Shown here: in pieces, positions 1-64,000 of the stretch
How the letters are laid out: each line of letters opens with the position of its first letter
Position numbering within the stretch: the first letter of the stretch is position 1
Assembly (NCBI GenBank): GCA_029262005.1
Contig: JAJDAG010000017.1
Location: 13,473-77,472, forward strand
Direction of reading: 5' to 3'
DNA: 64,000 bases
From: Candidatus Zhuqueibacterota bacterium
GTDB taxonomy: Bacteria > Zhuqueibacterota > Zhuqueibacteria > Oceanimicrobiales > Oceanimicrobiaceae
Notes under the pieces: model-generated
Seen by the model: only the letters and a program-made list of their open reading frames with translations
Databases searched by the model: none
What the model was told of the DNA's origin: nothing
Program-made: the position numbers and the translations under genes

Positions 1-1607
1 ACATTACCGCCGGTGACTGGTGTTTCCAACGCCAGGCAGGCAGCACTGATTCCTGCAATGGCCTCCTTAAATTGCCAGTAGATCTCCGGTTTGTACGGAT
101 TGCCAAAATTCAAACAGTTGGTAATGGCAACCGGCTTTGCCCCTGAACAAACCACGTTTCGTGCTGATTCTGCAACGGCAATTTTTCCGCCGGTATTTGC
201 ATCGAGGTAAACATAACGCCCATTACAGTCCGTGCTCATGGCCAGAGCCCGCCGCGTGCCTTTGATTCGGACCACCGCAGCGCCCAGGCCGGGCAAAATC
301 ACGGTATTCGAGCGTACCATGTGGTCATACTGTTTGTAGACCCATTCTTTGCTGGCGATATTTGGCGATGCAAGCAAGGTGCGTACAACAGAGTTATAAT
401 CATTGGGCTCCGGCAGGGAATCAACATCAAAGGCCTGGAGTGCTTTAATGTATTCCGGCTCCCGTGATTCGCGGTGATAGACTGGAGCCCCACCACCCAG
501 TACAAGTGAGTCCGATGGAATGTCCGCAACTGTTTTGCCATTTCTTTTAATGACAAGATTGGTCCCGGAAGTCACGGTACCTATTATCTCAGATTCCAAA
601 TCCCACTTGTCGCAAATAGCTTTTACACTTTCTTCACAGCCTTTTTTCACCACAGCCAACATGCGCTCCTGTGATTCCGATAGAAGTATTTCATAGGCAG
701 ACATGCCATCTTCGCGTAACGGAACTTTGTCCAGGTCGATTTCCATGCCGCCGGTTCCCTTGGCTGCCATTTCACTGGTTGAGCAGGTGATGCCAGCAGC
801 GCCCATATCCTGAATGCCGATGAGTAGGTCTTTTTTGATCATCTCAAGCGTCGCTTCCAGAATTAGTTTTTCAGCAAACGGATCCCCCACTTGAACCTGC
901 GGCCGTTTTGCCTCAGAGTCTTCATCAATTTCTTCGGATGCGAAAGTCGCACCGTGAATACCATCTCGCCCGGTTGCAGAGCCGAAGATAACAACTTTGG
1001 CGCCGGGATCGCTGGCGATTGCTTTGGCAACAGCATCATGTTTTACAATGCCCACGGCCATGGCATTCACAAGTGGATTACCGTGATAGCTTTCATCAAA
1101 ATAAACCTCGCCACCCACTGTCGGCACACCAAAGCAGTTGCCATAATCACCGATACCGCGGACAACCCCATCAAAAAGGTAGCGTACTCTGGGTTCGCTC
1201 AATTTACCAAAACGGAGCGAGTTCATCGCCGCAATTGGCCGGGCACCCATACTGAAAATATCGCGCAAAATACCACCAATTCCGGTTGCGGCTCCTTGAT
1301 ATGGCTCAACTGCCGACGGGTGATTGTGACTTTCTATTTTAAATGCAACAGCCAATCCATCGCCAATATCAATCAGGCCGGCATTTTCTTCGCCGGCCTT
1401 CACCAACAGACGTTCGCCTTCCTTTGGAAAGGTCTTCAACATTGAGATGGAGTTTTTATAGCTACAGTGTTCCGACCACATCACAGAGAAGATGCCAAGT
1501 TCGGTAAAACTGGCACTTCGGCCAAGAATATCGAGCATGTATTGATATTCATCATCACTAAGGCCGTGCTCTTTTGCTAACTTCAGGTCAACTACCGGTT
1601 CTTTCAT
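1..1607 (-). CDS. purL: Phosphoribosylformylglycinamidine synthase subunit PurL (FGAM synthase II). N-terminal ~535 aa; the 3' end runs off the window.
   Basis: Translating the minus strand from the ATG at 1607..1605 gives [53 protein letters not shown]. Conserved PurL motifs follow ([62 protein letters not shown]). The open frame continues to position 1, so it is missing from the ORF track. Confidence 0.85.
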
Positions 1608-1739
1608 TTGTTTGTCTTGTTTAGTTATAATGAATTTGCGTGGTGATGCAGAAATTAAATTATGGATGCTCTGTTGTTTTGTATGTGGTGCACTTGACGC
1701 GAGATAGAGTTGAATCCCGCTGGTGAAAGAAGGCTAAAT

Positions 1740-3254
1740 TTAGTCAATCATCACTGAAGTTTCAACCTCTTTCACAAAATAATTTAAAGATGAGTAAGTT
1801 GCTTCGGCTTTTAACTTGATTCTATACTTCCCGCCGGCAAATACGGAGTGCACTGAGTTGTGTGCGGAACGGTCTTCTTTGATTATGCTTAACACATTTT
1901 GCATGTTGCTGTTAATTACGATTTTCCGCTGACCGGAAAAGTACTTCATTCGTTTGAATACATTGATTGTTTGGCCGTCAGGCGTTTCAATAACCAGACT
2001 CAGGAAAGAGGGCTCCGTCAAAAAAAACGGCACTGTAATTGTATTTTTCTTCTTGTCATACAGTGCCTGAAATTCAAAAACATCGGTACCAATCCAATAG
2101 TAATGTGCAGCTTCTTTTTCACCGATAAAAACCTGGCCAAACCGCTTGTAAATACTGATACCACGCGGCTCGTCAAACTCTTTATCCCCTCTGCCCTTGC
2201 GCCCAAACGAGCATAAATAATTGAGATCACGATCGAATTTATGAATACAATGATTGCTACGGTCGGTGACCCATATATTGCTGTAATAGTCTATGGCCAG
2301 GTACATGAGTTCGACTTGTTTGTATCCGTGTGGATTTAAACGTGCCGCGGCTATAAATTTGCCGTCCAGGCTGAATTTCTGCAGGCGATTTTTATCCAAA
2401 TCGATTACCGCGATAAAGGCATCTTTGTAGTGGGACCAGCGCTCGCGACCATTGGTTACAGCGATGCCGCCAGGATGCCAGAGCTGTCCGTCTTCAAAAC
2501 CTTGCTCACCAAACCAAATATGCAATTGGTCATTCGGCAGAAGTACCTGAATCCGATGATTGCCGGTATCGCTCACATAAACATGATCATTGGCATCGAT
2601 TGCGATACCTTGTGGTGCCTGAAACTGTCCCGCCAGAGTGCCCTGTCCGCCGATTCCCTTAACGAAACTCAGTTTCCGCCCCGGATTAAACAGCCGGACA
2701 ATTCGGTGATTTCCGGTATCCGCCACATAAACATCACCACGCTGGTTGGCTGTGATGGCGGTAGGTCGGTTAAAATCTCGATTGCCTTTTTTCCCTCGTC
2801 CGTAAAAACCAAGCGCGGTCATCGATTTGTTATAAATAATCACATTTTCGCCGGCATTGACGCCATATCCTGTCACTTCATCGTCATCTTTTTTGTCGTT
2901 GGGATCTTCCCAACTGTCGAGCCGAACAACAACCATTCCTTGCGGATCACGCACTTTTATTTTATTTCTGGTGTAAATCATTAAATGCGTTTTCGTGGCT
3001 TTGCGGATGCCCAGTGTGTGCAAAAAGGATGGAAAAACCAGGGTTGTGGGATCATAGTCTTCCAAAACAACAGCCTCAGCAGCGACTGCATTTAGCAAAC
3101 AGAGGATAGCCGGAATCAGGCTTGCAAAGTATGGTTTAACGGGGCGAAACAAAATGAAAATGCTCCCATACGCGTTTCGCCAGATCAATTGGAATTCCTT
3201 CAGCCATTTCAATTTCGTCAACCGTGGCCTCTCGTATCTGCTTAACAGAGCCAA
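1740..3254 (-). CDS. Secreted NHL-repeat beta-propeller protein. Start is uncertain: the ATG ORF overlaps the uvrC 3' end by 119 nt, and a TTG near 3155 would give a cleaner signal peptide.
   Basis: Repeated YVADTGNHRIVRLF / YVSDTGNHRIQVL / WVTDRSNHCIHKF blocks typical of NHL repeats. Hydrophobic signal-like segment ASLIPAILCLLNAVAAEA. Confidence 0.6.
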   Translation of the reverse strand: MALLSRYERPRLTKLKWLKEFQLIWRNAYGSIFILFRPVKPYFASLIPAILCLLNAVAAEAVVLEDYDPTTLVFPSFLHTLGIRKATKTHLMIYTRNKIKVRDPQGMVVVRLDSWEDPNDKKDDDEVTGYGVNAGENVIIYNKSMTALGFYGRGKKGNRDFNRPTAITANQRGDVYVADTGNHRIVRLFNPGRKLSFVKGIGGQGTLAGQFQAPQGIAIDANDHVYVSDTGNHRIQVLLPNDQLHIWFGEQGFEDGQLWHPGGIAVTNGRERWSHYKDAFIAVIDLDKNRLQKFSLDGKFIAAARLNPHGYKQVELMYLAIDYYSNIWVTDRSNHCIHKFDRDLNYLCSFGRKGRGDKEFDEPRGISIYKRFGQVFIGEKEAAHYYWIGTDVFEFQALYDKKKNTITVPFFLTEPSFLSLVIETPDGQTINVFKRMKYFSGQRKIVINSNMQNVLSIIKEDRSAHNSVHSVFAGGKYRIKLKAEATYSSLNYFVKEVETSVMID

Positions 3255-4983
3255 AGTATTTCAGGAGCGCATTTCTCCTGGATGGACCAACACCGTCTAT
3301 TTTGTCCAGCTCCGATTGAATTGTGCGTTTTTTTCTCAGACTGCGGTGAAATGTGATTGCAAATCGATGCGCTTCATCACGAATTTGTTGCAGAAGTTTT
3401 AAGCCTGAGGATGTGCGGGGAATGTTTTGTGAATCACTTGCGCCCGGCAGAAACACCTCATCCAATCGCTTGGCAAGGGCCGCAAGGGGAAGTCTCGCGA
3501 GACTCAATTTTTCCAGAGCGCTGAGAGCCGCTGACAACTGCCCCTTGCCGCCATCCACAAGAATAAGGTCAGGTAGTTCCATTTTGCTGGCGAGAGAGCC
3601 GCTATATCTACGGGTGATGGCCTCTGCCATCATGGCGAAATCGTCGGGCGTGTCCTTGCTGCGAATTTTGAATTTACGATAATCGCTTTTTATTGGTTTG
3701 CCGTTAACAAAGGTCACCATCGATGCAACCGGATCCGTTCCCTGAATATTTGAAATATCAAAACATTCAATACGCCGCGGTGCGGTTTTCAAATGAAGAT
3801 CGCGTTGCAATGCCTGTACATTATAATGCACATGATCTTTGGCTTTCAATTTTTGTAACTGTAATTCCTCAAGAAGCAAGCGGGCATTTCGCAGAGACAT
3901 TTGTACCAGTTTTGCCTTTTGTCCCCGCTGCGGCACAAAAAATTTTACGTTTCCCTTGCGCTTCTCGGTAAGCCACAATTGCACTTCAGTAGCCTCATTC
4001 AGGGCGACGGACAGGTAGATCTCTTCAGGCACAAAATTTTCTTTTAGATAAAACTGTTTTACAAAACCTGTTGAGACGGTTTCTATGCTTTCTCCTTCAA
4101 CCCCGCTGAGCAAAAAGTGTTGGCGCCCCAAAATTTTGCCATCTCTAACTTTGAAGACAACGCCACAGGCTTCATTGTCCTCAAGCGCAACCGTGACGAT
4201 GTCACGATCCTTAGTTTCATCTGTTACTACCTTTTGCTTGTATTGAAAATCCTCTATAAAATTGACTTGATCTCTCACCCGACTGGCCTCTCGATAGCGT
4301 CTTTCAGAAGACAATTTTTGCATTCTGGTGATCAGTTCTTGCACTACCGCTTTATTCTTACCATTGATGAAGTTGACAACCTGTTCAACCATTTCACCGT
4401 ATTCTTCCTTTTCAACAAGGCCTTCGCACGGTCCATCACACTTTTTGATATGGTAATCCAGACAGAGTTTAACTTTCTTTTTCTCCACGACTTCAGCAGT
4501 CAGATCGTAGTTGCAACTACGGACAGGAAAGATTCGTTTCACAGATTTGAGCAAGGTGCGCATGGAACTCACATCTGTATAGGGCCCAAAATAGCGGGAG
4601 CCATCTTTCACAATCCTGCGTGTTGGGAAAATTCTTGGAAAGCGTTCGTGCGTCACCCGAATATACGGAAATGTTTTGTCATCTTTGAGGTTTACATTAT
4701 AACGAGGGCGGTACTCTTTCACAAGGTTCATTTCAAGGATGAGCGCTTCCATTTCCGTGTCGGTTACAATAAACTCAAAATCCACAATTTTCGTGCGCAA
4801 GCGCTTTAACTTGGGGCCCTCAACCCGGCTGGATTGAAAGTAGGACCGAACCCGGGAGCGCAAATTCTTGGCCTTGCCAATGTAAATTATTTTTCCACCG
4901 GCATCTGTGAAAAGATAACAACCGGGTTTGCCTGGTAAATTCTGAAGTTTGTCGTGAAGTAACTGGTTCCTGGCGACGGTCAT
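3136..4983 (-). CDS. uvrC: Excinuclease ABC subunit C
   Basis: 615 aa. N-terminal GIY-YIG motif (GCYLFTDAGGKIIYIGKAKNLRSRVRSYF), UvrC central domain, C-terminal RNaseH-like/HhH region (DGGKGQLSAA, LDKIDGVGPSRRNALLKYFGS). Confidence 0.9.
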   Translation of the reverse strand: MTVARNQLLHDKLQNLPGKPGCYLFTDAGGKIIYIGKAKNLRSRVRSYFQSSRVEGPKLKRLRTKIVDFEFIVTDTEMEALILEMNLVKEYRPRYNVNLKDDKTFPYIRVTHERFPRIFPTRRIVKDGSRYFGPYTDVSSMRTLLKSVKRIFPVRSCNYDLTAEVVEKKKVKLCLDYHIKKCDGPCEGLVEKEEYGEMVEQVVNFINGKNKAVVQELITRMQKLSSERRYREASRVRDQVNFIEDFQYKQKVVTDETKDRDIVTVALEDNEACGVVFKVRDGKILGRQHFLLSGVEGESIETVSTGFVKQFYLKENFVPEEIYLSVALNEATEVQLWLTEKRKGNVKFFVPQRGQKAKLVQMSLRNARLLLEELQLQKLKAKDHVHYNVQALQRDLHLKTAPRRIECFDISNIQGTDPVASMVTFVNGKPIKSDYRKFKIRSKDTPDDFAMMAEAITRRYSGSLASKMELPDLILVDGGKGQLSAALSALEKLSLARLPLAALAKRLDEVFLPGASDSQNIPRTSSGLKLLQQIRDEAHRFAITFHRSLRKKRTIQSELDKIDGVGPSRRNALLKYFGSVKQIREATVDEIEMAEGIPIDLAKRVWEHFHFVSPR

Positions 4984-5393
4984 TTCATGTCGGTCGGGTG
5001 CTCAGCGAATTCAAACAGAATACCACCCGTACTTTTGGGATGTAGAAACGCGACACGGGTGCCACCTGCGCCCTGGTTTGAGGCCAAATCAATGAAAGTC
5101 AAACCGGCAGCAGACAACGTTTTTATTGTCGTGTCAAGGTCTTCTACCTCAAAGCAAATGTGGTGAATTCCAGGACCCTTCTTTTCAACGAAACGACTGA
5201 CAGGAGAATCCTTTTCAGTGCCGGAAAGTAGCTCTAACTTGACATCCCCGACAGGAAAGAACGATGTTTCCACCATCTGGGCATCCACCGTTTCTTTCTC
5301 AGACGGCTCAGCCCCTGTCAATAGAGAATATTTTTGGATGGCGACATCCATGTCTGTTACCGCAATTCCGATATGGTCAATTTTCTTCAGCAT
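4980..5393 (-). CDS. mce: Methylmalonyl-CoA epimerase (VOC/glyoxalase-family)
   Basis: 137 aa with HIGIAV...HHICFEVEDL...GGILFEF. The length is typical of methylmalonyl-CoA epimerase. 4-nt overlap with uvrC. Confidence 0.7.
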   Translation of the reverse strand: MLKKIDHIGIAVTDMDVAIQKYSLLTGAEPSEKETVDAQMVETSFFPVGDVKLELLSGTEKDSPVSRFVEKKGPGIHHICFEVEDLDTTIKTLSAAGLTFIDLASNQGAGGTRVAFLHPKSTGGILFEFAEHPTDMK

Positions 5394-5578
5394 TTTTTCT
5401 CAACAATTATTTTTAGCGCAATATCGTACTGAAAAAATCAACAAAAAGCAACTGCTATGAACGCCATTGTACTTTGCTTGTTACAAACAAAGTGATGTTC
5501 TTTAGAGAATAATCAGGAAAAGAAATGTCAGAGGTTGGTGTAAAAGCGGGTCAACAGGTATCCGAAAACAGCAACTCC

Positions 5579-6640
5579 TTAATTGTCTTTCAATGAATTA
5601 AGCACATTCAGATATTCTTCAAATTTCTTGTCGCCTAACTGCGGTCGTAAAACCGCTTCGTTGCGATCATAAAACTGAATAGCCGTACGAGCCCTCTCCG
5701 GCTCAAGCGTCTCGCGGGAAATTTGAAAAAGAACCTGGGCGAGATTGTACACACCCATTGCGTAGTAGGTGTCGTCTGGCTCCCGACTGATAAAAGACAG
5801 CCAAATATTTCTTTTTTCATCAAGCTCCGAACTGGATTGAACAAGCCACAGTGTTTGTGCAAAGTCGCTTTTGAACTGAGGCAAATCAGGGTATGCACGG
5901 AATCCATCAACATCCTGAAAGGCCCAACCTGAGGCTTCTTTCGAGAAGATTCTTATGGCTGGATTTCCGCCCTGAGCTGCATACATCTCTTTTTCAGGAA
6001 TTAGAAATTTCGGGGATGGCAGCGGAGTTATGAAATCATCTTTGACAAGCGGGGCCGAAATGGTTTTAAGTCCGCGGGCAGCAACCGTTTCCGGTTCTGG
6101 AAATTGATTGTCGGGTGCTGTTTTTTTCGCAGACGGGACATTTGCGGCAACGGCCTGCGGCAGATCCGTAGTCTCGGGAGTGCCCGGTGTCACTGCAGGG
6201 CTTGTAACGGCAGCTAATTCTGAATTGTTGTCAACAATTCCTGGAGCAATAATTTCGGTTGACTGGTTTGTCCATGGCTCGTACTTTTTCAACATCAGTA
6301 TAATGAAAATCATGGCAAAGGCGCCTGCGGCAGCCATACGCCAACCTGAAATAGATGTAACTGCATTCAACACATCATTCCACCAAATACCCAGCCTGTT
6401 TTTTTCCGGCAGCAAATTCAGTCTGCTTATCACTCTAACAGGAACCTCGTTCCAGTAGGTTTGAGTTGGAGGCTCAAACAAACCTGCAATAAAAAGCGTA
6501 TCCAAATCCCTGAGCTGCCTTAACTCTAGCTGACAGAGCGTGCAATCCTCCAAATGTCTGGCAACATCCACCCTGTCACTGCCGTCAAGTGCTTCATCCG
6601 CAAAAGAACTGATTTTTGAGGAAAAGTGGCAAATTTTCAT
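5579..6640 (-). CDS. Anti-sigma factor, zinc-finger (zf-HC2) type, single-pass membrane protein
   Basis: N-terminal HLEDCTLCQLELRQL zinc-finger anti-sigma motif. Central TM helix AAAGAFAMIFIILMLKKY. Lies immediately downstream of an ECF sigma gene with a 4-nt gap. Confidence 0.6.
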   Translation of the reverse strand: MKICHFSSKISSFADEALDGSDRVDVARHLEDCTLCQLELRQLRDLDTLFIAGLFEPPTQTYWNEVPVRVISRLNLLPEKNRLGIWWNDVLNAVTSISGWRMAAAGAFAMIFIILMLKKYEPWTNQSTEIIAPGIVDNNSELAAVTSPAVTPGTPETTDLPQAVAANVPSAKKTAPDNQFPEPETVAARGLKTISAPLVKDDFITPLPSPKFLIPEKEMYAAQGGNPAIRIFSKEASGWAFQDVDGFRAYPDLPQFKSDFAQTLWLVQSSSELDEKRNIWLSFISREPDDTYYAMGVYNLAQVLFQISRETLEPERARTAIQFYDRNEAVLRPQLGDKKFEEYLNVLNSLKDN

Positions 6641-6644
6641 TTAA

Positions 6645-7241
6645 TCAAACCTCTACATCGTTTATTGCTACGTATTCATACAACAAGTCTTTTAGTTTGC
6701 TGCGAGCCCGGGATAGGCGGGACATCACCGTGCCTATCGATATTTCAAGTTCATCGCTAATTTCCTGGTAACTCAGGCCATTATTGACACGCAACAAAAA
6801 AACTTCTCTTTGCCCGTCTGGAATTTTGTTCAGTGCATTTCTTAGATTAGTTGCCAACTCACGCCCTTCCATATCTTCAACCTGCGGAGCGGCAGTCATA
6901 AAATTTGTCTGGAAACCATTGCCGTTACTCTCAACATCATCAATTGAAAGCTCTCTTTGCCTTGATTTCTTCTTTTGAATATTTAGCGCCGTGTTAACCG
7001 CGATACGATACAGCCATGGATAAAATGGGTAACGTTTATTATAGGTGTCCAGCTTTGTATAGACCTTGATGAATGTCTCCTGCAGTGCATCATCAGCATC
7101 CTCGTGGTTGCGAACGATTTGTAAAATCGTATAGTAAACACGCTTCTGATATTGCTTGATTATCCATTTAAATGCTTGCGAATCACCATTCAGGGATAAT
7201 TGGATATATCTCTGAACATTCTTTTCGGTTTTTATACCCAT
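6645..7241 (-). CDS. RNA polymerase ECF-type sigma-70 factor
   Basis: 198 aa. Sigma region 2 (YYTILQIVRNHEDADDALQETFIKVY) and region 4 HTH (LSYQEISDELEISIGTVMSRLSRARSKLKD). Confidence 0.85.
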   Translation of the reverse strand: MGIKTEKNVQRYIQLSLNGDSQAFKWIIKQYQKRVYYTILQIVRNHEDADDALQETFIKVYTKLDTYNKRYPFYPWLYRIAVNTALNIQKKKSRQRELSIDDVESNGNGFQTNFMTAAPQVEDMEGRELATNLRNALNKIPDGQREVFLLRVNNGLSYQEISDELEISIGTVMSRLSRARSKLKDLLYEYVAINDVEV

Positions 7242-7393
7242 ATTTGCACGGCGGTTAGGACATATAAAAACGTCACTGTTAGCTCTAAGGTTAAATACTA
7301 TTATTTACATTTTTTATTCCATAGAAAAAAAGTCGCAACCGAAGGATGTGGCTGTTTTGGCCGGCGTTTATGCCGATAGTTGCAGCCTGTTTG

Positions 7394-10300
7394 CTATTGG
7401 TCCGAATCACTCCTTCGCTTCTCTTCGATTACAGCAAGCTGTTTTGCAGCAAACCTGCCAAAGTTACTCTCCGTACCACGCTCCCGAATAATTCTGCGAA
7501 AAATTTTCACCGCCTGTTCAATTTGGTTGATTTTCAGCAGACAACGGCCAGTTTCAAAAAGTGCGGTAATATGCCACGGCAACTTGGTTGGTGCGGTGAG
7601 ATATTTTACCTTCAGGTATTCAGTAACCGCTTGCTCAAAGTTCCCGGAGTCTTTATAACATTGCGCCACATAAAACTGAATCTCTGCCTGAGAATCTTTG
7701 TCTGCGTAAGGTAGCAGTCTTTGGAAGTGCTCAATAGCTCTGCCATATTCCTTAAGCTTCATAAGCAACTGAGCAAGGTCAATTTTCTTTCTAAATGCTT
7801 GTGGAGCGCGCGGATATTTCTGCAAGTAATCACGGGTCAAGGCGATGGCTTGATCCCACATTCGGGCATCGTTATAAGATTGAATTAAATAAAGCAATGC
7901 TTTCTCCTGATAAGCGTTACTTTTTGGGTGTAAAAGAACTTGCTTGAAGGCATGAATTGCGTTATTGATTTGCCCGGATTTCGCGTAAAAGTCTCCCAGG
8001 TTGAAATAAGTCAAAGGGGTAACTTCACTTTCAGGATACTTGGTTGGAATATTTGTCAATATTTTCAAGGCATCTTCAGTGTGATTTGTGATCAAGTAAA
8101 CTTCTCCAAGCCCAAATTCACCCCGTGCACCCCAGTCAGTGTTTTTATGCTCTTTCATCAGCTTTTTAAAGCTCTTCTCAGCAGCTTCAAAGTTTTTGTC
8201 AGCAACGTAAGCCCGCCCCAGATCATGCAGGAATTGGCCTTCTTCGCTTCGTGTGTTTTTATAATTTTTCGTAAAGAATTTTAAATCCTGCTCGGCTTGA
8301 ACTAGCTGCATTAAACCGTAGCGGCATCTTATCTGTCTGGCCAGCACATAACGTTTGGCATCTTCTGTCTCTGCATGTTTTACAGCCGCTGTGTAGAATG
8401 CGCGTGCATCGCCATAAGCTTTTTTGTCGAACAGTATATCGGCAATGGCCACGTTGCCCTTATATTGGTGCTCGGGTAAAGTACTTGCTCGTAGCAGGCT
8501 TTCGTAAAATTGTTGTGCGAGCGCAGTGTTGCCAAACTCACTGGCAAGCCGTGCTGTTGCGAACATAGACATTACGGAAAGGGGCTGACCGGCATAGCGG
8601 CGAGAAAAATCTACATAATGCGCCAGTGCAAGACGCTTCTTGCCGATTCGCTCCAATGCCTGCGCTTGATGAAAATCGATCTGTGACCAGTCGGTTTCAT
8701 CTGAAGCAGAAGGTTTGACAGACATCAGCCGAACAGACGCGTAACCGGAAAGTGCCGACTGAAAATCTTGTTTGGCAAAATACAAATCCGCCAGCGCTAC
8801 CTGCGCACGGGTCGCAATGGAGGCATATGGAAAATTTGTCACAATGTGCTCAAAATCTGCACTTGCTGCCGCGGTGTCTTTAATTGCAACAGCAGTTTTT
8901 GCTCGGCGCCAATAGGCTTCGGCAAGGTACCTGCTCTGCGGATACGCGTCAATGAACTTGTTTAGCCTGGCCAGTTGCACTGAATCCCCTTCGGCAGCAT
9001 CGGCACAAACAATGCGTTTAAACTGGGCTTCTTGATGTACTGAGTCGGCCAGTAAGACCAACTCAAAGTATTTCAAAGCAGATTCCATGGCAACAGGATT
9101 CGTTCGATTGAAATAATGGGCATTTCCTATCGCTAACCAAAAATCTTGCGTGATCGGCACGGACGCAGACTCAAAACGAACCCGACGGTTCTCCAAAGTA
9201 TCGGCAAGAGCTGGTTGGTCAAGTTGTTGATGGACATAGGCTAACAACCGCTGATATTCAGACAAATCTTTGAGTTTTGCAGCCGACTCTACCAACGCAT
9301 CCAGCACTATTGCCGCACTGTCATAGCTTGTTTTTGCCTCATCAGCCTGGAGCAGCAGTCGGTCCCCGGCAAGCAAATGCGCTTTGCCAAGCAAAAACAT
9401 AAGCTCAGCCTGGCTGCTATCGGCATCGGTTTTGTGCGCAGCGCTACGAAAATGATTTATTGCGCTCTGAAAATTTTTGGCTTTTAGTTCAAGTTTACCA
9501 AGTTCCAACGCGACATTCTGAACCGAGTTGCTTGCAATTTTTGACAGCAGAATCGATAACCCGGTTGTGGCCTCACTTGAGCCTAGCTTCACTGTGGATT
9601 GAATGAGTTTTTCGCGCTTGAGGACATCGTTGTAGCGGTCGCTGGCCGGGAATCGTTGCAGATGTTCAGCGTGCTTAGCTAATGCCATTTTAAAGTGACC
9701 AAGTTTCTCATAGCACAGACCTAAGCGGTACTGAGCCTCGTCAACCATGTCACTTTGTGGATATTGTTCGACAAATTGCTCGTATTCACGAGACGCTTTG
9801 CCATAGTCATTTAACAAATCTTCGTGAATGCGCGCGCTTTGAAATGTTAATTTGGGAAAATGGTCTCTGTCGATAAAATTTCGTTTAAATCGCCTAATTT
9901 CCTCAAGCGCTTTGTAAGGTTTTGAATTGCCTGCCAATACGTCGATTAAGAGAAGAAGGGCCGGTTTAACGACTTCTGATGAGTCGGAAGCAAGTTGTTT
10001 GTTTGCAGTTATAAATTCAGAAAATTGGAGTAACGAACTTTCAGCCTCTTGAAACCTTGACAGCTTCATTAGCAGTTTGGTATAAGAAAAAAAAAGCGCG
10101 GGATGTGAACTGGTTTGTGAAAGTGCAAGCCCTTGTTGATAGGAAGCAAGAGCACCATCATATTCCCCGAGCTTTTGTTGAAAATCACCTTGTTTTTGCA
10201 GACCTTCAGCTTTTTGATCTACGGCTTCGATGGTGGGTAGGACGGCTTCGTACTTAGATACTGCCTGCGCGTAATCGCCGCTGAGGCCGTGCAAATAAGC

Positions 10301-11113
10301 CAGACGAAGTTCGGCCTGCGCAGCATCCACGCTGCCTGAAAATTGATTGGAAAGGCGCTGATAAATGGCTTCCGCCTCGGCCGGCTGCCCGAGGCGTTCG
10401 AAAATCTGTCCGCGCAGCCAATAAACACGAGCATCCTTAATTTCGGGTCCAAAGGCATGAAAAATGCCGTCAATTTCATTTAGAGCGTCGGCTGTTTTTT
10501 TTTCGGAAAGGTAGAGATTGACGACCGCAAGATGCGCATCCATTCTCTTTGGTGAATCGGGATAATTCCGAATCAAATTCATAAAAGATTCTAACGCAGA
10601 AACGGTATTTCCTGCTTGCAGAAATGCCTGGCCGGCAGCAAAATGCGCTTTGGCAGCGTTTTCACTTTTCGGGTGCAGAACTGGGATGCGCCTTAGCAAT
10701 TCAGCGGCTGCTGCAAAGTCACCAAGAGCCAGGCGGCACTCAGCAAGCCGATAGCGACTCAAGGGCAAATGCGGAGATTGGGGGTAACCCAATTCCAATT
10801 CTTTAAAAATATTAAATGCGGCTTCAAAAGAACCTTCAGAAAAATAGGATTCCCCGCCGAAAAATAGCGCGTCATCCGCCTGAGCATGACTTGGGTGATG
10901 TTTCGCAAAGTCCCGAAACTGATCACCTGCAAGCTTGAAAAGTTTATCCTCATAAAGTTTATTGGCAAACTGGAATTCTTTGTCTGGATCAATGCCTTGT
11001 GCCCGGACGGTGCACGGGGCAAAGGCCAGATATAGTTCGGAAAAAGTAAGCAGCAATAATACGTGAAAGACTCTTTTCATTTCAAACCGTTTCATTGTTA
11101 AATGTGATAGCAC
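7394..11113 (-). CDS. Large secreted tetratricopeptide-repeat protein (1239 aa)
   Basis: Signal peptide MKRVFHVLLLLTFSELYLAFAPCTVRAQG, followed by more than 25 TPR-like 34-aa repeats (A..Y..G.....A...F...L..P...). Confidence 0.7.
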   Translation of the reverse strand: MLSHLTMKRFEMKRVFHVLLLLTFSELYLAFAPCTVRAQGIDPDKEFQFANKLYEDKLFKLAGDQFRDFAKHHPSHAQADDALFFGGESYFSEGSFEAAFNIFKELELGYPQSPHLPLSRYRLAECRLALGDFAAAAELLRRIPVLHPKSENAAKAHFAAGQAFLQAGNTVSALESFMNLIRNYPDSPKRMDAHLAVVNLYLSEKKTADALNEIDGIFHAFGPEIKDARVYWLRGQIFERLGQPAEAEAIYQRLSNQFSGSVDAAQAELRLAYLHGLSGDYAQAVSKYEAVLPTIEAVDQKAEGLQKQGDFQQKLGEYDGALASYQQGLALSQTSSHPALFFSYTKLLMKLSRFQEAESSLLQFSEFITANKQLASDSSEVVKPALLLLIDVLAGNSKPYKALEEIRRFKRNFIDRDHFPKLTFQSARIHEDLLNDYGKASREYEQFVEQYPQSDMVDEAQYRLGLCYEKLGHFKMALAKHAEHLQRFPASDRYNDVLKREKLIQSTVKLGSSEATTGLSILLSKIASNSVQNVALELGKLELKAKNFQSAINHFRSAAHKTDADSSQAELMFLLGKAHLLAGDRLLLQADEAKTSYDSAAIVLDALVESAAKLKDLSEYQRLLAYVHQQLDQPALADTLENRRVRFESASVPITQDFWLAIGNAHYFNRTNPVAMESALKYFELVLLADSVHQEAQFKRIVCADAAEGDSVQLARLNKFIDAYPQSRYLAEAYWRRAKTAVAIKDTAAASADFEHIVTNFPYASIATRAQVALADLYFAKQDFQSALSGYASVRLMSVKPSASDETDWSQIDFHQAQALERIGKKRLALAHYVDFSRRYAGQPLSVMSMFATARLASEFGNTALAQQFYESLLRASTLPEHQYKGNVAIADILFDKKAYGDARAFYTAAVKHAETEDAKRYVLARQIRCRYGLMQLVQAEQDLKFFTKNYKNTRSEEGQFLHDLGRAYVADKNFEAAEKSFKKLMKEHKNTDWGARGEFGLGEVYLITNHTEDALKILTNIPTKYPESEVTPLTYFNLGDFYAKSGQINNAIHAFKQVLLHPKSNAYQEKALLYLIQSYNDARMWDQAIALTRDYLQKYPRAPQAFRKKIDLAQLLMKLKEYGRAIEHFQRLLPYADKDSQAEIQFYVAQCYKDSGNFEQAVTEYLKVKYLTAPTKLPWHITALFETGRCLLKINQIEQAVKIFRRIIRERGTESNFGRFAAKQLAVIEEKRRSDSDQ

Positions 11114-11319
11114 TGTAAGTCTGCATTCGGAAACTAGCCGAACTAGTTTTAACTAAACTCTTTATTCATAAATTATTTGGGTTAGCGGATCGCATGTTCT
11201 AAGTGGAGAAGGAATTCACGCCAAGTGCTTAAGCCTTGCGGCCCGATATTCGACAATTTTTGTCATGATGAATATTCAGGGCTAAAGCTGACGAGTCGGC
11301 AACCATTTAGCCGATGTAA

Positions 11320-13548
11320 TTATGCAATGACCTCAAGATTCGCATATTTAACCAGCAGGCGCTTTTCCCCTGCTTCATAGAAACGCACTGTAATTTTCAT
11401 TGTCTCACCACCCCCATCTTTGCGAATGACTTTGCCAAGACCAAAGGTTGCGTGTTTTACCTCGCAACCGAGGTAAAGTTCAGTGCCATCCTGAGAAAAA
11501 TCTTCATAAGCCGGCATCCTGTCTTCGTCGCGGTTGCGTTGGTTTCGCCGCGAAGAGGTTAGACCTCGGCGCGTGCCGGCTGAAATGTTTGCACTTTTTC
11601 TTTCTAATAGCTTCTCGTCAATTTCACCAAGAAAACGGGATGGGAGATTTTGAAAGTGCTCACCAAACCTGAAGCGCGTTGCTGCCCAACTCAAATGAAG
11701 TTTTCGTTCAGCCCGGGTAGCGCCCACATAAAACAGACGTCGTTCCTCCTCAAGTTCCTCATCGCTTATAAATGTTCTTGTTAGGGGAAACAGGCCCTCT
11801 TCCAATCCCGTGACGAAAACCACCGGAAATTCAAGCCCTTTGGCACTGTGCAATGTCATCAACGTCACTGCATTTGTTCGGTCATCCCAACTATCTACAT
11901 CAGCGACTAAAGCAACTTCTTCCAGAAATTGCTCAAGTCCACCCTCCGCATTCCTCTGACCAAAATTAACAATAGCGGAAAGCAGTTCTTTAATGTTTTC
12001 TGAACGAATAAATGCCTCTTCAGTGCCAATTTCTTTTAAATTTCTCAATATCCCGATTTCGTCGACAACCACTCTGGCCAACTCGCCTGCAGAGAACTGA
12101 TCCTTCAATGAAGCGTATTTCTCAATCATGGCGTGAAATTTACGAAAGTTTTCGCGAATTCTTGGTGAAATCTCTGTAATTTCTTCTGCACGACCAGCCG
12201 CTGCAAGCCGCGAAATTTGTTGCTCATTTGCAAAAGCTTCTATTTTCTTTACGGAAGATTCGCCAATACCCCGCAATGGGAAGTTGATCACCCGCTTGAA
12301 GCTAATGAAGTCACTTGGATTGCAAATCAAACGCAAGTAGGCTAGAATATCCTTAATTTCTTTTCTCTCGTAGAAGCGCAAACCTCCCACAATATTGTAA
12401 GGAATGCCGGCATTCCTAAAGGCATCCTCGAGCACTCTGGACTGCGCATTTGTACGATATAAAACAACAAAATCGCTAAAGTTTCCAGCATGTTGCTGCA
12501 ATTCTTTTTTAACTGAAACAACAACAAACATTGCCTCGGACAGATGATCGGGCAGCTCGGCAAGAACAACCTTGTCGCCCCGTTCATTATCCGTCCATAA
12601 GGCTTTTTCACGTCTGGTTACATTGTTTTTGACTACTGAGTTCGCGGCATCGAGTATGTTCTTTGTCGACCGGTAGTTTTGGTCAAGCCTGAAAATGGCG
12701 CATCCCGGGTAGTCCTTTTCAATATTTAAAATGTTTTTAACATCTGCACCACGCCAACGATAAATGGATTGGTCATCATCCCCTACCACACAGAGATTTT
12801 TATGCAAGCTGGCCAGTTTATTCAGGAAAAGATATTGTGTGCGGTTTGTATCCTGATATTCATCAACCAGGATATAACGAAACCGTTTTTGATAGCGCTG
12901 TAAAACAGCCGGCTCTGCCTCAAATAGATAGATTGGATTAACCAATAAATCATCAAAGTCCATGGCATTATTCTGTTTAAGCTGTTTTTGGTATTGGGCG
13001 TAAACCAATGCCACGGTTTCCTCGAAAGCGCTATTGGCTTGCTTCTGAAAATCACCGGCGCTCATAAACGCGTTTTTCGCTTTACTTATACTATTGTGAA
13101 TCCTGTCCGGCGTGTATTCCTTGTCGGCAATGTGGAATTCCTTCAAAACAGATTTGATGGCGCGAATCTGGTCGTCACGATCAAAAATCAGAAAATTGCT
13201 TTGATAGCCGATTTTGTCGGCGTCCACACGTAGGATTCTAGCAGAAATCGAGTGAAAAGTGCCAATCCAAATATCATGCTTCGGCAAGTCGCCAACCAAC
13301 GCCTGAATTCGTTCCTTCATCTCTGCAGCAGCCTTGTTTGTAAACGTAACCGCAAGAATTTCCCAGGGCTTTACACCGGCACTTTGTATTAAATGGGCGA
13401 CCCTGTGCGTTAGCACACGGGTCTTTCCACTACCTGCCCCGGCGTGAATCAGCAAAGGTCCGTCCAGGTGTGCGGCCGCGGTTTTTTGAACAGGGTTAAG
13501 CCCTGCTAGTAAATCGTCCTTTTCTCTCTCCTCCATTCTGCCACTCAC
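11320..13548 (-). CDS. pcrA: ATP-dependent DNA helicase, UvrD/PcrA/Rep family
   Basis: Walker A GAGSGKTRVLTHRVAHLI. Helicase motifs (VTFTNKAAAEM, ILVDEYQDTN, VGDDDQSIYRWRGA, TLHSAKGLEFPVVFV). UvrD C-terminal Tudor-like tail. Confidence 0.85.
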   Translation of the reverse strand: MSGRMEEREKDDLLAGLNPVQKTAAAHLDGPLLIHAGAGSGKTRVLTHRVAHLIQSAGVKPWEILAVTFTNKAAAEMKERIQALVGDLPKHDIWIGTFHSISARILRVDADKIGYQSNFLIFDRDDQIRAIKSVLKEFHIADKEYTPDRIHNSISKAKNAFMSAGDFQKQANSAFEETVALVYAQYQKQLKQNNAMDFDDLLVNPIYLFEAEPAVLQRYQKRFRYILVDEYQDTNRTQYLFLNKLASLHKNLCVVGDDDQSIYRWRGADVKNILNIEKDYPGCAIFRLDQNYRSTKNILDAANSVVKNNVTRREKALWTDNERGDKVVLAELPDHLSEAMFVVVSVKKELQQHAGNFSDFVVLYRTNAQSRVLEDAFRNAGIPYNIVGGLRFYERKEIKDILAYLRLICNPSDFISFKRVINFPLRGIGESSVKKIEAFANEQQISRLAAAGRAEEITEISPRIRENFRKFHAMIEKYASLKDQFSAGELARVVVDEIGILRNLKEIGTEEAFIRSENIKELLSAIVNFGQRNAEGGLEQFLEEVALVADVDSWDDRTNAVTLMTLHSAKGLEFPVVFVTGLEEGLFPLTRTFISDEELEEERRLFYVGATRAERKLHLSWAATRFRFGEHFQNLPSRFLGEIDEKLLERKSANISAGTRRGLTSSRRNQRNRDEDRMPAYEDFSQDGTELYLGCEVKHATFGLGKVIRKDGGGETMKITVRFYEAGEKRLLVKYANLEVIA

Positions 13549-14576
13549 TTTCTCTTTTTCTGTTTACTTCCCCTGATTTTTCGTCTGTACTTGTCGAACC
13601 TTGCTTTAGCCCGGTTGTGCTCACGCAACGTTCTTGAAAAAGTATGCGTGCCATCGCCATTGGCAACAAAATAAAGAAACGGCGCATTGTCCGGCTGTAT
13701 TGCAGCAACGACCGAAGCAAGTCCCGGGTTGTTAATTGGGCCGGGTGGCAACCCTCTATTTAGATAAGTATTATATGGCGAGTCAATTCTTAGGTCCTTT
13801 GTAAGCAGTCGTCTGGGACCATCCTTTATGATATATTGTATCGTTGGATCTGCCTGCAACGGGATCCCCCGCCGCAAACGGTTGTGATAAACAGCCGAAA
13901 TAAGTGCCCGCTCCGAATCAACGACAGCTTCACCCTCAATAATTGAGGCCAAAGTTAGTGTTTCGAGGAGGGTCATTTTTCCAGAATTAATGACGGTTCG
14001 CAGAGAATCTCCTACCTGCCTGTTGAACTCTTTCAGCATGGTTCGAACCACGCTTTTTGCGCTCTTCCCAAACTGAAAATCATAGGTATTTGGGAAAAGA
14101 TAGCCTTCCAGGCAATCGCCGCTTAGACCAAATTCACGCAGCAGGCTTGTGTCCTGGACATGCTGCATAAACGCGATTGAGTCAATCTCGACACCTTTTG
14201 CAAGTATCGAAGCTATTTGTCGAGATTGCAAACCCTCTGGAATGGTAATACGTTCATTGACAGAACGACCTTCGGACAAGAGTTTTATGAGTTGATAGCT
14301 CGACAATCCACCCGTGATTTTGTACTTCCCAACTTTCAAACCACTGCCTGTCCCGATGATTCGAGCGACAAGGCGAGGCTTGGTTGTTTCAGAGATAATT
14401 CCCTTTTCTACCAACCCTGCCATGATGCTGTTAAAGGACATCCCGGGAATTATTTTGAATTGAAATTCATCCTGTCCTGTGCCGTGCGTCACTGGCGAGG
14501 TAAACAACCAGAGCAATACACCGGCCATAGATACAATGCCGGTTAAGGCAATTAAACGACTCTTCTTCATAAGCAT
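13545..14576 (-). CDS. mltG: Endolytic murein transglycosylase MltG (YceG family)
   Basis: N-terminal TM anchor, then the YceG-like domain with LASIIEGEA and PLQADPTIQY motifs. 4-nt overlap with pcrA. Confidence 0.8.
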   Translation of the reverse strand: MLMKKSRLIALTGIVSMAGVLLWLFTSPVTHGTGQDEFQFKIIPGMSFNSIMAGLVEKGIISETTKPRLVARIIGTGSGLKVGKYKITGGLSSYQLIKLLSEGRSVNERITIPEGLQSRQIASILAKGVEIDSIAFMQHVQDTSLLREFGLSGDCLEGYLFPNTYDFQFGKSAKSVVRTMLKEFNRQVGDSLRTVINSGKMTLLETLTLASIIEGEAVVDSERALISAVYHNRLRRGIPLQADPTIQYIIKDGPRRLLTKDLRIDSPYNTYLNRGLPPGPINNPGLASVVAAIQPDNAPFLYFVANGDGTHTFSRTLREHNRAKARFDKYRRKIRGSKQKKRK

Positions 14577-14588
14577 CCTGCTTTTAAA

Positions 14589-15017
14589 TTATTCAGCCTG
14601 ATATTGAAATTTGTCAGACGTAAAAAAATCTGCGAGAATTGATGCATGATCGAATGCAAGCGGTGATGGCAAGTCCTCTTCCAGGAAAAGGCCAATGTCA
14701 GCAGCATCGTCCCTGGCGCCAGGCTTGCCGGAACCACGGGCAACGTAAACAAGACTTACTGTGTGCCCGCGTGGATCACGCTTCGGCTCGGAGTAAACAT
14801 CCAGCAGCCCTTCAAGTTCAACATGCAGAGAAGTTTCCTCCAGGGCCTCACGAATGGCTGCGGCCTCTACTGTTTCACCAATATCAACAAATCCACCTGG
14901 AATAGCCCAGCCAAAAGGGGGATTTTTCCGCTCGATTAAAACAACTCTTTCAAGAGCATCGGCCCCTACGAGCCGGATGATGATGTCTACTGCAAGAGCA
15001 GGAGTCTGTACTTTCAT
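14589..15017 (-). CDS. NUDIX hydrolase
   Basis: Nudix box GGFVDIGETVEAAAIREALEETSL (GX5EX7REUXEEXGU). Confidence 0.75.
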   Translation of the reverse strand: MKVQTPALAVDIIIRLVGADALERVVLIERKNPPFGWAIPGGFVDIGETVEAAAIREALEETSLHVELEGLLDVYSEPKRDPRGHTVSLVYVARGSGKPGARDDAADIGLFLEEDLPSPLAFDHASILADFFTSDKFQYQAE

Positions 15018-15018
15018 A

Positions 15019-15747
15019 TCATCGCAACATTAGAAAAATATTGTACAGTGAGTGCGTGTAGGCAGTTATGCCATACCCTCGCAGCACAAATAATAGTGAA
15101 AAAATGGCTCCGGCAACAGCTCTAAAGGTAAACTTGGCCCGATCAAAAGTTTCTGGAAAAGGATCCAAATAATGGAAGCCTGCAAAAGCCAATGAACTGA
15201 CAAAAATGGCAAGGCCGTAAACAACTACTTTGTTTTGCAAGTCCAATTTCCGCAAGGCCAATATGATTGCTGAAAGCAAAACAAATCGAAAAAGAAACTC
15301 TTCGTAAATTCCCGAACCAATATTCATTACAAGCGCTGAAACGGAGAAAGTGCCAACCATCTGCTCTTCGATTGGAGTAAGGAGAATCCCTGTGATTCCG
15401 CCAACGAGCAGACCAAAAATAATTCCGTAGAGCAAGCATTCGAGGAACATACCTGCAAGATACTCAATACGGACACCGGTCAGCGCCAACCGATTACGCT
15501 TTTTTATAAAAAATGCACAAAGCAGAACGGCCGGTAGCGCTACAGACAGTTCGAGGGGTAAAGAAAATTCCAGCAATTTTTGAGTAAAAAGAAGGTCAAC
15601 ACCCGTCCTGTGGGTGCCACCCAGGCCATTGTTCATTCGGTAGGCAAGATATTCATACACAACCCAAAGCGGCACAGCGAAAATCAGACTCATGGTAGTC
15701 GTGCGTGAAACCTGCCAATATTCTTTTTCAAAAAATGCTCGCAACAA
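15019..15747 (-). CDS. CPBP-family intramembrane metalloprotease (CAAX protease / Abi-like)
   Basis: Polytopic membrane protein with EEFLFRFVLL and FAGFHY motifs, which are CPBP motifs 1 and 3. Confidence 0.7.
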   Translation of the reverse strand: MLRAFFEKEYWQVSRTTTMSLIFAVPLWVVYEYLAYRMNNGLGGTHRTGVDLLFTQKLLEFSLPLELSVALPAVLLCAFFIKKRNRLALTGVRIEYLAGMFLECLLYGIIFGLLVGGITGILLTPIEEQMVGTFSVSALVMNIGSGIYEEFLFRFVLLSAIILALRKLDLQNKVVVYGLAIFVSSLAFAGFHYLDPFPETFDRAKFTFRAVAGAIFSLLFVLRGYGITAYTHSLYNIFLMLR

Positions 15748-15844
15748 TACTCCTGTTCAGTACACTGTTAGTGATTCGTTTGCTTAAGTTTAGGCCGGTC
15801 CTCTCCTGCCTTCATAATGAATTCAAGCAAAAATGTGAGAGAAA

Positions 15845-15873
15845 AATATATAATTAGGCCCTGTAAATGTCAA
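15845..15873 (-). promoter_or_regulatory. Candidate sigma-70-type promoter (TTGACA-N17-TATATT) reading toward the CPBP/nudix/mltG/pcrA gene string
   Basis: The minus strand reads TTGACATTTACAGGGCCTAATTATATATT. The -35 is at 15873..15868 and the -10 at 15850..15845, about 95 nt upstream of the CPBP start. The promoter consensus of this lineage is unknown. Confidence 0.3.
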
Positions 15874-16124
15874 CAATTTAATTTATATTTATCTGTATTT
15901 TTACCTTGACATTGCAATATTTTCTCAAAAGTTCACACATTAAATTCTTTCATAAGGAGACAAGTTAAAGCATTAAATAACAACATGTTAAAAATGTGAG
16001 AGCGCTACATCACTTGAAGCCAAAGTCACACCGTGTGGCGTGTTGGCCAGAGCGGTATCAACGACGCCCTAAGCCAATAGAAACAATTGAGGTGGATGAT
16101 TGTGAGGGAATTTAAGCCTGGGAG

Positions 16125-17111
16125 TTAGAAGAAAAGATTTTTCTTGGGGAAGAGTCCAAAGATGCCGCCTGTATGCAAGAAAAGAATTTTCTCGCGCTTG
16201 TTGAATCTACCCTTTCTTATCTCTTCCCGTAGCCCGAACATTGCTTTGCCGGTGTAGACCGGGTCAAGTAAAATGCCTTCGGTTCTGGCCACCTGCTTGA
16301 TGATGTCAATTTCTTGCTGGTCGCTCAAAGCGTACCCCTTGCCGACATAACCATCTATAATATGCATTTCTACTTCGGCAACATCACAAGGCAGGTTAAA
16401 GCGCTGGTCCATCCGTTGCAGCAACCTTGTAACCGTGTTTTCGAAATAATTTTTGTTATCACAAACATTGATGCCATGAATCGTCGCTGCCAAATCATAG
16501 ATATATTTTCCGGCCAAAAGGCCGGCGTAGGTGCCACCTGAGCCAATCGGGACGATGATGTGCCGGATGTCAAGCTTGAGCTGCTTTAGTTGCTGAGCAA
16601 TTTCCATCGCTGCCTTTACATAGCCAATAGAGCCCAGTTCATTAGACCCGCCTTCAGGGATGACATAAGGCCGATGTCCTGCAGCTTTAAGGTCATTTGC
16701 AACACCCCGCATAACCGAATCAACACGCATATATTCTTCCGGGCTAATGTACTGAATTTCAGCACCGACAAGTCGATTGATAAAAAGATTGCCCTCTATG
16801 GAAAGCCTATCACCATTGCGCAACACCAGATGAGATTTCATGCCCAACCTGGTGGCGGCAACCGCCATTGCACGAGCGTGATTGGATTGTGCTCCGCCGC
16901 AAGTAATGAGGTAATCACAATTTTGACCCTTCGCCTCAGCAAGCAAAAACTCAAGCTTGCGCACTTTGTTGCCGGAGAGAGCCAGACCCGTATAATCATC
17001 ACGTTTAATATACAAGTCGGGACCCTCGAAACAGCTTGATAAAGCTGGGAGGGCTTCGATGGGGGTCGGCAAGTGCGCCAATGATAAAGATTCCGGGAAC
17101 TCAAACTTCAT
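16125..17111 (-). CDS. PLP-dependent D-cysteine desulfhydrase / ACC-deaminase family enzyme
   Basis: N-terminus PTPIEALPAL...LYIKRDDYTGLALSGNKVRKLEFLLAEA with the PLP lysine. Fold-type II PLP enzyme, 328 aa. Confidence 0.7.
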   Translation of the reverse strand: MKFEFPESLSLAHLPTPIEALPALSSCFEGPDLYIKRDDYTGLALSGNKVRKLEFLLAEAKGQNCDYLITCGGAQSNHARAMAVAATRLGMKSHLVLRNGDRLSIEGNLFINRLVGAEIQYISPEEYMRVDSVMRGVANDLKAAGHRPYVIPEGGSNELGSIGYVKAAMEIAQQLKQLKLDIRHIIVPIGSGGTYAGLLAGKYIYDLAATIHGINVCDNKNYFENTVTRLLQRMDQRFNLPCDVAEVEMHIIDGYVGKGYALSDQQEIDIIKQVARTEGILLDPVYTGKAMFGLREEIRKGRFNKREKILFLHTGGIFGLFPKKNLFF

Positions 17112-17203
17112 GATGTACGCCTTTCAAAACAGTTACGTTGCGGCGCATGAATATAACCAGATTTGCCGCCGAAAACAAAGCTCGTGTCAGAACTTTATCA
17201 TGT

Positions 17204-18106
17204 TCAAAATTTGAATGGAACCGGCGTGAATGACAAGGCAAAAATAACAAGTGTCAGAACGCCGATGACTTTTCTTTGTGTATCTATTGGCGTTTCGTCA
17301 AGTGTCGGCGGGTGGCGTAGGCCAAACCATACCAGCAGGATTAAGAAAGGTGCCCATCCGGGAAAGAGAAAAACAGCGGTAAGCCCAAAACCAACAGCAG
17401 CAATCAGCGCAACCAACGCGTGCCGTTTGCCCACAAGCGCGTAGACAATGTGCCCGCCATCCAATTGGCCGATCGGAAGAAGGTTCAAGGCGGTAACAAA
17501 CAGGCCAGCCCACCCAGCATACGCCAGCGGGTGCAATAAAACATCTTTGCTTTCCGAAAGTTCACCGATGGCGAGATCTGAGAGAAATGTGTAAAACAGA
17601 GATTCTCCAAGATACACGACCCCTTCCTGGACCGCTGCCTTCTCAATTATTTCTGAAAACTGGATACCAAAATAAATGGCTGGAATTGTGAAAACCAGGC
17701 CTGCCAGGGGGCCGGCAACAGCAACATCAAATAATGCGCGGCGACTGGGGATCAACGATTCCATCTTGATGACGGCACCCAGTGTTCCAAACGGGTTAAA
17801 CATGGGTGGAAAAGGGATAAAATAGGGCAACGTTGATTTAATGCCATACTTTCGACACATTAAATAGTGCCCCATTTCATGGGAAAACAAAATCGAAATG
17901 ATACCGGCACTGTACCAAACACCGCTTTGCCAATTCCCGTGCTGCAACCAGCCGGTAAGATAAGTCGTGCCAATTGTCATAAAAAACAAAATCACGTTCA
18001 GCCGAGGATTGTCACTGCGGAGTCGTTTCAGTCCGGGTAACTTCGGACTGCGGTTTACAAACAAACGTGAATAAAAAGAATCGGGCCGTTCAGATTGGCT
18101 TTGCAT
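17204..18106 (-). CDS. Site-2 protease family (peptidase M50) membrane metalloprotease
   Basis: HEMGHYLMCRKYGI HExxH motif inside TM helices. Second zinc-ligand region LNLLPIGQLDGGH. Confidence 0.7.
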   Translation of the reverse strand: MQSQSERPDSFYSRLFVNRSPKLPGLKRLRSDNPRLNVILFFMTIGTTYLTGWLQHGNWQSGVWYSAGIISILFSHEMGHYLMCRKYGIKSTLPYFIPFPPMFNPFGTLGAVIKMESLIPSRRALFDVAVAGPLAGLVFTIPAIYFGIQFSEIIEKAAVQEGVVYLGESLFYTFLSDLAIGELSESKDVLLHPLAYAGWAGLFVTALNLLPIGQLDGGHIVYALVGKRHALVALIAAVGFGLTAVFLFPGWAPFLILLVWFGLRHPPTLDETPIDTQRKVIGVLTLVIFALSFTPVPFKF

Positions 18107-18119
18107 GGTTACGCGAAAC

Positions 18120-19301
18120 TCACTTTAAGCCCGCGAGAATCAGGTAAACATCATCGCGGATGGGGTTCGGGCTGAACTCAGAGATGCCGTTAAAAATAGT
18201 GTCAATTATTTCATCTCCCGGAAGATAAATACTTGATTTAAAAAAATTGATAAAGCCTTTTATTCCCAGTTGTTTACCGTCCCCGTCTTCAGCCTCAATG
18301 ATGCCATCCGTGTACATTAAAATTTTGTCCTCAGAGCTTACTTTGATCATATCTTGCTCAAATTGGTTTTCTTCTCTCTTCTCATAACCAATGATAATAT
18401 TTTGTGACTCGAGTTTTTGAAAACGATTATTTCTACTATTCCAGTAAATGACCGCAGGATGGGCGCTGCCGGCATAGGTAAACGATTTTTTTCGAAGATT
18501 AAGAACCCCGCTAAACATAGTCAGAAACATGGCCATACCATCAAACGCGTCAAAAATAAAGTTGTTAACGGTGTATAAAATAGACGATGGTTGCCTCTGT
18601 TCCCGCACCATATTTTTAATCTCACTCGAAATACGGTTCACAAGCAGTGCAGCCGTAATGCCGTGCCCCGTGACATCAACCAACGTTAAATACACGTTCT
18701 CAGAACCATCGTAATAGATATCAGCGAAGTCCCCACCAACGCCAATCATAGGCAAGTATTTAACTGACACATCCACATCAGGAAGTTTGAGAGGCGCCGG
18801 CACGAGACTGTTTTGCACCTGTTCTGCCAACTCCAGGTCCTTGCGAATCATTTCCTGGTGTTCGCGCAACTCCTGCTTTTGCTTTTCGATTTCTATTCTA
18901 AAACTACGTCTTTCAAGCGCTTTTTGCACTTTAAGACGAAATTCATCCATATCAATGGGTTTGGTCAGAAATTCAAAAGCACTTAGTTTCATTGCCTGAA
19001 CAGCGGTGGGAATTGTGCCATGGCCGGTTAAAATTAAAACTTCCGTATTGTCATCCTTTTTCTTCACGGTTTTGAGAACCTCGATGCCACCCACTTCTCG
19101 CATGTGAAGATCTGAGACAACCAGATCGAAGTTTTCTGTTTTGAGTGCATCCTCCACGAGTTTGCCATCAAAAAGGGTTTTAACAGAATGCCCGTCTTTC
19201 CTAAGCACCTCTGACAAGAGGTAAGTTATTGATTTTTCGTCATCTACTACTAGGATATTAGCCATATTGCGGAGATCTTCCTTCATCCGTAAATCAATCA
19301 A
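18120..19301 (-). CDS. Response-regulator receiver fused to PP2C/SpoIIE serine phosphatase (RsbU/RsbP-like)
   Basis: REC domain (ILVVDDEKSI...LVVSDLHMREVGGIE...LILTGHG), then a coiled coil, then PP2C (VDVTGHGITAALL, MYTDGIIEAEDGDG). Confidence 0.75.
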   Translation of the reverse strand: MIDLRMKEDLRNMANILVVDDEKSITYLLSEVLRKDGHSVKTLFDGKLVEDALKTENFDLVVSDLHMREVGGIEVLKTVKKKDDNTEVLILTGHGTIPTAVQAMKLSAFEFLTKPIDMDEFRLKVQKALERRSFRIEIEKQKQELREHQEMIRKDLELAEQVQNSLVPAPLKLPDVDVSVKYLPMIGVGGDFADIYYDGSENVYLTLVDVTGHGITAALLVNRISSEIKNMVREQRQPSSILYTVNNFIFDAFDGMAMFLTMFSGVLNLRKKSFTYAGSAHPAVIYWNSRNNRFQKLESQNIIIGYEKREENQFEQDMIKVSSEDKILMYTDGIIEAEDGDGKQLGIKGFINFFKSSIYLPGDEIIDTIFNGISEFSPNPIRDDVYLILAGLK

Positions 19302-19355
19302 TATAGTAATTTTATGTTACAACACAAGTGGAAAGGTGTGGATTTACGTTGACTG

Positions 19356-21080
19356 TCACTTTACTTTAATAAGAAGGGCGGTGATGTCGTCTGCTTGTGG
19401 GCACCCACTCGAAAAGCTTGCCACGTCGTCTAACAATTTCTTCAGCAGGTCCTTCGTGGATAGATGAAAATTATCAGCAATACACTTTTCGATTCGATGC
19501 TCTTCATATTCTTCTTCGTTCACATTCATTGCCTCAGAGACGCCATCTGTGAACATCACAATACAATCTCCGGAAGCAAGTTTGACAGTTTCGGACTTGT
19601 AGATAATTTCCGGCATCATCCCAAGAATCAACCCACCTTCATCGAAGGTCTCAAATGTGCCATCTGCGTGATAAAGATATGGCGGGTTATGTCCGGCATT
19701 CACTGAAGTGAAACTACGCTTCTTCAAGTTTAGAATGCCAACAAAAAAGGTAATAAACTTGTCATAAGTTGTGTTTTCGTATATTATCTTATTGATACGT
19801 GTGGTGATTTCTGTGAGCGACAGGCCTGTATCTGCAAGTGCATGCAGACTTGCTTGCACGTTTGCCATGAGCAAAGACGCAGGTGTACCCTTTCCTGAAA
19901 CATCTGCGATGCAGAACATATACTCGTCGTTTGACATTTTGATAAAATCAAAGTAATCTCCCCCTACCTGCCGTGATGGATTATTCACGGCCTCCACCTC
20001 GTACCCCTCCAGAGTCAGGCAGCTATCCGGTAATAATTGTCTTTGGATTTCACCGGCGATACGCATTTCTTCATCCATAGCTTTCTTTTGCAGTTCCTGC
20101 TCAATCAGCCGTGCTGTTTCAATTGAAATGACCGACCAATCACCCAGGATAGAAAGAAACCTCAGTTCATCCTTTGAAAAAGGCTGCCTGGTTATCTTGC
20201 CACCTATTGCAATGACGCCTTTGTTTTCATTCTCAATTTTCATTGGAATAAGTGCCGCAATGCCTGCCGCAGTAAACGCATCACATGTTGAACCATCTTG
20301 ATAATCTTGAATCAAAATAGGCTCTTTCAGGCTTGCGAGTTCAGTCGAAATCTGATTATTGCCGGTAATTTGGCTACAATTGTCAGAGGGAATTCCCTTA
20401 TTAAGCGACAAAGTCATGCCTTCGCTGGCAGCAAGAAACACAGCACAGCGATTCACCATCATTTCACCCATGATCGAATAGACAAGCAGACTAACAACTT
20501 TATTCGTTTCTAACTTCGAAAGCGTTGAATTTAGCTCCCGGACAATCTCAGACAAAGTATTGAGTTCCTGCACACTTTTGTCCGACTTACGCTTCTCATG
20601 GTCAAGCTGGCGAAAAATTAAACCATTTTGAATGGAAGTAGCTGAGATGTTTGCAAGTGAATTTAAATAATCTAACTCCGTGTCGGAAAACTCACCTGCA
20701 AGACTCTTTTTGCCAAGACCGATAAGGCCCAGGTTTTTGCTGTTGTGGCGAACCGGAACCACGACGAGTATGTCATTTTTTTTTAGAAATGCCTTAATCG
20801 TTGACGGTTGCATGTCGGCAGTAAAAGTGAGACTGAGAGGGAAATCGTCAATATGTACCACACTGTCCAGAAACGAACGAGGTAACCCTTTGCAGGCCTC
20901 GATTATGTATTTTTCCTGCTGGTGCCCAACAAGGACAAGACCTTTGCTAATCAAAAATTTGCCCATTAATGTCAGAAGCAGAGTATCCAGAATACTCTTC
21001 AAGTCAAGCGAAGAATTCAACGCCTTGCTCAAGTCGAAGATAGCCTGGAGCTCGTATTTTGTTTCCGGGTCTTGATTCAC
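19356..21080 (-). CDS. GAF-domain sensor fused to PP2C/SpoIIE serine phosphatase
   Basis: Two N-terminal GAF-like domains, then PP2C motifs (ADVSGKGTPASLLMANVQ, MFTDGVSEA). Confidence 0.75.
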   Translation of the reverse strand: MNQDPETKYELQAIFDLSKALNSSLDLKSILDTLLLTLMGKFLISKGLVLVGHQQEKYIIEACKGLPRSFLDSVVHIDDFPLSLTFTADMQPSTIKAFLKKNDILVVVPVRHNSKNLGLIGLGKKSLAGEFSDTELDYLNSLANISATSIQNGLIFRQLDHEKRKSDKSVQELNTLSEIVRELNSTLSKLETNKVVSLLVYSIMGEMMVNRCAVFLAASEGMTLSLNKGIPSDNCSQITGNNQISTELASLKEPILIQDYQDGSTCDAFTAAGIAALIPMKIENENKGVIAIGGKITRQPFSKDELRFLSILGDWSVISIETARLIEQELQKKAMDEEMRIAGEIQRQLLPDSCLTLEGYEVEAVNNPSRQVGGDYFDFIKMSNDEYMFCIADVSGKGTPASLLMANVQASLHALADTGLSLTEITTRINKIIYENTTYDKFITFFVGILNLKKRSFTSVNAGHNPPYLYHADGTFETFDEGGLILGMMPEIIYKSETVKLASGDCIVMFTDGVSEAMNVNEEEYEEHRIEKCIADNFHLSTKDLLKKLLDDVASFSSGCPQADDITALLIKVK

Positions 21081-21129
21081 TTGTATTAAATTTATTGGTT
21101 TGAGGCTGGTGCCTGGGACAAAAAAATGG

Positions 21130-21582
21130 TTATGTGAGATATTTTATCATTCGCACCTGATTTTTCAAGCCAGGTTTTATTTCGAAGTCAACTTTGTCCA
21201 TGAGTGTTTTCATTAGACAAATGCCGAGGCCACCTTTCTTCCCCGCCCTTATTGATTCACTTAAGTCAGGGGTCTTTACACGCGATGGGTTAAACCCTTT
21301 GCCTTTGTCAGAGACAATGATAACCAACTTATTCTTCTCAACCTTGATTAGAATATCCAGCATTTGGCCCTGGGAATTACCATAAGCGTGTTTAATGACA
21401 TTTGTGCAGGCTTCATCAACAGCAAGCTCGATCTTGCTGGCTTCATCCGCATCAAGGCCCACTTGCGCAGCGACTTTGGTCACCAGCCCCCTAATTATTG
21501 ACAAATTGCCAGCTTGGCTTGGTAACTTTAATTGATACTTTTTCTGAGTTTTAGGCAAAGTATTCACCGGCTTTGTAAGCAT
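21130..21582 (-). CDS. RsbW/SpoIIAB-like anti-sigma factor serine kinase (GHKL ATPase)
   Basis: 150 aa. N-box ELAVDEACTNVIKHAY; G-boxes DKGKGF and GGLGICLM. Confidence 0.75.
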   Translation of the reverse strand: MLTKPVNTLPKTQKKYQLKLPSQAGNLSIIRGLVTKVAAQVGLDADEASKIELAVDEACTNVIKHAYGNSQGQMLDILIKVEKNKLVIIVSDKGKGFNPSRVKTPDLSESIRAGKKGGLGICLMKTLMDKVDFEIKPGLKNQVRMIKYLT

Positions 21583-21624
21583 GTCTTTTCATTTGCTAAA
21601 TGGACTCTGTCTTAGGGTTCCAAG

Positions 21625-21975
21625 TTAGTTCTTGCTAAAGCGGTCTACCGCTGTTTGCTGCTCGTCAAGAATGTCGTACAGTGTTGGAAAGCCAAGCAAA
21701 TCAAAAACGCGATAAATTTTGGGTTTCATATTTGTTAGTTTAATGTCGCCACCATTTTTGCGCACATCTTCGATGAAGCCCATAAAAACTCCCAGCCCGG
21801 CACTACTGATGTAGGTCAGGTCTGTAAAGTTCACTACAATCTCATATGTTTTTTTGTCAACGAGTCGCTGAATTGCATTTTCTAAGTCGGGGGCTGTGTG
21901 AGCATCCAAATAGCCTTTTAGACATAAAATTGAAACGCCGCCGGTTTCACTCTGGCTTACTTCAAACCCTTCCAT
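21625..21975 (-). CDS. STAS-domain anti-sigma-factor antagonist (RsbV/SpoIIAA-like)
   Basis: 116 aa STAS fold with the phosphorylatable Ser in the DLTYISSAGLGVF context. Confidence 0.75.
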   Translation of the reverse strand: MEGFEVSQSETGGVSILCLKGYLDAHTAPDLENAIQRLVDKKTYEIVVNFTDLTYISSAGLGVFMGFIEDVRKNGGDIKLTNMKPKIYRVFDLLGFPTLYDILDEQQTAVDRFSKN

Positions 21976-22072
21976 GACTCCTCCTAATTCATTGGTTTGT
22001 TAATACATTTTTTCACACACAACGGCCGTTTCTACCAAGTACGGTACGTCTCATATACCGAAAGGATTCACA

Positions 22073-23452
22073 TTATTGGCATGTGTTGAGTATGCCCACC
22101 GCAATAACGGCCGGAATTTTTTGAACGGTTCTTACTTCACTGCCATCAGATAAAATCTTGACAACCCGGTTATTTTCAGTATCGGCAATCAGAGAGCTAC
22201 CATCAAAACAGTTTACGGCCAAATCCTCAGGATTTGCAAAACCATCTATCTGAAAAAGTTTTGTCCCGCCTGAATCGAGCTTTATAATGCTTGAAGGATT
22301 CCAATTAGCCACCCAGACTGAGCCGTCCCGGTTGTCGACAACAAGTTTGTGCGGTTCTGTGAAGACATTCTCAACCCGGAAGAGAAAATCTCCAGATGCC
22401 GCCAATTTTTGCACGCCGGATGCGTCGGAGATCCAAAGATTGCCATCGCTTGAATCAACAGCAACCGAGCGAATTTGCTGAAAATCGACAGTCGAGACAT
22501 GTCGACTCGTTCCATCCCGGCTCAACTTTATCACAACATCTGCGCCGCTATCACCGACCCAACACGCCCCGGAACTTTGATCCACAGCAGCAGCAATGGG
22601 CCGGACAAAGCCCTGCGCTGTAAATAGTTCCTGACCTTCCAGATTATATTTGACAACAAGGCTGTCGTTCCTGTCAACCACCCAAACGTCCCCTGTGGTT
22701 TCGTCTATGGCAAGTGCCCGTGGGCTGCGAAGCTCAATAATGGGACTCAACGTCTTACCGTTTGAATCCATTCTGATTACACTGCCAATGTTCTGGCTGA
22801 AAAGATCAATAATCCAGACATTTCCTGTCTTTTTGCAGGGCTCAACATCTACAACGGCCAGAAATCCAACTGTCTGTTTCAGTACATGACGGGTATCATG
22901 GGTTAGTTTTGTCAGCACGCCAGCATGGTTGTTTGCTACAAATGAAAAAGTCGGGCCCGGTTCAGCAATGATTGTTTTTGAAGGGGCACTTTCAAAATCT
23001 CTGCCAAACGCCGTTATTTGGTAATTGTATTCAACACCAAAATTAACCGAATTATCAACATACCCAGTTGCACCTGGATTCAGAACAGCGTACTTTTCAA
23101 ATTCATCTGCAGGCGCTTTCTTGCGATATACTCGGATGCCGGTCAAGTCATCTACTCTTACCCTATCCCACGAAAGTGTTACAGTATCGCGAATCGCGGT
23201 CAGTTGTAATCCAGTTGGCCTGCCATGAGTTATCGGGTTCTCAGGGTCAACAGGATTGCTTCGATTTCGGTCAGTACAGCCGTTATATAGCGGCACAACA
23301 ACCGTGACACACAAAATTATAAAAGTATGAACATTTAAAAAAGATACAGCCTTTTTCCATCCAAACAGGTCTTTTCTCCCAAAAGTATGACCGGCGGCTG
23401 TTATGATTGCGCATGAAATTGCAGGCCACAAACGGGAACCATCTGCCTCCAT
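22073..23452 (-). CDS. Putative lipoprotein with a fibronectin-III-like domain and a 6-7-bladed beta-propeller
   Basis: Lipobox-like VVVPLYNGC near the N-terminus (the true start is probably downstream of the annotated ATG). FN3-like block GIRVYRKKAPADEFEKYAVLNPGATGYVD...YNYQITAF. Repeated xWVxD blades (VWIID, VWVVD, CWVGD, LWISD, VWVAN). Confidence 0.5.
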   Translation of the reverse strand: MEADGSRLWPAISCAIITAAGHTFGRKDLFGWKKAVSFLNVHTFIILCVTVVVPLYNGCTDRNRSNPVDPENPITHGRPTGLQLTAIRDTVTLSWDRVRVDDLTGIRVYRKKAPADEFEKYAVLNPGATGYVDNSVNFGVEYNYQITAFGRDFESAPSKTIIAEPGPTFSFVANNHAGVLTKLTHDTRHVLKQTVGFLAVVDVEPCKKTGNVWIIDLFSQNIGSVIRMDSNGKTLSPIIELRSPRALAIDETTGDVWVVDRNDSLVVKYNLEGQELFTAQGFVRPIAAAVDQSSGACWVGDSGADVVIKLSRDGTSRHVSTVDFQQIRSVAVDSSDGNLWISDASGVQKLAASGDFLFRVENVFTEPHKLVVDNRDGSVWVANWNPSSIIKLDSGGTKLFQIDGFANPEDLAVNCFDGSSLIADTENNRVVKILSDGSEVRTVQKIPAVIAVGILNTCQ

Positions 23453-23552
23453 AAATTATCTACAATCTCCTATCCGGCAAAATGCAATTTCACAAGTGTG
23501 TCGCATTATAATATTAATCGGGAATACCATCTTCCGGTGGGCATCAATAATC

Positions 23553-25556
23553 TTACTTGAAGAAGCGATCTACAAAACGGTGCCGTGCACGTGCCGTCCT
23601 TAAATCAGAAATAAGTTCAGGGCTCAGACTCTCTGCGCGCTCACGTTTGCCCTTCTTTTGTTTCGCTTGAACATAAAGGATGCGATTGTCGATTGCAACC
23701 GAAACTCTATCTGCGATGATCTCCAGGGTGTGCATTACTTCCTCTCCGGGCAACCGGTTATTTGCTGGATCATCAGCGAGCAACATGCCAATAATTTTAT
23801 CTTCCCGTGATTTTATTGGCACCAGAAGCATGCCCCAGTTTGGCCAATGCCCATTAACTGTCGCATCTATTGGATGTCCGTGGTAGATGGTTTTGATGGG
23901 CCGAATAACATCTTCCTCATTTACCACAAAGTATGATTTGCCGCACTTGTATTCATCTCTTAACAATTGAGTTAAGTCACTCAGTGGCAATTGGAAATTG
24001 AGCATGTGTTGGGATTTGATCTTGTCATCACAGGCCGCTGCTTTGATTTCCAGTTTTCCGGAACGTTTACTGATCAAGCCCAGTGCCACCAACCTGAATT
24101 CAGTCGAAAATTTCACAGACCACACAATTTCCTTTAGAATTTCTTTTAGACTCAAATGCAGTTTAAAAATATTGCTGGTAACCAATGCCTGTTTAAAGCG
24201 ACGAGTGCGGCGTTCCTGCGAGGAAAATTGGTGATAATTTTCAATAGCAAATGAAACAAGCTGCCCGATCAATTCCAGGTTGTGAAAGGTGTCACGCGTT
24301 GGAATAAAACCCCCTTCCGGGCGATCTAAAGAGATGTACCCAAACGTACACCCTTCTTTGTTGCGCAGGTTTATGAGCACAAGATCGCGCATATGCCACT
24401 GGTGCAGTGGGCGCCGCCGCTGCGTGCGTCTTTCCGGAAATTTGGAGTTAAGTGACCCGAGAACATCCCGATGGTTCTGATTATAATAAATGACTTTGAC
24501 GCGATAACGGTTGGCAAATGCTCGCTGTATAACTTCCTCAGGCACTTCAATGCCCCTGATATCCGAGTTAGGAAAAGACTTGTAGCCAACCATTGCTTGC
24601 TTTACAAAGATTTTTTTTCTTGGCTCAAGCAACGCAAGTGTTGCTCGCTGAAACCGAAATGTCTGGCTGATTAGCTCCGTTATTTTATCGAGAAAAACGT
24701 TTACAGGCTCATTATAACAACTTGTAATTAATTGAGAGAAGCTGACAGTCATTACAAGTTGATCGATGGGGCCAACAGTCGTTTCTGCTGGATGGAGGTT
24801 ACCTGCAGGCACGCCAATCCTGCCACGAAAGCTCTGGACATTTTGAAATTCATCACGAATGGGCGTAAAAACAATATCAAGTTGGATATGCTCGCCGTTC
24901 TTATTTATAACTTCCGCCTGGTACGGCTTTTTTGCCTCTCCATTCAGAGAGACCCGGTTGAGCCAATCATGAAATGCAGCCGCACTGCCTTCAGGCAGCA
25001 AATCGGAAAAAGTAAGCTGAAGTAGTTCTTCCTCAGAAAAAGCCGTGAATTGCTGAATGCGTTTGCAGGCTGAAAGAATGCGCCCTCTTTTGTCAAGTAT
25101 GAAATACCCGCCACTTTCACCTGAGGACAAATTCGCATTTGGGCTGCTGCTGGTTACGACTTCAGCAGGCTGCTGCTCAATATTTTTTTCAAGAATATTC
25201 CGGATTGTAAATGGCAAAGCAGTCAGATAACCACGAACCTTTAGAATATAGTCGTGTGCACCTTTTTCAAGCGCTTTAATAGCCTTGACTTCGTCACCTT
25301 CATCAATAAGAATAATAAGCGGGCACTCGACACCGGCTGCTTTTAATGCGTCAATTACGCCGAGACCGGTTTGATCGCCCAAATAGTAGTCAAACAAAAC
25401 CAACTGATATTCCTTTGAAGAGGCCTTTTCAACGCACTCTTTGCCAGAATATGCAAAATCAACTTCACATTTCTCATTGTGAAATTTCAACATCTTCTTT
25501 GAAATTTCCAGATAAGAACTACTTGTACCTGCAATTAAGAAGGCCATGTTAGTCAT
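23553..25556 (-). CDS. Response-regulator receiver with PAS and GAF domains and no recognisable output domain
   Basis: REC domain (QLVLFDYYLGDQTGLGVIDALK...PLIILIDEGDE), a PAS-like segment and two GAF-like segments. Probably feeds the adjacent partner-switching module. Confidence 0.6.
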   Translation of the reverse strand: MTNMAFLIAGTSSSYLEISKKMLKFHNEKCEVDFAYSGKECVEKASSKEYQLVLFDYYLGDQTGLGVIDALKAAGVECPLIILIDEGDEVKAIKALEKGAHDYILKVRGYLTALPFTIRNILEKNIEQQPAEVVTSSSPNANLSSGESGGYFILDKRGRILSACKRIQQFTAFSEEELLQLTFSDLLPEGSAAAFHDWLNRVSLNGEAKKPYQAEVINKNGEHIQLDIVFTPIRDEFQNVQSFRGRIGVPAGNLHPAETTVGPIDQLVMTVSFSQLITSCYNEPVNVFLDKITELISQTFRFQRATLALLEPRKKIFVKQAMVGYKSFPNSDIRGIEVPEEVIQRAFANRYRVKVIYYNQNHRDVLGSLNSKFPERRTQRRRPLHQWHMRDLVLINLRNKEGCTFGYISLDRPEGGFIPTRDTFHNLELIGQLVSFAIENYHQFSSQERRTRRFKQALVTSNIFKLHLSLKEILKEIVWSVKFSTEFRLVALGLISKRSGKLEIKAAACDDKIKSQHMLNFQLPLSDLTQLLRDEYKCGKSYFVVNEEDVIRPIKTIYHGHPIDATVNGHWPNWGMLLVPIKSREDKIIGMLLADDPANNRLPGEEVMHTLEIIADRVSVAIDNRILYVQAKQKKGKRERAESLSPELISDLRTARARHRFVDRFFK

Positions 25557-25753
25557 TAACGCGGCTCCAGAGTCTTAGTGTTATTAAGGAAGGCTGATTG
25601 CGATGAATGCAATGTGACAAAAATAAAAATAAAAATCAAGCCAATTAACGACGCCTGGGGAATAATCGGGAAGTGCTGCTGAGTCACCTCTGTCCCCGCA
25701 GAAATATGCACAGGAGCGCATATTCCCGCCAGGGAAAACAGATGAACTATCTC

Positions 25754-27037
25754 TTACAATCTGGCCACATACTCTTTTGCTTCTTCAACAAACTCGCTTG
25801 TGGGGTGGTCCTGCATCAAACGAACAAATGACTCACGTGCACGATCACCGGAACCTATTTTCAGGTAAGCTTTTCCAAGCAGAAGGAGCGCATCGTCTTT
25901 CTTTAAAGAGCGATTGAAACCAAGCACTTTGTAGAACTCGTCAATTGCCTCCTGATAGCGATTCATTGCATAGAGACTTTGTCCAATCCAGTATTGGCAG
26001 TTACTTACCAATGCATGATTCGAATATTGCTGGAGAAGCAACCTGAAAAGAGAGACACCTTCTGAATATTCTTTGTTATAATAGTTAACCAATGCTTGCT
26101 CATAAATCTGAGAAAACCCAGACATTGCTGTATTTTTTTTGAGGTTTTTCTTCCGGCTCCTGGAGGCTTTGTTCTTCATGGTGGATAGCATTTTTTTGCG
26201 CTCAATTAGCCGACGTTTCAATTCATCAATTTCCTGATCCTGCTCAACATTGGTGTTGGAAAGTCGATCAACTTTAGATTTAAGTTTGACATATTCCTGC
26301 ATATCGTTGGTTTCGTTGCCGCTGCTGTAACCACCCTGGTTGTTTTGAGCAGTCTGGTCGAAGTACTGTGACTCGCCCTCTACTTCTGTAAAAGGCGCTC
26401 TTTCCGCAGCAATCACATCTGGACCGAATTCTTCCTGGCCGCCACCAAGTGTGTAAACCACGCCTGAGCTAACATCGAAATAGCCGTCTTTAGCAGTGCC
26501 GAGATTAGAGTTACCATCAAGAGCATCAGTATCGACGAAACGGTAGTCAGTGCCAAGAAACAGGTTAAATTTCGGGCTCAGATGCAATCTGAATCCACCA
26601 CCACCAAAGATAGCCCGAACCGAAGTTCTGCCTGAACCGCTATCAAAATTCAACAAGCCTGCCCCGACAGTCACATATGGCCGGAATAGACCTTTGGAAA
26701 TTATTTCCAGATTTCCTTTCAAATCAAAGTTTAACATGTTGGTTGTTGTGCTTGGCTTATTATACTTGAGTTGACTATAACCAAAACCCAAAGTTATATC
26801 GGCAAAAGGGAGCAGCTTGTAACTCACCAGGCCACCGGCACCCACACCAATGCCTTCCTGCTTAAAATCACCGTAAATTTTACGCGCACCAACATCCAGC
26901 CCAATACCAAATTTTCCTTCACCTGGCTGTGGCATGGCGCTTGCCGAAATGACCGTGGCCGCGGTAACAGCCAGTAAAACTAGTACTCTATTCATATCTC
27001 TACTCCTTACTACTAAACCTACTTTTAAGTATGTCAA
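25754..27037 (-). CDS. Outer-membrane beta-barrel domain fused to a coiled coil and a C-terminal TPR domain (YbgF/CpoB-like tail)
   Basis: Signal peptide MNRVLVLLAVTAATVISASA. About 170 aa of alternating-hydrophobic beta-strands (OmpA-like barrel). Charged coiled coil (VDRLSNTNVEQDQEIDELKRRLIERKK). C-terminal TPRs (YYNKEYSEGVSLFRLLLQQY...YWIGQSLYAMNRYQEAIDEF). Confidence 0.55.
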   Translation of the reverse strand: MTYLKVGLVVRSRDMNRVLVLLAVTAATVISASAMPQPGEGKFGIGLDVGARKIYGDFKQEGIGVGAGGLVSYKLLPFADITLGFGYSQLKYNKPSTTTNMLNFDLKGNLEIISKGLFRPYVTVGAGLLNFDSGSGRTSVRAIFGGGGFRLHLSPKFNLFLGTDYRFVDTDALDGNSNLGTAKDGYFDVSSGVVYTLGGGQEEFGPDVIAAERAPFTEVEGESQYFDQTAQNNQGGYSSGNETNDMQEYVKLKSKVDRLSNTNVEQDQEIDELKRRLIERKKMLSTMKNKASRSRKKNLKKNTAMSGFSQIYEQALVNYYNKEYSEGVSLFRLLLQQYSNHALVSNCQYWIGQSLYAMNRYQEAIDEFYKVLGFNRSLKKDDALLLLGKAYLKIGSGDRARESFVRLMQDHPTSEFVEEAKEYVARL

Positions 27038-27092
27038 AACAACTTTTACTTTACTGTATTCAAAATGTGTTTAAGCCTGCCGGCGCGGCCAA

Positions 27093-27617
27093 CTAATCGG
27101 AATCCAAATAAACTTTCAGTTCATCCGGTATTATTTCTTCAATTGTCACCTGGCTTTCCGCATGCATATTGTAGGCTTGCACAAGTTCTTTTAACCTTGA
27201 GGCACAGCTGCGCAATTTAAGGTTGTCATCTGCCGAAGTGACAAGACGGCGAATTTCTATCAGCGTGTTACCGATTTTCTCAAAATAGTAATTTGACAGC
27301 GACTGGTCAATTAAATTCTTTACCGAATCCTTGACAACTGTCTCTTTCTTTTTTAGGGTATTCAGAGTATTTTTCAAATGAAACTGGTTGAGTTCCTTCA
27401 CCAGGTTGCTGTCAATGCCGACGTAATTGAGCATTGCCGGGTGTTTTTTGTAGTACTCTGTTTTTACAGCAATGTTGGTGAGAAGGTACTGCTCCACCAC
27501 AACTCGTTCCCCGAAGGAGAGTATCCTGTGCGAGAAATAGTGGATGGAATTTGCTTCTTCTTTGTATGAAACCTGAATCATCAGGTCTGAAGAGGAGAAA
27601 TAGAGCAATTCTTTCAT
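27093..27617 (-). CDS. Hypothetical protein (174 aa, no recognised domain)
   Basis: Clean ORF between the OMP-TPR gene and lon with a codon bias like its neighbours. No motif recognised. Confidence 0.4.
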   Translation of the reverse strand: MKELLYFSSSDLMIQVSYKEEANSIHYFSHRILSFGERVVVEQYLLTNIAVKTEYYKKHPAMLNYVGIDSNLVKELNQFHLKNTLNTLKKKETVVKDSVKNLIDQSLSNYYFEKIGNTLIEIRRLVTSADDNLKLRSCASRLKELVQAYNMHAESQVTIEEIIPDELKVYLDSD

Positions 27618-27828
27618 GCAAGCGTTCCCGGGCGGTTACAGACCTTTAAATACTATCAACCTTATGTTGCAGCGCTTTATTCAAAGACTGTGCCAATATC
27701 CCGCAATCACTTGCAAATATGTAAGTGGTTGTTTTTATTGCGTAATCCCCCAAAGCCAGAATTTTATTTTCAGGTGTTATGTAGATACACCTGTATTTAT
27801 TTGATGCAAATCAGTTTCACTGAGACAA

Positions 27829-30321
27829 TTATGATTCAACTTCCTGCAAAGCCAATCTTACCACATCATCAACATCTTTAATGAAGTTAACCTCCATATC
27901 GTTGACAATTGTATCAGGTACGTCCTCATAATCAGCGCGATTTTTCTCGGGTAGCAATACTCGTCTTATGCCGGCACGATGAGCGGCCAAAACTTTTTCC
28001 TTGATACCGCCAACCGGTAAAACCAAACCTCTTAATGTGATCTCCCCCGTCATCGCCAGATCATTTCGAACAAGCTTGCCGGTCAGCAAAGAAACAAGGG
28101 CTGTAAACAAAGTAACGCCGGCCGATGGCCCATCTTTTGGAATTGCTCCGGCTGGGACATGGATATGAATATCGGTTTTTGGAAAGATTTCATCGGAAAT
28201 ATTCAACGTAGCTGCCTTCGACCGAATGTAGCTCAAGGCAGCTTTGGCAGATTCTTTCATAATATCTCCCAAAGAGCCGGTTAAAATAAGTTCGCCCGTA
28301 CCAGGCATTTTTGTGGCTTCGACAAATAGAATGTCGCCACCCGCAGCGGTCCACGCCAACCCGGTAGCAACGCCGGAACGTGAAGTCCGCTCTGCGACTT
28401 CAGAAATGAATTTTTGAGCGCCCAGGTAGTCGGAAATCCTGGCAGTCGTGAGCTGGGTTCCACCCTTCTTGCCTTCAACAATTTCACGCGCTACACCGCG
28501 GCAAATTGAGGCTATCTCCCGCTCCAGGTTTCGTACGCCGGCTTCTTTTGTGTACGATTGGATAATCTCTGTAATGGCATCATTTTTGAAATCAATTTGG
28601 TCTTCGCTTAATCCGTGTTCTTTAAGCTGTTTCGGGATTAGATACCGAGTCGCAATGTGAAGTTTTTCATGTTCTGTGTACCCTGGAAGTTCAATAATTT
28701 CCATTCGATCTCTTAGAGCTGGAATGATCGGATCGGCCAGATTGGCCGTTGCGATAAACATAACGCTCGACAGGTCGAAAGGCACTTCAAGGTAGTGATC
28801 TGAAAAGTCAAAGTTCTGCTCCGGATCCAACACTTCGAGGAGAGCAGAAGACGGATCGCCACGAAAGTCCTGACCAATTTTGTCAATTTCATCCAACATG
28901 AATACCGGATTATTCGAACCGACTTTTTTCACGCCTTGAATAATCCTTCCGGGCAAGGCGCCAATATAGGTTCTGCGATGACCGCGAACTTCTGCTTCGT
29001 CACGCACACCGCCGAGAGACATTCTGGCAAATTTACGGCCAAGCGCCCGGGCAATCGATTTTCCCAATGATGTTTTTCCTACTCCCGGAGGGCCAACGAA
29101 ACAAAGAATAGGACCTTTCATGTCCGATTTGAGTTTGCGCACGGCCAAATACTCTAACATGCGTTTTTTGACCTTTTCAAGATCATAGTGGTCTTCATCG
29201 AGAATTTTGCTGGCCGCCTCGACGTCGAGGCTATCGACTGTGGCTTTGGCCCAGGGCAACTCAACCAGCCAGTCAATATAAGTTCTGGACACAGTGTATT
29301 CCGCCGCTGCCGGTGGCATCTTTGCCAAACGGTCGAGTTCCTTTAAAGCGACCTTGTTTGCCTCATCAGGCATCTTTGCCGCCTTAATCTTTTTTCGCAG
29401 CTCGTTGATTTCCACCGCATGCTCATCTTCGGCTTCGCCAAGTTCTTTCCTAATCGCTTTTAATTGTTCTCGGAGGTAGTATTCTCGTTGCGTTTTATTT
29501 ATTTCTCCCTGAACTTCCAATTGAATTTTGCTGCCCAGCTCAAGAATTTGCAGCTCTCGCGTCAGGATATAATTAAGCCGTTCCAACCGGTTCTTAACAT
29601 CAGCAAATTCCAGAATAGATTGCTTGTCAGAAGTGGCAACATTAAGGTTCCATATGATAATGTCAGCCAGCCGCGCTGGCGACTCTGTATTCTGAACAAG
29701 CATCACATGCTCAGGGGTTAAATAAGGAGCAAGTCCAACAATTTTCTCAAATAGCGTCCGGACGTTACCTACCAGTGCATCAATATCCACAGTGTCTGCG
29801 GTGACTTCTTCTTGCGTCTGCACAAGACCTTTGAAGAATGGTTGCGACTGCGTATAGTCAATTATTTTGGCCCGCCCAATGCCCTGGACCATCACACTCT
29901 GGGTACCATCCGGCATTTTGAAGACCTTCATAATTGAGGCGATGGTACCATCCTTATATAAGTCTTCGGGTTCAGGATCCTCAACCTTGCCATCTTTTTG
30001 AGCGACGAGGGTCAGCAGCTTGGTATCAGCCAGGGCATCCTCAATGAGTTTGATGGATCGTTCTCTGCCAACAGAAATCGGTATAATCTGCTGTGGAAAT
30101 ACCACGGTGTTTCTAAGGGGGAGAATTGGTAAAACCTGGGGGATATTAAAATCGACGGAGTGGTTGTCTTTTATTTCCTCCACCCCCCCTGTTACTTCAG
30201 GGGTGCCGTCTGTGAGTTCAGATAATGCGAAGCGTTCGATCTTCATGAAATAAACCTGCTTGGTTAATGACAAAAAGGCAGTCTTTTTGAATTTCTGGTA
30301 ATTTAGCAAGTTTTGTTCCAA
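27829..30321 (-). CDS. lon: ATP-dependent Lon protease (endopeptidase La). The likely true start is the MKIERF Met near 30246.
   Basis: LON N-domain ([26 protein letters not shown]), AAA+ Walker [16 protein letters not shown], Walker B FMLDEIDK, protease Ser-Lys dyad ([19 protein letters not shown]...K). Confidence 0.9.
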
Positions 30322-30447
30322 AGTAAAACAGGCATTAATTATTAAATACTTAGAGTGTGATAATGCAATAGTAAGTAATCACGCAAATCACTTTTGAATG
30401 ACAAAAACTTGTCAAGATGAGGAGGTTGCTGAAATATTGGCACTGTT

Positions 30448-31326
30448 CTAGTGTGCGCCTCCCGAAAGGACATCGCCCAGCATTGAGGCGCAGGCCACGA
30501 GCATGCTCTGGTCATCTTCGTGAAAAACATCTGCCAGGTCGCTGTCGATGTCAATTTCTCCAATAATGGTATTACCAGTAAAGATTGGTACGACTATCTC
30601 GGATTTAGTTTCAATGCTGCAGGCAAGGTAGCGTGGGTCTGCCTTAACGTCAGGAATGAGAATGGATTTGCCCTCGGTAACGGCTGCACCACAAATACCC
30701 GTTCCTAACGGAATTCGTGCATGCGGGGTAGGACGACCCAGGAAATTATGCAGCACCAGCTCGTTTTCCTCAAGAAGGTAAATTCCGACCCAGGTGTATT
30801 TGGGCTGCCTTGCCTTTAGTAATTGCACAACCTGCCGCAGACAGGTGTCCACAGTTTTGGCGCTGGTTGCGCACTGCCCTATTTGTTTTACCGTACCCTG
30901 ACCGACAAGGTACTCTATTCCGCGCAAATACCCGATGGCCCCCATACCGATATAACGCTTGCAGCAAACCGTTTCAACAACCGAAATGTGCCGAAACGGC
31001 TCCCTTTCCAAGACATTTGAAAGATGAACTTCTACGGTTGGCAATTGAATGGCCGAAAGTGCATCACGCAGAGAATAACTGTAGTGCGTTAAAGCTGCCG
31101 GATTTATGACAATACCATTTGCCCAATTGCGGTTCTCATGCAAAAAATCGAGGATTTCACCTTCATGATTTGACTGAAAGCACTTCAGTTCAACTTTTAG
31201 TTCCTTTGCACAATGTTTGATTTTTTCATTAAGTTGATCCAGAGTCATGCTACCGTAGATCTCTGTCTCTCTTTCACCCAAAAGATTCATATTTGGGCCA
31301 TGAACAATGAGGTACTTTTCAATCAA
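30448..31326 (-). CDS. aroQ: 3-dehydroquinate dehydratase type II (AroQ, residues 1-145) fused in-frame to a GAF domain resembling free methionine-(R)-sulfoxide reductase (fRMsr/YebR)
   Basis: N-terminal half is LIVHGPNMNLLGERETEIYG...FQSNHEGEILDFLH...VINPAALTHYSYSLRDAL...VEVHLSNVLEREPFRHISV. C-terminal half WVGIYLLEENELVLHNFLGRPTPHARIPLGTGICGAAVTEGKSILIPDVKADPRYLACSIETKSEIVVPI...IGEIDIDS matches the fRMsr GAF signature, including the GxCG active-site Cys. Confidence 0.8.
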   Translation of the reverse strand: MIEKYLIVHGPNMNLLGERETEIYGSMTLDQLNEKIKHCAKELKVELKCFQSNHEGEILDFLHENRNWANGIVINPAALTHYSYSLRDALSAIQLPTVEVHLSNVLEREPFRHISVVETVCCKRYIGMGAIGYLRGIEYLVGQGTVKQIGQCATSAKTVDTCLRQVVQLLKARQPKYTWVGIYLLEENELVLHNFLGRPTPHARIPLGTGICGAAVTEGKSILIPDVKADPRYLACSIETKSEIVVPIFTGNTIIGEIDIDSDLADVFHEDDQSMLVACASMLGDVLSGGAH

Positions 31327-31879
31327 GTTTCGTCAACTCCTTTAATACTTTTGTTACGACCGATTCAGGTGTTGCCCCAACCTGACAATTACATATTATA
31401 TCAGCTCGCTCATAAAAACTGCTGCGTGCACGGAAAAGTTTTTCCAGACACGCTCGCTGTTTATGCGTTGGTTTTGAGGTTACTAAAGGGCGTTTCGCAT
31501 CGTTAAAGATACGGTTAAGCAAAACTTCAATAGGCCAGCGGAGGTAAACCACAATTCCACAGGTTGAGACAATTTCCCTATTCCCGGCAGCAATGGTTGC
31601 CCCGCCGCCAAGTGCGATAATATGGTTATCGAATTTTGCGGTCTTTGATACAGCCGCCATTTCCAGTTTCCGAAAACCGGGCTCACCCTTTTGCTTAAAG
31701 ATTTGACCAATTGAGCAGCCTGCCTCCTGCTCAATGAACGTGTCAAGATCCAGAAAGTGCCAATCCATTTTTTGGGCAAGGAGTGGGCCAACAGTGGATT
31801 TACCGGCCCCCATGAAGCCAGTCAAATAAACAAGTGGTTTATTTGACTGACTGACGTTTCCAGGCATCATGGCGCTCAC
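31319..31879 (-). CDS. aroK: Shikimate kinase
   Basis: Walker A YLTGFMGAGKSTVG, LID/shikimate-binding region, 186 aa. 8-nt overlap with aroQ. The 5' end overlaps the aroC 3' end; the true start may be an internal Met. Confidence 0.8.
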   Translation of the reverse strand: MSAMMPGNVSQSNKPLVYLTGFMGAGKSTVGPLLAQKMDWHFLDLDTFIEQEAGCSIGQIFKQKGEPGFRKLEMAAVSKTAKFDNHIIALGGGATIAAGNREIVSTCGIVVYLRWPIEVLLNRIFNDAKRPLVTSKPTHKQRACLEKLFRARSSFYERADIICNCQVGATPESVVTKVLKELTKLD

Positions 31880-33032
31880 GTATTTCTTCTATAGAATCGC
31901 CACCAAACTTTTCGAGAAAGGCGTCAGCGAGTACCAGACAAAGAACCGACTCGCCGATCACAGAAGCAGCAGGCACAGCACAGACATCGCTGCGTTCAAT
32001 GTGAGCGACAGTGGCCTTTTTCGTTTCCATGTTCACGGAATCGAGCGGATTCATCAGGGTTGCAATGGGTTTCATTGCAACCCGAACAACCAGCGGCATA
32101 CCATTGCTGATGCCGCCCTCCAGGCCGCCTGCATGATTTCGTGATCGAAAATACTGGGCTTCTGAATCATCATAATAAATCGCGTCGTGCACTTTTGAGC
32201 CTGTGAGGGTGCCAGACACAAAACCAATACCGATTTCCACCCCTTTCATCCCTGGAATGCTCATCATCGCACCGCCAATGCGGCCATCCAGTTTTCGATC
32301 CCAGTGTACATGGCTGCCAAGCCCAATCGGCAGGCCGAATGCCACAACTTCAAAAACACCGCCGAGCGTATCCTTTTGCGCCTTTGCCGTATCGATTGCG
32401 GCTATCATTTTTCGTTCAATCTCTTTGTTCAAGCAACGCACACTGGACTCATCCGCCAGGGCGCTCATTTGTTCAAGTGGAAATTCAGGCGTATCGTTTG
32501 AGCCCAGATGGGCAACAGAAAAATCACTTTGTGCTTTGTGGATTTGCACAACATGGCTGACTACAACAATGCCAAATTCAGTAAGAAATTTACGCGCAAC
32601 TGCACCGAGTGCAACCCGCATGGCTGTCTCCCGGGCACTTGCACGTTCAAGGATGCTGCGAATGTCTTTGTGGCCATATTTGATGGAACCAGCAAAGTCC
32701 GCATGTCCGGGCCTGGGAATACGAACTTGTTGAATATCAACATCGACTTTACCAATCGACATCTTGGTTTCCCAATTCTTCCAATCTTTATTTTCGATTA
32801 ACATGGAAATGGGACTGCCAAGGGTTTTTCCGAAACGAATACCGGAGAAAATTCGCGCAAAGTCCTTTTCTATTCTCATGCGCCCACCTCTGCCGTGCCC
32901 CATTTGCCGGCGCTGCAAATCCAGAAAAATATCTTCTTCAGAGATTTCAAGGCCGGCCGGCACGCCCTCCAGTATGCCAATCAAGCCCGGGCCATGCGAT
33001 TCTCCGGCTGTGTAATATCTGAATTTATTCAT
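31839..33032 (-). CDS. aroC: Chorismate synthase
   Basis: MNKFRYYTAGESHGPGLIGILEGVPAGL N-terminus and the conserved GRSSARETAMRVA-like and GGISNGMP motifs. Confidence 0.9.
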   Translation of the reverse strand: MNKFRYYTAGESHGPGLIGILEGVPAGLEISEEDIFLDLQRRQMGHGRGGRMRIEKDFARIFSGIRFGKTLGSPISMLIENKDWKNWETKMSIGKVDVDIQQVRIPRPGHADFAGSIKYGHKDIRSILERASARETAMRVALGAVARKFLTEFGIVVVSHVVQIHKAQSDFSVAHLGSNDTPEFPLEQMSALADESSVRCLNKEIERKMIAAIDTAKAQKDTLGGVFEVVAFGLPIGLGSHVHWDRKLDGRIGGAMMSIPGMKGVEIGIGFVSGTLTGSKVHDAIYYDDSEAQYFRSRNHAGGLEGGISNGMPLVVRVAMKPIATLMNPLDSVNMETKKATVAHIERSDVCAVPAASVIGESVLCLVLADAFLEKFGGDSIEEIRERHDAWKRQSVK

Positions 33033-33885
33033 AGCTCGCCAATTTCTCTAACAAAAGATTTCTCAAAACTTCAAGGTCAAATATTGCAGCTCTTCCCAGC
33101 CATATTTCAAACGCCGCAACACCTTGAAAAATAAACATATTTAAACCATCAATTGTGCTCGCCCCTGCTGATTTCCCCTGCGCTATAAATTGGGTTTCCA
33201 AAGGGTTGTAAACAAGATCTACAACAATAGCCTCTGCCGGCAGTGCCGGTAGAACAAAAGGTGTCTTGTCAATGTCGGGCCACATTCCAACAGAAGTGGT
33301 GTTCACTATGAGGGCGCGCTCTGAAATATGCGAAGCAATCTTTTCGATGTTCCAATCGCAAACTGAAATGGCGGTTTCCGGAAAAAACCGACCCATGCTC
33401 ACGGCAAGATTCCGGGCACGTTCCAGCGTGCGGTTGGCAATGGTAATTTCAGAAATACCCTCTGCCAGCAACCCGTAAATGACAGCTCTTGATGCGCCAC
33501 CTGCCCCTAATACAATGGCAGACCGCTGTTTTATTTCGATGCCTGAATGTTGCAATGAACGCATGAATCCGCTCGAGTCGGTATTGTGGCCATGTAGCCT
33601 GTTATCGTGCACAAGCACCGTGTTTACAGCGCCAATTGTTTTGGCCGCATTGCTTATGTCAGTAAGAAATGGTAGAATTTCCTGCTTTAGAGGAATTGTA
33701 ACATTGAATCCTCGTATGCCGGAGTTAAGCAAATCACTTACTCGCTCTGCAAGGTTGCTTGGTTGTGTCTCAAAGCTTCGGTAGCTGCCCTCCTGCCCGT
33801 TCTGCTGAAGCAGGTATGTGTGCAGCACCGGTGATAGCGAATGCCGTATTGGGCAGCCAATAATACCCAAATGCAAATGGCTCAC
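33025..33885 (-). CDS. aroE: Shikimate dehydrogenase
   Basis: LGIIGCPIRHSLSPVLHTYLL N-terminus, NVTIPLKQEIL, Rossmann motif GAGGASRAVIYGL. Confidence 0.85.
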   Translation of the reverse strand: MSHLHLGIIGCPIRHSLSPVLHTYLLQQNGQEGSYRSFETQPSNLAERVSDLLNSGIRGFNVTIPLKQEILPFLTDISNAAKTIGAVNTVLVHDNRLHGHNTDSSGFMRSLQHSGIEIKQRSAIVLGAGGASRAVIYGLLAEGISEITIANRTLERARNLAVSMGRFFPETAISVCDWNIEKIASHISERALIVNTTSVGMWPDIDKTPFVLPALPAEAIVVDLVYNPLETQFIAQGKSAGASTIDGLNMFIFQGVAAFEIWLGRAAIFDLEVLRNLLLEKLASYE

Positions 33886-35168
33886 GATACAGTAGCCAAC
33901 CTCCGTAAAGTGCTAAAAAAGTCAGGGTGGCTGATGTCAGTACATTCACTGCCTTTGATTCGGGTTTCACCATCAGCAATGAGACCGGCGACTGCAAAGG
34001 CCATAGCGATTCGGTGGTCGCCAAAGCATTCAATGTCTGCTGCCCGTAAGGGTGTGGGGCCTTCTATGATGAGGCCGTCTTCCGTCTCTACTACTTTCGC
34101 TCCCATTCTGTCCAGATTAAATTTCAAGCTGCGCAAACGGTCAGACTCTTTGTGCCTGAGCTCACCGGCACCACTAATTTCCGTAACGCCATCGGCTTGA
34201 GTGGCTAAAATGGAGAGTATCGGGATTTCATCAATGATTTGTGGAACAATGTCTCCACCGAGCGTCATGCCTTGCAGTTTAGAGTTTTTAATAAACAAGT
34301 CTGCCATCATTTCATTTTCAACAGTCCGAACATTGATGATGTCGAGCTCAGCGCCAATTTCTCCCAGCACGGACAACAATGTCCTGCGAGTGGGGTTAAT
34401 GCCGACATTCTTGAGTAAAACACCGCCATCTTTGGCCAACATGGCTGCGCCAATAAAAAACGCAGCTGATGAAATGTCGCCAGGCACAAAAACATCGCGC
34501 GCGGTTAGCCTGGCATCCCCTTCAACGGAAACGGTGAGGCCGTTACGTTGCACATTGGCGCCAAATTTGGATAACATAAGCTCAGTGTGATCCCTCGTCA
34601 CAGCGGGTTCTATGACTTCTGTATTCCCGGGTGCGTACAATCCGGCCAGCAAAATGCATGACTTCACTTGAGCGCTTGGAAGCGGCAGCGCGTATGAAAC
34701 CGAGTGCAGAGAACCGCCCTCAATTGTCAGCGGAACAAACTCGCCCTTTGCAGCCGTGACTTCTGCACCCATCTTCCGCAGAGGCATAATGATTCGTGAC
34801 ATTGGCCGCCGGTGAATGGACTCGTCACCGGTAATTCGGCTAACAAATGTTTGTCCCGCTAATATGCCCGAAAGCAGCCTGATGGTGGTTCCTGAATTTC
34901 CCACATCTAACGTGTGATCCGGCACCTGCAGGCCAGACAATCCTGCCCCGTCTACTACGGTATGCTCTCCCTCCCTAATAATCTGCACCCCAAGATTCCG
35001 AAGGCAGGCAATGGTGCTTTTAACATCTGCTCCTTCACAGAGATTTTCGATGTGTGTTTCACCCTCGGCAATGGCCGAAATCATTAATGCCCGATGTGAT
35101 ATTGACTTGTCCCCGGGAATGACCACCTCTCCCTCGATTCTTTGCGCCGGTGTAATCAGTTCTTGCAT
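33882..35168 (-). CDS. aroA: 3-phosphoshikimate 1-carboxyvinyltransferase (EPSP synthase)
   Basis: 428 aa. IPGDKSISHRALM, LDVGNSGTTIRLL, DHRIAMAFAVAGL motifs. Confidence 0.9.
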   Translation of the reverse strand: MQELITPAQRIEGEVVIPGDKSISHRALMISAIAEGETHIENLCEGADVKSTIACLRNLGVQIIREGEHTVVDGAGLSGLQVPDHTLDVGNSGTTIRLLSGILAGQTFVSRITGDESIHRRPMSRIIMPLRKMGAEVTAAKGEFVPLTIEGGSLHSVSYALPLPSAQVKSCILLAGLYAPGNTEVIEPAVTRDHTELMLSKFGANVQRNGLTVSVEGDARLTARDVFVPGDISSAAFFIGAAMLAKDGGVLLKNVGINPTRRTLLSVLGEIGAELDIINVRTVENEMMADLFIKNSKLQGMTLGGDIVPQIIDEIPILSILATQADGVTEISGAGELRHKESDRLRSLKFNLDRMGAKVVETEDGLIIEGPTPLRAADIECFGDHRIAMAFAVAGLIADGETRIKGSECTDISHPDFFSTLRRLATVS

Positions 35169-35546
35169 TGTGCCTCATCTATTTATTTTGACGTGAAAAC
35201 CTACCTGTTGTAATAATGCCGCAGCGGAAAAGTGGTCGCACCCAACCTCGAAAGCACAACCTGATTGTGCCGACAACGTCTCCTCTCACTTTAATAACTT
35301 CCATGTCTTTATGCTTATATTTTTCTCTGCCAAACATGAACAATACGATTAAACTTCAAAATAACATATCTTTTACGATTTGTCAAAATTAAATATACAG
35401 GTTTAAAGTTGCAAGCAAAATCACCACGTTTTGCCAACTGCTTTTGCTATCAAGGCCAGCTCAGACATCAATTGTGTAAACTGTTTAAGAGAGTCTTATC
35501 AACTTACGATAAAACAAAGCAATTCTTCAAGAGGAGAAATTATTAA

Positions 35547-35851
35547 ATGGGGAGAAAACCTATGAAGAATTTAACATACTGTTTATGTTAGTCGCAGTAA
35601 CCGCCTGTCAGCAATCAGAGAATCGCGGTTCAATCATTCAGGATGATAGGCAGGTTAAGGTCGAATACATTCACCAGAGGGCAAACAGAAAATCATCGAC
35701 AACTTATGGCAGTAAAATCTGGTTGGGGTACAACTTCTTCAAAGACTTAGAGAATGATGCCGTTTTTATGGCACTATGTCGATTTGTGTGCGTAAATTTA
35801 TTTTCAACCAAACTCCAGGACAAATACTCGCCACAGATTTCCACGGATTAA
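35547..35851 (+). pseudogene. Small lipoprotein gene interrupted by a -1 frameshift inside its signal peptide (pseudogene, sequencing error or recoding site)
   Basis: AGGAG at 35532 sits 10 nt before the ATG at 35547. Frame 1 reads MGRKPMKNLTYCLC then stop. The -1 frame continues ILFMLVAVTACQQSENRG... for 88 codons (ORF 35585..35851). Joined, they form a textbook lipoprotein signal with positive n-region, h-region LFMLVAVTA and lipobox VTAC. Confidence 0.3.
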
Positions 35852-36267
35852 ACACTGATTTATTCTATCTGTAACCGCAGAGAATGCTGAGTTCGCAGAG
35901 AGTAAAAACTAAAACAAGTAACCATGCTGCAACCCCTAAGTTGAATACTTTTAAACTAAGACCCTTTACTTTGCGTTCTTTGCGGTTAAAAAAAGTTTTA
36001 GGTTTCACAAAATGCTTTGATGCCGTAAATACTGGTTATTACAACGCACTCATTCTATCCGTGACAATCCGTGGCATTCTATTTTTTTACTTTACCCACA
36101 CAAAACGACACAGAGCTGTTTTTATTACACATCCCCATAAGGGCTTTATCATATTTTAAAGGATGTCGAAATTCAAGCGATCTTTGCCGCGCTCGATCCG
36201 AAAGTGATTATCCACAGGTAACTAGAGCAGTTACATTCTTTGGTTATTCCGCTCTGACCTTTGCTCA

Positions 36268-37812
36268 TCAATGAACCCACGCAGGTAGAGAAGTAGTCGA
36301 AATTTCAAATAATGGGATGACCACAAAATAGGTCAAGAGGGTTACTAATACAATCCCTAATAAATTAAGCAGTATTCCGGTCTTGGCCATCTGCGATATT
36401 GAGACGTAGCCGGAGGCAAAAATAATGGCGTTCGGGGGAGTTGCAACAGGAAGCATGAACGCACATGAAGCGGAAATTGTCGCCGGTATCATCAACAAAA
36501 GAGGATTTATTCCTATGCCCGCAGCTGTGCTGGCAAGTATAGGCATGAAGAGACTGGTTGTTGCAACGTTAGAGGTCAACTCGGTTGTGAAAGTCATTGT
36601 AGTACACGTTATCAAGATCATTACTGGCAGCGGTACACTTCCTAACAAAGATAGTTGCGTACCGACCCACTCAGCCAAACCGCTGCTCTTGAATCCGCCC
36701 GCTAGCGCAATTCCACCACCAAACAAAATCAAGATTCCCCATGGAATTTTGAGCGCAGATTCCCAATCGAGCAAAAATTTACCCCTTTTCAAATTAGCAG
36801 GAATACAGAATAATATGATGGCAGCCAGCATGGCAACCGTGCCATCGTGCAAGAAATCGGAGGCACCAAGCATTGAGGACCATCCTTTCAACGTGGTAAA
36901 TCCGATGGTCACATCCTTTCTCGTGATCCAGGCAAGCGCTGTCGCCGCAAACACAGCAGCCACGAGCTTTTCTTCAATTAACATCGGGCCAAGCTTATTA
37001 AGTTCTTCACGAATCACCTGTCTGCCCCCAGGAAGATTTTTATTACTTACCCTGAACGCAATCCTGGTCAGAACAATCCAGCATATCGGCAAGAAAAACA
37101 GGAGCAAAAGAGACCCGATTAAAATCCAGGTAAAAAAACTAATTTCCGGTGCTTCAGGATAGAGTTTTGAAAAGGCACTAACGAAAACGATATTGGGGGG
37201 CGTGCCGACAAGAGTTGAGATGCCGCCTATACTGGCCGCGTAAGCAATGCCAAGCATAAGCGCAGTTCTGAAATTTAATATGCTGTCGTCGGAAGCTGCG
37301 CCCTCGCCAGGCTGCCCTTCCATTAAGTGAAGAATTACCGCCAGACCAATCGGGTACAGCATCATGGTTGTAGCGGTATTTGATATCCACATGGACAAGA
37401 AAGCCGTTGCCACCATAAAACCAAGAATGATACGCCGTGGGCTTGTACCGATTACCCATATGAGATAAAGCGCAATCCGGCGATGCAATCCCCACTTTTG
37501 CATGGCGATTGCAATAAAAAATCCTCCCATAAAAAGAAATACGTTGCTGTTGGCGTAACTCGCCGCCACATCTCCAAAGCCGACCACACCAAAGAAAGGA
37601 AATAAGATTAAAGGCAAAAGAGCCGTCACAGGAATCGGAATGGATTCCGTCATCCAGAGAATAGCCATGATTGCCGCGATGGCAAAAACCCGCCAACCTT
37701 CAGCTGATAAGCCGGCAGGTGCAGGCATCATCAGCAAAATGACGAAAAGCGGCAAAGTGATAACAAAACCGATTAGTTGACGCTTTGAATAGTTTTCAGA
37801 TTTGTTCGGCAT
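36268..37812 (-). CDS. DASS-family (SLC13-like) sodium-coupled di/tricarboxylate or sulfate symporter
   Basis: 514 aa polytopic membrane protein. Duplicated hairpin-loop motifs (TPPNAIIFASG, TLVGTPPNIV) typical of the divalent anion:Na+ symporter family. Confidence 0.8.
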   Translation of the reverse strand: MPNKSENYSKRQLIGFVITLPLFVILLMMPAPAGLSAEGWRVFAIAAIMAILWMTESIPIPVTALLPLILFPFFGVVGFGDVAASYANSNVFLFMGGFFIAIAMQKWGLHRRIALYLIWVIGTSPRRIILGFMVATAFLSMWISNTATTMMLYPIGLAVILHLMEGQPGEGAASDDSILNFRTALMLGIAYAASIGGISTLVGTPPNIVFVSAFSKLYPEAPEISFFTWILIGSLLLLFFLPICWIVLTRIAFRVSNKNLPGGRQVIREELNKLGPMLIEEKLVAAVFAATALAWITRKDVTIGFTTLKGWSSMLGASDFLHDGTVAMLAAIILFCIPANLKRGKFLLDWESALKIPWGILILFGGGIALAGGFKSSGLAEWVGTQLSLLGSVPLPVMILITCTTMTFTTELTSNVATTSLFMPILASTAAGIGINPLLLMIPATISASCAFMLPVATPPNAIIFASGYVSISQMAKTGILLNLLGIVLVTLLTYFVVIPLFEISTTSLPAWVH

Positions 37813-37925
37813 AGATCAGTTATGCTTTGGATGAATAATGCAGGAGATAAAAGTGTCGGGTAGATTCGATTTTACTATGGTTAGTTGTTGAAACATGCGG
37901 ACTTAAAGTTTAATGTTTAGAAGTA

Positions 37926-38672
37926 TCAAAATCCCGAGTAACTTCCTTCAAGTTCAGACGCGGCAGCCTTGTCAATCACAACAGTCGCAAATTCATGGAG
38001 TTGTACAATTGTCGCAGGATACTTTGCCATTACAGGACCCTCAACTGTAGCTTTTATTGCATCCGCTTTTGCAGCACCACTGGCCAATAAGAGGAGCTCA
38101 TGAGCCTGCATTATTGTGCCCACCCCCATGGTAATGGCATACGTGGGCACCTCGTCCATATTTTCAAAAAAACGAGCATTGTCCTCGCAGGTTTGAGCGC
38201 TAAGAGTTTTTATACGTGTTCTAGAGCCCAAAGAAGACCCTGGCTCATTAAAAGCGATATGGCCGTTTGCGCCAATTCCCAGAATTTGTAAATCGATACC
38301 ACCACATTCTTCAATTTTTTCTTCATACCATAAACAAAATTCGTCAATATTTTCCGCCATTCCCATTGGAACGTGAACATGTCGCGGATCTACATTGATA
38401 TGCTTAAATAAATTCTCCCACATGAAATAGTGATAGCTTTGTTCATGCGAGGGCGGCAGCCCAACATACTCGTCCAGGTTAAACGTAATGACTTTCGAAA
38501 AATCCAGCCCCTCCTCTTTGTGCAACCGAATCAACTCTTTATACATACCCAAAGGCGTACTGCCCGTTGCAAATCCGAGGACACAATCCGGTTTTCTACG
38601 GACCAAACTTGCAAATAGTTTTGCCGCGTCTTTGCTCATTTCTTCAAAATTCTCTTTTATAACAACCAACAT
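37926..38672 (-). CDS. nagB: Glucosamine-6-phosphate deaminase
   Basis: 248 aa with LGFATGSTPLGMY, FNLDEYVGLP and GIGANGHIAFNEPGSS motifs. The start ATG directly abuts the stop of the upstream 879-aa gene (TAAATG). Confidence 0.9.
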   Translation of the reverse strand: MLVVIKENFEEMSKDAAKLFASLVRRKPDCVLGFATGSTPLGMYKELIRLHKEEGLDFSKVITFNLDEYVGLPPSHEQSYHYFMWENLFKHINVDPRHVHVPMGMAENIDEFCLWYEEKIEECGGIDLQILGIGANGHIAFNEPGSSLGSRTRIKTLSAQTCEDNARFFENMDEVPTYAITMGVGTIMQAHELLLLASGAAKADAIKATVEGPVMAKYPATIVQLHEFATVVIDKAAASELEGSYSGF

Positions 38673-41312
38673 TTACTTCTTCGGATATCCTTCTTTTTCC
38701 AGCCAATATAGTAAATATGGGACATTATAAGCATGTGTCCAGCCGAAAACCCTTGAGCCGCCGTTAAGAGTCCAGTTAGGGCGCCTGTCCGGTGTCAATT
38801 CATTCGGGGGCATATGATCCACACTTTCAAGGGCATTAAATAATTCAAGTTGGGTGTGTGTGCCATCAAAGAGATTTGAATCGGAAAGTTTGTCTGTTTT
38901 CAAAAAACCGGCCCTTTTAACAGCTTCGCGATACAGGCTTGGTTCTCCAGAAAATTTATATCCAATTAACAAACTGTGAATAGTCGATAAAAACGATTCC
39001 ATTCCGTGATTTCTAGGTGGAACATCACGTACCCAGCGTGCATGACGTACAAGAGCTGGTTGAATCCTGTTGTCCTCTGTGATCTGGAAATATTTTCGTA
39101 ACCCATGTGATACATAGACCTGTGCATACCCGTAGCGATCCAGCACAAGACTGCCGCCCTGCGGCTGTTGCAAGCGCAACATTGTGTTCACCCGATCTTT
39201 TAACTCTTTAAAATAGCGCTCGTCCTTGGTCGCGTCATATATCTCCGCCAAGTTCCAGACAGACAGGTACAGGCGCCTTCCTCTCAAATCATGCTCACCC
39301 CAAATGCGCTTAATGTAGGTATCTGCGGTTAATTTCGCGACTTCTAAACCACGGTGATATCCACTTAGATAGTAAGAGGCGACCCAGCCCATATTCCAGA
39401 CGTGTGCGCTATATAACGTCCCCCAATGCTGCCTGCCCTCACGGGCGCCCATTCCAAGATATGGATTGCCCTGAGGTTTATCCTTCTCTTTCCAAAAGTC
39501 GAGTGCATAGTTAGAATCACCGGCATATTCAGGGTCGGCTGGCCAGTGAATATTGTCTACATCCATACTGTGACGGCTTGCCGCCTCCGCTGAAAGGTAG
39601 ATGTTACGATCGCCGGTTCGCATAAAGTGCAGCCAGCGCATGTAATCCTGACCCGGTTCGTTATTATTCCATAAAAACCAATCCATTTTGAAGTAATATG
39701 TTTGCCTGTCTCCATAGTCAAACATGCCGTACCAAGGTTCCCAATTCTCGTTGAAAATCATCCACTTGAACTTGTAATCTAATCCCCGCTCAAATTCAGG
39801 AAATTTCTTTGAAGCAGGTGCAAATGAACCGTATACATCACTCTTCGCATACCATTCCGGTGCTGTATGTGCGATAGGCGGATCGAGAAAATAGCGCATT
39901 TTGTTCTCAAGCTCGGCGTGACTCTTACCGGCTTTGTGAAAGTTATAAACCAACTCTGTCGTCTTTGTTAAACCTTGGGCAAAATTACTGACCATACCGC
40001 CGTCCAATTCACTGGAAAGACGGGCAAAACTCATGGGGTCAGCCTCGGGAGACCAGGAAAAAGCAGTCACTTCTTTTCCAGCCACATCAAGGTTGATTTC
40101 CTTTGGGTATTCTTCAAAAAAATGCCGCATTCCAACGCTGATTCCCCAACGCCGGTCCGAAATATCCAACCAACCATCGGCTTTGGAGGATTCCACCAAG
40201 GTTTCAGAATCGGAGGCAATCTTCGCGAAAAAACCGTCAATTCTCTTTTCCGGCGTAGAATTCGGGACGGGGGGCATACGCGTCGGTTTTGGACCGGACT
40301 GTAAAATAGACACCACTTCTTGCGAGGTAACTGCGGTTTCGAAGAACTGTCTTTCTCCCGGCTGCCACCATTCCCCTTTGCGATAAGCAGTCACATAATT
40401 CAGGTCTCCAGACAATTTGTAGTCTAGAGAAATGCCTGCTGCTGCTATTCTATCATTTGGCTGTGCCCAGCCAGCATCGCTGACCAAACTCTTTTCATCA
40501 ACGATTTTTTCAGCCTGAGTGGCAATCAAAGCATGTTCACCTTCAAAAGGTTTGTGCTTGTCGGGTTCCCCCGTGTATGTAAGTGTATGAAGCACACGAA
40601 CATAAGATTTTCCGGCATAGGCGTGTACTCTCATGATAAATGGAGAGGGATTATTATCATCCCGTGAATATTGATATTCACCTTCCGCTTTGATTATCAT
40701 GTGCAGGGGACCAGAGCCCTTCTCAATCCAATTTCTTTTGATCACCGCCTTGGATTTGTCAAGTCCGAGATCGTCAAGAATATCGAGAAATGAACCCCGC
40801 CCTTCCGGCCCCTCAGCTATCACGTCATTTTCATCAAATCCATCTCCGGCCCCATCCAGTTCCACTTTGTCCAAAAAGCCGTTACCGTTTTTATTTATTC
40901 GGAAACGAAGTGGGCCGGTGGATATCGTAATAAAACCCCGTGCGCGTTGGTTATTGTTTACTAGAATCCTCTCGCTTGGTATCGGGGCGCGAACAACGGT
41001 TTTGCCATACTCAAGGAAATAGTTGCCTGAATTCTCGCAAAAAAAGAACACCCAAATCCATTTAATGCTTTCATCAGCGGGCATCCACGTGGTGACTTCG
41101 GTGATTTGAGAAGGGATTTCCTTACCTTTGGCATTTAAAACGCGTACATGGTCGGGCGAATGCAATACACCTTTCGGAAAGGGGACTCCCAGCGTCAAGG
41201 GTGCCCCTTCAATAGGCTGATTCACCTTCAAAGGAAGCCTTGACTGAGCCAGTGAGGATCCAAAAAGTGCAAGCAACGAGATTATTGCAATTATTCCGGT
41301 AATTTTTTTCAC
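38673..41312 (-). CDS. Secreted 879-aa protein of unassigned family. Candidate glycan-active enzyme (possible (alpha/alpha)6-barrel hydrolase/lyase) of the amino-sugar PUL.
   Basis: Signal peptide MKKITGIIAIISLLALFGSSLAQS. N-terminal beta-rich region and a C-terminal Trp/Tyr-rich region (HWGTLYSAHVWNMGWVASYYLSGYH, DYMRWLHFMRTGD) reminiscent of alpha/alpha-toroid glycosidases. No GH18, GH20 or GH2 signature. Translationally coupled to nagB. Confidence 0.5.
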   Translation of the reverse strand: MKKITGIIAIISLLALFGSSLAQSRLPLKVNQPIEGAPLTLGVPFPKGVLHSPDHVRVLNAKGKEIPSQITEVTTWMPADESIKWIWVFFFCENSGNYFLEYGKTVVRAPIPSERILVNNNQRARGFITISTGPLRFRINKNGNGFLDKVELDGAGDGFDENDVIAEGPEGRGSFLDILDDLGLDKSKAVIKRNWIEKGSGPLHMIIKAEGEYQYSRDDNNPSPFIMRVHAYAGKSYVRVLHTLTYTGEPDKHKPFEGEHALIATQAEKIVDEKSLVSDAGWAQPNDRIAAAGISLDYKLSGDLNYVTAYRKGEWWQPGERQFFETAVTSQEVVSILQSGPKPTRMPPVPNSTPEKRIDGFFAKIASDSETLVESSKADGWLDISDRRWGISVGMRHFFEEYPKEINLDVAGKEVTAFSWSPEADPMSFARLSSELDGGMVSNFAQGLTKTTELVYNFHKAGKSHAELENKMRYFLDPPIAHTAPEWYAKSDVYGSFAPASKKFPEFERGLDYKFKWMIFNENWEPWYGMFDYGDRQTYYFKMDWFLWNNNEPGQDYMRWLHFMRTGDRNIYLSAEAASRHSMDVDNIHWPADPEYAGDSNYALDFWKEKDKPQGNPYLGMGAREGRQHWGTLYSAHVWNMGWVASYYLSGYHRGLEVAKLTADTYIKRIWGEHDLRGRRLYLSVWNLAEIYDATKDERYFKELKDRVNTMLRLQQPQGGSLVLDRYGYAQVYVSHGLRKYFQITEDNRIQPALVRHARWVRDVPPRNHGMESFLSTIHSLLIGYKFSGEPSLYREAVKRAGFLKTDKLSDSNLFDGTHTQLELFNALESVDHMPPNELTPDRRPNWTLNGGSRVFGWTHAYNVPYLLYWLEKEGYPKK

Positions 41313-41371
41313 GCCGGGAAACCTCCTAAGTTAGATGTCATCTCTATTGCGCTAAAGCAAACCAGTCAGTT

Positions 41372-42229
41372 CTATTCTTTGTGACCATCGTAATAAAGTG
41401 CAGCGGCTCCTAATATCGCTATGTGTTCAAGTTCAGAGACCTCAATCTGCAGAGACTTAATTGAATTTGGATATGCAAAGGATTGTATTGACGCCCACAA
41501 AGCGTCCTTGAAAAACCGAAAGGCCTTTCGAACTGAGCCGCCAAATATAATTATCTCAGGGTCGTATGCATAAAGAATCGTTTTAATACCTTCCCCTAAA
41601 TGCCGTCCGAACTCTGCCCACGCTTTCAAAGCTTCTTCTTCATCTCGCACTGCTCGCTGAAAAAACTCCTTGCTTGTTTGCTTAAAATTCCTGGTGAAGA
41701 ACTGACCGCAACAGTAGTGCTCATAAATACTGTCCCTATAAGGCATCATGCCGAATTCTCCGGCGCCACAATTTATCCCCGCATAGGACTTGCCGTTGAC
41801 GATGACGCCGCCGCCGAACCCAGTTCCCAGGATAAGTCCAATTAGCGATTCATACTCTACACCCTTGCCGAAATATTTTTCACCGAGTGCAAAGCAATTC
41901 GCATCGTTATTCACAAACGTAGGAGTAGAATACTTTTCTTCCAATATGGACTTAATAGGCACTTTCTTCCAGGACGGTATATTCTGAACATCATAAACGA
42001 TGCCGTTTTTAATATCCACCACACTGGGGACACCAATGCCAATACCATCGAGGTTTTCAGGCTTGCTCTTATCTATTAATGCGCAAATCTGATCCAAAAC
42101 TTCATCCTCTGAACCTTTTGGATTTATTTTCACTGAGGACACCTCACCGAGCTGTTGATTGCGCACCAGGCCGACACGAACGTTAGTACCTCCTAAATCA
42201 ATTCCTAATATATTTTGCTCCTGCATCAC
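41372..42229 (-). CDS. ROK/BadF-type sugar kinase (putative GlcN/GlcNAc kinase)
   Basis: N-terminal ATPase motif ILGIDLGGTNVRVGLV and GTGFGGGVIVNG. Lacks the canonical ROK Cys-rich zinc motif. Confidence 0.65.
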   Translation of the reverse strand: MMQEQNILGIDLGGTNVRVGLVRNQQLGEVSSVKINPKGSEDEVLDQICALIDKSKPENLDGIGIGVPSVVDIKNGIVYDVQNIPSWKKVPIKSILEEKYSTPTFVNNDANCFALGEKYFGKGVEYESLIGLILGTGFGGGVIVNGKSYAGINCGAGEFGMMPYRDSIYEHYCCGQFFTRNFKQTSKEFFQRAVRDEEEALKAWAEFGRHLGEGIKTILYAYDPEIIIFGGSVRKAFRFFKDALWASIQSFAYPNSIKSLQIEVSELEHIAILGAAALYYDGHKE

Positions 42230-42307
42230 TGACTATCCCACAGATGAATATTCTTCTAAGAAATGTTTAAAATCGGCCTTTTGGCAATCGCGAGGCATTT
42301 TAGTATA

Positions 42308-43627
42308 CTATGCTGATTCCTTTTTACGAAGGTCGATTGTCTCATTCGTAATCAAGGGCTTAGCCCAGAAGCCGATGCTCATGATATAGCCCATGGCCAA
42401 ATACAGGAACAGCATTCCGTTTCTCAACCCAAAGATATCTCCAAGTCCACCAACAATTAACGGTAAAACAGCGCCGCCTATAATAGCGGTGACCAGAATT
42501 CCAGAAAAACTTCCGTGATGTTCTTCAACCGAATTGAGCGCCAGGGAAAATATAACCGGGTACATGACAGAGGAAAAAAAGCCAACCAAAGGAAAAGCAA
42601 TTAATGCGACCGAACCCGACATAAACAAGGCGGCAGTTAGGCTAACCATGGCTGCAATGGTAAATATCACAAGGACAATTTTGCTATCGAGCAATTTCAA
42701 CAATACGATACCCGCGATGCCACCAATAGTCATAGCTCCCCAGAACCATGCGACTGTTGTGGCGCCCGTGGTTTGTGGATCATAGCCATGATATTTATTG
42801 AGGAATTCAGATATCCAGTTTGCTACACCCTGCTCAAGCCCCACGTAAGTAAATATTCCAAGGAAAAATAAAATAACAGTTGGATTCTTAAGTAATTCAA
42901 GGTGAGTTTTTAAAGCGCCAACATGTTCGTCAGCTTTGCGCTCAACTTCAGGAATTTTTGAAACAAAAATGATTCCAACCATGAGCAGAGAAATAACAGC
43001 GAAAAGCCAATATAGGGATATCCAGGGTATATTTTCAGGAACGATCTTTGATAATGTCATGATCAAGATGTTTGAATCGGAAGATTCTTTCTCAAGATTG
43101 AGCACGAGATATGAATATACCAGAGGACTTATGAATGAGGCAGCGCCGAAAATCAATTGAGCTACTGTGGCATTAAATGCGAAGTGTTCCTCTCCCCCGG
43201 CTTCCCTCAACAAAGGATTAATAGCGACCTGCAACATGGCCATTCCAGAACCGATAAGAAACAGAGAAAAAACCGCAGTCAAATAACTTGGAAAGGCCGC
43301 CAAAATTAATGAGCCCAAAGACGCAATGGCGAAGGACGCAATCATGACGGGCTTTTCCTGGTATTTCTCAATGAGCAATCCCGCAGGAATCGACATAACG
43401 CCATAGGCGATAAAAAACGCGAACGGCAGCACAGCGACAAGGGTTAGGCTTAGCTCAAAATCATCTATAATCTCAGGAACGAGCGGACCAATGATGTTTG
43501 TTAAGAACGAAATAACAAAAAAGGTGAGAAAAATGAGACCGACGACAAAATAGCTTCTTCGAATTGGAATATCCTCCTTTTGGGTGAAATGCGAGGGCCC
43601 TATGGTGAGACTGTGGTACAAATACAA
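42308..43627 (-). CDS. MFS sugar permease (GluP/FucP/NagP-like)
   Basis: 439 aa, 12 predicted TM helices, 6+6 arrangement with a central loop. Sugar-porter-like motifs. Confidence 0.8.
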   Translation of the reverse strand: MYLYHSLTIGPSHFTQKEDIPIRRSYFVVGLIFLTFFVISFLTNIIGPLVPEIIDDFELSLTLVAVLPFAFFIAYGVMSIPAGLLIEKYQEKPVMIASFAIASLGSLILAAFPSYLTAVFSLFLIGSGMAMLQVAINPLLREAGGEEHFAFNATVAQLIFGAASFISPLVYSYLVLNLEKESSDSNILIMTLSKIVPENIPWISLYWLFAVISLLMVGIIFVSKIPEVERKADEHVGALKTHLELLKNPTVILFFLGIFTYVGLEQGVANWISEFLNKYHGYDPQTTGATTVAWFWGAMTIGGIAGIVLLKLLDSKIVLVIFTIAAMVSLTAALFMSGSVALIAFPLVGFFSSVMYPVIFSLALNSVEEHHGSFSGILVTAIIGGAVLPLIVGGLGDIFGLRNGMLFLYLAMGYIMSIGFWAKPLITNETIDLRKKESA

Positions 43628-43648
43628 GTTTGTCCATCGTTTTGGAAT

Positions 43649-44557
43649 TTACTTCAACATGGGGAATAACCTCTTGATTTCTTCGTCACTGGGCTGCTTA
43701 CCGTACTCGCATATTTCAAATGCTTCGGCATATTTTACATCAGTGGCTTTGTGAGTTCCGTACCATTTTTCAAGCGAGTCCCGGAGTTCAGGTGAGATAG
43801 AGGAACCCTGGTAGACCCCGAACACCTCCTTTAACCATTTCTTGCGGTCGGCAGCGCCTTCAGGTACTTCATCCGCTCTTCCCACTGTCCATGGCATCCA
43901 TTCATAAAACTGGGAAACGTGCGCATCCAGGCCAGCCATCTTTTTATCAACGGTTTTGTCGATAGCTACTGCTATGTCGGGTCGAAATGGATTCGGCCGC
44001 TGGAAACGATCGCTGAAATAAAGAAAAATCGGATTTTTTTTCAACGGCGGTGTATCCGGCGTGACATTCGGCACGATTACCAGATAGGCGGCATCCTGGA
44101 CCAACTCGCCCGTATAACGGTGGTCCGGATGGTAGTCATTCGGACGAGGAGAAAGCACAACGTCAGCATTCCACTTCCGGATTTCCCGTATGATCTGATG
44201 CCTGACTTTCAGACTGGGTACCAACTCAGCATCATGATTGTCTAAAGTAACATATTCGTCGATGCCTAAACGATGGGCGGATTCTTGGGCTTCGGCACGT
44301 CTGCGCCTGGCGAGGGCGCCACCGCCTTCTGTTTGGTGTCCGGCATCCCCATTGGTGACAGACACAAACTTCACCGCGTGCCCCATTTCGGCAAAAAGGG
44401 CGGCGGTGCCGCCAAACTTTGCATCGCAGTCGTCCGGGTGAGCTCCAATAGCTATGATTCGAAGCTTCCCACCATCCGTACCCGAACTTTGTGCGAATGA
44501 TAAAATGGTACTTAAAAGTATTGATGTAAGAACTAATAACTGCTTCATGGTATGCAC
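43649..44557 (-). CDS. PIG-L/LmbE-family N-acetylglucosaminyl deacetylase with signal peptide (periplasmic)
   Basis: Signal peptide MHTMKQLLVLTSILLSTILSFAQS. Zinc-binding motif IIAIGAHPDDCDAKFGGT and HPDH downstream. Confidence 0.75.
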   Translation of the reverse strand: MHTMKQLLVLTSILLSTILSFAQSSGTDGGKLRIIAIGAHPDDCDAKFGGTAALFAEMGHAVKFVSVTNGDAGHQTEGGGALARRRRAEAQESAHRLGIDEYVTLDNHDAELVPSLKVRHQIIREIRKWNADVVLSPRPNDYHPDHRYTGELVQDAAYLVIVPNVTPDTPPLKKNPIFLYFSDRFQRPNPFRPDIAVAIDKTVDKKMAGLDAHVSQFYEWMPWTVGRADEVPEGAADRKKWLKEVFGVYQGSSISPELRDSLEKWYGTHKATDVKYAEAFEICEYGKQPSDEEIKRLFPMLK

Positions 44558-44581
44558 TCTCCCACGTGTACAAAATAAAAA

Positions 44582-45556
44582 TTATTTTCGACCACTACCG
44601 ATTCCATCGGGCGCGCCTTTGTAATAGCGAAATCCTTCCATTGGTTTGCCGTCCCGCATTGGAATTTTTTTCATTCTCTCCAGAAACTTCTTGCGATCTT
44701 CTGGTTTTAGATCATCGGGACTAGGACCTGTGTAGTTGTTCCACGCTGCACTCATCTGACTTATATGCTGTGAACGCGCCTTTATTTTTTTCTCCTCGTG
44801 TCCGGTGATATCAACCCAGGTGTTAATATCTTTTTCAACGCCGCCATAAAACATATATTCCGGAATGGCATGGGCTTCGAGACCTTCATGGATGATTTGT
44901 GCAGGGAAAATTAAACGCCACTCAGCGGCACGTGCAGCATCCACCGACAGATAAGATGCCGCGCGGTGATCAGTCTTATGCCAGCGCACATAACCATGTC
45001 CCGGATCCCATGAGAACAGCACATCCGGCTTAATTTTTCGATAATGCCAGACCAGCCGCTGCACAACTTCTTCTTTGTCGGCAAACTCAACCATGCCATC
45101 GGTGTACCCAAGATTGATATAATGATCTGCCGGAATACCTAATTCAGCAAGCGCGTTGAGTTCTTCCTGACGCCGAATTTTGGACAGTCTGTCCCGGGTC
45201 ATGGTCGGGTCCTTAGTGCCCACATTACCGGTGGTCAGAAGAAGCACGTAGACTTCGTTGCCATTTTCTTGAAGGAGGGAGAGTGTCCCATATCTTCCGG
45301 CATCATCATCGGGATGAGCTCCAACCAATAGTATGGTCTTGCCTGTCCACTGTTCAACTGGCACCTCAGGTTGTCCAATAACCAGAACCGGCACCAAGAG
45401 AAATGCAGCCAACCAAGCTGTGACAAGTTTTGCACTACGCATAACATCTCCTATTCCTTTAATAATAACATCTGTTTTTTGTTCATCAAAAATGTAAATG
45501 TGACTGGCTCCAGTTATTTTCAAAACATAGAAATACCGGAGCCAGTCACAGCTCAC
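44582..45556 (-). CDS. Second PIG-L/LmbE-family deacetylase, secreted. The likely true start is the MRSAK Met near 45445.
   Basis: Signal-like LVTAWLAAFLLVPVLVIG. ILLVGAHPDDDAGRYGT zinc motif and a later HxxH region. Confidence 0.7.
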   Translation of the reverse strand: MSCDWLRYFYVLKITGASHIYIFDEQKTDVIIKGIGDVMRSAKLVTAWLAAFLLVPVLVIGQPEVPVEQWTGKTILLVGAHPDDDAGRYGTLSLLQENGNEVYVLLLTTGNVGTKDPTMTRDRLSKIRRQEELNALAELGIPADHYINLGYTDGMVEFADKEEVVQRLVWHYRKIKPDVLFSWDPGHGYVRWHKTDHRAASYLSVDAARAAEWRLIFPAQIIHEGLEAHAIPEYMFYGGVEKDINTWVDITGHEEKKIKARSQHISQMSAAWNNYTGPSPDDLKPEDRKKFLERMKKIPMRDGKPMEGFRYYKGAPDGIGSGRK

Positions 45557-45570
45557 AAAATCCGCGTTCT

Positions 45571-47019
45571 CTAATAGCCAGGATTTTGTGTCAGGCCTAA
45601 ATCTACCTCTCTTTGAGGGATAGGAAACAATAAATTGTTGGCGCCAGGCTGCGGAAATCCTTCAGCCGTCATGTGAGACTGCATCACTTCCAGAGCTCTT
45701 CCAAACCGCAGCAGGTCATACCAGCGGTGATTTTCAAAGGCCAGTTCTATTCTCCTTTCGTGGAGTAATTTGTCTTCGAACGATCCAGGCGTACTGGCGT
45801 CAATATCAGCCAGGCCGGCACGACTCCTCAGTTGATTTATCAAACCGTAGGCCTCTCCACCCTCACCAATAGCCTCCGCGAGCATAAGCAATACATCAGC
45901 ATAACGGAATACGGTGAAATTGTTATTGGCGTCATTATCGCCCGATGGCACACTCAAGTATTTCTTGATATACCTGGCATTTTGTGTAGCGCCGACCGCA
46001 TCCACGTAAGTCGTATCCATCGAGACAAAAAAGCGCGTATCATCCGGTTCATAAGCGTCAAGCATACTAAGGGTAGGCCTGTTGCGACCGCCGCTATCAA
46101 ATCCACCCACCAAATTCGAACTCGGCGAGAAGGATTGGCTATATCCGCTGCCCTCGCCAAATCCGCCGGACTTGAACTGGACCTCAAAGATAGATTCCGC
46201 ATTCAATTCATTTGCCGAGCCCCACAGGTCTGCATAACCGGATACCAATTGAAATGCACCGCTGTTAACAACTTCACGCAGAACAGATGCAGCAGAAGCC
46301 GAGTTCCCGGCAGTCAGGTACACCTTGGCTAACAAAGTTAGAGCTGCTCCCTTTGTCGCTTTGCCGCCAACTGTTGACGGGTGCACCTCGGGAAGTTTAC
46401 TTGCCGCATCAGTTAAATCAGTAATCAATTGCTCCAAAACGGTTGCAGCGGGAACCTGCGAGATCTGCTCAGAGACTGAAACAGTTTCGGTGATCGGCAT
46501 AGGAATATTTCCGAACAGCAGGGCTAAGTTATAATAAAGTAAAGATCTCAGAAAAAGCGCCTCCCCGGTAAAGCGATCTTTGTTTGGATTGATTCCAAAA
46601 TCTACATCGCCGATACGGGAGAGAACCGTGTTGGCCCTGGCAATCCCCGAGTAGGAGCCGACCCAGGCACCAAGGACAATTTCGTTTAAGGCGTCCTCTG
46701 TAAACTGGTTGATGACGGCTACCTGGAAAGAGAGGCCTGTCACATCGGCTCCCTGATCCGTGTTGTCCGATCTCATTTCCGTAAGCATCCAATAGCCACC
46801 TGTACCACCTGTGGCAACTGCACCGGTGGTTCCGTAGGTACCCCCGCCTTGTAAAGCATCGTAGATGCCGTTTACCGCAATCTCAATATCTGTTGCTGTA
46901 TTATAAAAATTTTCAACATTTCTTTCCGAATGCGGCGCCAATGACGTGAAATCATTGGAACACGACAATATAAATAATAATGAGAGCAGTAGGGATGCTG
47001 GAATTATTTTCTTCCTCAT
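45571..47019 (-). CDS. susD: SusD/RagB-family outer-membrane nutrient-binding lipoprotein
   Basis: Lipoprotein signal LLLSLLFILSCSNDF. SusD-like TPR helices (AVNGIYDALQ, RSLLYYNLALLFGNIPM). C-terminal region ends LTQNPGY. Confidence 0.85.
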   Translation of the reverse strand: MRKKIIPASLLLSLLFILSCSNDFTSLAPHSERNVENFYNTATDIEIAVNGIYDALQGGGTYGTTGAVATGGTGGYWMLTEMRSDNTDQGADVTGLSFQVAVINQFTEDALNEIVLGAWVGSYSGIARANTVLSRIGDVDFGINPNKDRFTGEALFLRSLLYYNLALLFGNIPMPITETVSVSEQISQVPAATVLEQLITDLTDAASKLPEVHPSTVGGKATKGAALTLLAKVYLTAGNSASAASVLREVVNSGAFQLVSGYADLWGSANELNAESIFEVQFKSGGFGEGSGYSQSFSPSSNLVGGFDSGGRNRPTLSMLDAYEPDDTRFFVSMDTTYVDAVGATQNARYIKKYLSVPSGDNDANNNFTVFRYADVLLMLAEAIGEGGEAYGLINQLRSRAGLADIDASTPGSFEDKLLHERRIELAFENHRWYDLLRFGRALEVMQSHMTAEGFPQPGANNLLFPIPQREVDLGLTQNPGY

Positions 47020-47051
47020 TTTGAGTTCCTCTCTGTTTTTTATGTTAGTTT

Positions 47052-50000
47052 TTAGAAGGTAATGTTAGTCCCTACTATCCAGGTTTTTGTCAGTGGGTAG
47101 GCTCCATAATCTTCTCCCTGAACGAGCATGTTTTGTGACTGAAGACTGACTTCTGGGTTAAACCCGATGTAGTCCGTAAGCGTAAAAAGATTTTTGCCGG
47201 TTATGTAGATTCTCACACCCTGAGCAACTCTGCTGGTCAAGGAGCGCGGAAGTCTGTACCCAATAGTAAGGTTTCTCAAGCGGAAATATGAACCATCCTC
47301 AACCTGATATGAAGACGGTCTATTGTTATTACCCTGCAACCCGGTTTGGCGATCGGCCCTGGGAGTTTGACCATTTCCGGGCTCTTCTGCAGAACGCCAG
47401 CGCTCATTAAGAATACCATAACTGTTAAAATTGGCCTCACCGTTTTTCATATGCCGGGCGGTAAGATTCATTATTTCCCGACCCTCAACGCCTTGGAAGA
47501 AGATACTCAGATCAAAGTTTTTGTAATGAAACCTGTTGGTAATCCCATAAATAAAATCGGGATGATAACTACCGGTAATCGTTCTGTCGTCGGTATTTAT
47601 GATGCCATCACCGTTGATGTCCTTGAATCTAAAATCACCGGGTTTGGGATCGGGTGCATTGGCATCCTGAGGTGCATTAGCAATATCCGCCTCTGACTGA
47701 TAGATACCGTCAACGACCCAGCCATAATAGCTGCCAAGCTCTTCCCCAACCTGAGTGATGTGCCTGATGCCGGCACCGCCAGCAGCCAGGATAGGTTCAT
47801 CTCCCGGGCCTAATTCAAGAACCTTGTTGTCATTAGCTGCGAAATTAAACTCGGTGGACCATTGGAATGCTCCAACCATGTTCCTTGAAGTAAGTGAGAG
47901 TTCGAAGCCTTTATTTTGCACCCTGCCAATGTTCTGCAAAGCGTTCGTAAAACCGGTTGCCGACTGCACCCCTACTTGAAGAAGCAAATCCTCAGTTTTA
48001 CTATTGTACCAATCGAAAGTACCATAAATTCTGTCTTCCAACAGCGCATAGTCGATTCCAAGATCAACTTGTTTTGTTGTCTCCCAGCCCAGTTTTTCAT
48101 TACTGATTGTTGCCGGGAATACAGCGCTAACAGGCTGATCATCGTCAATGTAGAGCTCTTGACCCAATAAGCCGATGGCCCCATAATTAGGAATCAGGAA
48201 GTTACCGGTCTCACCATAACTCGCTCTCAATTTAAATTCACTCAGGAAGCTAAGCTTCTCCTTCACAAACTCTTCTTGGGCCATTCGCCAGGCCACTGAA
48301 AATGAAGGGAATATGCCCGTTTGATTTCCCGGCCCAAATCTGGATGACTTATCTGAACGAATCGTAGCGGTCAATAGATATTTGTATTTGTAATTATAGT
48401 TAATTCGTGCCAACAAGGACACTAGAGACCATTCCTCTTTAACGCTGTTTCCATCCGTAACCAAGCCACCGGAAAGGGTCTGTACCTGATCATCCGGGAA
48501 GTTGCGAGCTATCACGGTATTTGTTTGACTCACGTCTTTCTGTGCAGTATAACCTAAAAGGGCTGTCAAATTATGAGCGTCCCTCACAACTTTTTTATAA
48601 TTTAGTGTATTTTCCCAAACCCAGTTAGTTCTCGTTGCCGAACTACTTTGGGCATAAGGGTCGCCTGTTGTTGCTGTTCTGTACAACAGACTATTGCCCC
48701 TGAAGAAAGAACCTTGAAAATTGTCTAGATCGACGCCAAACATCGATCTAAAAGTAAGATCTTTGACGAGAGAAATATCTGTGTAAATATTACCGAATGT
48801 TCTATGGTTGGCCAGACTTTCGTCAATACCGTCAATGATAGCTAATGGATTGCTGGCGGATGTGGTACCGCCGTCCAGAAAGGACTGAGCGCCATCGGCC
48901 GCACGCTGGTTGGGCCTGCCAAGATCATCAAAAGGCTTTACGACCGGAGAATGTACCATTGCCGAATAGACGATACCGGGAGGTCTGCCAAAATACGGCG
49001 CATTTGCAGGGACTCTATCGTTTTCAGTAAAAGCAGCATTAATGTTAGCGCCAAATGTTATGGATTCATTTAAATCGCCAACAAAACGCGCGCTTAAGGT
49101 GTATCTCTTAAATTGAGAATTTTCTATAATTCCATCTTGCTTTAGGTAGCCGCCGGAGATGTAATATGAACTATTTTGACCGCCACCCGTGACTGACACA
49201 TTAGAATTCGTAATTGGCGTAGAACTGAAGATAAGATCAAGCCAATCCGTATCCGTTCCATCCCAATTGACATATTGATCAGGCATCGTAAAATTGCCGG
49301 ATAAACCAGCACGCCCGTCATTGTTAGCCGGATTATAATTGGGGTTGTAATTAGCGCTACTCGGATTCAGAGGGTCCAAGTTGTCAATGTAATTGTTATT
49401 CCTGGCATCTTGTGTATAGGCTATTAATTCCTCAGCATTCATCATATCAGGCTGGTTTGCAACCGACTGAGTTCCCGTGTAGGCATCAAACCTGATGGTT
49501 GGCTTGCCGCCGCGCTTTCCTTTCTTGGTTGTAATCAGAACCACACCGTTGGATCCCCTTGAACCGTAAATAGCGGCGGCTGAGGCATCTTTCAAGATCT
49601 CAATGGATTCAATATCGGCTGGGTTTAACGCGGCCAGCGGATTTGTTGCCGGTGGCTTAAAGGCGGCACGACGCCGAAATAAAGTGCCCTGAAGATTCAA
49701 ATTTTTGGAAATCGGCAACCCATCGAGAACATACAATGGATCGTTTCCAGCGCTGATTGAGCCTGTTCCTCTTATTCGAATATTAGGTTCACCACCCGGT
49801 TCACCGGTATTTTCCTGAACATCAACACCCGATAGTTGGCCCTGGATAGCCTGCTCAAAACTAAGAACCGGGATATCTCTCAATGTCGCTGCCGAGATTC
49901 GAGAAACCGAACCCGTAACCTCTCTCCGTTGCTGAGTACCATACCCAACGACCGTCACCTCTTCCCCGCGAAGGACCTCGGAGGCCATGAACATATCGAT

Positions 50001-50630
50001 CTCACCACGACCACCGACGACAATTTCCTGACTCTTATACCCGACATATGTAAACACCAGGATGTCTTGCGGCGAGATATTTTCCAACTGATACTTGCCA
50101 TCGCTATCAGTAGTGGTCCCCGTCTGGGTGCCCTTCACCACAATATTTAGTCCTGGCAGCGGGGACCTGTCATCTTCGTCAACAACTCGCCCGGTAACCC
50201 GATGTGTCTGGACAATTACGCTAGTCGGTTCAGGGCCGGCAGCCGGCTCTATCTGCTGAAGAACCACAGTCCTGGTACCAACTTTTTTGTAGCCAATCGG
50301 ATGTTCGCCCAGAGTCGCTTCCAGGGCTTCTTGAAATTTTTTAGAAGAAGATGCCAACAGTGGCGCGGTTCGCCCGTTAACAACTTCATCATCATAAACG
50401 ATATAGACACCATAGGTTTCTTCGAGCTTGGACAGCGCCGCTCCCAAAGTCACGGATTGCCAGGCTGCCTGGTTTAAAAGCAGCCGATCAACAGTCTTGG
50501 ACGCCAGTTGTTGGGCCAGACTGTTCGTTGCAAGCATTCCAAGCACAACCACAAGGCATACAGTAATAAAGCGTCGCATAATTCTTCCTCCATTAGTAAT
50601 TACGGCACAGCATGTTAAGTAAAAAGTCAC
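47052..50630 (-). CDS. susC: SusC-like TonB-dependent transducer with an N-terminal STN signalling domain and a carboxypeptidase-regulatory-like domain. The true start is probably MRRFITV near 50579.
   Basis: STN-like N-terminal extension (SVTLGAALSKLEETYGVYIVYDDEVV). CarbopepD_reg_2 block (VTGRVVDEDDRSPLPGLNIVVKGTQTGTTTDSDGKYQL). Plug, 22-strand barrel, C-terminal TonB-receptor ending NITF. Confidence 0.9.
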   Translation of the reverse strand: MTFYLTCCAVITNGGRIMRRFITVCLVVVLGMLATNSLAQQLASKTVDRLLLNQAAWQSVTLGAALSKLEETYGVYIVYDDEVVNGRTAPLLASSSKKFQEALEATLGEHPIGYKKVGTRTVVLQQIEPAAGPEPTSVIVQTHRVTGRVVDEDDRSPLPGLNIVVKGTQTGTTTDSDGKYQLENISPQDILVFTYVGYKSQEIVVGGRGEIDMFMASEVLRGEEVTVVGYGTQQRREVTGSVSRISAATLRDIPVLSFEQAIQGQLSGVDVQENTGEPGGEPNIRIRGTGSISAGNDPLYVLDGLPISKNLNLQGTLFRRRAAFKPPATNPLAALNPADIESIEILKDASAAAIYGSRGSNGVVLITTKKGKRGGKPTIRFDAYTGTQSVANQPDMMNAEELIAYTQDARNNNYIDNLDPLNPSSANYNPNYNPANNDGRAGLSGNFTMPDQYVNWDGTDTDWLDLIFSSTPITNSNVSVTGGGQNSSYYISGGYLKQDGIIENSQFKRYTLSARFVGDLNESITFGANINAAFTENDRVPANAPYFGRPPGIVYSAMVHSPVVKPFDDLGRPNQRAADGAQSFLDGGTTSASNPLAIIDGIDESLANHRTFGNIYTDISLVKDLTFRSMFGVDLDNFQGSFFRGNSLLYRTATTGDPYAQSSSATRTNWVWENTLNYKKVVRDAHNLTALLGYTAQKDVSQTNTVIARNFPDDQVQTLSGGLVTDGNSVKEEWSLVSLLARINYNYKYKYLLTATIRSDKSSRFGPGNQTGIFPSFSVAWRMAQEEFVKEKLSFLSEFKLRASYGETGNFLIPNYGAIGLLGQELYIDDDQPVSAVFPATISNEKLGWETTKQVDLGIDYALLEDRIYGTFDWYNSKTEDLLLQVGVQSATGFTNALQNIGRVQNKGFELSLTSRNMVGAFQWSTEFNFAANDNKVLELGPGDEPILAAGGAGIRHITQVGEELGSYYGWVVDGIYQSEADIANAPQDANAPDPKPGDFRFKDINGDGIINTDDRTITGSYHPDFIYGITNRFHYKNFDLSIFFQGVEGREIMNLTARHMKNGEANFNSYGILNERWRSAEEPGNGQTPRADRQTGLQGNNNRPSSYQVEDGSYFRLRNLTIGYRLPRSLTSRVAQGVRIYITGKNLFTLTDYIGFNPEVSLQSQNMLVQGEDYGAYPLTKTWIVGTNITF

Positions 50631-50654
50631 TCTCTCCTTTAATTACAATTCAGG

Positions 50655-51758
50655 TTAAAATAAACTCTCGCCCTCCCCAAAAGTAATGAGAGCACCTTCT
50701 CGTCGAACCGGAATCTTCATGGCGTTTGCAAGTGCATCCGTAACAACGATCAAATTTTGATTTTCGATAGAGCCGGATAACGTTCTTTGTAGCAGCCGTT
50801 TGTCCGAAACTTTTACCCTAACGCCATACGTTTCTTCCAGGCGCGTCAAAATTTCTTTAAACGGAGTTTGTTCAAAAATCATTGAGTTCTTCCACCAGGT
50901 GACAAACGGATTGATATTCACCGAAACAGGCTTCAGCATTTGTTTTCCTTTTTTAAATTGCAGCAGGTCCCCTGGCGTTAGCTGAATTTTTGTGAGGGAA
51001 TTCAAATCCACGAGCCTGTCGTCACCCGAAGCAACTTCAACACCGCCTTCTTCAACAACTACACGCGTGCCGCTGCCGCGTTCATAAACTGCAAAGCGCG
51101 TACCGTTAACCGTAATCGTGCCATCCGCTGTATGCACGATGAACTTATCCCGCGGTACATCCAAACTTTTGGAGACTGCAAAATAAGCTTCACCCTTCAA
51201 TTCAAATCGATGCGCTGAAGATTGTGGCCACACTGCCGGATATCGTAAAGTTGAATTGGCATTTAATACAATTTTAGTTCCTTCAGGTAGCCTGATCGTA
51301 GCCCGTTGACCATATTCCGTTGAAATGAGTTGATAGCTTTCTCGCTCTGCAAGCTTTGCTTCTTTTTGCGAAGTATCAAACCAAATAATGACAGCTATCA
51401 GGAAAGTCGCAGCAAATGCTACTGCAGCAAATCGTCTCCAGCTATCATATCTCCGACGCTGAGGGGAAAGCCTGGTCTGAGTAGAAAAAGTTTGAACAGC
51501 TTCCTCTGTGTTTTTGTCGAGTTTCAATCTTTCCTTCAATTTGTTCCACTGTGAATCTATTGCTGGGCCTTCTGCGACGTTGAATTTCATAGATTCCATA
51601 AATTGCATCGCTTTCAAATAAAGCCTTTTATTCTCCGTGGAGCAATTTCGCCATGTATCCCATTTCTTCTGCTCCGATGGAGTCGCCCTCCCCAAAAGCC
51701 AGTCATGAAATGATTCGTCCAAGAGTAAAGAGATAAGGTCTTCCATACCTTGCATCAT
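50655..51758 (-). CDS. FecR-family anti-sigma factor (trans-envelope signalling partner of the SusC-like transducer)
   Basis: Single TM segment (AAVAFAATFLIAVIIW). FecR domain (VNGTRFAVYERGSGTRVVVEEGGVEV). C-terminal DUF4974-like region. Confidence 0.8.
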   Translation of the reverse strand: MMQGMEDLISLLLDESFHDWLLGRATPSEQKKWDTWRNCSTENKRLYLKAMQFMESMKFNVAEGPAIDSQWNKLKERLKLDKNTEEAVQTFSTQTRLSPQRRRYDSWRRFAAVAFAATFLIAVIIWFDTSQKEAKLAERESYQLISTEYGQRATIRLPEGTKIVLNANSTLRYPAVWPQSSAHRFELKGEAYFAVSKSLDVPRDKFIVHTADGTITVNGTRFAVYERGSGTRVVVEEGGVEVASGDDRLVDLNSLTKIQLTPGDLLQFKKGKQMLKPVSVNINPFVTWWKNSMIFEQTPFKEILTRLEETYGVRVKVSDKRLLQRTLSGSIENQNLIVVTDALANAMKIPVRREGALITFGEGESLF

Positions 51759-51903
51759 AGATTGTTTTCTTAAGTGTTTGTTAAATGATAGAATTGCAGT
51801 GCTTTATACTAAGAGAGAGATTAAATAAGAAAGTGTAATGGTCTTTTTTTAAAAAAAAGAAACATATGTAATGAGAATGAGAAGGTAGGATAGCTTGATG
51901 AGA

Positions 51904-52515
51904 TTATGTCGGGGGCGCCAGCAGCGTCTTAAGACGGTGGTATGCTTCCGACAAATAATTGCGTACGACTTGGGGTCTTACGCTCATAATCTCGGCGATT
52001 TCTTTATAGGTTAGATTGTCATTCATCTTAAGATAAAGCGCCTCCCGCATCCGCGCCGGAATCTTTTTAAATGCAGACCGAAGCCTTTTCTGTTCAAATG
52101 TTTCCTGCTCTGCAAATATCATCAAATCTTCCAGTGTAAACACGTTGTCAACTTGTTCCACCGTAAACTCTTGATGAGCTGTTTCTTGCCGCCGTTGCTT
52201 GCTAAGGGTATTCAACAAACGGCGGCGCAATGAAACAAGCAGATAGGCTTTAATTGAATCCACCGATGAAAGATTTCTTCGTTTTTCCCAAATATATAAA
52301 AACAGTTCCTGGATAGCGTCTTTTACTAACTCTTCTTCTCTGGCCAGTTTTACGCCATAGTCGAATAGGTAAGAATAATAGGCTCGAAACAAAGACTCCA
52401 AAGCCTGAGCATCGCCTTTTTTTAACCGCGCCCAAACTTGACGCTCCTTTTGAATTCGCTCAAGCTTATCGGACGACTCTAAAGAATTTGAAATAGATAC
52501 GTTATTATTTTTCAA
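51904..52515 (-). CDS. ECF sigma-70 factor controlling the PUL
   Basis: Region 2 (YYSYLFDYGVKLAREEELVKDAIQELFLYIW) and region 4 HTH (LTYKEIAEIMSVRPQVVRNYLSEAYHRLK). Confidence 0.85.
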   Translation of the reverse strand: MKNNNVSISNSLESSDKLERIQKERQVWARLKKGDAQALESLFRAYYSYLFDYGVKLAREEELVKDAIQELFLYIWEKRRNLSSVDSIKAYLLVSLRRRLLNTLSKQRRQETAHQEFTVEQVDNVFTLEDLMIFAEQETFEQKRLRSAFKKIPARMREALYLKMNDNLTYKEIAEIMSVRPQVVRNYLSEAYHRLKTLLAPPT

Positions 52516-52559
52516 TTAGAAGAAGCATTTTGTTAGCGCACGATGCAAACTCAATTAAC

Positions 52560-52712
52560 CTAATTAATTCTTAAAAAGTGACAGACGGAGGCAAACTCCA
52601 CAGCGTGACCCACTTCAGTAAAAAGGTCGGCCGTGCCTCTGAGGCTTACATCGCAGTCATCGGGGTGTGCACCAATCATAATGACTCGAATTTGTCCATC
52701 AACCGAACCGTT
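52560..52712 (-). pseudogene. Truncated N-terminal fragment of a PIG-L/LmbE deacetylase (gene remnant, about 45 codons)
   Basis: The minus strand translates to NINGSVDGQIRVIMIGAHPDDCDVSLRGTADLFTEVGHAVEFASVCHFLRIN then stop. Residues 1-44 are homologous to GGKLRIIAIGAHPDDCDAKFGGTAALFAEMGHAVKFVSV in the intact gene at 43649..44557. Homology then stops abruptly with a stop after 5 unrelated codons, and there is an in-frame stop immediately upstream. Confidence 0.5.
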
Positions 52713-53024
52713 TATATTTTAAGCGAGTGCTAAAGTAATGTTGCATAGCGTTATTATAGTAGACGTTTCATTTGGGTTCTCCCGCGTTTAGGCTGTTGCT
52801 AGCGCGGCTTAGGATGTTGCAAAAAAGACTTATACAGAATAAAAGAAAGCTGGAAGAAAAAGTCAAATTCTATTTCGGCTAAGAAATGAAGCCTTCAGGG
52901 CGGTATCTATGCAGTGAGGATTTTTGAGTACCAGTCTTGCACCATTTTTCAGACAGTGTTAACTGTTGTAATATCTATTGTGAACCGCCGGAAAGCACTC
53001 GTCAGGGTAGAGCCGTAAATTCTG

Positions 53025-53597
53025 TTATCGGTCACAAATTTCGCTAAAATTCCTCAAAATTTTCTTGCCTTCATCAGTCAAAATTGATTCCGGATGAAAC
53101 TGCAGCCCAAACAAATCCATGCTTGTGTGCTGCAGCGCCATGATTGTTGCATCATCGGTTTCAGCAGTGACAACAAAGTCCGCCGGCAAACTTACCCGGT
53201 CTACGGTGAGTGAGTGGTAGCGGGTCGCTTTAAACGGTGACGGAACATGCTTAAATAATCTGCTGCCGTCATGTGAAATCATTGAAGTTTTGCCGTGCAT
53301 TAGCCTGGGTGCCGGAACAACCAAACCGGCGAAGGCATAAGCCAGGGCTTGATGACCGAGACAAACGCCCAGAATTGGTTGCCTACCGGCGGTCTCTTTA
53401 ATTAGCTGCACAGAGATCCCGGCATCTTCCGGACGCCCCGGTCCCGGCGACACAACAATTCCGGCCGGCGCCAGTTTTTTTACCTGTCCAACTTCAATTT
53501 CATCGTTGCGGCATACGTACAATTCAGCGCCAAGCTCCCCGAGATATTGCACCAGGTTGTAAGTAAACGAGTCATAATTATCGATAACTAAAATCAT
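53025..53597 (-). CDS. trpG: Anthranilate synthase component II (glutamine amidotransferase)
   Basis: MILVIDNYDSFTYNLVQYLGELG with the GATase triad context GVCLGHQ and HPES. 20-nt overlap with the upstream trpE remnant. Confidence 0.85.
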   Translation of the reverse strand: MILVIDNYDSFTYNLVQYLGELGAELYVCRNDEIEVGQVKKLAPAGIVVSPGPGRPEDAGISVQLIKETAGRQPILGVCLGHQALAYAFAGLVVPAPRLMHGKTSMISHDGSRLFKHVPSPFKATRYHSLTVDRVSLPADFVVTAETDDATIMALQHTSMDLFGLQFHPESILTDEGKKILRNFSEICDR

Positions 53598-54150
53598 TGA
53601 AGCCCCTTTTCGGCAAAATCAATCGCCGCGCCCGCAACGCAGCAGATTTATGTAATGTTTCGTCAAATTCTCGTCCGGGAACAGAGTCGGCCACAATGCC
53701 GGCCCCTGCTTGAGAATAAGCGCAATCCCCCTTGGTGACAATCGTGCGAATGGCAATACAAGTGTCCAGGTTTCCAGAAAAATCGAGATAGCCAAGCGCA
53801 CCACCGGCAAACCTTGGCAAACCATCGAACCTTGCGACTTTGTAGCGGGAAAAGCGCGCGCTTAAGTGTTCAAAAATATTGCCATGCATTTGACTGTGCC
53901 GACCGTTTTCCCTAACATCAAGAACATTTCGAGTGCAACGAATAGATGCAAACGGGCTGCACCCGAGAAAGGAGAAGCGTGCTGTTTTTTCACCACCCTC
54001 CACATTCTCAAACAAAAACACCTCGGAAGAAAGTGTTTGCAAGCATTGACATACAGAAACCGGGGTTAGCATATCAGCAAGGCAGGTGGTATAAACAGGG
54101 ATTACGTTTGCCTGTTTGGCAGCGTCAGTGAATTCATCAAAACTGGTCAT
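53578..54150 (-). pseudogene. trpE: Anthranilate synthase component I (TrpE) carrying an in-frame internal deletion of the catalytic core. This 190-aa mini-TrpE is probably non-functional.
   Basis: Residues 1-127 match the TrpE N-terminal regulatory region up to the LPRFAGGALGY motif (FDEF..NVIPVY..LADMLTPVS...FLFENVEGGEKTARFSFLG). The next residues, LDFSGNLDTCIAIRTIVTKGDCAYSQAGAGIVADSVPGREFDETLHKSAALRA, match the last ~60 aa of TrpE. They align with the C-terminal GGAVGYFTAHGDLDTCIVIR block, so about 320 aa between the two GGAxGY motifs are missing. Confidence 0.6.
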
Positions 54151-54160
54151 GGTCGGCCCT

Positions 54161-54196
54161 AAAAAAACCCACTACATTTATTTATGCAGTGGGTTT
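54161..54196 (-). terminator. Rho-independent terminator / attenuator hairpin 10 nt upstream of the trpE start
   Basis: Minus-strand RNA AAACCCACUGC-AUAAAUAAAU-GUAGUGGGUUUUUUU. 8-bp stem with one G.U pair, 10-nt loop, 7 U. Confidence 0.55.
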
Positions 54197-54231
54197 GAGT
54201 TGGTGTAGAAGATATTTTATTTGATAATCAT

Positions 54232-54315
54232 CTATTCGAAACTGAACACTTCTTTCCCATTATTGACTGGCCACCAAGACCCAAAAAAACGAGCTGTGGG
54301 AAAATAAGCGTTCAT
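54232..54315 (-). CDS. trpL: Candidate trp leader peptide (27 aa) with tandem Trp codons
   Basis: Minus-strand ORF verified codon by codon: MNAYFPTARFFGSWWPVNNGKEVFSFE. The UGG-UGG pair is at 54276..54271. The stop lies 32 nt before the terminator hairpin. Confidence 0.5.
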   Translation of the reverse strand: MNAYFPTARFFGSWWPVNNGKEVFSFE

Positions 54316-54520
54316 TCTTGCCTAGCTATTTGATTAGTTAATGAGTTGCAAATATAAAGTAAAAATATTAAACGTCAAGTGTTTTGTGTCGGAGGGAAAA
54401 TTCTGCTCTATGTCGGTAACCGTTCAGTCCTGCAACTGCTTTCACCGTCTCAATTGCGGCGTAACTGTATATGAGTTACTCGGAAGCTGTTGGCTTATTG
54501 ACAAAAAAGTCAATATGAAA

Positions 54521-56638
54521 CTATTTTGTCAGCACCACCTTTTTAACTGCGGTGAATTCCTTTCCTGCCTGCAACCTGACAAAATAACTGCCGCTGGCGT
54601 AACCCGTTGCATCCCAAACGAGCCTGTGCCACCCTTCAGGCTGTTTGTTGTTGAGGAGAACCGCAACTCTTTGTCCGCGCACATTATAGATTTCCAGCAG
54701 CACATGTGTCGCCTTTTGCAGTGAATACTCAATTTGCGTGGTCGGGTTAAATGGATTCGGGTAATTCTGCCTCAGAGCAAAATCCTTGATCAACGAATTA
54801 TCGCTTGCAGTCTCTTCAACTGCGCTCACCACATTGCCGGTGAACATTTGCACACCAGGACCGGCATCGCCATAGCCGGCAAAAATTTTTGTGGCATCAT
54901 CTGAAATAATAACACTCATGGTACTGATTAAGTAAGGATGGTAAGGATTCGGCATTTCACCGGGTTGAGAATGTTCCCAGAGCAAATTTCCGTTGACATC
55001 CCAAAGCATGGTTTTAAATGGCGCATCGGTAGCGGCGCCGCCCACAGCAATGTATTTTCCATCAGGCGTCATATCAATGGCATTATGGCCACCATTTTCA
55101 TCAACGGCGCGCTTCCAAAGCAGATTGCCGTCACCATCGTACAGTCGCACAACACCGTTGTGACTGAGCGCGGCAATGCGTGAAGCATCGCTGCTCATAT
55201 CTGCATCGGTAAGGATTGGAATAAAATGACGCCATTGCCAGTTGCCCTGCCAGTCGTAGCAAGTTAACTGATTGCCTTTATCTGCTGATATAATTTTACT
55301 ATTGTCCGAAGTTATGCCAATTAGGTAAGGGGCAATGCCACCTATATTTCGTTCCCACACGAAATTTCCATTTACATCTAGAAGCACCAGTGAACTTCCG
55401 CCGCCGATGGCGACATGCGAATTGTCCTGACTAAATTTGATGCCGCGCCAGTGTACATCGTAAAAGGGGAATTGCCAAAGGATGTTGCCTGTGGCAGCAT
55501 CTACCATTCTAAATGGCGCAACTTCATAGGCTACAAAGTCCCCACTGTTTGATATGTTTATTTCACGAATCTGATCATGTGGATTAAGACGATGCTCCCA
55601 AACTTCCTCGCCGTTTGCCCCAATTGCAACGATTTGTCCGCCATCTGTACCCACTACCACGAGGGAACCGTCCTTCCTAATGTCCATGCCCCAAGCCTGC
55701 TCATTAACCGAAAAATTCCAAATCCTTGTTCCAGTTGTGGTAAAAAGGCGAACATGGGTCGAGTCCAGAGGCGTGTCCCACTCATCCGGGTGTTTGCCGA
55801 GGCAAACCGCTAAATGATTCCAGTCTTGAGAGGGAATTACATGCCAAACACCCGGCCGCTGTAGTGGCTCATACCAGGCTGGGATAAAGTTTGCCTGTGC
55901 TGCCAGTGGTTTTAAGTTTGCTTCAACCGTAAGTCCCGTCTGTCCAGCTTCAGGTGCAAGGGGATCGAGGATGGCGCTCTCATATCCTGGGCAATGCACC
56001 TCAAGCCTGTAACCAAGCCAGCCTTTTTCATGTGCATCTGAAATGGCTTTTAGTGAATCAAACTGCATCACCGAATATCGAAAATCCCCACTTGGTTCTA
56101 TCTGCATATTTTCTTTATGTGCCCCGACCCAGACAACACTGCGGGCCCGGTCCAGGCGTAGCCCGGTAGATGCATCACGAACAGTTACACGGATTTCAAA
56201 AGAATTTGCAGGACCTGCGGGTGCATAACTACCAAAATGTTGCAATTGCACAGTTTTTACAATTTTGTTTAAGGTGTCTTTGTCAGAGTAAAATTCGCAA
56301 TCAAGGGTATGTTGTGGGTACGTGCCCTTGTTCAACCCGCTGAGAATAACCGCTTTTGCTTCCTCACCGGGTTCGAGATGAATATAAGTGGGGCCATGCA
56401 AGTCAAACCACCCAGTCTGCGGTGTTAAGTTTACATTCACAAGCACATGCTCCGTATCGGTGCCGGTATTCGTCAAAGTAGCTGTGATTGCCGTTGACCG
56501 GTCGAACGGTTCAACTTGAGAAAAAGTGCTTGAATCAAAAACAACTGTGAAATTTTGCGCCACAGCGTTGGTTGCTGTGTACATAGAAAGCGATAGGATG
56601 ACGATAAGAAAACCATATTTGTGTCGCATAGGTAGCAT
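54521..56638 (-). CDS. Secreted PQQ-like/WD40-like beta-propeller protein with a T9SS C-terminal sorting domain
   Basis: Signal peptide MRHKYGFLIVILSLSMYTATNAVA. Repeated beta-propeller blades (GEEVWEHRL, GNILWQFPF, GNFVWERNIGG, GNWQWRHF, GNLLWKRAV, GNLLWEH). C-terminal ALRQNYPNPFNPTTQIEYSL...SGSYFVRLQAG T9SS CTD signature. Confidence 0.7.
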   Translation of the reverse strand: MLPMRHKYGFLIVILSLSMYTATNAVAQNFTVVFDSSTFSQVEPFDRSTAITATLTNTGTDTEHVLVNVNLTPQTGWFDLHGPTYIHLEPGEEAKAVILSGLNKGTYPQHTLDCEFYSDKDTLNKIVKTVQLQHFGSYAPAGPANSFEIRVTVRDASTGLRLDRARSVVWVGAHKENMQIEPSGDFRYSVMQFDSLKAISDAHEKGWLGYRLEVHCPGYESAILDPLAPEAGQTGLTVEANLKPLAAQANFIPAWYEPLQRPGVWHVIPSQDWNHLAVCLGKHPDEWDTPLDSTHVRLFTTTGTRIWNFSVNEQAWGMDIRKDGSLVVVGTDGGQIVAIGANGEEVWEHRLNPHDQIREINISNSGDFVAYEVAPFRMVDAATGNILWQFPFYDVHWRGIKFSQDNSHVAIGGGSSLVLLDVNGNFVWERNIGGIAPYLIGITSDNSKIISADKGNQLTCYDWQGNWQWRHFIPILTDADMSSDASRIAALSHNGVVRLYDGDGNLLWKRAVDENGGHNAIDMTPDGKYIAVGGAATDAPFKTMLWDVNGNLLWEHSQPGEMPNPYHPYLISTMSVIISDDATKIFAGYGDAGPGVQMFTGNVVSAVEETASDNSLIKDFALRQNYPNPFNPTTQIEYSLQKATHVLLEIYNVRGQRVAVLLNNKQPEGWHRLVWDATGYASGSYFVRLQAGKEFTAVKKVVLTK

Positions 56639-56786
56639 CCGAATATGACAAAAGAATCTGTTTTCATATCAATTATCGTCAGATATGGCAATATATGAAT
56701 ACGTCAACTGCAAAGCAGTTGTAATTCAAGAAATAAAGGCCTATTATCCAAGAGCAAATAAATCGCAGCTTTAGCTTGCGGGCTTA

Positions 56787-58304
56787 ATGGCTGTTAAAAT
56801 TAATATTTTCGAAATAAGAATAGAGAATACATTGAAAGAATCCACCAACTCCCCCGATGAACAGCAAAAAAAACATTTACCTGAAATTTCTTTAGAAGGC
56901 TTGCCAGAGAGTTTACGCAAAGCCGTGGCACGCACAAACTGGAATGCACTCATGCCTGTTCAAGCTCAGGCAATCCCCTATCTTCTCGCTTCCCGCGATG
57001 TGATGATACAGGCACGAACTGGTAGCGGTAAAACAGGGGCTTTCCTCTTGCCACTGCTTGAGCGCCTCGACCCGGATAAACCGCACTGTCAGGCACTCAT
57101 TCTTGTTCCCACGCGCGAGCTTGCACAACAAGTGTGGACTGAAGCCCAAACACTCTGCGGCGAAAAAGGCCTCCGATCTGTTGCAGTATATGGAGGGGTT
57201 GGCTACAAGCCGCAAGTTGACGCCCTCAAGGGGGGCGCTCATATTGTCATTGGAACGCCTGGCCGTGTGCTCGATCATTTGCTCAAGCGCACTTTTGCGC
57301 TCAAAAACATCAGATTGCTGATCTTCGACGAGGCAGATCGTATGTTATCGATGGGTTTTTACCCGGACATGAGAAAAATGCAAACACACTTACCGAAACG
57401 TGCGATCAACACCTGCATGTTTTCAGCCACGTTTCCAAGCTATGTTATGCGGACGGCTCAAGAGTTTCTTCATGACGAAGAATTTCTTTCTCTTAGTGGG
57501 GAAGAGGTTCATGTCTCCGACACCGAGCATATCGCTTATACTGTTCCCGGCATGGACCGGGAGCGCAGCCTTGTGCGTTTAATTGAAATGGAAAACCCCG
57601 CATCTGCCATAATATTCTGTAATATGAAAGACACGGTACATTACGTGGCAGTTGTTCTGCAACGATTCGGCTATGACGCAGATGAGCTGACTTCTAATCT
57701 TTCGCAGAAGGCTCGTGAGCATGTTTTGCAACGTGTCCGCAAAGGAACACTGCGTTTTTTGGTTGCAACGGATGTGGCAGCACGTGGCCTCGACATTCCA
57801 GATCTATCTCATGTTTTTCAGTATGAACCGCCTGAGGATCCTGAAAGTTACATCCACAGGGCCGGAAGAACAGGCAGGGCAGGCGCCAGTGGGGTTGCCA
57901 TTTCACTTGCTACAAATATAGAAATGTCTGCTCTTGAGCGCATTGCAAAGCGTTACAGTATCGATTTGCAGGAACGACCGCTGCCCACAGTTGAAGATGT
58001 TGAGGCTATTGTTACCGAACGTTTGACAATCTTACTTGAGGCGCGCCTGCGTGAGCGTGATAAACTTCAGACCGAACGCAGCCTGCGATTTATGCCGCTC
58101 GCACGCACGTTGATCGAAAATGCCGATGAGTCCGCCATCATTGCGATGCTGCTGGATGATTACTATCAGGAAGTTCTGCATGCGCCTCTCATTCAACCTG
58201 ATGCCCCGCCACCAATTCAAAAGGAATATATTCAAGAACGCAGCAAGGACAATCAAAAAAGACCAGGCCATCGCCGCGGAAAACCCAGGCCAAGGAATCG
58301 ATGA
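56787..58304 (+). CDS. DEAD-box ATP-dependent RNA helicase with a basic C-terminal tail
   Basis: Q-motif, Walker A ARTGSGKTGAF, PTRELA, DEAD box LIFDEADRM, SAT, HRAGRTGRAG, basic C-terminal extension. It is the only convincing plus-strand gene. Confidence 0.9.
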   Translation: MAVKINIFEIRIENTLKESTNSPDEQQKKHLPEISLEGLPESLRKAVARTNWNALMPVQAQAIPYLLASRDVMIQARTGSGKTGAFLLPLLERLDPDKPHCQALILVPTRELAQQVWTEAQTLCGEKGLRSVAVYGGVGYKPQVDALKGGAHIVIGTPGRVLDHLLKRTFALKNIRLLIFDEADRMLSMGFYPDMRKMQTHLPKRAINTCMFSATFPSYVMRTAQEFLHDEEFLSLSGEEVHVSDTEHIAYTVPGMDRERSLVRLIEMENPASAIIFCNMKDTVHYVAVVLQRFGYDADELTSNLSQKAREHVLQRVRKGTLRFLVATDVAARGLDIPDLSHVFQYEPPEDPESYIHRAGRTGRAGASGVAISLATNIEMSALERIAKRYSIDLQERPLPTVEDVEAIVTERLTILLEARLRERDKLQTERSLRFMPLARTLIENADESAIIAMLLDDYYQEVLHAPLIQPDAPPPIQKEYIQERSKDNQKRPGHRRGKPRPRNR

Positions 58305-58531
58305 AGTCAGCGTGGATATCCTGCCGTTGTTCAACAAAATTCCGCCGCACAAAAGCCTGAGAATAAACACTCCTTTTCAGTAGGTGCCGTAAGAGAAATA
58401 AACCGGTTGAAGAATTGTGGACTTAGCTGGTAATATTAGCTGCTAAGATTTTTCTCAGCATCAATTTTTTTGCCTGATTCAGCATAAATAATGTGGGCAG
58501 CAAGGCACTCCAGACTTGGGGGCCAAACAGG

Positions 58532-60358
58532 CTAGTGCCGCTTAAACCGCCTGTCCAATTCATCCAGTGAAACATGAATGAGCACAGGTCGTCCATGCGG
58601 GCAGAAATAAGGTTCTCTCGTTGAAAAAAGCTGGTCGATTAAGCCATTCATTTCATCCAGACTCAGCGGATCACCAGCGCGTATGGCTGAATGGCAGGCA
58701 AAAGATGCTGCCACATTTTCGCGTATTTCGGTACGATCGTTTTTCCCGCGCTTGTACTCATCCAATATTTGCAGTAAAATTCGTTCGTCGTCTTTTATCT
58801 TGACATCCGTTGGAACGCCTTCCACAACGACTGTGTTTTTACCAAAGGCCTTAACCACAAAACCAACATTTTCGAGGAAAGGAATCATTTCCAGCAGGAT
58901 GGAATAATCTTGCTGTGAAAGTTCAATGATTTGCGGAAATAACAATTGTTGCGAAGAAGGTTTTCGCGTTTCAAAACTGTCAAGCGCCCGCTCATAGAGA
59001 ATACGTTCATGTGCGACGTGCTGGTCGATAACAATAAGGCCATTTTTGATTTGCGAGATGATGTATTTTTTGTGGACTTGCCAAACATTGAGCCGCTCAA
59101 ATGATGCATCAACTGTCCGATTCGCAGCAGTTTGTACGGACGCTGGCATTGAAGCTGAACCATCGCCCTCCACGCCAGTAGATGTACTTTCGGCCTTTAG
59201 AAAACGGCCATCCGGCCAGCCAGGCAAAGGTGCCCGGCCAGGCTCAAAAGAGAGTTGACTAGCAGCAGCCTCACGCCCTGAGTTTATCGAGCTGGGGCTC
59301 ATAGACTCAGCCTTGTGAAAACTTTCTCCTGCAGCAGTCCATGGTGAAATTTCCGGAATGACGTGGTGTGACGTGAGCGCCCTTTTGACAGCACCGCGTA
59401 CTGAACTGAAAATCAGTGCATCATTAGCAAATTTTATTTCCATTTTGGTAGGATGCACGTTCACATCAACCTGACTTGTGTCCATTTCGATATTTACGAT
59501 ATAAATTGGATAAGAACCGCGTGGCAGGATTTCGCCAAACGCTGCAACTACTGCATAATTCAAGTTCTTGCTTGTGAAAAATCTGCGATTAAAATACATG
59601 TATTGGTCGCCGCGTGACCGACGCACAACATCCTGATTGCCCACAAACCCTGTTATCTTGACAGGGCCATCGTTTTCAATTTCGATCATATTTTTGCGTA
59701 TGCGTGCGCCCAGCACAGAACCAATTCTTGACTCGTGCGATTCGCTCGTCAGCTCATACACTACCTGATCCTCGTTCACAAGCGTAAATGCAATTTCGGG
59801 GTAAGCCAGACAGAAACGACTCATAACAGTGAGAATTTGACGATATTCCGCATTGACACTCTTTAAAAATTTTCGGCGTGCCGGTGTGTTAAAAAACAAA
59901 TTTTTCACCGCAATGGATGTTCCGGGCCGACCGGCACTGGCAGTCACGCTATTCATGACTCCGCCCTCAATACGCAAACTGTGGCCTGAAGACTCGCCTT
60001 GAAGAACCGATCGTGTGTCCACTTGTGCTACGGAAGCAATACTGGCAAGCGCTTCACCTCTAAATCCCAGTGTACTGACATTAGCAAGGTCATCAAATAC
60101 GGCTATTTTACTCGTTGCATGCCGCTGAAATGCTAAAACCAAATCCGGCTCGGTCATGCCGCCACCGTTATCAACAACCTGCAACAATGCTTTACCGCCC
60201 TCGCGCATAATCACCGTAATATCATCCGCGCCTGAATCAATGGAATTTTCGACCAATTCCTTAACGACCGAAGCCGGCCTGTCAACGACCTCCCCTGCGG
60301 CAATTTTGTTCGTCAAATTTTCAGGTAGAATTCGGATTTTGTTTAGGCTGGCTGTCAT
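58532..60358 (-). CDS. mutL: DNA mismatch repair protein MutL
   Basis: GHKL ATPase N-terminus (IRILPENLTNKIAAGEVVDRPASVVKELVENSIDSGA, DNGGGM, GFRGEALASI). C-terminal dimerisation/endonuclease domain with CPHGRP. Confidence 0.9.
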   Translation of the reverse strand: MTASLNKIRILPENLTNKIAAGEVVDRPASVVKELVENSIDSGADDITVIMREGGKALLQVVDNGGGMTEPDLVLAFQRHATSKIAVFDDLANVSTLGFRGEALASIASVAQVDTRSVLQGESSGHSLRIEGGVMNSVTASAGRPGTSIAVKNLFFNTPARRKFLKSVNAEYRQILTVMSRFCLAYPEIAFTLVNEDQVVYELTSESHESRIGSVLGARIRKNMIEIENDGPVKITGFVGNQDVVRRSRGDQYMYFNRRFFTSKNLNYAVVAAFGEILPRGSYPIYIVNIEMDTSQVDVNVHPTKMEIKFANDALIFSSVRGAVKRALTSHHVIPEISPWTAAGESFHKAESMSPSSINSGREAAASQLSFEPGRAPLPGWPDGRFLKAESTSTGVEGDGSASMPASVQTAANRTVDASFERLNVWQVHKKYIISQIKNGLIVIDQHVAHERILYERALDSFETRKPSSQQLLFPQIIELSQQDYSILLEMIPFLENVGFVVKAFGKNTVVVEGVPTDVKIKDDERILLQILDEYKRGKNDRTEIRENVAASFACHSAIRAGDPLSLDEMNGLIDQLFSTREPYFCPHGRPVLIHVSLDELDRRFKRH

Positions 60359-60565
60359 TCGTCAATCTGCTCTCATCTTTCTGTTTTGCATATTTTGTTG
60401 AATTCGGAGTGGTACCCTGCAAGCATAAATGTAAACATAATAAATCTTAACATGAGTTCCAATTTATTAATTTGCAGGAAAGAAAGTGGTGAGACTTTGT
60501 GGCGTAAAACCGGCAAAATTTTATGGAGAAAGTTCTCTAAAAACCGCTATCGAACTATGGGAAGG

Positions 60566-61258
60566 TTAAAGCAATCCGGAATCTGCAAAGCTGAAATAGC
60601 CGGCGTGGCCAACAATAATGTGGTCAAGAACATGAATTCCCACAGCTTCGCAGGCCGTTTTTAACCGGCGCGTAGCCCGCTTGTCCTCTTCGCTTGGACT
60701 TGGATTTCCAGAAGGATGGTTGTGCACAAAAACAACGGATGCGGCAGATTGATTTAAAGCCTCTTTGATGATTTCCCGCGGACTGACGATGCTCTCGGTC
60801 AAACTGCCCTCAAAAAGTGTTTTGTTCAAAATAATGGTATTTCTGCTGGTGAGAAGGATGACCTTAAACACCTCTTTCCCGAGATCCCGTAAGTGAGGCT
60901 TTACAATGCGAAAAACATCTTCACTGCTTCCAATCTTATCACTGATTTTTGTTTTTTCGAGAAAAAGCCGTTTTCCAAGCTCAATTGCAGCCTTAATTTG
61001 TGCTGCTTTAGCCGGGCCGATACCGTTGATTTCACACAATTCGGCGACAGACCGGGTATCCAGTCCTCTGAACCCACCAAAATCATGGATGACCTTTCTG
61101 GCCAAATCAATAGCAGTTGTTTCATGGTTGCCTACACGCAACAATATAGCCAATATCTCAGCATCAGAAAGACTTTCCGGACCTGAGTTGATGAGCCGTT
61201 CACGCGGTCGCTCATTCTCAGGCCAATCCGGTATTTTGGGTGTATATCGAGACATCAA
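60566..61258 (-). CDS. radC: RadC-like JAB/MPN-domain protein (UPF0758)
   Basis: N-terminal HhH region (LSDAEILAILLRVG) and JAMM motif HNHPSGNPSPSEEDKRATRRL. Confidence 0.8.
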   Translation of the reverse strand: MMSRYTPKIPDWPENERPRERLINSGPESLSDAEILAILLRVGNHETTAIDLARKVIHDFGGFRGLDTRSVAELCEINGIGPAKAAQIKAAIELGKRLFLEKTKISDKIGSSEDVFRIVKPHLRDLGKEVFKVILLTSRNTIILNKTLFEGSLTESIVSPREIIKEALNQSAASVVFVHNHPSGNPSPSEEDKRATRRLKTACEAVGIHVLDHIIVGHAGYFSFADSGLL

Positions 61259-61300
61259 TTTTTACCCTGCGCCTTCCACCCTGCCCCAGTCAAAATTCAC

Positions 61301-63241
61301 TTATCGGACCAATAACATTTTCTTTGTTTTCACAAATCCGGATGAACGCAAGCGGTAAACATAAATTCCGGACGGCAGTGGTTCACCCCTGTTGCCCTTG
61401 CCGTCCCAGGTTACTGAATGGTAGCCGGGTTGCTCGTCTTGCTCCACAAGGCTGCGGACCAAACTTCCACTAAGGTTGTAAATGAAAAGTTCTGTGCGTG
61501 GATATTCCTCCAAGCCATTTCCCCGTGTTTCATATTGAATGATGGTGGTAGGGTTAAACGGATTTGGATAATTTTGGTGCAATGCGAACGTCTCAGGCTC
61601 TTCAATTGAAATAGTAAGCACTTGTGAGTACTCAAATGCGCCATCTGTGTCGAGTTGCTTTAGTCTGTACTCGTAAGAATTAACAGCCAGGGCCTGATCC
61701 ACGAAGCTGTAATTCCGGGCTGCAGTCGTAGTTCCATGGCCGGGAGCAAAGCCGACTTTTTTCCAAATGTGCTGCCCTCCTGCTAAACGCTCAATATTGA
61801 AGCCAAAATTATTGCTTTCGCTCAAAGTTGTCCACTGCAAATAAGCGCTATTCCCCGCAGCGTGTCCTTTAAAAACAGCCAATTCCACAGGCACAGTTCC
61901 AAAACCCTGTATCTCGGTGCTCAATTGTAGCGGAGAGCTGGAATAGCCGGCTATTTTACTGCCCAAGTCGCTGCTCTGGTTTTGTGAAAGATAGTACCCA
62001 CGGTACCTAAGTGTGAAAGGGGTGCCAATCCCGTTTGTAAGTAACGGCCCAGTATCTGCATATGACTTTTTGTCGCCGGTATCATTATTATTGACTGAGC
62101 TATTGTCCTGATAATAAAGCTCACGCGCCCCACCTACCGATGAACCAAGCGGAAACAAATAAACAAGGGTTCCTTGCCCTCCTGTAATAAACGTCCAATT
62201 GTTGTCAGGTAAAAGGTTGTTAATATTCTTTTCATAGGGGTCGGCAAGGCCGTCTATAAGCAAGCCTGGTTCAGGATTATTGCCGCTTACGAATTTCATG
62301 CCCAGAGCTGCAGCGTTAAGGTCCACAGACAACCTTCCTTGTGTAACTTCAACGCTGGACAAACTGGGGATTTGAACATCCAAATGACTTGAGTATGGGT
62401 AGTAAAATGCCGGTGGCAGCGGCAAATCAACATCCAGGCTAAAGAAACCAACGCTGACAACCAACGTTGCATCAACTTGGCGAATGACGCGAATCGGACC
62501 ATCCTTGACAAAAACAGCATCGCCCTGCTTGAACTTGAGATCGTCTTCATCAATGTTTTGATTACCCCCAAAGACTGTTATTGTCGCTCTCATTTTGAGG
62601 CGATCAAACAAATCGATACCGTTGCCACCGGCAGACACGGGTATTTTTAAATCCTGAGGCAAGCCATTGACACCATGTCTTAGCTCGTAATAAACAGACT
62701 TTACAGTGTCTGCTCCCACATTGCCCGTATTGTTTTGAAGATGCTCAACGTAATCGGTGAGTTCCGGATCCGGCGTCAGGCTTGTTGACCGATAAAGGTA
62801 GACATACGCCACTTGTGAAGACAATGGATCAAGGACAGTGATTTCATAGCGGCTATAATTTTCAGAATCTATATCAGGAATCCAGGAGCCAAGCGCTCTT
62901 TGGCCGGCATCAGCAGCGAAAAAAACAAGTTCATCATTGTCATCGAGGCCTGGGATATCATCGCCGTTTGGCGGGAAATAGCTACCGGATGTATCAATTT
63001 CATCAAATTGAAACGGGATCGCCTGCCAACTTTGTGAGCTCTCCAGAAAAGAAAACAAAAAAAGCTCACCTTCCTGACTGTCAATATTGACGCCGCTGAA
63101 TTCCTGAAGCGTGTTACCTGAGACAATGACAGGCTCGAGATTTCTCTGCAAGGATGATGCTGTCAAAGCTGAAACAGAGCAAATCAGGTACAACGTACCA
63201 ATGTGCAGTTGCAAGCAGTTTCGCTTGATTCCCATTTGCAT
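61301..63241 (-). CDS. Secreted hypothetical protein with a T9SS C-terminal sorting domain
   Basis: Signal peptide LHIGTLYLICSVSALTASS. C-terminal ALHQNYPNPFNPTTIIQYET...SGIYVYRLRSSGFVKTKKMLL T9SS CTD signature. No catalytic motif recognised. Confidence 0.65.
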   Translation of the reverse strand: MQMGIKRNCLQLHIGTLYLICSVSALTASSLQRNLEPVIVSGNTLQEFSGVNIDSQEGELFLFSFLESSQSWQAIPFQFDEIDTSGSYFPPNGDDIPGLDDNDELVFFAADAGQRALGSWIPDIDSENYSRYEITVLDPLSSQVAYVYLYRSTSLTPDPELTDYVEHLQNNTGNVGADTVKSVYYELRHGVNGLPQDLKIPVSAGGNGIDLFDRLKMRATITVFGGNQNIDEDDLKFKQGDAVFVKDGPIRVIRQVDATLVVSVGFFSLDVDLPLPPAFYYPYSSHLDVQIPSLSSVEVTQGRLSVDLNAAALGMKFVSGNNPEPGLLIDGLADPYEKNINNLLPDNNWTFITGGQGTLVYLFPLGSSVGGARELYYQDNSSVNNNDTGDKKSYADTGPLLTNGIGTPFTLRYRGYYLSQNQSSDLGSKIAGYSSSPLQLSTEIQGFGTVPVELAVFKGHAAGNSAYLQWTTLSESNNFGFNIERLAGGQHIWKKVGFAPGHGTTTAARNYSFVDQALAVNSYEYRLKQLDTDGAFEYSQVLTISIEEPETFALHQNYPNPFNPTTIIQYETRGNGLEEYPRTELFIYNLSGSLVRSLVEQDEQPGYHSVTWDGKGNRGEPLPSGIYVYRLRSSGFVKTKKMLLVR

Positions 63242-63492
63242 TCCCTCCGATTACAAATTTGTGCAGATGCCTTATGGGTGCGAAATCAGCGGTGCGGTTG
63301 TCAAAAAACGGCATTTGAAATTAATACTTGAAAAAGCGAGTCGAAGAACGCCCCAAATAACAGATTCCCGGGACATGCAGCACGAAGCCACGCAGCTTTT
63401 GGCAGTCCGTGTTAATTTGCATTGTTATCTGCTTTGGCGATAAGTGAAACGTGCTCTGGTGATTGTTCCTCTACATTAGGATTGATTTCGGG

Positions 63493-63520
63493 GTTTGATT
63501 TTAACCAAGGAAAATCAAAC
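63493..63520. repeat. Perfect 10-bp inverted repeat with an 8-nt spacer in the 390-nt leader region upstream of the T9SS gene
   Basis: GTTTGATTTT-AACCAAGG-AAAATCAAAC. No U-tract on either strand, so it is not an intrinsic terminator. Candidate protein-binding palindrome or RNA stem. Confidence 0.4.
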
Positions 63521-63630
63521 GCATGAATACTTCTTTATTGTGCGACCACATCCGTTGAAATATGAGTGCTCTCAACTGCTAAAATACGTTCGCCAAACGC
63601 TAATGATTTCATTGTTAAGCACTTCCCTCA

Positions 63631-63828
63631 TTATTTTTTTCTTCTCGCGGACATTGCTCTACTGCTTATTTTTTCAATACTCATACCTTCATCTATTTCT
63701 TGACGCCACTTTGTGTAGTCAAATGGTTCTCTTTGAATAAGCGCGATAAACCGTTCTGCTTCCACGTCTCCGAGATACTGTGCAAGTACCTGAACTCCTT
63801 TTACCTTTATTTCTGTATCGGTAATCAT
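63631..63828 (-). CDS. Small 65-aa protein translationally coupled (ATGA overlap) to the upstream PIN-like gene. Putative antitoxin/partner.
   Basis: MITDTEIKVKGVQVLAQYLGDVEAERFIALIQREPFDYTKWRQEIDEGMSIEKISSRAMSARRKK. Its start codon overlaps the stop of the upstream ORF. Confidence 0.4.
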   Translation of the reverse strand: MITDTEIKVKGVQVLAQYLGDVEAERFIALIQREPFDYTKWRQEIDEGMSIEKISSRAMSARRKK

Positions 63829-64000
63829 GTCGTTGCCTCTTTGATGAACCCGATTGGGTCCGTGATTTTGATGCTTTTTACATGAGTAGCCTTTTTAAGG
63901 ACGCCATCATCAGTCGTTAGGAAGTATTCCGCTCTTGCCTTTATAGCGCAAGATATGTGCAAAGAGTCTATCTTCAAGATGCCATGTTGACTGATCAGGG
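63825..64000 (-). CDS. C-terminal part of a PIN-domain-like protein (putative toxin); the gene continues beyond the window edge
   Basis: Minus-strand translation ...LISQHGILKIDSLHISCAIKARAEYFLTTDDGVLKKATHVKSIKITDPIGFIKEATT then stop. The D.LH...A......FLTTD pattern is typical of PIN-domain C-termini. Confidence 0.35.
   Translation of the reverse strand, partial: LISQHGILKIDSLHISCAIKARAEYFLTTDDGVLKKATHVKSIKITDPIGFIKEATT

Follow-up and report, generated by a model that had tools for sequence, protein, structure and literature searches.

[quoted passage not shown] The locus raises the question of whether the two halves are truly one protein and, if so, whether that protein is likely to act as two enzymes, as a regulated DHQase, or as two independent enzymes that happen to share a chain.

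The reality of the fusion was assessed from the reading frame itself and from its relatives. The uninterrupted ORF (Table 1) starts at a TTG codon, overlaps the stop codon of aroK by 8 nt, and encodes 292 aa, and an NCBI-sourced database protein (P0001) has the same sequence and the same length. Pfam assigned residues 5-140 of this protein to DHquinase_II (E = 4e-53) and residues 160-284 to GAF (E = 1e-12). The ORF, the Pfam assignments, and the gene order bore out the proposal, made in a first-pass annotation of this DNA, that an in-frame AroQ::GAF fusion ends an overlapping aroA-aroE-aroC-aroK operon. The AlphaFold2 (AF2) single-chain model of the fusion had a pLDDT of 93 and a pTM of 0.90. 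No solved chain in the PDB was found by Foldseek to contain both halves; DHQ2 and fRMsr structures matched separately.

A sequencing or assembly error that erased a stop codon or a frameshift between two genes of this contig would give the same appearance. However, the continuous architecture was shared by all 120 top relatives, which came from NCBI, JGI, ENA, and Logan assemblies, the fusion frame was unbroken in the six related loci inspected directly, and the connector between the halves is alignable and of constant length among relatives. Since more than 120 relatives, each assembled independently, have the continuous frame, a stop-loss or assembly artefact peculiar to this contig was excluded, and the probability of such an error is virtually nil. 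The aroQ::GAF gene is thus a genuine single-gene fusion that is conserved across an uncultured lineage.

The 120 best database homologues, referred to below as family A, are 53-63% identical and 272-295 aa long, and each contains PF01220 together with GAF families, so that the search for the same fusion in relatives, which had been advised earlier, succeeded in every case. The named members among these 120 belong to Calditrichota/KSB1, the taxonomy being taken from the source names of the homologues. Metagenome-assembled genomes with the fusion include GCA_029261995.1, GCA_037446635.1, GCA_029262055.1, and GCA_046757165.1. Both halves are equally conserved (mean pairwise identity 64% and 67% over the 120 relatives). 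A scan of genome contigs with the family alignment returned standalone AroQ genes and no fusions among the 80 loci listed. Of the further AroQ-GAF candidates, collected as two-stretch matches in a 50% representative library, most were rejected because they turned out to be tandem AroQ-AroQ or GAF-GAF proteins.

Table 1. Coordinates of the fusion gene, its domains and predicted key residues, and the adjoining genes in the window.
Feature	Position (nt)	Strand	Basis
aroQ::GAF fusion ORF, 292 aa plus TAG stop, complete	30448..31326	-	ORF calling; identical database protein P0001
Type II 3-dehydroquinate dehydratase domain, residues 4-142	30901..31317	-	PF01220, TIGR01088, PDB 1GQO, Foldseek
Connector (AroQ-GAF junction), residues 143-159 (17 residues)	30850..30900	-	Alignment; AF2 model
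fRMsr-type GAF domain, residues 160-286, type II (TafRMsr-like)	30469..30849	-	Pfam GAF/GAF_2, PDB matches, Foldseek
Cys212 codon (GICG), second essential cysteine by homology; aligns with TafRMsr Cys60 and yeast Cys101	30691..30693	-	Alignment
Cys236 codon (RYLACS), predicted nucleophile; aligns with TafRMsr Cys84 and yeast Cys125	30619..30621	-	Alignment
aroK (shikimate kinase), directly upstream, overlapping	31319..31879	-	Pfam SKI, 9e-45
aroC (chorismate synthase)	31839..33032	-	Pfam, 1.5e-120
aroE (shikimate dehydrogenase)	33025..33885	-	Pfam Shikimate_dh_N, 8e-28
aroA (EPSP synthase), first intact operon gene in this genome	33882..35168	-	Pfam, 1.4e-119
lon; 805 aa when started at the ATG at 30246 (start of the longest ORF, 30321)	27829..30246	-	Pfam; P0371

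The N-terminal half scored 179 bits against PF01220 (cut-off 23.3), covering model positions 2-137 of 138, and 177.9 bits against the NCBIfam aroQ model TIGR01088, above the cut-off of 169.85; its match to PDB 1GQO had an E value of 2e-41. The flavodoxin-like DHQ2 fold was recovered by Foldseek with many DHQ2 structures at an rmsd of 0.8-1.7 Å and a target-normalised TM of 0.89-0.96. The residues N12, R19, Y24, N75, H81, D88, E99, H101, R108, and R112 are all present, each being kept in 119 or 120 of the 120 relatives, and mutation of the equivalent DHQase residues in CgDHQD abolishes activity (PMC10772564; PMC6011038). Profile, fold, and residue comparisons confirmed this half as a complete type II DHQase domain by homology, and aroQ::GAF is the DHQase gene of the shikimate operon.

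All four genes from aroK to aroA lie upstream of the fusion on the same strand and overlap. The lon gene, which the first-pass annotation had placed beside the operon, proved to be the next gene downstream of the fusion, across a gap of 201 nt, and its product is 100% identical to P0371 over 805 aa. The order aroC-aroK-aroQ::GAF-lon was found in six of six related loci, in each of which the fusion closes the aro operon. In this genome the DAHP synthase and tyrA genes upstream are reduced to relics, which makes it uncertain what the rest of the operon does physiologically. No conserved motif was found in the aligned intergenic regions between fusion and lon of seven loci, a terminator and promoter scan gave only background-level signals, and the window gave no hits to Rfam families or tRNAs. 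There is no thioredoxin-like gene beside the fusion. Separately, two standalone relatives were seen to adjoin redoxin or AhpC-like genes.

Membership of the C-terminal half in the fRMsr family over its whole length, as first proposed, was borne out by five solved homologues from different organisms. The C-terminal 150 aa matched the solved chains of Ta0848 (4MMN; E = 2e-29), S. aureus (3KSF; 1e-25), N. meningitidis (3MMH; 3e-19), E. coli YebR (1VHM; 4e-19), and yeast (1F5M; 7e-15). Superposition of the GAF half on fRMsr structures gave Foldseek TM values of 0.87-0.90 (target-normalised), and identity to Ta0848 was 44% over 122 ungapped residues. Matches to cNMP-binding GAF domains were weak (PDE2A GAF, E = 7e-5 to 1e-3) and far below the fRMsr matches. 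The VirA linker, which has been modelled on fRMsr and senses phenols, was considered as evidence and set aside, since at 12% identity it is a remote analogy at most.

Residue roles in the GAF half were drawn from reviews and from a preprint in which the catalytic and substrate-binding residues of fRMsr are catalogued (bioRxiv 10.1101/2021.02.26.433065). Residues W179, Y183, H202, C212, C236, E243, D259, and D261 are invariant in 120 of 120 relatives, and W179, Y183, E243, D259, and D261 correspond to the substrate-binding Trp66, Tyr70, Glu132, Asp149, and Asp151 of the yeast enzyme. The first-pass annotation had held that cysteines not conserved in orthologues would speak against its reading; both cysteines are present throughout. 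It had also taken the GxCG cysteine, Cys212, to be catalytic, an assignment that was revised: by homology the nucleophile would be Cys236 of the YLAC motif, and Cys212 the second essential cysteine. The type I pattern was absent, in that the invariant His202 occupies the third-cysteine position about 34 residues before the catalytic cysteine and RYLACS replaces H[I/V]xCD. The type II features were all found, with C212 and C236 present, H202 aligning with Ta His50, and RYLAC aligning with Ta KYLAC. Of the match to YebR/MsrC noted earlier, the family assignment therefore stands, and the subclass is the 'type II' Thermoplasma-like one and not the E. coli type. In TafRMsr, which has the same cysteine pattern, free Met-R-O is reduced with a thioredoxin system and the nucleophile is Cys84 (PMC6211008).

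Residue conservation across the 120 relatives shows strict purifying selection on both active sites. The preferred reading is that the fusion protein is a bifunctional DHQase/fRMsr, to which we assign a probability of roughly 0.6 on the strength of these comparisons. The N-terminal half would dehydrate 3-dehydroquinate to 3-dehydroshikimate with the Tyr24/Arg19/His101/Asp88' machinery. The C-terminal half is predicted to be a catalytically competent type II fRMsr; its pocket residues Trp179, Tyr183, Glu243, Asp259, and Asp261 match those to which substrate binding and catalysis have been ascribed in fRMsr, so that binding of free Met-R-SO is expected. Attack of Cys236 on the sulfoxide would turn this cysteine into a sulfenic acid, to be reduced by a thioredoxin-like external thiol with the assistance of Cys212. 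Recycling by an external thiol is proposed because, as in the TafRMsr of Thermoplasma, a cysteine is missing at the His202 position. A coupling of aromatic flux to oxidative repair, suggested in the first-pass annotation, is a conceivable role for such a protein.

The connector is shorter than the roughly 30-aa linker first described. It comprises about 17 residues (143-159) and is predicted to be helical; the N-terminal helix of the fRMsr fold accounts for some of the stretch first taken as linker. Its length is 17 residues in 108 of the 120 relatives, with a mean pairwise sequence identity of only 19%, and the C-terminal helix of AroQ is predicted in the AF2 model to run on into it. In solved homologues AroQ forms a tetrahedral dodecamer of four trimers. 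A connector of fixed length and probably helical structure could thus, to the extent that the single-chain model is a guide, fix where the GAF domains sit on the AroQ oligomer.

A second AroQ-GAF lineage, family B, was found, which consists of P0127 and about 44 clusters and has one member labelled Myxococcaceae. Its proteins are 37-44% identical to the window protein, have the same order of AroQ and then GAF with intact AroQ catalytic residues, and are encoded by the last gene of an aro operon in two of two loci. They differ in having a connector about nine residues longer, no lon neighbour, and another operon layout. In their GAF domain C212 is replaced by Thr, C236 by Thr or Met, and D261 by Glu, whereas the counterparts of the pocket residues W179, Y183, H202, E243, D259, and S262 are kept. 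Because a cysteine-less GAF domain has been retained on an operonic AroQ in this family, the pairing is probably worth more than co-expression, whether in sensing or in assembly, and these sequence patterns suggest that it has probably been selected for such an added ligand-sensing or assembly role. Crude neighbor-joining trees of each half did not separate one fusion event from two for families A and B; in these trees the GAF sequences of family A were mixed among standalone type II fRMsr-like proteins.

Family B also lends indirect support to the first-pass suggestion that the GAF domain modulates the dehydroquinase as a sensor. In such a regulated DHQase, the GAF domain would respond mainly to Met-R-SO, to another amino-acid-like ligand, or to oxidation of Cys236 to a sulfenic acid. 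A change in the GAF domain would then pass through the rigid connector to the AroQ lid or to oligomer assembly, the shikimate flux would be throttled or boosted in oxidative stress, and reductase turnover would mainly reset the switch. With both cysteines replaced, the GAF domain of family B cannot be a thiol reductase, yet its pocket is retained on an intact, operonic AroQ. The fixed length and predicted helicity of the connector and the pTM of the model point the same way, and GAF domains are classic small-molecule sensors. DHQase expression in Thermus is reported to have a dedicated regulatory system (PMC12907556). Against this account, the reductase catalytic residues of family A are invariant, for which selection for catalysis is the simplest explanation, literature searches gave no allosterically regulated type II DHQase, and in related operons a feedback site is already obvious in the regulatory N-terminal domain of DAHP synthase. 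Regulation as the main function is accordingly regarded as possible but doubtful. A broader reading, in which two bacterial lineages acquired or kept AroQ-GAF as one functional unit and an amino-acid- or redox-sensing GAF domain controls the activity or higher-order assembly of a dodecameric DHQase, is considered unlikely. On this reading the GAF domain would still be an active enzyme in the Calditrichota/KSB1 family but a pseudoenzyme in the family labelled Myxococcaceae, and it would be mounted on a rigid helix, with fRMsr-like dimerisation assumed.

The pairing might instead be neutral, if an fRMsr gene lying between aroQ and lon had been joined to aroQ by loss of a stop and a start codon, leaving two independent enzymes in harmless co-expression. 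AroQ is elsewhere fused to chorismate mutase, GNAT, and hydrolase domains, and GAF domains of the fRMsr type to Peripla_BP_2 and DHH; since these partners are varied and unrelated, some such fusions may be functionally neutral. The position of the operon end beside a stress protease gene in all six related loci, a standalone aroQ in a KSB1 genome, and the intermingling of family A GAF domains with standalone proteins in the crude tree would also fit this account. However, no relative was found with neighbouring but separate aroQ and fRMsr genes, the length of the connector has been kept while its sequence drifts, and neutrality does not predict that family B, with its other layout and no lon, would keep the domain pair after loss of the catalytic cysteines. 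A neutral fusion is consequently judged unlikely.

Both halves are textbook enzymes, but literature searches found no paper describing a DHQase-fRMsr fusion. The fusion proteins carry only the name 'type II 3-dehydroquinate dehydratase' in public records, and a probable methionine-sulfoxide reductase thus goes unannotated throughout the uncultured Calditrichota/KSB1 lineage. An active reductase half would extend to bacteria the sparsely sampled 'type II' fRMsr class, of which the literature cited here has one characterised, archaeal member. Should the pairing prove functional, for which the cysteine-less family B gives a hint, the synthesis of aromatic amino acids would be tied to methionine oxidation, and the fusion would be the first DHQase known to us whose regulation or organisation depends on a domain that senses a ligand or redox state. 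Were the two-lineage functional unit to prove true, there would be a post-translational, oxidative-stress-responsive control point midway along the shikimate pathway. The rigid link of a dodecamer-forming domain to an expected dimeriser may also be of interest for natural protein assemblies.

Of the characterised proteins, TafRMsr (Ta0848; PDB 4MMN/4MN7) is closest to the GAF half (TM 0.87-0.88, target-normalised). The two share the cysteine pair (Cys60 for C212 and Cys84 for C236), a His at the further-cysteine position, the YLAC motif, and the Trp/Tyr/Glu/Asp/Asp pocket. TafRMsr is a free-standing archaeal protein of about 149 aa, whereas its counterpart here, whose activity is predicted, forms the C-terminal half of a shikimate enzyme from a bacterium. 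The type I enzymes (YebR/MsrC, 1VHM; 3KSF; 3MMH; yeast Ykl069w, 1F5M) have the same family, fold, catalytic cysteine, GxCG cysteine, and pocket equivalents. They differ at the resolving cysteine (yeast Cys91, S. aureus Cys68), which is His202 here, and form an intramolecular disulfide where recycling by an external thiol is probable in the fusion. Standalone AroQ/DHQ2 proteins (B. subtilis 1GQO, C. glutamicum 8IDR, and M. tuberculosis) have identically numbered catalytic and binding residues and the same placement in shikimate operons, but they are about 140-170 aa long and end soon after the last helix, which in the fusion continues into a 150-aa extension. Precedents for fused Msr modules or consecutive aro enzymes are MsrA-MsrB, fungal Aro1/AROM, AroQ-chorismate mutase, and aroC::aroK. 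Each of these joins parts of one pathway or of one repair function, whereas the protein described here joins a biosynthetic dehydratase to a putative redox-repair or salvage enzyme with which it shares no substrate.

The AroQ and GAF coding regions lie in one uninterrupted open reading frame, for which Pfam assigned DHquinase_II to residues 5-140 (E 4e-53) and GAF/GAF_2 to residues ~156-287 (E 1e-12 and 1e-8), and the NCBIfam aroQ equivalog score of 177.9 bits passed the cut-off of 169.85. The start codon shares 8 nt with the stop of the upstream gene, and the genes preceding it on the same strand encode shikimate kinase, chorismate synthase, shikimate dehydrogenase, and EPSP synthase, with mutual overlaps of 4-41 nt. 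Gene calls and Pfam agree with the first-pass annotation, which had described an in-frame AroQ-GAF fusion ending an overlapping aroA-aroE-aroC-aroK operon and adjoined by lon, the first gene downstream in the window. The database has, on a 96-kb NCBI contig, a fusion protein (P0001, 292 aa) and a Lon (P0371, 805 aa) that are both identical to those of the window; the deposited annotation is therefore the same gene call. The longest lon ORF begins at a TTG at 30321 (830 aa), whereas the deposited protein and all homologues begin at the ATG at 30246 (805 aa); with the latter start the intergenic region measures 201 nt, in which no conserved motif was seen across seven loci.

Coordinates of the fusion gene, its surroundings, and related fusions
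Feature	Position or identifier	Strand	Remark
aroQ::GAF fusion ORF	30448..31326	-	uninterrupted, 292 aa, TTG start
Stretch between lon TTG and ATG starts	30247-30321	-	ORF versus deposited start
tyrA C-terminal ACT region fragment	35187-35342	-	relic just upstream of aroA
DAHP synthase relic, last 21 codons	35424-35486	-	57-67% identical to four relatives
Polysaccharide-utilisation-like island, ~17 kb	36268-52515	-	between trpG and DAHPS/tyrA relics
trpE and adjacent trpG	53578-54150 and 53025-53597	-	trpE shortened, trpG intact
Family B fusion genes	L087 8001-8906; L088 8001-8906		aroC and aroK fused upstream, aroB preceding
Proteins with AroQ or GAF joined to other partners	P0252, P0261, P0180, P0169, P0201		

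The same fusion was sought in relatives and recovered in all of the 120 best full-length matches, which were 272-295 aa long, 53-63% identical, and carried both Pfam families. An error specific to the window's contig, which would have created the fusion artificially, is effectively excluded by this identical architecture in NCBI, JGI, ENA, and Logan assemblies and by the constant order aroC-aroK-aroQ::GAF-lon in 6/6 loci taken from long contigs. The fusion proteins and the nearest Lon homologues (at most 79% identity) came from sources named Calditrichaeota/Calditrichota, candidate division KSB1, and Caldithrix sp., and the SusC/SusD and T9SS-tail proteins encoded elsewhere in the window fit a bacterium of the FCB group. 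The fusion is not universal in KSB1-labelled genomes, since one locus (L001) has a 151-aa aroQ followed by pheA. Directly downstream of lon, 27093-27617 (-) encodes a 174-aa protein without a Pfam match that shares 68% identity with its counterpart in L081. Four of the six related loci (L081, L082, L084, and L085) have an unannotated ORF of 128-188 aa at this position, and the genes after it encode a conserved OMP-barrel/TPR protein and a response-regulator-PAS-GAF protein.

In relatives the stretch upstream of aroA holds trp genes together with chorismate mutase, DAHP synthase, and tyrA, and 4/6 of the loci show the order trpB-trpA-CM-DAHPS-tyrA-aroA-aroE. In the window, 35187-35486 (-) contains relics of this ancestral operon; the rest of DAHP synthase and tyrA, chorismate mutase, trpA, trpB, trpD, trpC, and trpF are absent from the window. 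The 190-aa trpE ORF matches residues 4-126 and 425-476 of a 491-aa TrpE, so ~300 residues of the chorismate-binding domain were deleted internally, which suggests a Trp branch decaying at this locus. Where relatives have trpD...tyrA, the window has an island that apparently replaced these genes, encoding an ECF sigma factor, a FecR anti-sigma factor, a SusC-like TonB receptor, SusD, two PIG-L deacetylases, an MFS transporter, a ROK kinase, a PcRGLX-like protein, a NagB-like isomerase, and a DASS Na/sulfate-type symporter. Each of the five aro genes that remain is intact; continued operation of the pathway in this organism would depend on genes beyond the window. Elsewhere, 18120-21582 (-) holds a partner-switching-type signalling cluster (response-regulator-SpoIIE phosphatase, GAF-SpoIIE phosphatase, and HATPase_c_2 anti-sigma-like kinase); in relatives a STAS protein adjoins the HATPase_c_2 gene.

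The AroQ half matched the Bacillus subtilis dehydroquinase 1GQO (E 2e-41), and its AF2 model superposed on many type II structures at 0.8-1.7 Å (TM 0.89-0.96, normalised to the target). In the Corynebacterium glutamicum enzyme, alanine in place of N12, R19, Y24, N75, E99, H101, R108, H81, or R112 abolishes activity (PMC10772564), and Asp88' from the neighbouring subunit is also needed (PMC6011038). All ten residues occur at identical numbering in the window protein and are invariant or nearly so among the 120 relatives, bearing out the claim of a complete type II dehydroquinase. Each testable feature (profile, residues, modelled fold, and placement among shikimate genes) points to membership of the AroQ family, whose enzymes form a tetrahedral dodecamer of trimers (PMC10772564).

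A linker of ~30 aa had been proposed; a linker is present, and its length is shorter. Alignment with a free-standing 149-aa homologue found in a Terriglobia MAG starts at about residue 155, and the first helix of the fRMsr fold therefore accounts for part of the proposed linker. Residues 143-159 average 19% pairwise identity (AroQ 64%, GAF 67%) and number 17 in 108/120 sequences. The AF2 model, built from an input alignment of 32 sequences (pLDDT 93.2, pTM 0.90), predicts a single helix at 131-155, a short break, and a helix at 159-173, which suggests a stiff connection.

The best PDB matches of the GAF half were all fRMsrs, namely Ta0848 (4MMN, 2e-29) and the Staphylococcus aureus (1e-25), Neisseria meningitidis (3e-19), Escherichia coli YebR (4e-19), and yeast (7e-15) proteins, while cyclic-nucleotide GAFs matched weakly (1e-5 to 1e-3). 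The substrate-binding or catalytic residues Trp66, Tyr70, Glu132, Asp149, and Asp151 (yeast numbering; bioRxiv 10.1101/2021.02.26.433065) correspond, by spacing and the Ta0848 alignment, to W179, Y183, E243, D259, and D261, which are invariant in 120/120 relatives together with C212 and C236. The fRMsr-family assignment and the conservation of its cysteines thus stand, but the catalytic role given to the GxCG cysteine does not: in the ungapped alignment Cys212 (GICG) equals Cys60 of Ta0848, and the nucleophile, Cys84, equals Cys236 (RYLACS).

A search through all 1.84 billion representatives returned, among the best 150 matches, two AroQ-GAF entries: the representative of the window protein's family (P0123) and a single other cluster (P0127). 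The remaining two-stretch matches that were checked proved to be tandem AroQ-AroQ or GAF-GAF proteins. At 90% identity, the family headed by P0127 (family B; ~300 aa) splits into at least 44 clusters, one labelled Myxococcaceae. Here too the fusion closes an aro operon, DAHPS-aroA-aroE-aroC::aroK-aroB-aroQ::GAF, with no lon neighbour in L087 or L088. The AroQ catalytic residues are intact throughout this family; in its GAF domain the C212 position is Thr in 41/44 sequences, the C236 position Thr or Met in 42/44, and the D261 position Glu, while W179, Y183, H202, E243, D259, and S262 are kept. With both cysteines replaced and the pocket residues kept, it would thus be a thiol-less pseudo-reductase with a retained pocket. 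In crude NJ trees the AroQ halves of the two families were not exclusive sisters, and the family B GAF lay on a long branch. AroQ and the type II fRMsr-like GAF are promiscuous fusion partners. AroQ is also joined to chorismate mutase type I, GNAT acetyltransferase, and alpha/beta hydrolase, and the GAF to Peripla_BP_2 and to DHH/DHHA1; in L089 (175-1564) two distinct genes that overlap encode Peripla_BP_2 and GAF, and an AhpC/thioredoxin-like gene comes next. In the 50% representative library, tandem proteins with two DHquinase_II domains in ~280-315 aa (P0124, P0132, P0166, P0170, P0176, P0179, and P0184) form several distinct clusters, and in some of these the second copy looks degenerate in the alignment.

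Because two complete active sites are strictly conserved, the fusion is best explained as a predicted bifunctional dehydroquinase/type II fRMsr (probability about 0.6). That the GAF domain is instead a ligand or redox sensor modulating the dehydroquinase is a possible but distinctly less probable reading. That adjacent genes simply fused with no functional consequence is possible but unlikely; it predicts neither retention of the GAF domain after cysteine loss, as in family B, nor a fixed connector length, and both observations speak for a pairing that is more than neutral. Its added value could lie in such sensing or in the organisation of the assembly; fRMsrs crystallise as dimers.

Full-text literature searches on dehydroquinase with GAF, fusion, or methionine sulfoxide reductase turned up no account of such a protein. 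Database names give dehydroquinase only; the exceptions are a handful of JGI fragments from family B, which are called 'putative methionine-R-sulfoxide reductase with GAF domain'. Two well-understood modules are joined here in a combination that spans a lineage and that these searches did not find described; a counterpart without the cysteines occurs elsewhere.

Matches, cysteines, and pocket residues agree in placing the GAF half among fRMsrs in general and in the type II subclass; it lacks the full set of three cysteines and the H[I/V]xCD motif that define type I. The Thermoplasma acidophilum enzyme Ta0848 (TafRMsr) reduces free Met-R-O using a thioredoxin system, with Cys84 as nucleophile and Cys60 essential yet without a disulfide to Cys84, and recycling by an external thiol has been proposed (PMC6211008). 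Two stand-alone relatives adjoin redoxin or AhpC/thioredoxin-like genes, in keeping with the dependence of type II enzymes on an external thiol; the fusion itself has no flanking gene of this kind. The S. aureus fRMsr differs in having a further cysteine, by spacing yeast Cys91, where the fusion has His202, the equivalent of His50 in Ta0848, which is labelled 'type II' by its structure depositors and is 44% identical to the GAF half over 122 ungapped positions.

Follow-up and report, generated by a model that had tools for sequence, protein, structure and literature searches.

The stretch of DNA analysed here (the window, 64,000 nucleotides in length) carries, at positions 37926–52515, ten co-oriented genes of the minus strand with intergenic gaps of 0–145 nt and with coordinates exactly as in the preliminary description, the identification of the ECF sigma factor, FecR, SusC-like and SusD proteins, MFS permease, ROK protein, nagB and two PIG-L proteins being confirmed by Pfam and NCBIfam profiles. 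The operon is, however, longer by one gene that had been missed, that of a conserved DASS symporter (36268–37812), co-oriented with nagB and following it after 113 nt, and the eleven genes constitute a genuine uptake and breakdown operon. The first gene encodes an ECF-type sigma-70 factor (51904–52515; Pfam Sigma70_r2 and Sigma70_r4_2; TIGR02937 63.8 bits, cut-off 42.9) and is followed by those for a FecR-type anti-sigma factor (50655–51758; Pfam FecR 67 bits, FecR_C 43.4 bits), a SusC/RagA-type TonB-dependent transporter (47052–50630; TIGR04056 915.7 bits; CarbopepD_reg_2 and Plug domains) and a SusD-like outer-membrane lipoprotein (45571–47019; Pfam SusD_RagB 114 bits, SusD-like_3 85 bits), the N-terminus of which, ...LFILSCSN in the translation, reads as a lipobox and the best NCBIfam match of which is a weak one to NanU. 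The SusC protein, starting probably near position 50579, had been taken for an STN-domain transducer; an N-terminal extension of approximately 120 residues is indeed present, but the STN domain itself stays below significance (PF07660, E 0.06, 13.6 bits), the STN match of the orthologue in the Salegentibacter-like locus L085 being likewise on record as "weak".

The remaining genes, all on the minus strand, encode two secreted PIG-L/LmbE (CE14) de-N-acylases, i.e. paralogue A (44582–45556; Pfam PIG-L 87 bits) and paralogue B (43649–44557; Pfam PIG-L 95.7 bits), an inner-membrane MFS sugar permease of the GluP/FucP/NagP type, presumed to import glucosamine (42308–43627; Pfam MFS_1 122 bits; TIGR01272 gluP 135 bits and NagP 87 bits, both under cut-off), a ROK-family sugar kinase lacking a DNA-binding domain, presumed to act on glucosamine (41372–42229; Pfam ROK 160.9 bits; best NCBIfam matches to ROK glucokinase and GlcNAc kinase, under cut-off), a secreted three-domain enzyme of 879 residues, which is the signature gene of the locus (38673–41312), the glucosamine-6-phosphate deaminase NagB (37926–38672; TIGR00502 316.7 bits, cut-off 236.9; NF001684 349 bits, cut-off 326) and, as the last one, the DASS/SLC13-type Na+-coupled anion (di/tricarboxylate) symporter (TIGR00785 293 bits, cut-off 198.6), matching best in the PDB the human NaDC1 SLC13A2 (1.8e-98). 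In agreement with the preliminary description, GH18, GH20 and NagA were found neither in the locus nor elsewhere in the 64-kb window.

Both PIG-L proteins and the 879-residue protein possess signal-peptide-like N-termini in their translations, as had been proposed, paralogue A starting probably with the methionine at approximately 45442, from which the signal peptide follows. The HxDD...H metal motif is present in both PIG-L proteins; in paralogue A it consists of HPDD (residue 81) and HKTDH (residue 193, in the numbering of the long open reading frame), in paralogue B of HPDD (residue 40) and HPDH (residue 143). Their best solved relatives are the archaeal diacetylchitobiose deacetylases (Dac), matched with E-values of 5e-18 by paralogue A and 2e-22 by paralogue B, the latter matching BshB with 4e-16; in single-sequence comparison, Dac scored 83 bits and BshB 61–63 bits. 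Profile searches, besides the Pfam family, gave matches exclusively to NCBIfam families of low-molecular-weight-thiol enzymes (BshB1, BshB2/Bca, Mca and MshB), the best for paralogue A being BshB2, BshB1 and Mca, all under cut-off, and paralogue B reaching 118.7 bits with TIGR04001 BshB1 (cut-off 182.5); the BshB and Bca scores are thus all below the curated cut-offs. The substrate-contacting Arg109 of BshB is replaced by tyrosine in paralogue B and by tryptophan in paralogue A. The clade of paralogue B is very strongly conserved, its orthologues across phyla sharing 65–75% identity and having signal peptides.

The 879-residue protein, described previously as belonging to no recognisable family, is PL26-like, since its scores with the Pfam domains PcRGLX_1st, PcRGLX_2nd and PcRGLX_3rd exceed the respective gathering thresholds and it matches the structure 5xq3 with an E-value of 4e-16. 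It shares the fold and motif blocks with the fungal lyase PcRGLX at an identity of only 18%, and an insertion of approximately 25 residues (590–617), adjoining the conserved motifs, is kept across its family. A histidine conserved from fungi to bacteria is replaced by glutamate in the clade of the window protein, and the similarity of the (alpha/alpha)6 domain extends to many glycoside hydrolases. The full-length orthologues, which among the matches listed share 51% identity or more with the window protein, form a tight bacterial group; clustering at 50% identity reduces it to essentially a single cluster within a superfamily of approximately 2,500 clusters.

The module consisting of SusC/SusD or another TonB-dependent transporter, PIG-L, MFS, ROK and the PL26-like protein recurs in approximately 80 genomes of Calditrichota/KSB1, Rhodothermia, Balneolia, several classes of Bacteroidota and Acidobacteriota. 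The closest orthologues (85–89% identity) originate from Caldithrix sp. and metagenome-assembled genomes of candidate division KSB1, which makes the earlier assignment of the locus to Bacteroidota doubtful. Counted in the same-strand run around the PL26-like gene at 77 loci, many of them cut by contig ends, the partners are PIG-L (52), MFS (48), ROK (45), SusD (43), SusC (41), FecR (31) and the ECF sigma factor (26), NagB being present in just four runs and, in addition, as a NagB-LmbE fusion in Salegentibacter-like loci. In Acidobacteriota the core is reduced to a TonB-dependent transporter, a large PIG-L protein and the PL26-like protein, adjoining a ROK regulator. Neither GH18, GH20 and NagA nor any other CAZyme family is recurrent among the approximately 80 loci.

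A transporter of the C4-dicarboxylate type is found in the same-strand run of 35 of the 77 loci, represented by two unrelated families, DASS (25) and DctA (10; NF002461 569 bits, cut-off 513). At least four arrangements exist: DASS directly after the PL26-like or nagB gene (25/77 loci), DctA after PIG-L (Pedobacter), DctA before the ECF sigma gene (Chitinophagaceae) and the order DctA, PIG-L, MFS, PL26-like (locus L070). It should be noted that relatives sharing 66–68% identity with the L085 DASS protein are found in other gene neighbourhoods and that sulfate and phosphate are further substrates of the family, so that the presence of DASS is, by itself, no specific evidence. Several lineage-specific genes, placed within the operon or directly next to it, are read here as cysteine-related, namely a SufS-family cysteine-desulfurase-like gene 31 nt after DASS in Salegentibacter-like loci, in Cytophagales a gene that separates SusD from PIG-L and encodes an MTOX/MSOX-type N-methyl-amino-acid oxidase (231 bits, cut-off 257) and a TlpA-like redoxin gene after the PL26-like gene in Sediminibacterium; each is, however, confined to one lineage, and TlpA-like genes are also common in the phyla concerned.

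Based on the gene context, the operon is best, if tentatively, read as scavenging a small N-acyl-glucosamine conjugate with a C4-dicarboxylic acid aglycone, e.g. of the bacillithiol type, the best candidates being bacillithiol (L-Cys-GlcN-alpha(1->2)-L-malate), its disulfide and S-conjugates, N-methyl-bacillithiol and the precursor GlcNAc-malate. The conjugate would be imported by the SusC/SusD pair, the N-terminal extension of SusC signalling presumably via FecR to the ECF sigma factor. Once in the periplasm, it would lose its N-acyl group (acetyl or cysteinyl) to the secreted PIG-L enzymes, judged by their family membership, metal motif and signal peptides, so that the free amine of glucosamine is exposed, and the PL26-like enzyme, whose fold and motif blocks are those of the fungal lyase, would split glucosamine from the acid, probably by beta-elimination as in polysaccharide lyases. 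Elimination would give glucosamine and fumarate, the C3-H of malate being in the alpha position to a carboxylate and the glycosidic oxygen in the beta position; plain hydrolysis, yielding malate, is the alternative. Glucosamine would then be imported by the MFS permease, phosphorylated by the ROK kinase and deaminated by NagB to fructose-6-phosphate with no need of NagA, and the dicarboxylate would be taken up by the DASS symporter or, in other lineages, by DctA. The proposed pathway closes, with a role for each conserved gene and no missing step. The idea of a deacetylase-first, NagA-free amino-sugar locus of the Sus type put forward in the preliminary description survives, with secreted CE14/PIG-L enzymes in place of NagA and with nagB, ROK and MFS fitting the uptake and phosphorylation of glucosamine.

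As for the conjugate reading as a whole, the conservation of the module, the recurrence of DASS/DctA, the matches to thiol enzymes and the cysteine-related neighbours were counted in its favour; counted against it were the greater closeness of the PIG-L proteins to Dac than to BshB, the replacement of Arg109, the sub-cut-off BshB/Bca scores, the histidine-to-glutamate change in the window clade, the DASS proteins in other contexts and the restriction of each cysteine-related extra to a single lineage. Bacillithiol is, moreover, a minor cell constituent (approximately 1 µmol per g dry weight), and a carbon-source operon dedicated to it would be unusual.

It is conceivable, if rather unlikely, that the substrate is another acidic GlcNAc oligosaccharide or conjugate, such as GlcNAc-(1->4)-uronic acid of the heparosan/hyaluronan type, a capsular or cell-wall fragment or an undescribed GlcNAc-acid metabolite, deacetylated before an exo-lyase acts. 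The fold and motifs of the PL26-like protein imply a carboxylate beside the scissile bond, the secreted CE14 enzymes an N-acyl amino sugar and the very high conservation of the paralogue B and PL26-like clades one defined, widespread substrate, and the anion symporter is conserved too. Yet GH88/GH105 unsaturated uronyl hydrolases, KduI/KduD, sulfatases and uronate transporters occur in no locus, and a polymer could not be attacked because a surface endo-acting enzyme is absent. Given the established specificity of DctA, an unsaturated uronate is not one of its substrates, which counts against the GlcNAc-uronate variant.

Chito-oligosaccharides made by other organisms are the weaker rival to the glucosamine-dicarboxylate conjugate and an unlikely substrate. 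They would be deacetylated in the periplasm by PIG-L and cleaved by the PL26-like protein as an exo-beta-D-glucosaminidase before import, phosphorylation and deamination of glucosamine, so that two enzymes only would be needed from oligomers to glucosamine. This is consistent with the Dac relationship of both PIG-L proteins, which also gives some sequence basis to the earlier analogy with the Thermococcus route, with nagB, ROK and the NagP-like MFS in the absence of NagA, with the glycoside hydrolase resemblance of the (alpha/alpha)6 domain and with the ROK-family regulator of the Acidobacteriota loci. GH18, GH19, GH20, GH2, GH9, GH35 and GH46 are, however, absent from all of the approximately 80 loci, chitinase and glucosaminidase families are lacking there, and nothing points to chitin specifically; the cleaving enzyme has lyase motif blocks, whereas chito-oligosaccharides carry no carboxylate, and the recurrent DASS and DctA as well as the cysteine-related accessory genes would be left unexplained. 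The conserved C4-dicarboxylate-type transporter rather points to an acid-containing conjugate.

The PcRGLX domains, the 5xq3 match and the name "exo-rhamnogalacturonan lyase family protein" given to the orthologues in NCBI and UniRef would suit an ordinary pectin (rhamnogalacturonan-I) locus, but this is highly improbable given the low identity to PcRGLX, the family-wide insertion, the lack of GH28, GH105, GH106, GH78, CE8, CE12 and other pectin genes in any locus and the invariable amino-sugar partners. The preliminary description had regarded membership in a known family unrelated to amino sugars as speaking against its proposal; the sole characterised PL26-like member is indeed a pectin exo-lyase, but pectin as the substrate is incompatible with the genomic context.

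Among the closest known systems, the chitin pathway of Thermococcus/Pyrococcus (Dac deacetylase, GlmA exo-beta-glucosaminidase, glucosamine kinase and glucosamine-6-phosphate deaminase) likewise begins with a PIG-L/LmbE deacetylase and proceeds by cleavage to free glucosamine, phosphorylation and NagA-independent deamination. The operon differs from it in having a PL26-like cleaving enzyme and no GH35-type GlmA, a ROK instead of an ADP-dependent kinase, a NagB-type deaminase, periplasmic enzymes behind SusC/SusD, no chitinase and a dicarboxylate symporter in the unit. The GlcNAc-malate deacetylase BshB1 and the bacillithiol-conjugate amidase BshB2/Bca share with the operon PIG-L proteins the superfamily, which includes amidases cleaving the Cys-GlcN bond (PMC4101496), and the metal motif, are their best-scoring curated families and act on the same kind of GlcN-malate conjugate as proposed here (PMC4101496); they are, however, cytoplasmic, and the role proposed for the secreted operon enzymes, which score under the equivalog cut-offs and have not kept Arg109, is catabolic and periplasmic and neither biosynthetic nor detoxifying. 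The NanO/NanU sialic acid transporter is also a SusC/SusD pair for a monosaccharide-sized ligand without a surface endo-enzyme, although the ligand is another one and the pair of the operon is linked with an ECF-sigma/anti-sigma signalling system and with CE14 and PL26-like enzymes in the periplasm. The GalNAc deacetylase and GalN-specific galactosaminidase of Flavonifractor plautii (blood group A conversion) were counted here, too. PcRGLX of Penicillium chrysogenum is distinguished, besides its sequence, by the amino-sugar gene context of the operon protein.

A literature search found no paper describing this strongly conserved gene set, and the operon is a previously uncharacterised one conserved across several phyla. 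Producers of bacillithiol and N-methyl-bacillithiol are known among Bacteroidetes, Chlorobi, Acidobacteria, Firmicutes and Deinococcus-Thermus (PMC6282198), and with compounds of this type made by so many phyla, the substrate would therefore be widely available.

The ten minus-strand ORFs between positions 37926 and 52515, separated by intergenic gaps of 0–145 nt, encode the co-oriented inventory that the preliminary description had assigned to them, and Pfam and NCBIfam confirmed it with the exception of four corrections. They comprise an ECF sigma factor (51904–52515) and a FecR anti-sigma factor (50655–51758), both recognised by Pfam and NCBIfam, a SusC/RagA transporter (47052–50630), a SusD-like lipoprotein (45571–47019; SusD_RagB and SusD-like_3), two PIG-L/LmbE paralogues—A (44582–45556; PF02585, 87 bits) and B (43649–44557; PF02585, 95.7 bits)—a GluP/FucP/NagP-like MFS permease (42308–43627) and a ROK kinase (41372–42229), again by Pfam and NCBIfam, the 879-aa PL26-like protein (38673–41312; all three Pfam PcRGLX domains above the gathering score) and NagB (37926–38672; TIGR00502, 316.7 bits, above the cut-off). 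All ten genes stand, but the end point has to be moved: a DASS/SLC13-type anion symporter (36268–37812; TIGR00785, 293 bits), overlooked before, is encoded on the same minus strand 113 nt beyond nagB and is part of the operon. The susC and susD genes are adjacent, 32 nt apart, as in a Sus-like PUL, and the run also contains the corresponding enzymes—two of the CE14 type (PIG-L) and the PL26-like one—with the ECF sigma and FecR regulators upstream. As for the supposed STN-domain transducer, its SusC-like character is clear (TIGR04056, 915.7 bits, with the TIGR04057 signature), but the match of its 126-aa N-terminal extension to the STN domain (PF07660, 13.6 bits, E 0.06) falls short of significance; the STN match recorded for the SusC orthologue of a Salegentibacter-like locus (L085) is also "weak". 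The source probably falls outside the Bacteroidota sensu stricto, the closest orthologues (85–89% identity) being found in Caldithrix sp. and in candidate division KSB1 MAGs. Promoter and terminator scans of positions 35000–53200 gave no usable operon boundaries, terminator-like sites being fewer than in shuffled sequences, and an Rfam scan of the whole window returned zero matches. The ~1.1 kb that separate the EPSP synthase gene from the end of the DASS gene (35169–36267) have no Rfam match, and no ORF in them exceeds 91 aa.

With regard to the enzymes, signal-peptide-like N-termini were read from the translations of both PIG-L proteins and the 879-aa protein; they look like ordinary signal peptides, not lipoboxes. 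Neither the window locus nor the conserved core of the related loci contains a surface endo-acting, polymer-attacking enzyme. The reported lack of GH18, GH20 and NagA holds for the locus, for the whole 64-kb window and for the recurrent families of 84 related loci, and no locus protein matched GH35 (GlmA-type) or any other known glucosaminidase family in Pfam or NCBIfam. The deacetylase-first, NagA-free core of the earlier interpretation is supported.

The observation stands and reaches further than had been realised: this Sus-type operon, which lacks any glycoside hydrolase, is deeply conserved. One genome per species was scanned, yielding 269 relatives, and 80 loci were retrieved, in which ORFs were called and compared with the window proteins, the remainder being clustered. 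Counted over same-strand contiguous runs with a callable PL26-like ORF (n = 77, many of these loci ending at contig edges), PIG-L occurs in 52 of the 77 loci, followed by MFS (48/77), ROK (45/77), SusD (43/77), SusC (41/77), FecR (31/77), ECF sigma (26/77) and nagB (4/77). The commonest order, ECF-FecR-SusC-SusD-PIGL-MFS-ROK-PL26like, is seen in Balneolaceae, Gracilimonas, Cyclobacteriaceae, Saprospiraceae, Sphingobacteriia and others. The order is permuted in Pedobacter, and Blastocatellia and other Acidobacteriota have only a TBDT, a PIG-L of ~920–950 aa and the PL26-like protein, with a ROK-type regulator adjoining. Cultured strains that are candidate carriers include Pedobacter caeni DSM 16990, Gracilimonas tropica DSM 19535, Daejeonella oryzae DSM 19973, Rhodocaloribacter litoris, Salinibacter ruber and Salegentibacter mishustinae. 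No recurrent glycoside hydrolase or other additional CAZyme family emerged from the clustering of the related loci. The sole locus with a possible glycoside hydrolase is that of a Prolixibacteraceae MAG (L050, 8135–14148), where SusC-SusD-PIGL-PL26like-PIGL is followed by four same-strand ORFs that, judged by eye from the sequences, resemble a LamG-like protein, a GH29-like α-L-fucosidase, an AAA ATPase and a 682-aa protein. The operon joins CE14 and PL26-like enzymes, GlcN catabolism and a dicarboxylate symporter; this enzyme logic is new for a SusC/SusD utilization locus, and the substrate class is probably new as well.

The 879-aa protein, described previously as belonging to no recognisable family, is recognisable: it has the three-domain architecture and fold of PcRGLX, and its match to 5xq3, the exo-rhamnogalacturonan lyase of PL26, is at E 4e-16. 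Five motif blocks are common to the fungal lyase and the bacterial family in sequence and profile alignments, namely WYGxxDYGD (residues 527–535 of the 879-aa protein), NxExxxD (551–556), RTG (565–567), AEAxxRHxxxVDxxH (575–589) and GxGxRHGxQHW (620–630), while a conserved insertion of ~25 residues (590–617) is confined to the bacterial family. In the structural model, confidence is low for residues 583–637. It should be pointed out that within residues 620–630 G-A/S-R-E-G is shared by the window protein and the two relatives nearest to it (P0001 and P0002), whereas G-R/K-R-H-G is found in each of the 29 remaining aligned orthologues and G-T-R-H-G in the fungal PcRGLX, so a histidine conserved from fungi to bacteria has become a glutamate in the clade of the window. 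The same clade is also the one with nagB and two PIG-L genes. Among the matches listed, no full-length orthologue, from whichever phylum, falls below 51% identity to the window protein; judged by these identities, the family is a tight orthologue group, corresponding to about one representative in a 50%-identity library, and the wider PcRGLX-like superfamily amounts to ~2,500 clusters at ~30% identity. PL26 itself cuts α-L-Rha-(1→4)-α-D-GalA by β-elimination, in an exo manner from the reducing end (PMC13501991).

Concerning the two PIG-L proteins, the metal-binding motif of the domain, HxDD plus a further His (PMC4101496), is found as H81-P-D-D and H193-K-T-D-H197 in paralogue A and as H40-P-D-D and H143-P-D-H146 in paralogue B. 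Their sole NCBIfam matches are BshB1, BshB2, Mca and MshB, every score lying below the cut-off; for the BshB equivalogs these are 118.7 bits against 182.5 (TIGR04001, BshB1) and 57 bits against 195.25 (TIGR04000, BshB2). In BshB, Arg109, located just before His110, contacts the substrate (PMC4101496); this malate-contacting residue is not kept, being replaced by Tyr in paralogue B (NDYHPDH) and by Trp in paralogue A. The best PDB relative is the archaeal diacetylchitobiose deacetylase Dac (83 bits, E 2e-22), which may reflect either orthology or general family similarity, compared with 61–63 bits for BshB in the single-sequence comparison. The clade of paralogue B exhibits 65–75% identity across phyla, always with a signal peptide, and its conservation exceeds that of the PL26-like family. 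A secreted PIG-L from Bryobacterales (L086, 8869–13740), 68% identical to paralogue B, has no PL26-like neighbour and is flanked by genes for a GFO_IDH_MocA oxidoreductase and for SelA-like and class-III aminotransferase proteins, so that this clade appears to serve another pathway, too. Unlike the small single-domain enzymes of the window, the PIG-L partner in Pedobacter and Acidobacteriota (L002, 18622–21123; L003, 7185–9950) is a large multidomain protein of 833–946 aa combining PIG-L with NPCBM_assoc, its C-terminal region being ThuA/GATase-like as judged by eye.

The DASS symporter, whose nearest solved structure is that of the Na+/dicarboxylate carrier NaDC1, is not peculiar to the window. 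In 25 loci a DASS gene directly follows the PL26-like or nagB gene, these loci including Calditrichota/KSB1, Salinibacter, Salinivenus, Rhodocaloribacter, Balneolia and the Salegentibacter-like flavobacterium. Ten further loci have instead the sequence-unrelated DctA (NF002461, 569 bits against a cut-off of 513), situated after PIG-L in Pedobacter, before the ECF sigma gene in Chitinophagaceae or directly before PIGL-MFS-PL26like in L070. The recruitment of two non-homologous transporters in several arrangements argues that a C4-dicarboxylate belongs to the pathway. In the reverse test, the DASS of L085 was found to have relatives of 66–68% identity in other loci, i.e. it is not exclusive to this locus type; in Muricauda and Psychroflexus DASS sits in a different, SusC/SusD-hypothetical-DASS-Big_5 locus, in Leeuwenhoekiella on its own. 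Since the DASS family also covers sulfate and phosphate carriers, the dicarboxylate argument draws on DASS and DctA jointly. The locus in Allomuricauda ruestringensis (L087, 4510–14683) and Psychroflexus (L089, 4539–14223), with a DASS 66% identical to that of L085, is a different conserved one—SusC, SusD (SusD-like_2), a hypothetical protein of ~255 aa, DASS, a Big_5 protein and a second hypothetical protein—and represents another uncharacterised Sus-type system for an anionic substrate.

Taken together, the conserved core would imply an N-acylated hexosamine as the PIG-L target and a lyase-like cut, for which the relatives of the enzyme need a carboxylate beside the leaving oxygen; the products would be a neutral or amino sugar, handled by MFS, ROK and NagB, and a C4-dicarboxylate taken up by DASS or DctA. 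As a surface endo-enzyme is absent, the substrate should be small enough for direct SusC/SusD import, as is likewise the case for the small ligand of NanO/NanU. The natural compounds known to us that join GlcN and a C4-dicarboxylate are bacillithiol (L-Cys-GlcN-α1,2-L-malate), its N-methyl derivative and the precursor GlcNAc-malate. The latter is deacetylated by BshB and the Cys-GlcN amide is cut by Bca, both of the PIG-L superfamily (PMC4101496). In a 2-O-glycosyl malate the C3 protons are α to a carboxylate and the glycosidic oxygen is β to it, so, on chemical grounds, a PL-type β-elimination would give fumarate and GlcN. It is possible, though tentative and held at clearly less than even confidence, that the operon is the first dedicated to the uptake and catabolism of bacillithiol-type thiols—the low-molecular-weight compounds Cys-GlcN-malate, N-methyl-bacillithiol and GlcNAc-malate—with a new activity in the PL26 superfamily. 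This would be a periplasmic "glucosaminyl-malate lyase" releasing fumarate and GlcN by β-elimination, with a non-sugar aglycone. We know of no degradation route for bacillithiol-type thiols, and no paper was found on this locus type, on bacterial PL26-like function or on how bacillithiol is degraded, taken up or exported. What the data show are family membership, fold, motifs, signal peptides and gene linkage; each mechanistic step that goes further is what we infer. Makers of bacillithiol and N-methyl-bacillithiol occur in Bacteroidetes, Chlorobi, Acidobacteria, Firmicutes and Deinococcus-Thermus (PMC6282198), which makes a widespread scavenging system plausible.

Three lineage-specific accessory genes, inside the operon or abutting it, concern cysteine as the third moiety. 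In the Salegentibacter-like loci a SufS-family cysteine-desulfurase-like gene, whose 14/14 NCBIfam matches are cysteine desulfurases or selenocysteine lyase, is located 31 nt beyond DASS; in Cytophagales an MTOX/MSOX-type N-methyl-L-amino-acid oxidase (231 bits against a cut-off of 257), which would suit N-methyl-cysteine, lies between SusD and PIG-L; and in Sediminibacterium a TlpA-like redoxin, which would suit a disulfide, is found behind the PL26-like gene. The insertion in Cytophagales (L013, 3266–6531; also L014 and L021) consists of DUF2911-TPR, a VOC-fold Glyoxalase_3 protein and the MTOX/MSOX-like FAD oxidase. Searches of all loci and the window found the SufS-like, DAO and TlpA-like genes each in a single lineage, none of them in the window. 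This restriction counts against bacillithiol, as do the greater proximity of PIG-L to Dac than to BshB, the lack of Arg109, the G-A/S-R-E-G of the window clade in place of G-x-R-H-G and a cellular content of only ~1 µmol per g dry weight (PMC6282198).

Among the alternatives, a hitherto unknown acidic GlcNAc-containing oligosaccharide is rather improbable, the missing GH88, GH105, Kdu genes and sulfatases speaking against it. The chito-oligosaccharide route favoured by the preliminary description, in turn, accounts for PIG-L, ROK, MFS and NagB but leaves the lyase-like enzyme, the dicarboxylate transporters and the accessory genes unexplained, and a chitin-related GH never co-occurs in the related loci; a chitin-like substrate is unsupported and that route unlikely. 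A pectin PUL, which is what the database names suggest, is hardly credible and was rejected because the pectin genes are absent from every locus, which also disfavours Rha-GalA cleavage by the 879-aa protein. Three further origins were rejected: a GAG or heparosan-type PUL (no GH88, Kdu genes or sulfatases), mycothiol (no inositol genes, and the dicarboxylate transporter would stay unexplained) and GlcNAc-Asn (no glycosylasparaginase).

The remaining window is of housekeeping character, with shikimate and tryptophan genes, DNA repair, Lon and signalling proteins. In a trpE-like ORF of only 190 aa (53578–54150), which overlaps trpG (53025–53597) by 20 nt, Anth_synt_I_N runs straight into the final ~50 positions of the chorismate-binding domain, so that the bulk of the catalytic domain is lacking; an assembly artefact, a pseudogene or an internal deletion could each account for this. 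Among aroE, aroA and aroC, one ORF (30448–31326) encodes a type II 3-dehydroquinase (DHquinase_II) with a GAF domain fused to its C-terminus; such a fusion is unusual and suggests that a ligand controls the enzyme. Positions 18120–21582 contain a partner-switching-type cluster of a response-regulator-SpoIIE phosphatase, a GAF-SpoIIE phosphatase and a HATPase_c_2 anti-sigma-type kinase. Two large secreted proteins (54521–56638 and 61301–63241) end in type IX secretion C-terminal sorting domains (Por_Secre_tail; CHU_C/FlgD_ig), consistent with an organism of the FCB group.

Whatever the substrate, the locus is among the most conserved PUL-type operons without any glycoside hydrolase, represents a NagA-independent, deacetylase-first amino-sugar route in bacteria and warns that such loci should not be annotated as PULs for pectin or chitin. 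If the bacillithiol reading is true, a function would be given to a gene set that hundreds of environmental genomes carry and that the databases at present label as "exo-rhamnogalacturonan lyase family" and "PIG-L deacetylase", and the extracellular fate of bacillithiol-type thiols would become open to experiment. Environmental bacteria of the FCB group and Acidobacteriota would then obtain C, N and S by harvesting from necromass the dominant redox thiol of bacteria, and the large, almost wholly uncharacterised PL26-like superfamily would gain a second, chemically unexpected activity.

Follow-up and report, generated by a model that had tools for sequence, protein, structure and literature searches.

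What does the 879-residue protein encoded next to nagB in an amino-sugar operon cleave? The operon lies in a 64-kb stretch of DNA (the window, meaning the whole stretch analysed), and an earlier note had taken this protein for an orphan secreted enzyme and a candidate exo-β-glucosaminidase or hexosaminidase, or a lyase. The genes of the locus, all on the minus strand, are given below in the direction of transcription, with the landmarks of the gene under study (the target).

The operon and the target gene

51904..52515, minus strand: ECF sigma factor, opening the locus
50655..51758, minus strand: FecR-type anti-sigma factor (domain match)
47052..50630, minus strand: SusC/RagA TonB-dependent transporter (TIGR04056, 915.7 bits)
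45571..47019, minus strand: SusD-like lipoprotein (SusD_RagB domain)
44582..45556, minus strand: PIG-L/LmbE de-N-acetylase, A type, accessory (best solved relative 8bgn, E 5e-18)
43649..44557, minus strand: PIG-L/LmbE de-N-acetylase, B type, with signal peptide (best PDB match 8bgn, E 2e-22)
42308..43627, minus strand: MFS sugar permease, GluP/FucP/NagP-like (profile matches)
41372..42229, minus strand: ROK-family sugar kinase, presumed glucosamine (GlcN) kinase (profile matches)
41322..41327, minus strand: Shine–Dalgarno AGGAGG of the target, 9 nt 5′ of the GTG, read from the sequence
38673..41312, minus strand: target ORF, 879 aa, GTG start and TAA stop, predicted exported enzyme of the PcRGLX/PL26 superfamily
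41247..41312, minus strand: predicted signal peptide of the target, residues 1–22, VKKITGIIAIISLLALFGSSLA, then QS, read from the sequence
38670..38675, minus strand: TAAATG junction of the target stop (TAA, 38673–38675) and the nagB start (ATG, 38670–38672), zero spacer
37926..38672, minus strand: nagB, glucosamine-6-phosphate deaminase (TIGR00502, 316.7 bits against a cutoff of 236.9; NF001684, 349 against 326)
36268..37812, minus strand: SLC13-type DASS sodium:di/tricarboxylate (or sulfate) symporter, last gene of the operon (domain matches)

From FecR to DASS the intergenic gaps are 0–113 nt, and the sigma/FecR gap is 145 nt; scanning the operon for promoters and terminators showed no signal above shuffled expectation that would separate the genes, and the 1.1-kb gap 3′ of the operon has no Rfam match. 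The adjoining SusC/RagA and SusD genes and the co-directional enzymes make this a SusC/SusD-type polysaccharide utilisation locus. The true start of the A-type PIG-L is probably Met39 at 45442, the first residue of its signal peptide. The DASS protein scores best to the dicarboxylate carrier NaDC1 (334 bits), followed by NaCT (320), NaDC3 (312) and NaS1 (294).

The target begins with what looks like a Sec signal peptide (VKKITGIIAIISLLALFGSSLA/QS) that has no lipobox Cys, in keeping with the export signal claimed earlier; because the peptide holds no Cys, export is predicted to be of the Sec/SPI type and the mature protein is probably periplasmic. No other glycosidase or lyase domain was found in the sigma-to-DASS operon or elsewhere in the 64-kb window, which leaves the target, as the earlier note had said, the sole candidate bond-cleaving enzyme of the locus.

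The target belongs to the PcRGLX/PL26 superfamily

Three Pfam models match the target in the expected order and above their gathering cutoffs (residues 32–85, 125–252 and 478–589), and these matches, together with an AlphaFold2 (AF2) model (pLDDT 80.9, pTM 0.86), establish the target as a PcRGLX/PL26-superfamily protein with three domains: a RIFT barrel, a β-sandwich and an (α/α) toroid. Domains and conserved motifs are as follows.

41058..41219, minus strand: N-terminal RIFT-barrel domain, residues 32–85 (PF19501, 28.8 bits against a cutoff of 22.1; strands in the AF2 model)
39903..40940, minus strand: central β-sandwich domain, residues ~125–470 (PF21345, 69.4 bits against 23.5; all-β in the AF2 model)
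38676..39881, minus strand: C-terminal (α/α) toroid, residues 478–879, presumed catalytic (PF21346, 40.6 bits against 23.8; AF2 helices 465–874)
39708..39734, minus strand: motif WYGMFDYGD, residues 527–535 (PcRGLX counterpart WYGFLDYGD)
39546..39572, minus strand: motif H581-x-x-D584-x-D586-x-x-H589 (PcRGLX counterpart HTGEVDVYH)
39423..39455, minus strand: motif GMGAREGRQHW, residues 620–630 (G-x-G-x-R-H-x-x-Q-H-W in other orthologues and PcRGLX)

In the model, residues 24–460 are all-β and residues 465–874 helical, and the Trp plus Tyr content rises from 4.7% in residues 1–470 to 12.0% in residues 471–879; the β-rich N-terminal region and the Trp/Tyr-rich, (α/α)6-toroid-like C-terminal region described from the sequence are thus both borne out. 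The structural comparison that the earlier note had called for matches the whole chain to the solved superfamily member PcRGLX, the first neighbour, followed by the toroids GH105, GH88, GH76 and AGE. Against PDB 5xq3 (PcRGLX) the target gives an E value of 4e-16 as a single sequence and 1e-26 as a family profile; the identity of 15–17% is remote but significant, and conservation of the lyase mechanism across it is an assumption. The 120 homologues listed of 546 matches are 53–89% identical to the target and nearly all full length, a tight orthogroup by sequence, and at E ≤ 1e-3 the wider superfamily numbers 2,494 cluster representatives. With these relatives and its Pfam and PDB matches the protein is no orphan, nor does it found a new, unrecognised fold family, since the superfamily is already modelled in Pfam.

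PcRGLX itself, from Penicillium chrysogenum (CAZy PL26; PDB 5XQ3, 5XQG, 5XQJ and 5XQO), has the same three domains, about equal length and the shared motifs WYGxxDYGD, WxNxE, RTG, RHxxxVDxxH and GxGxRHxxQHW. Polar residues strongly conserved across the superfamily are E508, Y528, D535, R565, H581, D584, D586, H589 and R654, of which Y528, D535, R565, H581, D586 and H589 sit in motifs common to the target and PcRGLX; Y528, G534 and D535 of the WYGMFDYGD motif are likewise kept superfamily-wide. The best-conserved polar cluster comprises H581 (79 of 84 distant superfamily members), D584 (78 of 84), D586 (74 of 84) and H589 (69 of 84), and may form a catalytic or metal site. The two proteins differ at position 625, where PcRGLX retains the His conserved elsewhere but the source clade of the target carries Glu (this clade also has Ala at 623), and past residue 640, where no sequence alignment with PcRGLX is possible. 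PcRGLX is a secreted fungal enzyme acting on pectin, whereas the target is bacterial, predicted to be periplasmic and encoded in an amino-sugar operon without pectin context.

The DxxDxDxE (GH18) and HxGGDE (GH20) motifs are absent from the target, as had been noted, and we found neither a GH18 or GH20 Pfam domain nor homology to the catalytic domains of GH2 (CsxA), GH35 (GlmA) or GH9, the exo-β-D-glucosaminidase families. An NCBIfam profile search of the target matched no model. A match to GH127/GH146 (DUF1680, PF07944) was rejected at 16.9 bits, below the cutoff of 24.9 and without a single significant stretch.

A conserved neighbourhood includes a dicarboxylate carrier

We compared 83 related loci, 47 of them well covered, that is, with at least 8 kb upstream and at least 3 kb downstream. 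The near-universal partner of the target is an adjacent PIG-L/LmbE de-N-acetylase (45 of the 47 well-covered loci), alongside a TonB-dependent receptor (42), a ROK kinase (40) and an MFS permease (39), a core arrangement kept in Rhodocaloribacter, Salinibacter, Blastocatellia and Pedobacter. The PIG-L, ROK and MFS counts uphold the functional tie to glucosamine catabolism that the earlier note had proposed. That note had drawn the tie from nagB, whose start does abut the target stop, again with zero spacer in L007, L008 and L009, the three closest relatives; this coupling is confined to the KSB1/Caldithrix clade plus a handful of other loci and was overstated as a general feature, nagB being present in 4 of the 47 well-covered loci and 7 of all 83.

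Overlooked in that note was a C4-dicarboxylate-type carrier, which lies within the operon in 26 of the 47 loci as an SLC13-type DASS protein or as DctA, depending on lineage. The DASS gene starts −4 to ~30 nt after the target in many Balneolaceae and Salinivenus loci and, in locus L037, stands between the target and a second PIG-L gene; in Pedobacter and Chitinophagaceae its place is taken by DctA (NF002461, 569 bits; cutoff 513), whose gene lies 17–22 nt before the sigma gene or −76 to 103 nt from that of the big PIG-L. Of the 47 well-covered loci, 21 have no such carrier, among them L009, the closest relative, and those of the Acidobacteria.

The related loci share no conserved gene for a chitinase, GH20, NagA or pectin/uronate breakdown, and GH18, GH19 and GH20 genes occur in none of the 83. 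Genes for rhamnosidase, GH28, GH105, PL9/PL11 and uronate catabolism are neither present in the window nor conserved in the 83 loci, and no cysteine or cystine transporter is conserved.

Accessory genes differ by lineage: a periplasmic CxxC redoxin is encoded in 5 loci, an N-methyl-amino-acid-oxidase-like flavoenzyme in 4, and in two Sediminibacterium loci the target is followed instead by a lactate-family permease and a glycerate 2-kinase. A 45%-identical paralogue adjoins genes for an MFS permease and a NAGPA phosphodiester α-GlcNAc-ase, with no PIG-L. Hosts of the related loci include hypersaline Salinibacter and sediment KSB1.

The partner PIG-L enzymes resemble Dac

The B type makes up 46 of 57 small PIG-Ls. 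The B-type partner of the target scores 83 bits to archaeal diacetylchitobiose deacetylase (Dac) against 62 bits to BshB, shares HPDHRxTG with Dac and has Tyr in place of BshB Arg109, a residue that docking and mutagenesis work places in contact with malate (PMC4101496). On the BshB1 model it reaches 118.7 bits, below the equivalog cutoff of 182.5, and the A type reaches 57 bits on the BshB2 model, below the cutoff of 195. In calibration a genuine BshB1 scored 276 bits and a genuine Dac 110 bits on the BshB1 model, so that the 118.7-bit match is not diagnostic, and we rejected it as support for bacillithiol. BshB (GlcNAc-malate deacetylase) and Bca/BshB2 (bacillithiol-conjugate amidase) belong to the LmbE family, as does the partner of the target, and act on GlcN(Ac)-malate-type glycosides, the sole natural C4-dicarboxylate kind known (PMC4101496). 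They are cytoplasmic and biosynthetic or detoxifying, whereas the PIG-Ls of the window are predicted to be exported, are no nearer BshB1 than a genuine Dac and lack Arg109.

A proposed route for glucosamine release

The conserved gene order strongly suggests that the target provides the GlcN-releasing step after de-N-acylation. In the route that we propose, SusC/D would import a small GlcNAc-type glycoside, a periplasmic PIG-L/LmbE amidase would strip its N-acyl group, and the target would cut the bond between the resulting glucosamine and the aglycone. Free GlcN would then pass through the MFS permease to be phosphorylated by the ROK kinase and deaminated by NagB, making NagA unnecessary; Bacteroidales ROK kinases phosphorylate both GlcN and GlcNAc (PMC11300592).

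From the presence of a C4-dicarboxylate carrier in the operon, we take the aglycone to be a C4-dicarboxylate. The proposed substrate is GlcN-α(1→2)-L-malate, which forms the core of both bacillithiol and its precursor GlcNAc-malate and is, to our knowledge, the only natural GlcN–C4-dicarboxylate glycoside; we know of no enzyme that cleaves it. Work in FEBS Letters in 2018 reportedly found PcRGLX to be exo-acting at the reducing end of a sugar-α-1,4-uronate, a geometry that would resemble sugar-O-malate. In malate the C3 proton is α to the carboxylate at C4, and C2 carries the glycosidic oxygen, so that PL26 chemistry is possible: β-elimination on GlcN-malate would yield GlcN and fumarate, and hydrolysis would yield GlcN and malate.

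Cleavage of bacillithiol-derived GlcN-α-1,2-malate by either chemistry is the reading that we tentatively prefer. Prediction or direct evidence places bacillithiol and N-methyl-bacillithiol in Bacteroidetes, Acidobacteria, Chlorobi, Firmicutes and Deinococcus-Thermus (PMC6282198), a spread that should make the compound widely accessible, and the CxxC redoxin and N-methyl-amino-acid-oxidase-like genes would suit a thiol or N-methyl-cysteine conjugate. Counting against it are the Dac-like character of the PIG-Ls, the loci without a carrier (21 of 47), the lack of a conserved cysteine or cystine transporter, Glu625, the 15–17% identity to PcRGLX with its assumed lyase mechanism, and the glycerate 2-kinase loci of Sediminibacterium. 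The narrower version, a 'glycoside-malate lyase' acting by β-elimination on the malate aglycone and forming with the PIG-Ls the first known route of bacillithiol catabolism or scavenging, is unlikely. A literature search found no precedent for catabolism of bacillithiol or GlcN-malate and nothing on the target orthogroup, its characterisation or a PL26 plus CE14 locus.

Alternative substrates and functions

The idea of the earlier note, an exo-β-D-glucosaminidase forming the bacterial counterpart of the archaeal chitin pathway, strikes us as rather unlikely. The Dac-like PIG-L would deacetylate the non-reducing end, the target would hydrolyse GlcN-β-1,4-GlcNAc, and the leftover GlcNAc would be deacetylated in turn, all GlcN proceeding through MFS, ROK and NagB. 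Chitin oligomers are ubiquitous, (α/α)6 toroids frequently host hydrolases, archaeal Dac is the best solved relative of both PIG-Ls, and a Dac-like deacetylase, one cleaving enzyme, a GlcN kinase and a GlcN-6-P deaminase without NagA follow the logic of the Thermococcus Dac/GlmA/GlmD route for chitin (PMC6566704), in which Dac (CE14) deacetylation likewise precedes cleavage by GlmA (GH35). The target, however, is unrelated to GlmA, and the proposed periplasmic, SusC/D-fed steps and the dicarboxylate carrier set the operon apart from the archaeal pathway. This reading leaves that carrier, which comes from two unrelated families, unaccounted for; the sole characterised relative of the target is a lyase, and β-elimination is impossible on chito-oligosaccharides; and no locus supplies GH18, GH19 or GH20.

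It is similarly doubtful that the same release of GlcN after de-N-acylation serves a different glycoside, such as a GlcN glycoside of another organic acid, an amino sugar with an N-linked dicarboxylic acyl group freed by the PIG-L, or α-GlcN(Ac) from teichoic-acid-like, heparosan-like or GPI-like material. The conserved core of PIG-L, target, MFS and ROK would fit such a substrate, as would the paralogue with NAGPA instead of a PIG-L, the two loci with permease and glycerate kinase, and the lineage-variable accessory genes; but no specific compound known to us suits so widespread a locus as well as GlcN-malate or chito-oligomers do, and polymers normally demand more enzymes, none of which is conserved. 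The GalNAc deacetylase and GH36 galactosaminidase pair of Flavonifractor plautii, known from blood-group A conversion, belongs to unrelated families, involves GalN instead and shares only generic-domain homology.

A non-cleaving target, either a periplasmic binding or scaffold protein or a toroid isomerase or epimerase like the AGE family, which neighbours it in structure, is improbable given the superfamily-wide polar conservation, the motifs shared with a proven lyase and a pathway that would otherwise have no enzyme to free the sugar. That the target is a true PL26 exo-rhamnogalacturonan lyase is exceedingly improbable and was rejected on gene context: the PcRGLX homology spans all three domains and NCBI and UniRef call some homologues 'exo-rhamnogalacturonan lyase family protein', but identity is low, the window and the 83 loci lack pectin genes, the genes conserved alongside the target are those for an N-deacetylase and for amino sugars, and Salinibacter and KSB1 are among the hosts.

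Implications

The PcRGLX-like superfamily comprises some 2,500 cluster representatives at 50% identity, among which we found one characterised member, the fungal pectin lyase. The context of the target orthogroup is unusually clean and conserved and points to a glucosamine-based substrate, unlike pectin; activity on such a substrate, if shown, would be a second function for the superfamily and would correct the spreading 'exo-rhamnogalacturonan lyase' names. The outcome would be either a new enzyme family in the turnover of chitin and amino sugars or the first pathway for degrading bacillithiol-type glycosides. Among the low-molecular-weight thiols of bacteria, bacillithiol is proposed to be the most widespread, and the second outcome, if true, would be the more interesting, bringing a new reaction for the lyase fold and a new class of SusC/D nutrient. 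Given the many phyla and habitats in which the locus is found, the process would be widespread in ecological terms, and a bacillithiol scavenging route, if real, would span hypersaline Salinibacter to soil Acidobacteria through a SusC/D locus.

A PL26-like protein in a probable amino-sugar scavenging operon

The target gene lies where the earlier note had placed it, with its length and start as follows:

38673..41312, minus strand: ORF of the target protein, 879 codons, GTG start
9 nt upstream of the GTG start, minus strand: AGGAGG, read from the sequence

The N-terminus of the protein, VKKITGIIAIISLLALFGSSLA followed by QS, can be read as a Sec signal peptide with no lipobox, in agreement with the proposed export. 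Its AlphaFold model (pLDDT 80.9, pTM 0.86) is all-beta as far as residue ~460, with helices over residues 465–874, and Trp and Tyr together make up 4.7% of the N-terminal half and 12.0% of the C-terminal half, upholding the proposed division into a beta-rich N-terminal and a Trp/Tyr-rich C-terminal region.

All genes of the locus are on the minus strand, in the order ECF sigma factor, FecR anti-sigma factor, SusC, SusD, A-type PIG-L, B-type PIG-L (both PIG-L/LmbE de-N-acetylases), MFS sugar permease, ROK kinase, target, nagB and an SLC13-type DASS symporter, with gaps of 0–113 nt from FecR to DASS and of 145 nt between sigma and FecR. Anthranilate synthase genes precede the locus, and shikimate-pathway genes follow past a 1.1-kb gap. 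The TAA stop of the target directly abuts the ATG of a 248-aa ORF, which is nagB (NCBIfam TIGR00502, 316.7 bits, cutoff 236.9). Both PIG-L proteins carry signal peptides, which would place both de-N-acetylation and the target reaction in the periplasm. No other carbohydrate-active domain was found in the locus or the rest of the 64 kb, and the target thus stands, as the earlier note had it, as the sole candidate bond-cleaving enzyme.

The mechanically called ORF of the A-type PIG-L (44582-45556) is probably 38 codons too long at its 5' end, the likely true start being a Met at 45442 that opens a typical signal peptide, MRSAKLVTAWLAAFLLVPVLVIG. The gap of about 1.1 kb between DASS and aroA (35169-36267) contains no ORF of at least 150 aa and gave no Rfam match at E ≤ 0.1. 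Farther off, a 190-aa ORF (53578-54150, minus strand) holds the N-terminal domain of anthranilate synthase component I and only the last ~53 residues of the chorismate-binding domain, and overlaps the next gene, a glutamine amidotransferase (53025-53597, minus strand), by 20 nt; its structure suggests a trpE shortened by internal deletion or truncation, or else an error of assembly.

A tight orthogroup within a large superfamily

Described earlier as an orphan, the target in fact belongs, by domain models and fold, to the PcRGLX-like superfamily. It contains three PcRGLX-like Pfam domains, in order and all above cutoffs, and matches PcRGLX, the solved PL26 exo-rhamnogalacturonan lyase of Penicillium chrysogenum, at E 4e-16 as a single sequence and at E 1e-26 with the orthogroup profile, at 15–17% identity. 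Relatives are numerous: in a word-index search, the best 120 of 546 matches are 53–89% identical to the target and nearly all full length, the top one (89%) coming from a KSB1 bacterium, and a genome scan found 243 relatives, the nearest (85–88%) in Caldithrix and KSB1 MAGs, which makes this lineage the probable origin of the window. Clustering at 50% reduces the orthogroup to one or two representatives, beyond which there is a gap and then proteins of ~30–39% identity, often multidomain, with 2,494 cluster representatives at E ≤ 1e-3. The orthogroup is thus a tight one within a large, almost wholly uncharacterised superfamily, with PcRGLX among its remoter members. The database name ‘rhamnogalacturonan lyase’ is wrong for it, and a literature search found nothing published on the orthogroup or its type of locus.

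Other family assignments were tried and rejected. The target is unrelated to the exo-glucosaminidase families known so far (GH2, GH35 and GH9) and to families GH18, GH20 and GH127, and a motif search of the target found neither the GH18 nor the GH20 catalytic motif; the absences of GH2, GH18 and GH20 features had been correctly noted before.

The conserved partner is a de-N-acetylase

We fetched 80 related genomic loci, and six more through exact-protein look-ups, called their ORFs and clustered these by all-against-all BLASTP. Among the 47 well-covered loci (at least 8 kb upstream and at least 3 kb downstream), a PIG-L gene is present in 45, as a form of ~300 aa or, in Acidobacteria and Pedobacter, of ~920 aa; a TonB-dependent receptor is found in 42, a ROK protein in 40 and an MFS permease in 39. 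Bacteria in culture that have the locus include Gracilimonas tropica DSM 19535, Pedobacter caeni DSM 16990, Daejeonella oryzae DSM 19973, Salinibacter ruber and Rhodocaloribacter litoris. The obligatory partner of the target is the de-N-acetylase, and among the small PIG-Ls the B type (43649-44557 in the window) is the general partner (46/57) and the A type an accessory. By contrast, nagB occurs in only 4 of the 47, or 7/83 of all loci, and its stop/start abutment with the target is confined to the window and the three relatives closest to it. The coupling to nagB claimed by the earlier note is therefore genuine but lineage-specific. The related loci contain no conserved cluster of glycoside hydrolase, chitinase, hexosaminidase, NagA, rhamnosidase or uronate genes.

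Individual loci depart from this pattern. The target is duplicated in L047 (Daejeonella oryzae), where a PIG-L lies between the copies, and in L081 (a Saprospiraceae MAG), where they are adjacent. The nagB adjoining the target in L031 (Cytophagales MAG, 12770-14692) has 640 aa and so matches the NagB-LmbE fusion family (PRK02122) in size; if it is such a fusion, deaminase and PIG-L domain would be joined in one protein. In L052 (Prolixibacteraceae MAG, 8135-10526), the only locus with another glycosidase close by, the target–PIG-L pair is followed by a LamG-like protein and a GH29 alpha-L-fucosidase, which may belong to a neighbouring locus. Finally, in L087 (ENA k141_5126488, 1524-7078), P0121, a 45%-identical paralogue of the target, follows an MFS permease and an NAGPA ‘phosphodiester glycosidase’ (GlcNAc-1-phosphodiester alpha-N-acetylglucosaminidase family). 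Here NAGPA takes the place of the PIG-L, which hints that target-related enzymes act on alpha-GlcNAc conjugates too.

Two unrelated dicarboxylate carriers

Downstream of the target, 33 loci have a DASS gene, often at a gap of −4 to ~30 nt; in L037 it sits between the target and a second PIG-L. Pedobacter, other Sphingobacteriaceae and Chitinophagaceae lack DASS and have in its place the C4-dicarboxylate transporter DctA (NF002461, 569 bits, cutoff 513), either by the large PIG-L, at a distance of −76 to 103 nt, or 17–22 nt ahead of the sigma gene. One or the other carrier is present in 26 of the 47 well-covered loci. The best score of the window's DASS, 334 bits, is with the human dicarboxylate carrier NaDC1; the sulfate carrier NaS1 gives 294 bits. 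DASS and DctA are unrelated families whose common substrate class is C4-dicarboxylates; that both have been inserted into the same operon, by three or more distinct arrangements, speaks for a C4-dicarboxylate among the pathway's products.

Conserved residues

The target orthogroup and PcRGLX have in common the motifs WYGxxDYGD, WxNxE, RTG, RHxxxVDxxH and GxGxRHxxQHW, and E508, Y528, D535, R565, H581, D584, D586, H589 and R654 are conserved superfamily-wide. These motifs and residues would suit a His/Tyr or metal-assisted lyase site, and likewise an acid/base hydrolase site, and do not discriminate between the two. One segment sets the window's clade apart:

39423-39455, minus strand (residues 620-630): GMGAREG in the target and its orthologue P0001, GMGSREG in the orthologue P0002

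The remaining 32 aligned orthologues all read G-[MI]-G-[RK]-R-H-[GAS] here, and PcRGLX has GLGTRHG; among the aligned orthologues, the near-invariant His625 is thus replaced by Glu only in the clade of the target, P0001 and P0002.

Candidate substrate and reaction

We consider it likely that the target performs the glucosamine-releasing step after de-N-acylation. The locus has only two catalytic exported proteins, and the substrate should therefore present just two kinds of bond for cleavage, an N-acyl amide and a single glycosidic bond. Expected products are an acyl group, glucosamine (handled by MFS, ROK and NagB) and, in most lineages, a C4-dicarboxylate. To our knowledge, the only natural compound of this composition is GlcNAc/GlcN-alpha(1->2)-L-malate, the precursor and core of bacillithiol (Cys-GlcN-malate), which we put forward as a tentative candidate substrate. 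The bacillithiol deacetylase BshB and amidase Bca are themselves PIG-L/LmbE enzymes (PMC4101496), and the occurrence of bacillithiol and its N-methyl derivative, demonstrated or predicted, extends over Firmicutes, Deinococcus-Thermus, Chlorobi, Bacteroidetes and Acidobacteria (PMC6282198). With so broad a distribution, wide release from lysed cells is to be expected.

To cleave a sugar-alpha-1,4-uronate, PL26 abstracts the proton alpha to a carboxylate, and the glycosidic oxygen is expelled from the beta carbon. GlcN-O-malate carries its glycosidic oxygen on C2 and has, on C3, a proton alpha to the C4 carboxylate; elimination would yield glucosamine and fumarate. By this analogy the chemistry fits the one known activity of the fold. 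Hydrolysis, which would instead give malate, is just as compatible with the context. The lyase version we regard as rather unlikely.

Several observations speak against GlcN-malate. First, the B-type PIG-L is closer to the archaeal diacetylchitobiose deacetylase Dac (83 bits) than to BshB (62 bits), has the Dac motif HPDHRxTG and carries Tyr at the malate-contacting Arg109 of BshB. Its match to the BshB1 model (118.7 bits) was discarded as support for bacillithiol, a real Dac scoring 110 and a real BshB1 276. Second, the carrier is absent from 21 of the 47 loci, among them L009, the closest relative, and the loci have no conserved cysteine or cystine transporter. Third, two Sediminibacterium MAG loci (L078, 7224-10443; L083, 12680-15900) have after the target a transporter of the L-lactate permease family and a glycerate 2-kinase (DUF4147/MOFRL), a different organic-acid module that replaces DASS/DctA and has no obvious fit to malate. 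Fourth, Glu replaces the otherwise conserved His625 in the window's clade, and PcRGLX is a remote relative.

Accessory genes in some lineages are suggestive but weak when read with GlcN-malate in mind. Five Chitinophagaceae loci (L063, L073, L078, L082 and L083) encode, downstream of the target, an exported protein of ~417 aa that ends in a redoxin/AhpC-TSA domain and has a WCPNC motif, a periplasmic CxxC redoxin. In four Cytophagales loci (L015, L016, L023 and L039), a sarcosine/N-methyltryptophan-oxidase-like FAD enzyme adjoins the PIG-L or the target, accompanied in L015 and L016 by DUF2911-TPR and Glyoxalase_3 proteins between SusD and PIG-L.

The earlier note's idea of an exo-beta-glucosaminidase, which would here act in a bacterial counterpart of the Thermococcus Dac/GlmA pathway, accords with the Dac-like PIG-Ls and the absence of NagA, but we think it improbable: a route to glucosamine and acetate only leaves the dicarboxylate carrier in the operon unexplained, none of the 83 loci has a chitinolytic gene, and the target is of lyase ancestry. 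The target may function in the manner of the archaeal GlmA step, or of the enzyme pair that first deacetylates and then cleaves the amine sugar of blood-group A antigen, but belongs to none of those families. A true pectin lyase is very unlikely, the pectin context that defines PL26 having been looked for and not found.

The target is a real, well-delimited, widely conserved and uncharacterised enzyme with a clear pathway role, and what is new here is the presence of a PL26-like fold among the genes of an amino-sugar scavenging operon. It is a good subject for biochemistry, with two substrate hypotheses that differ sharply and are easy to test.
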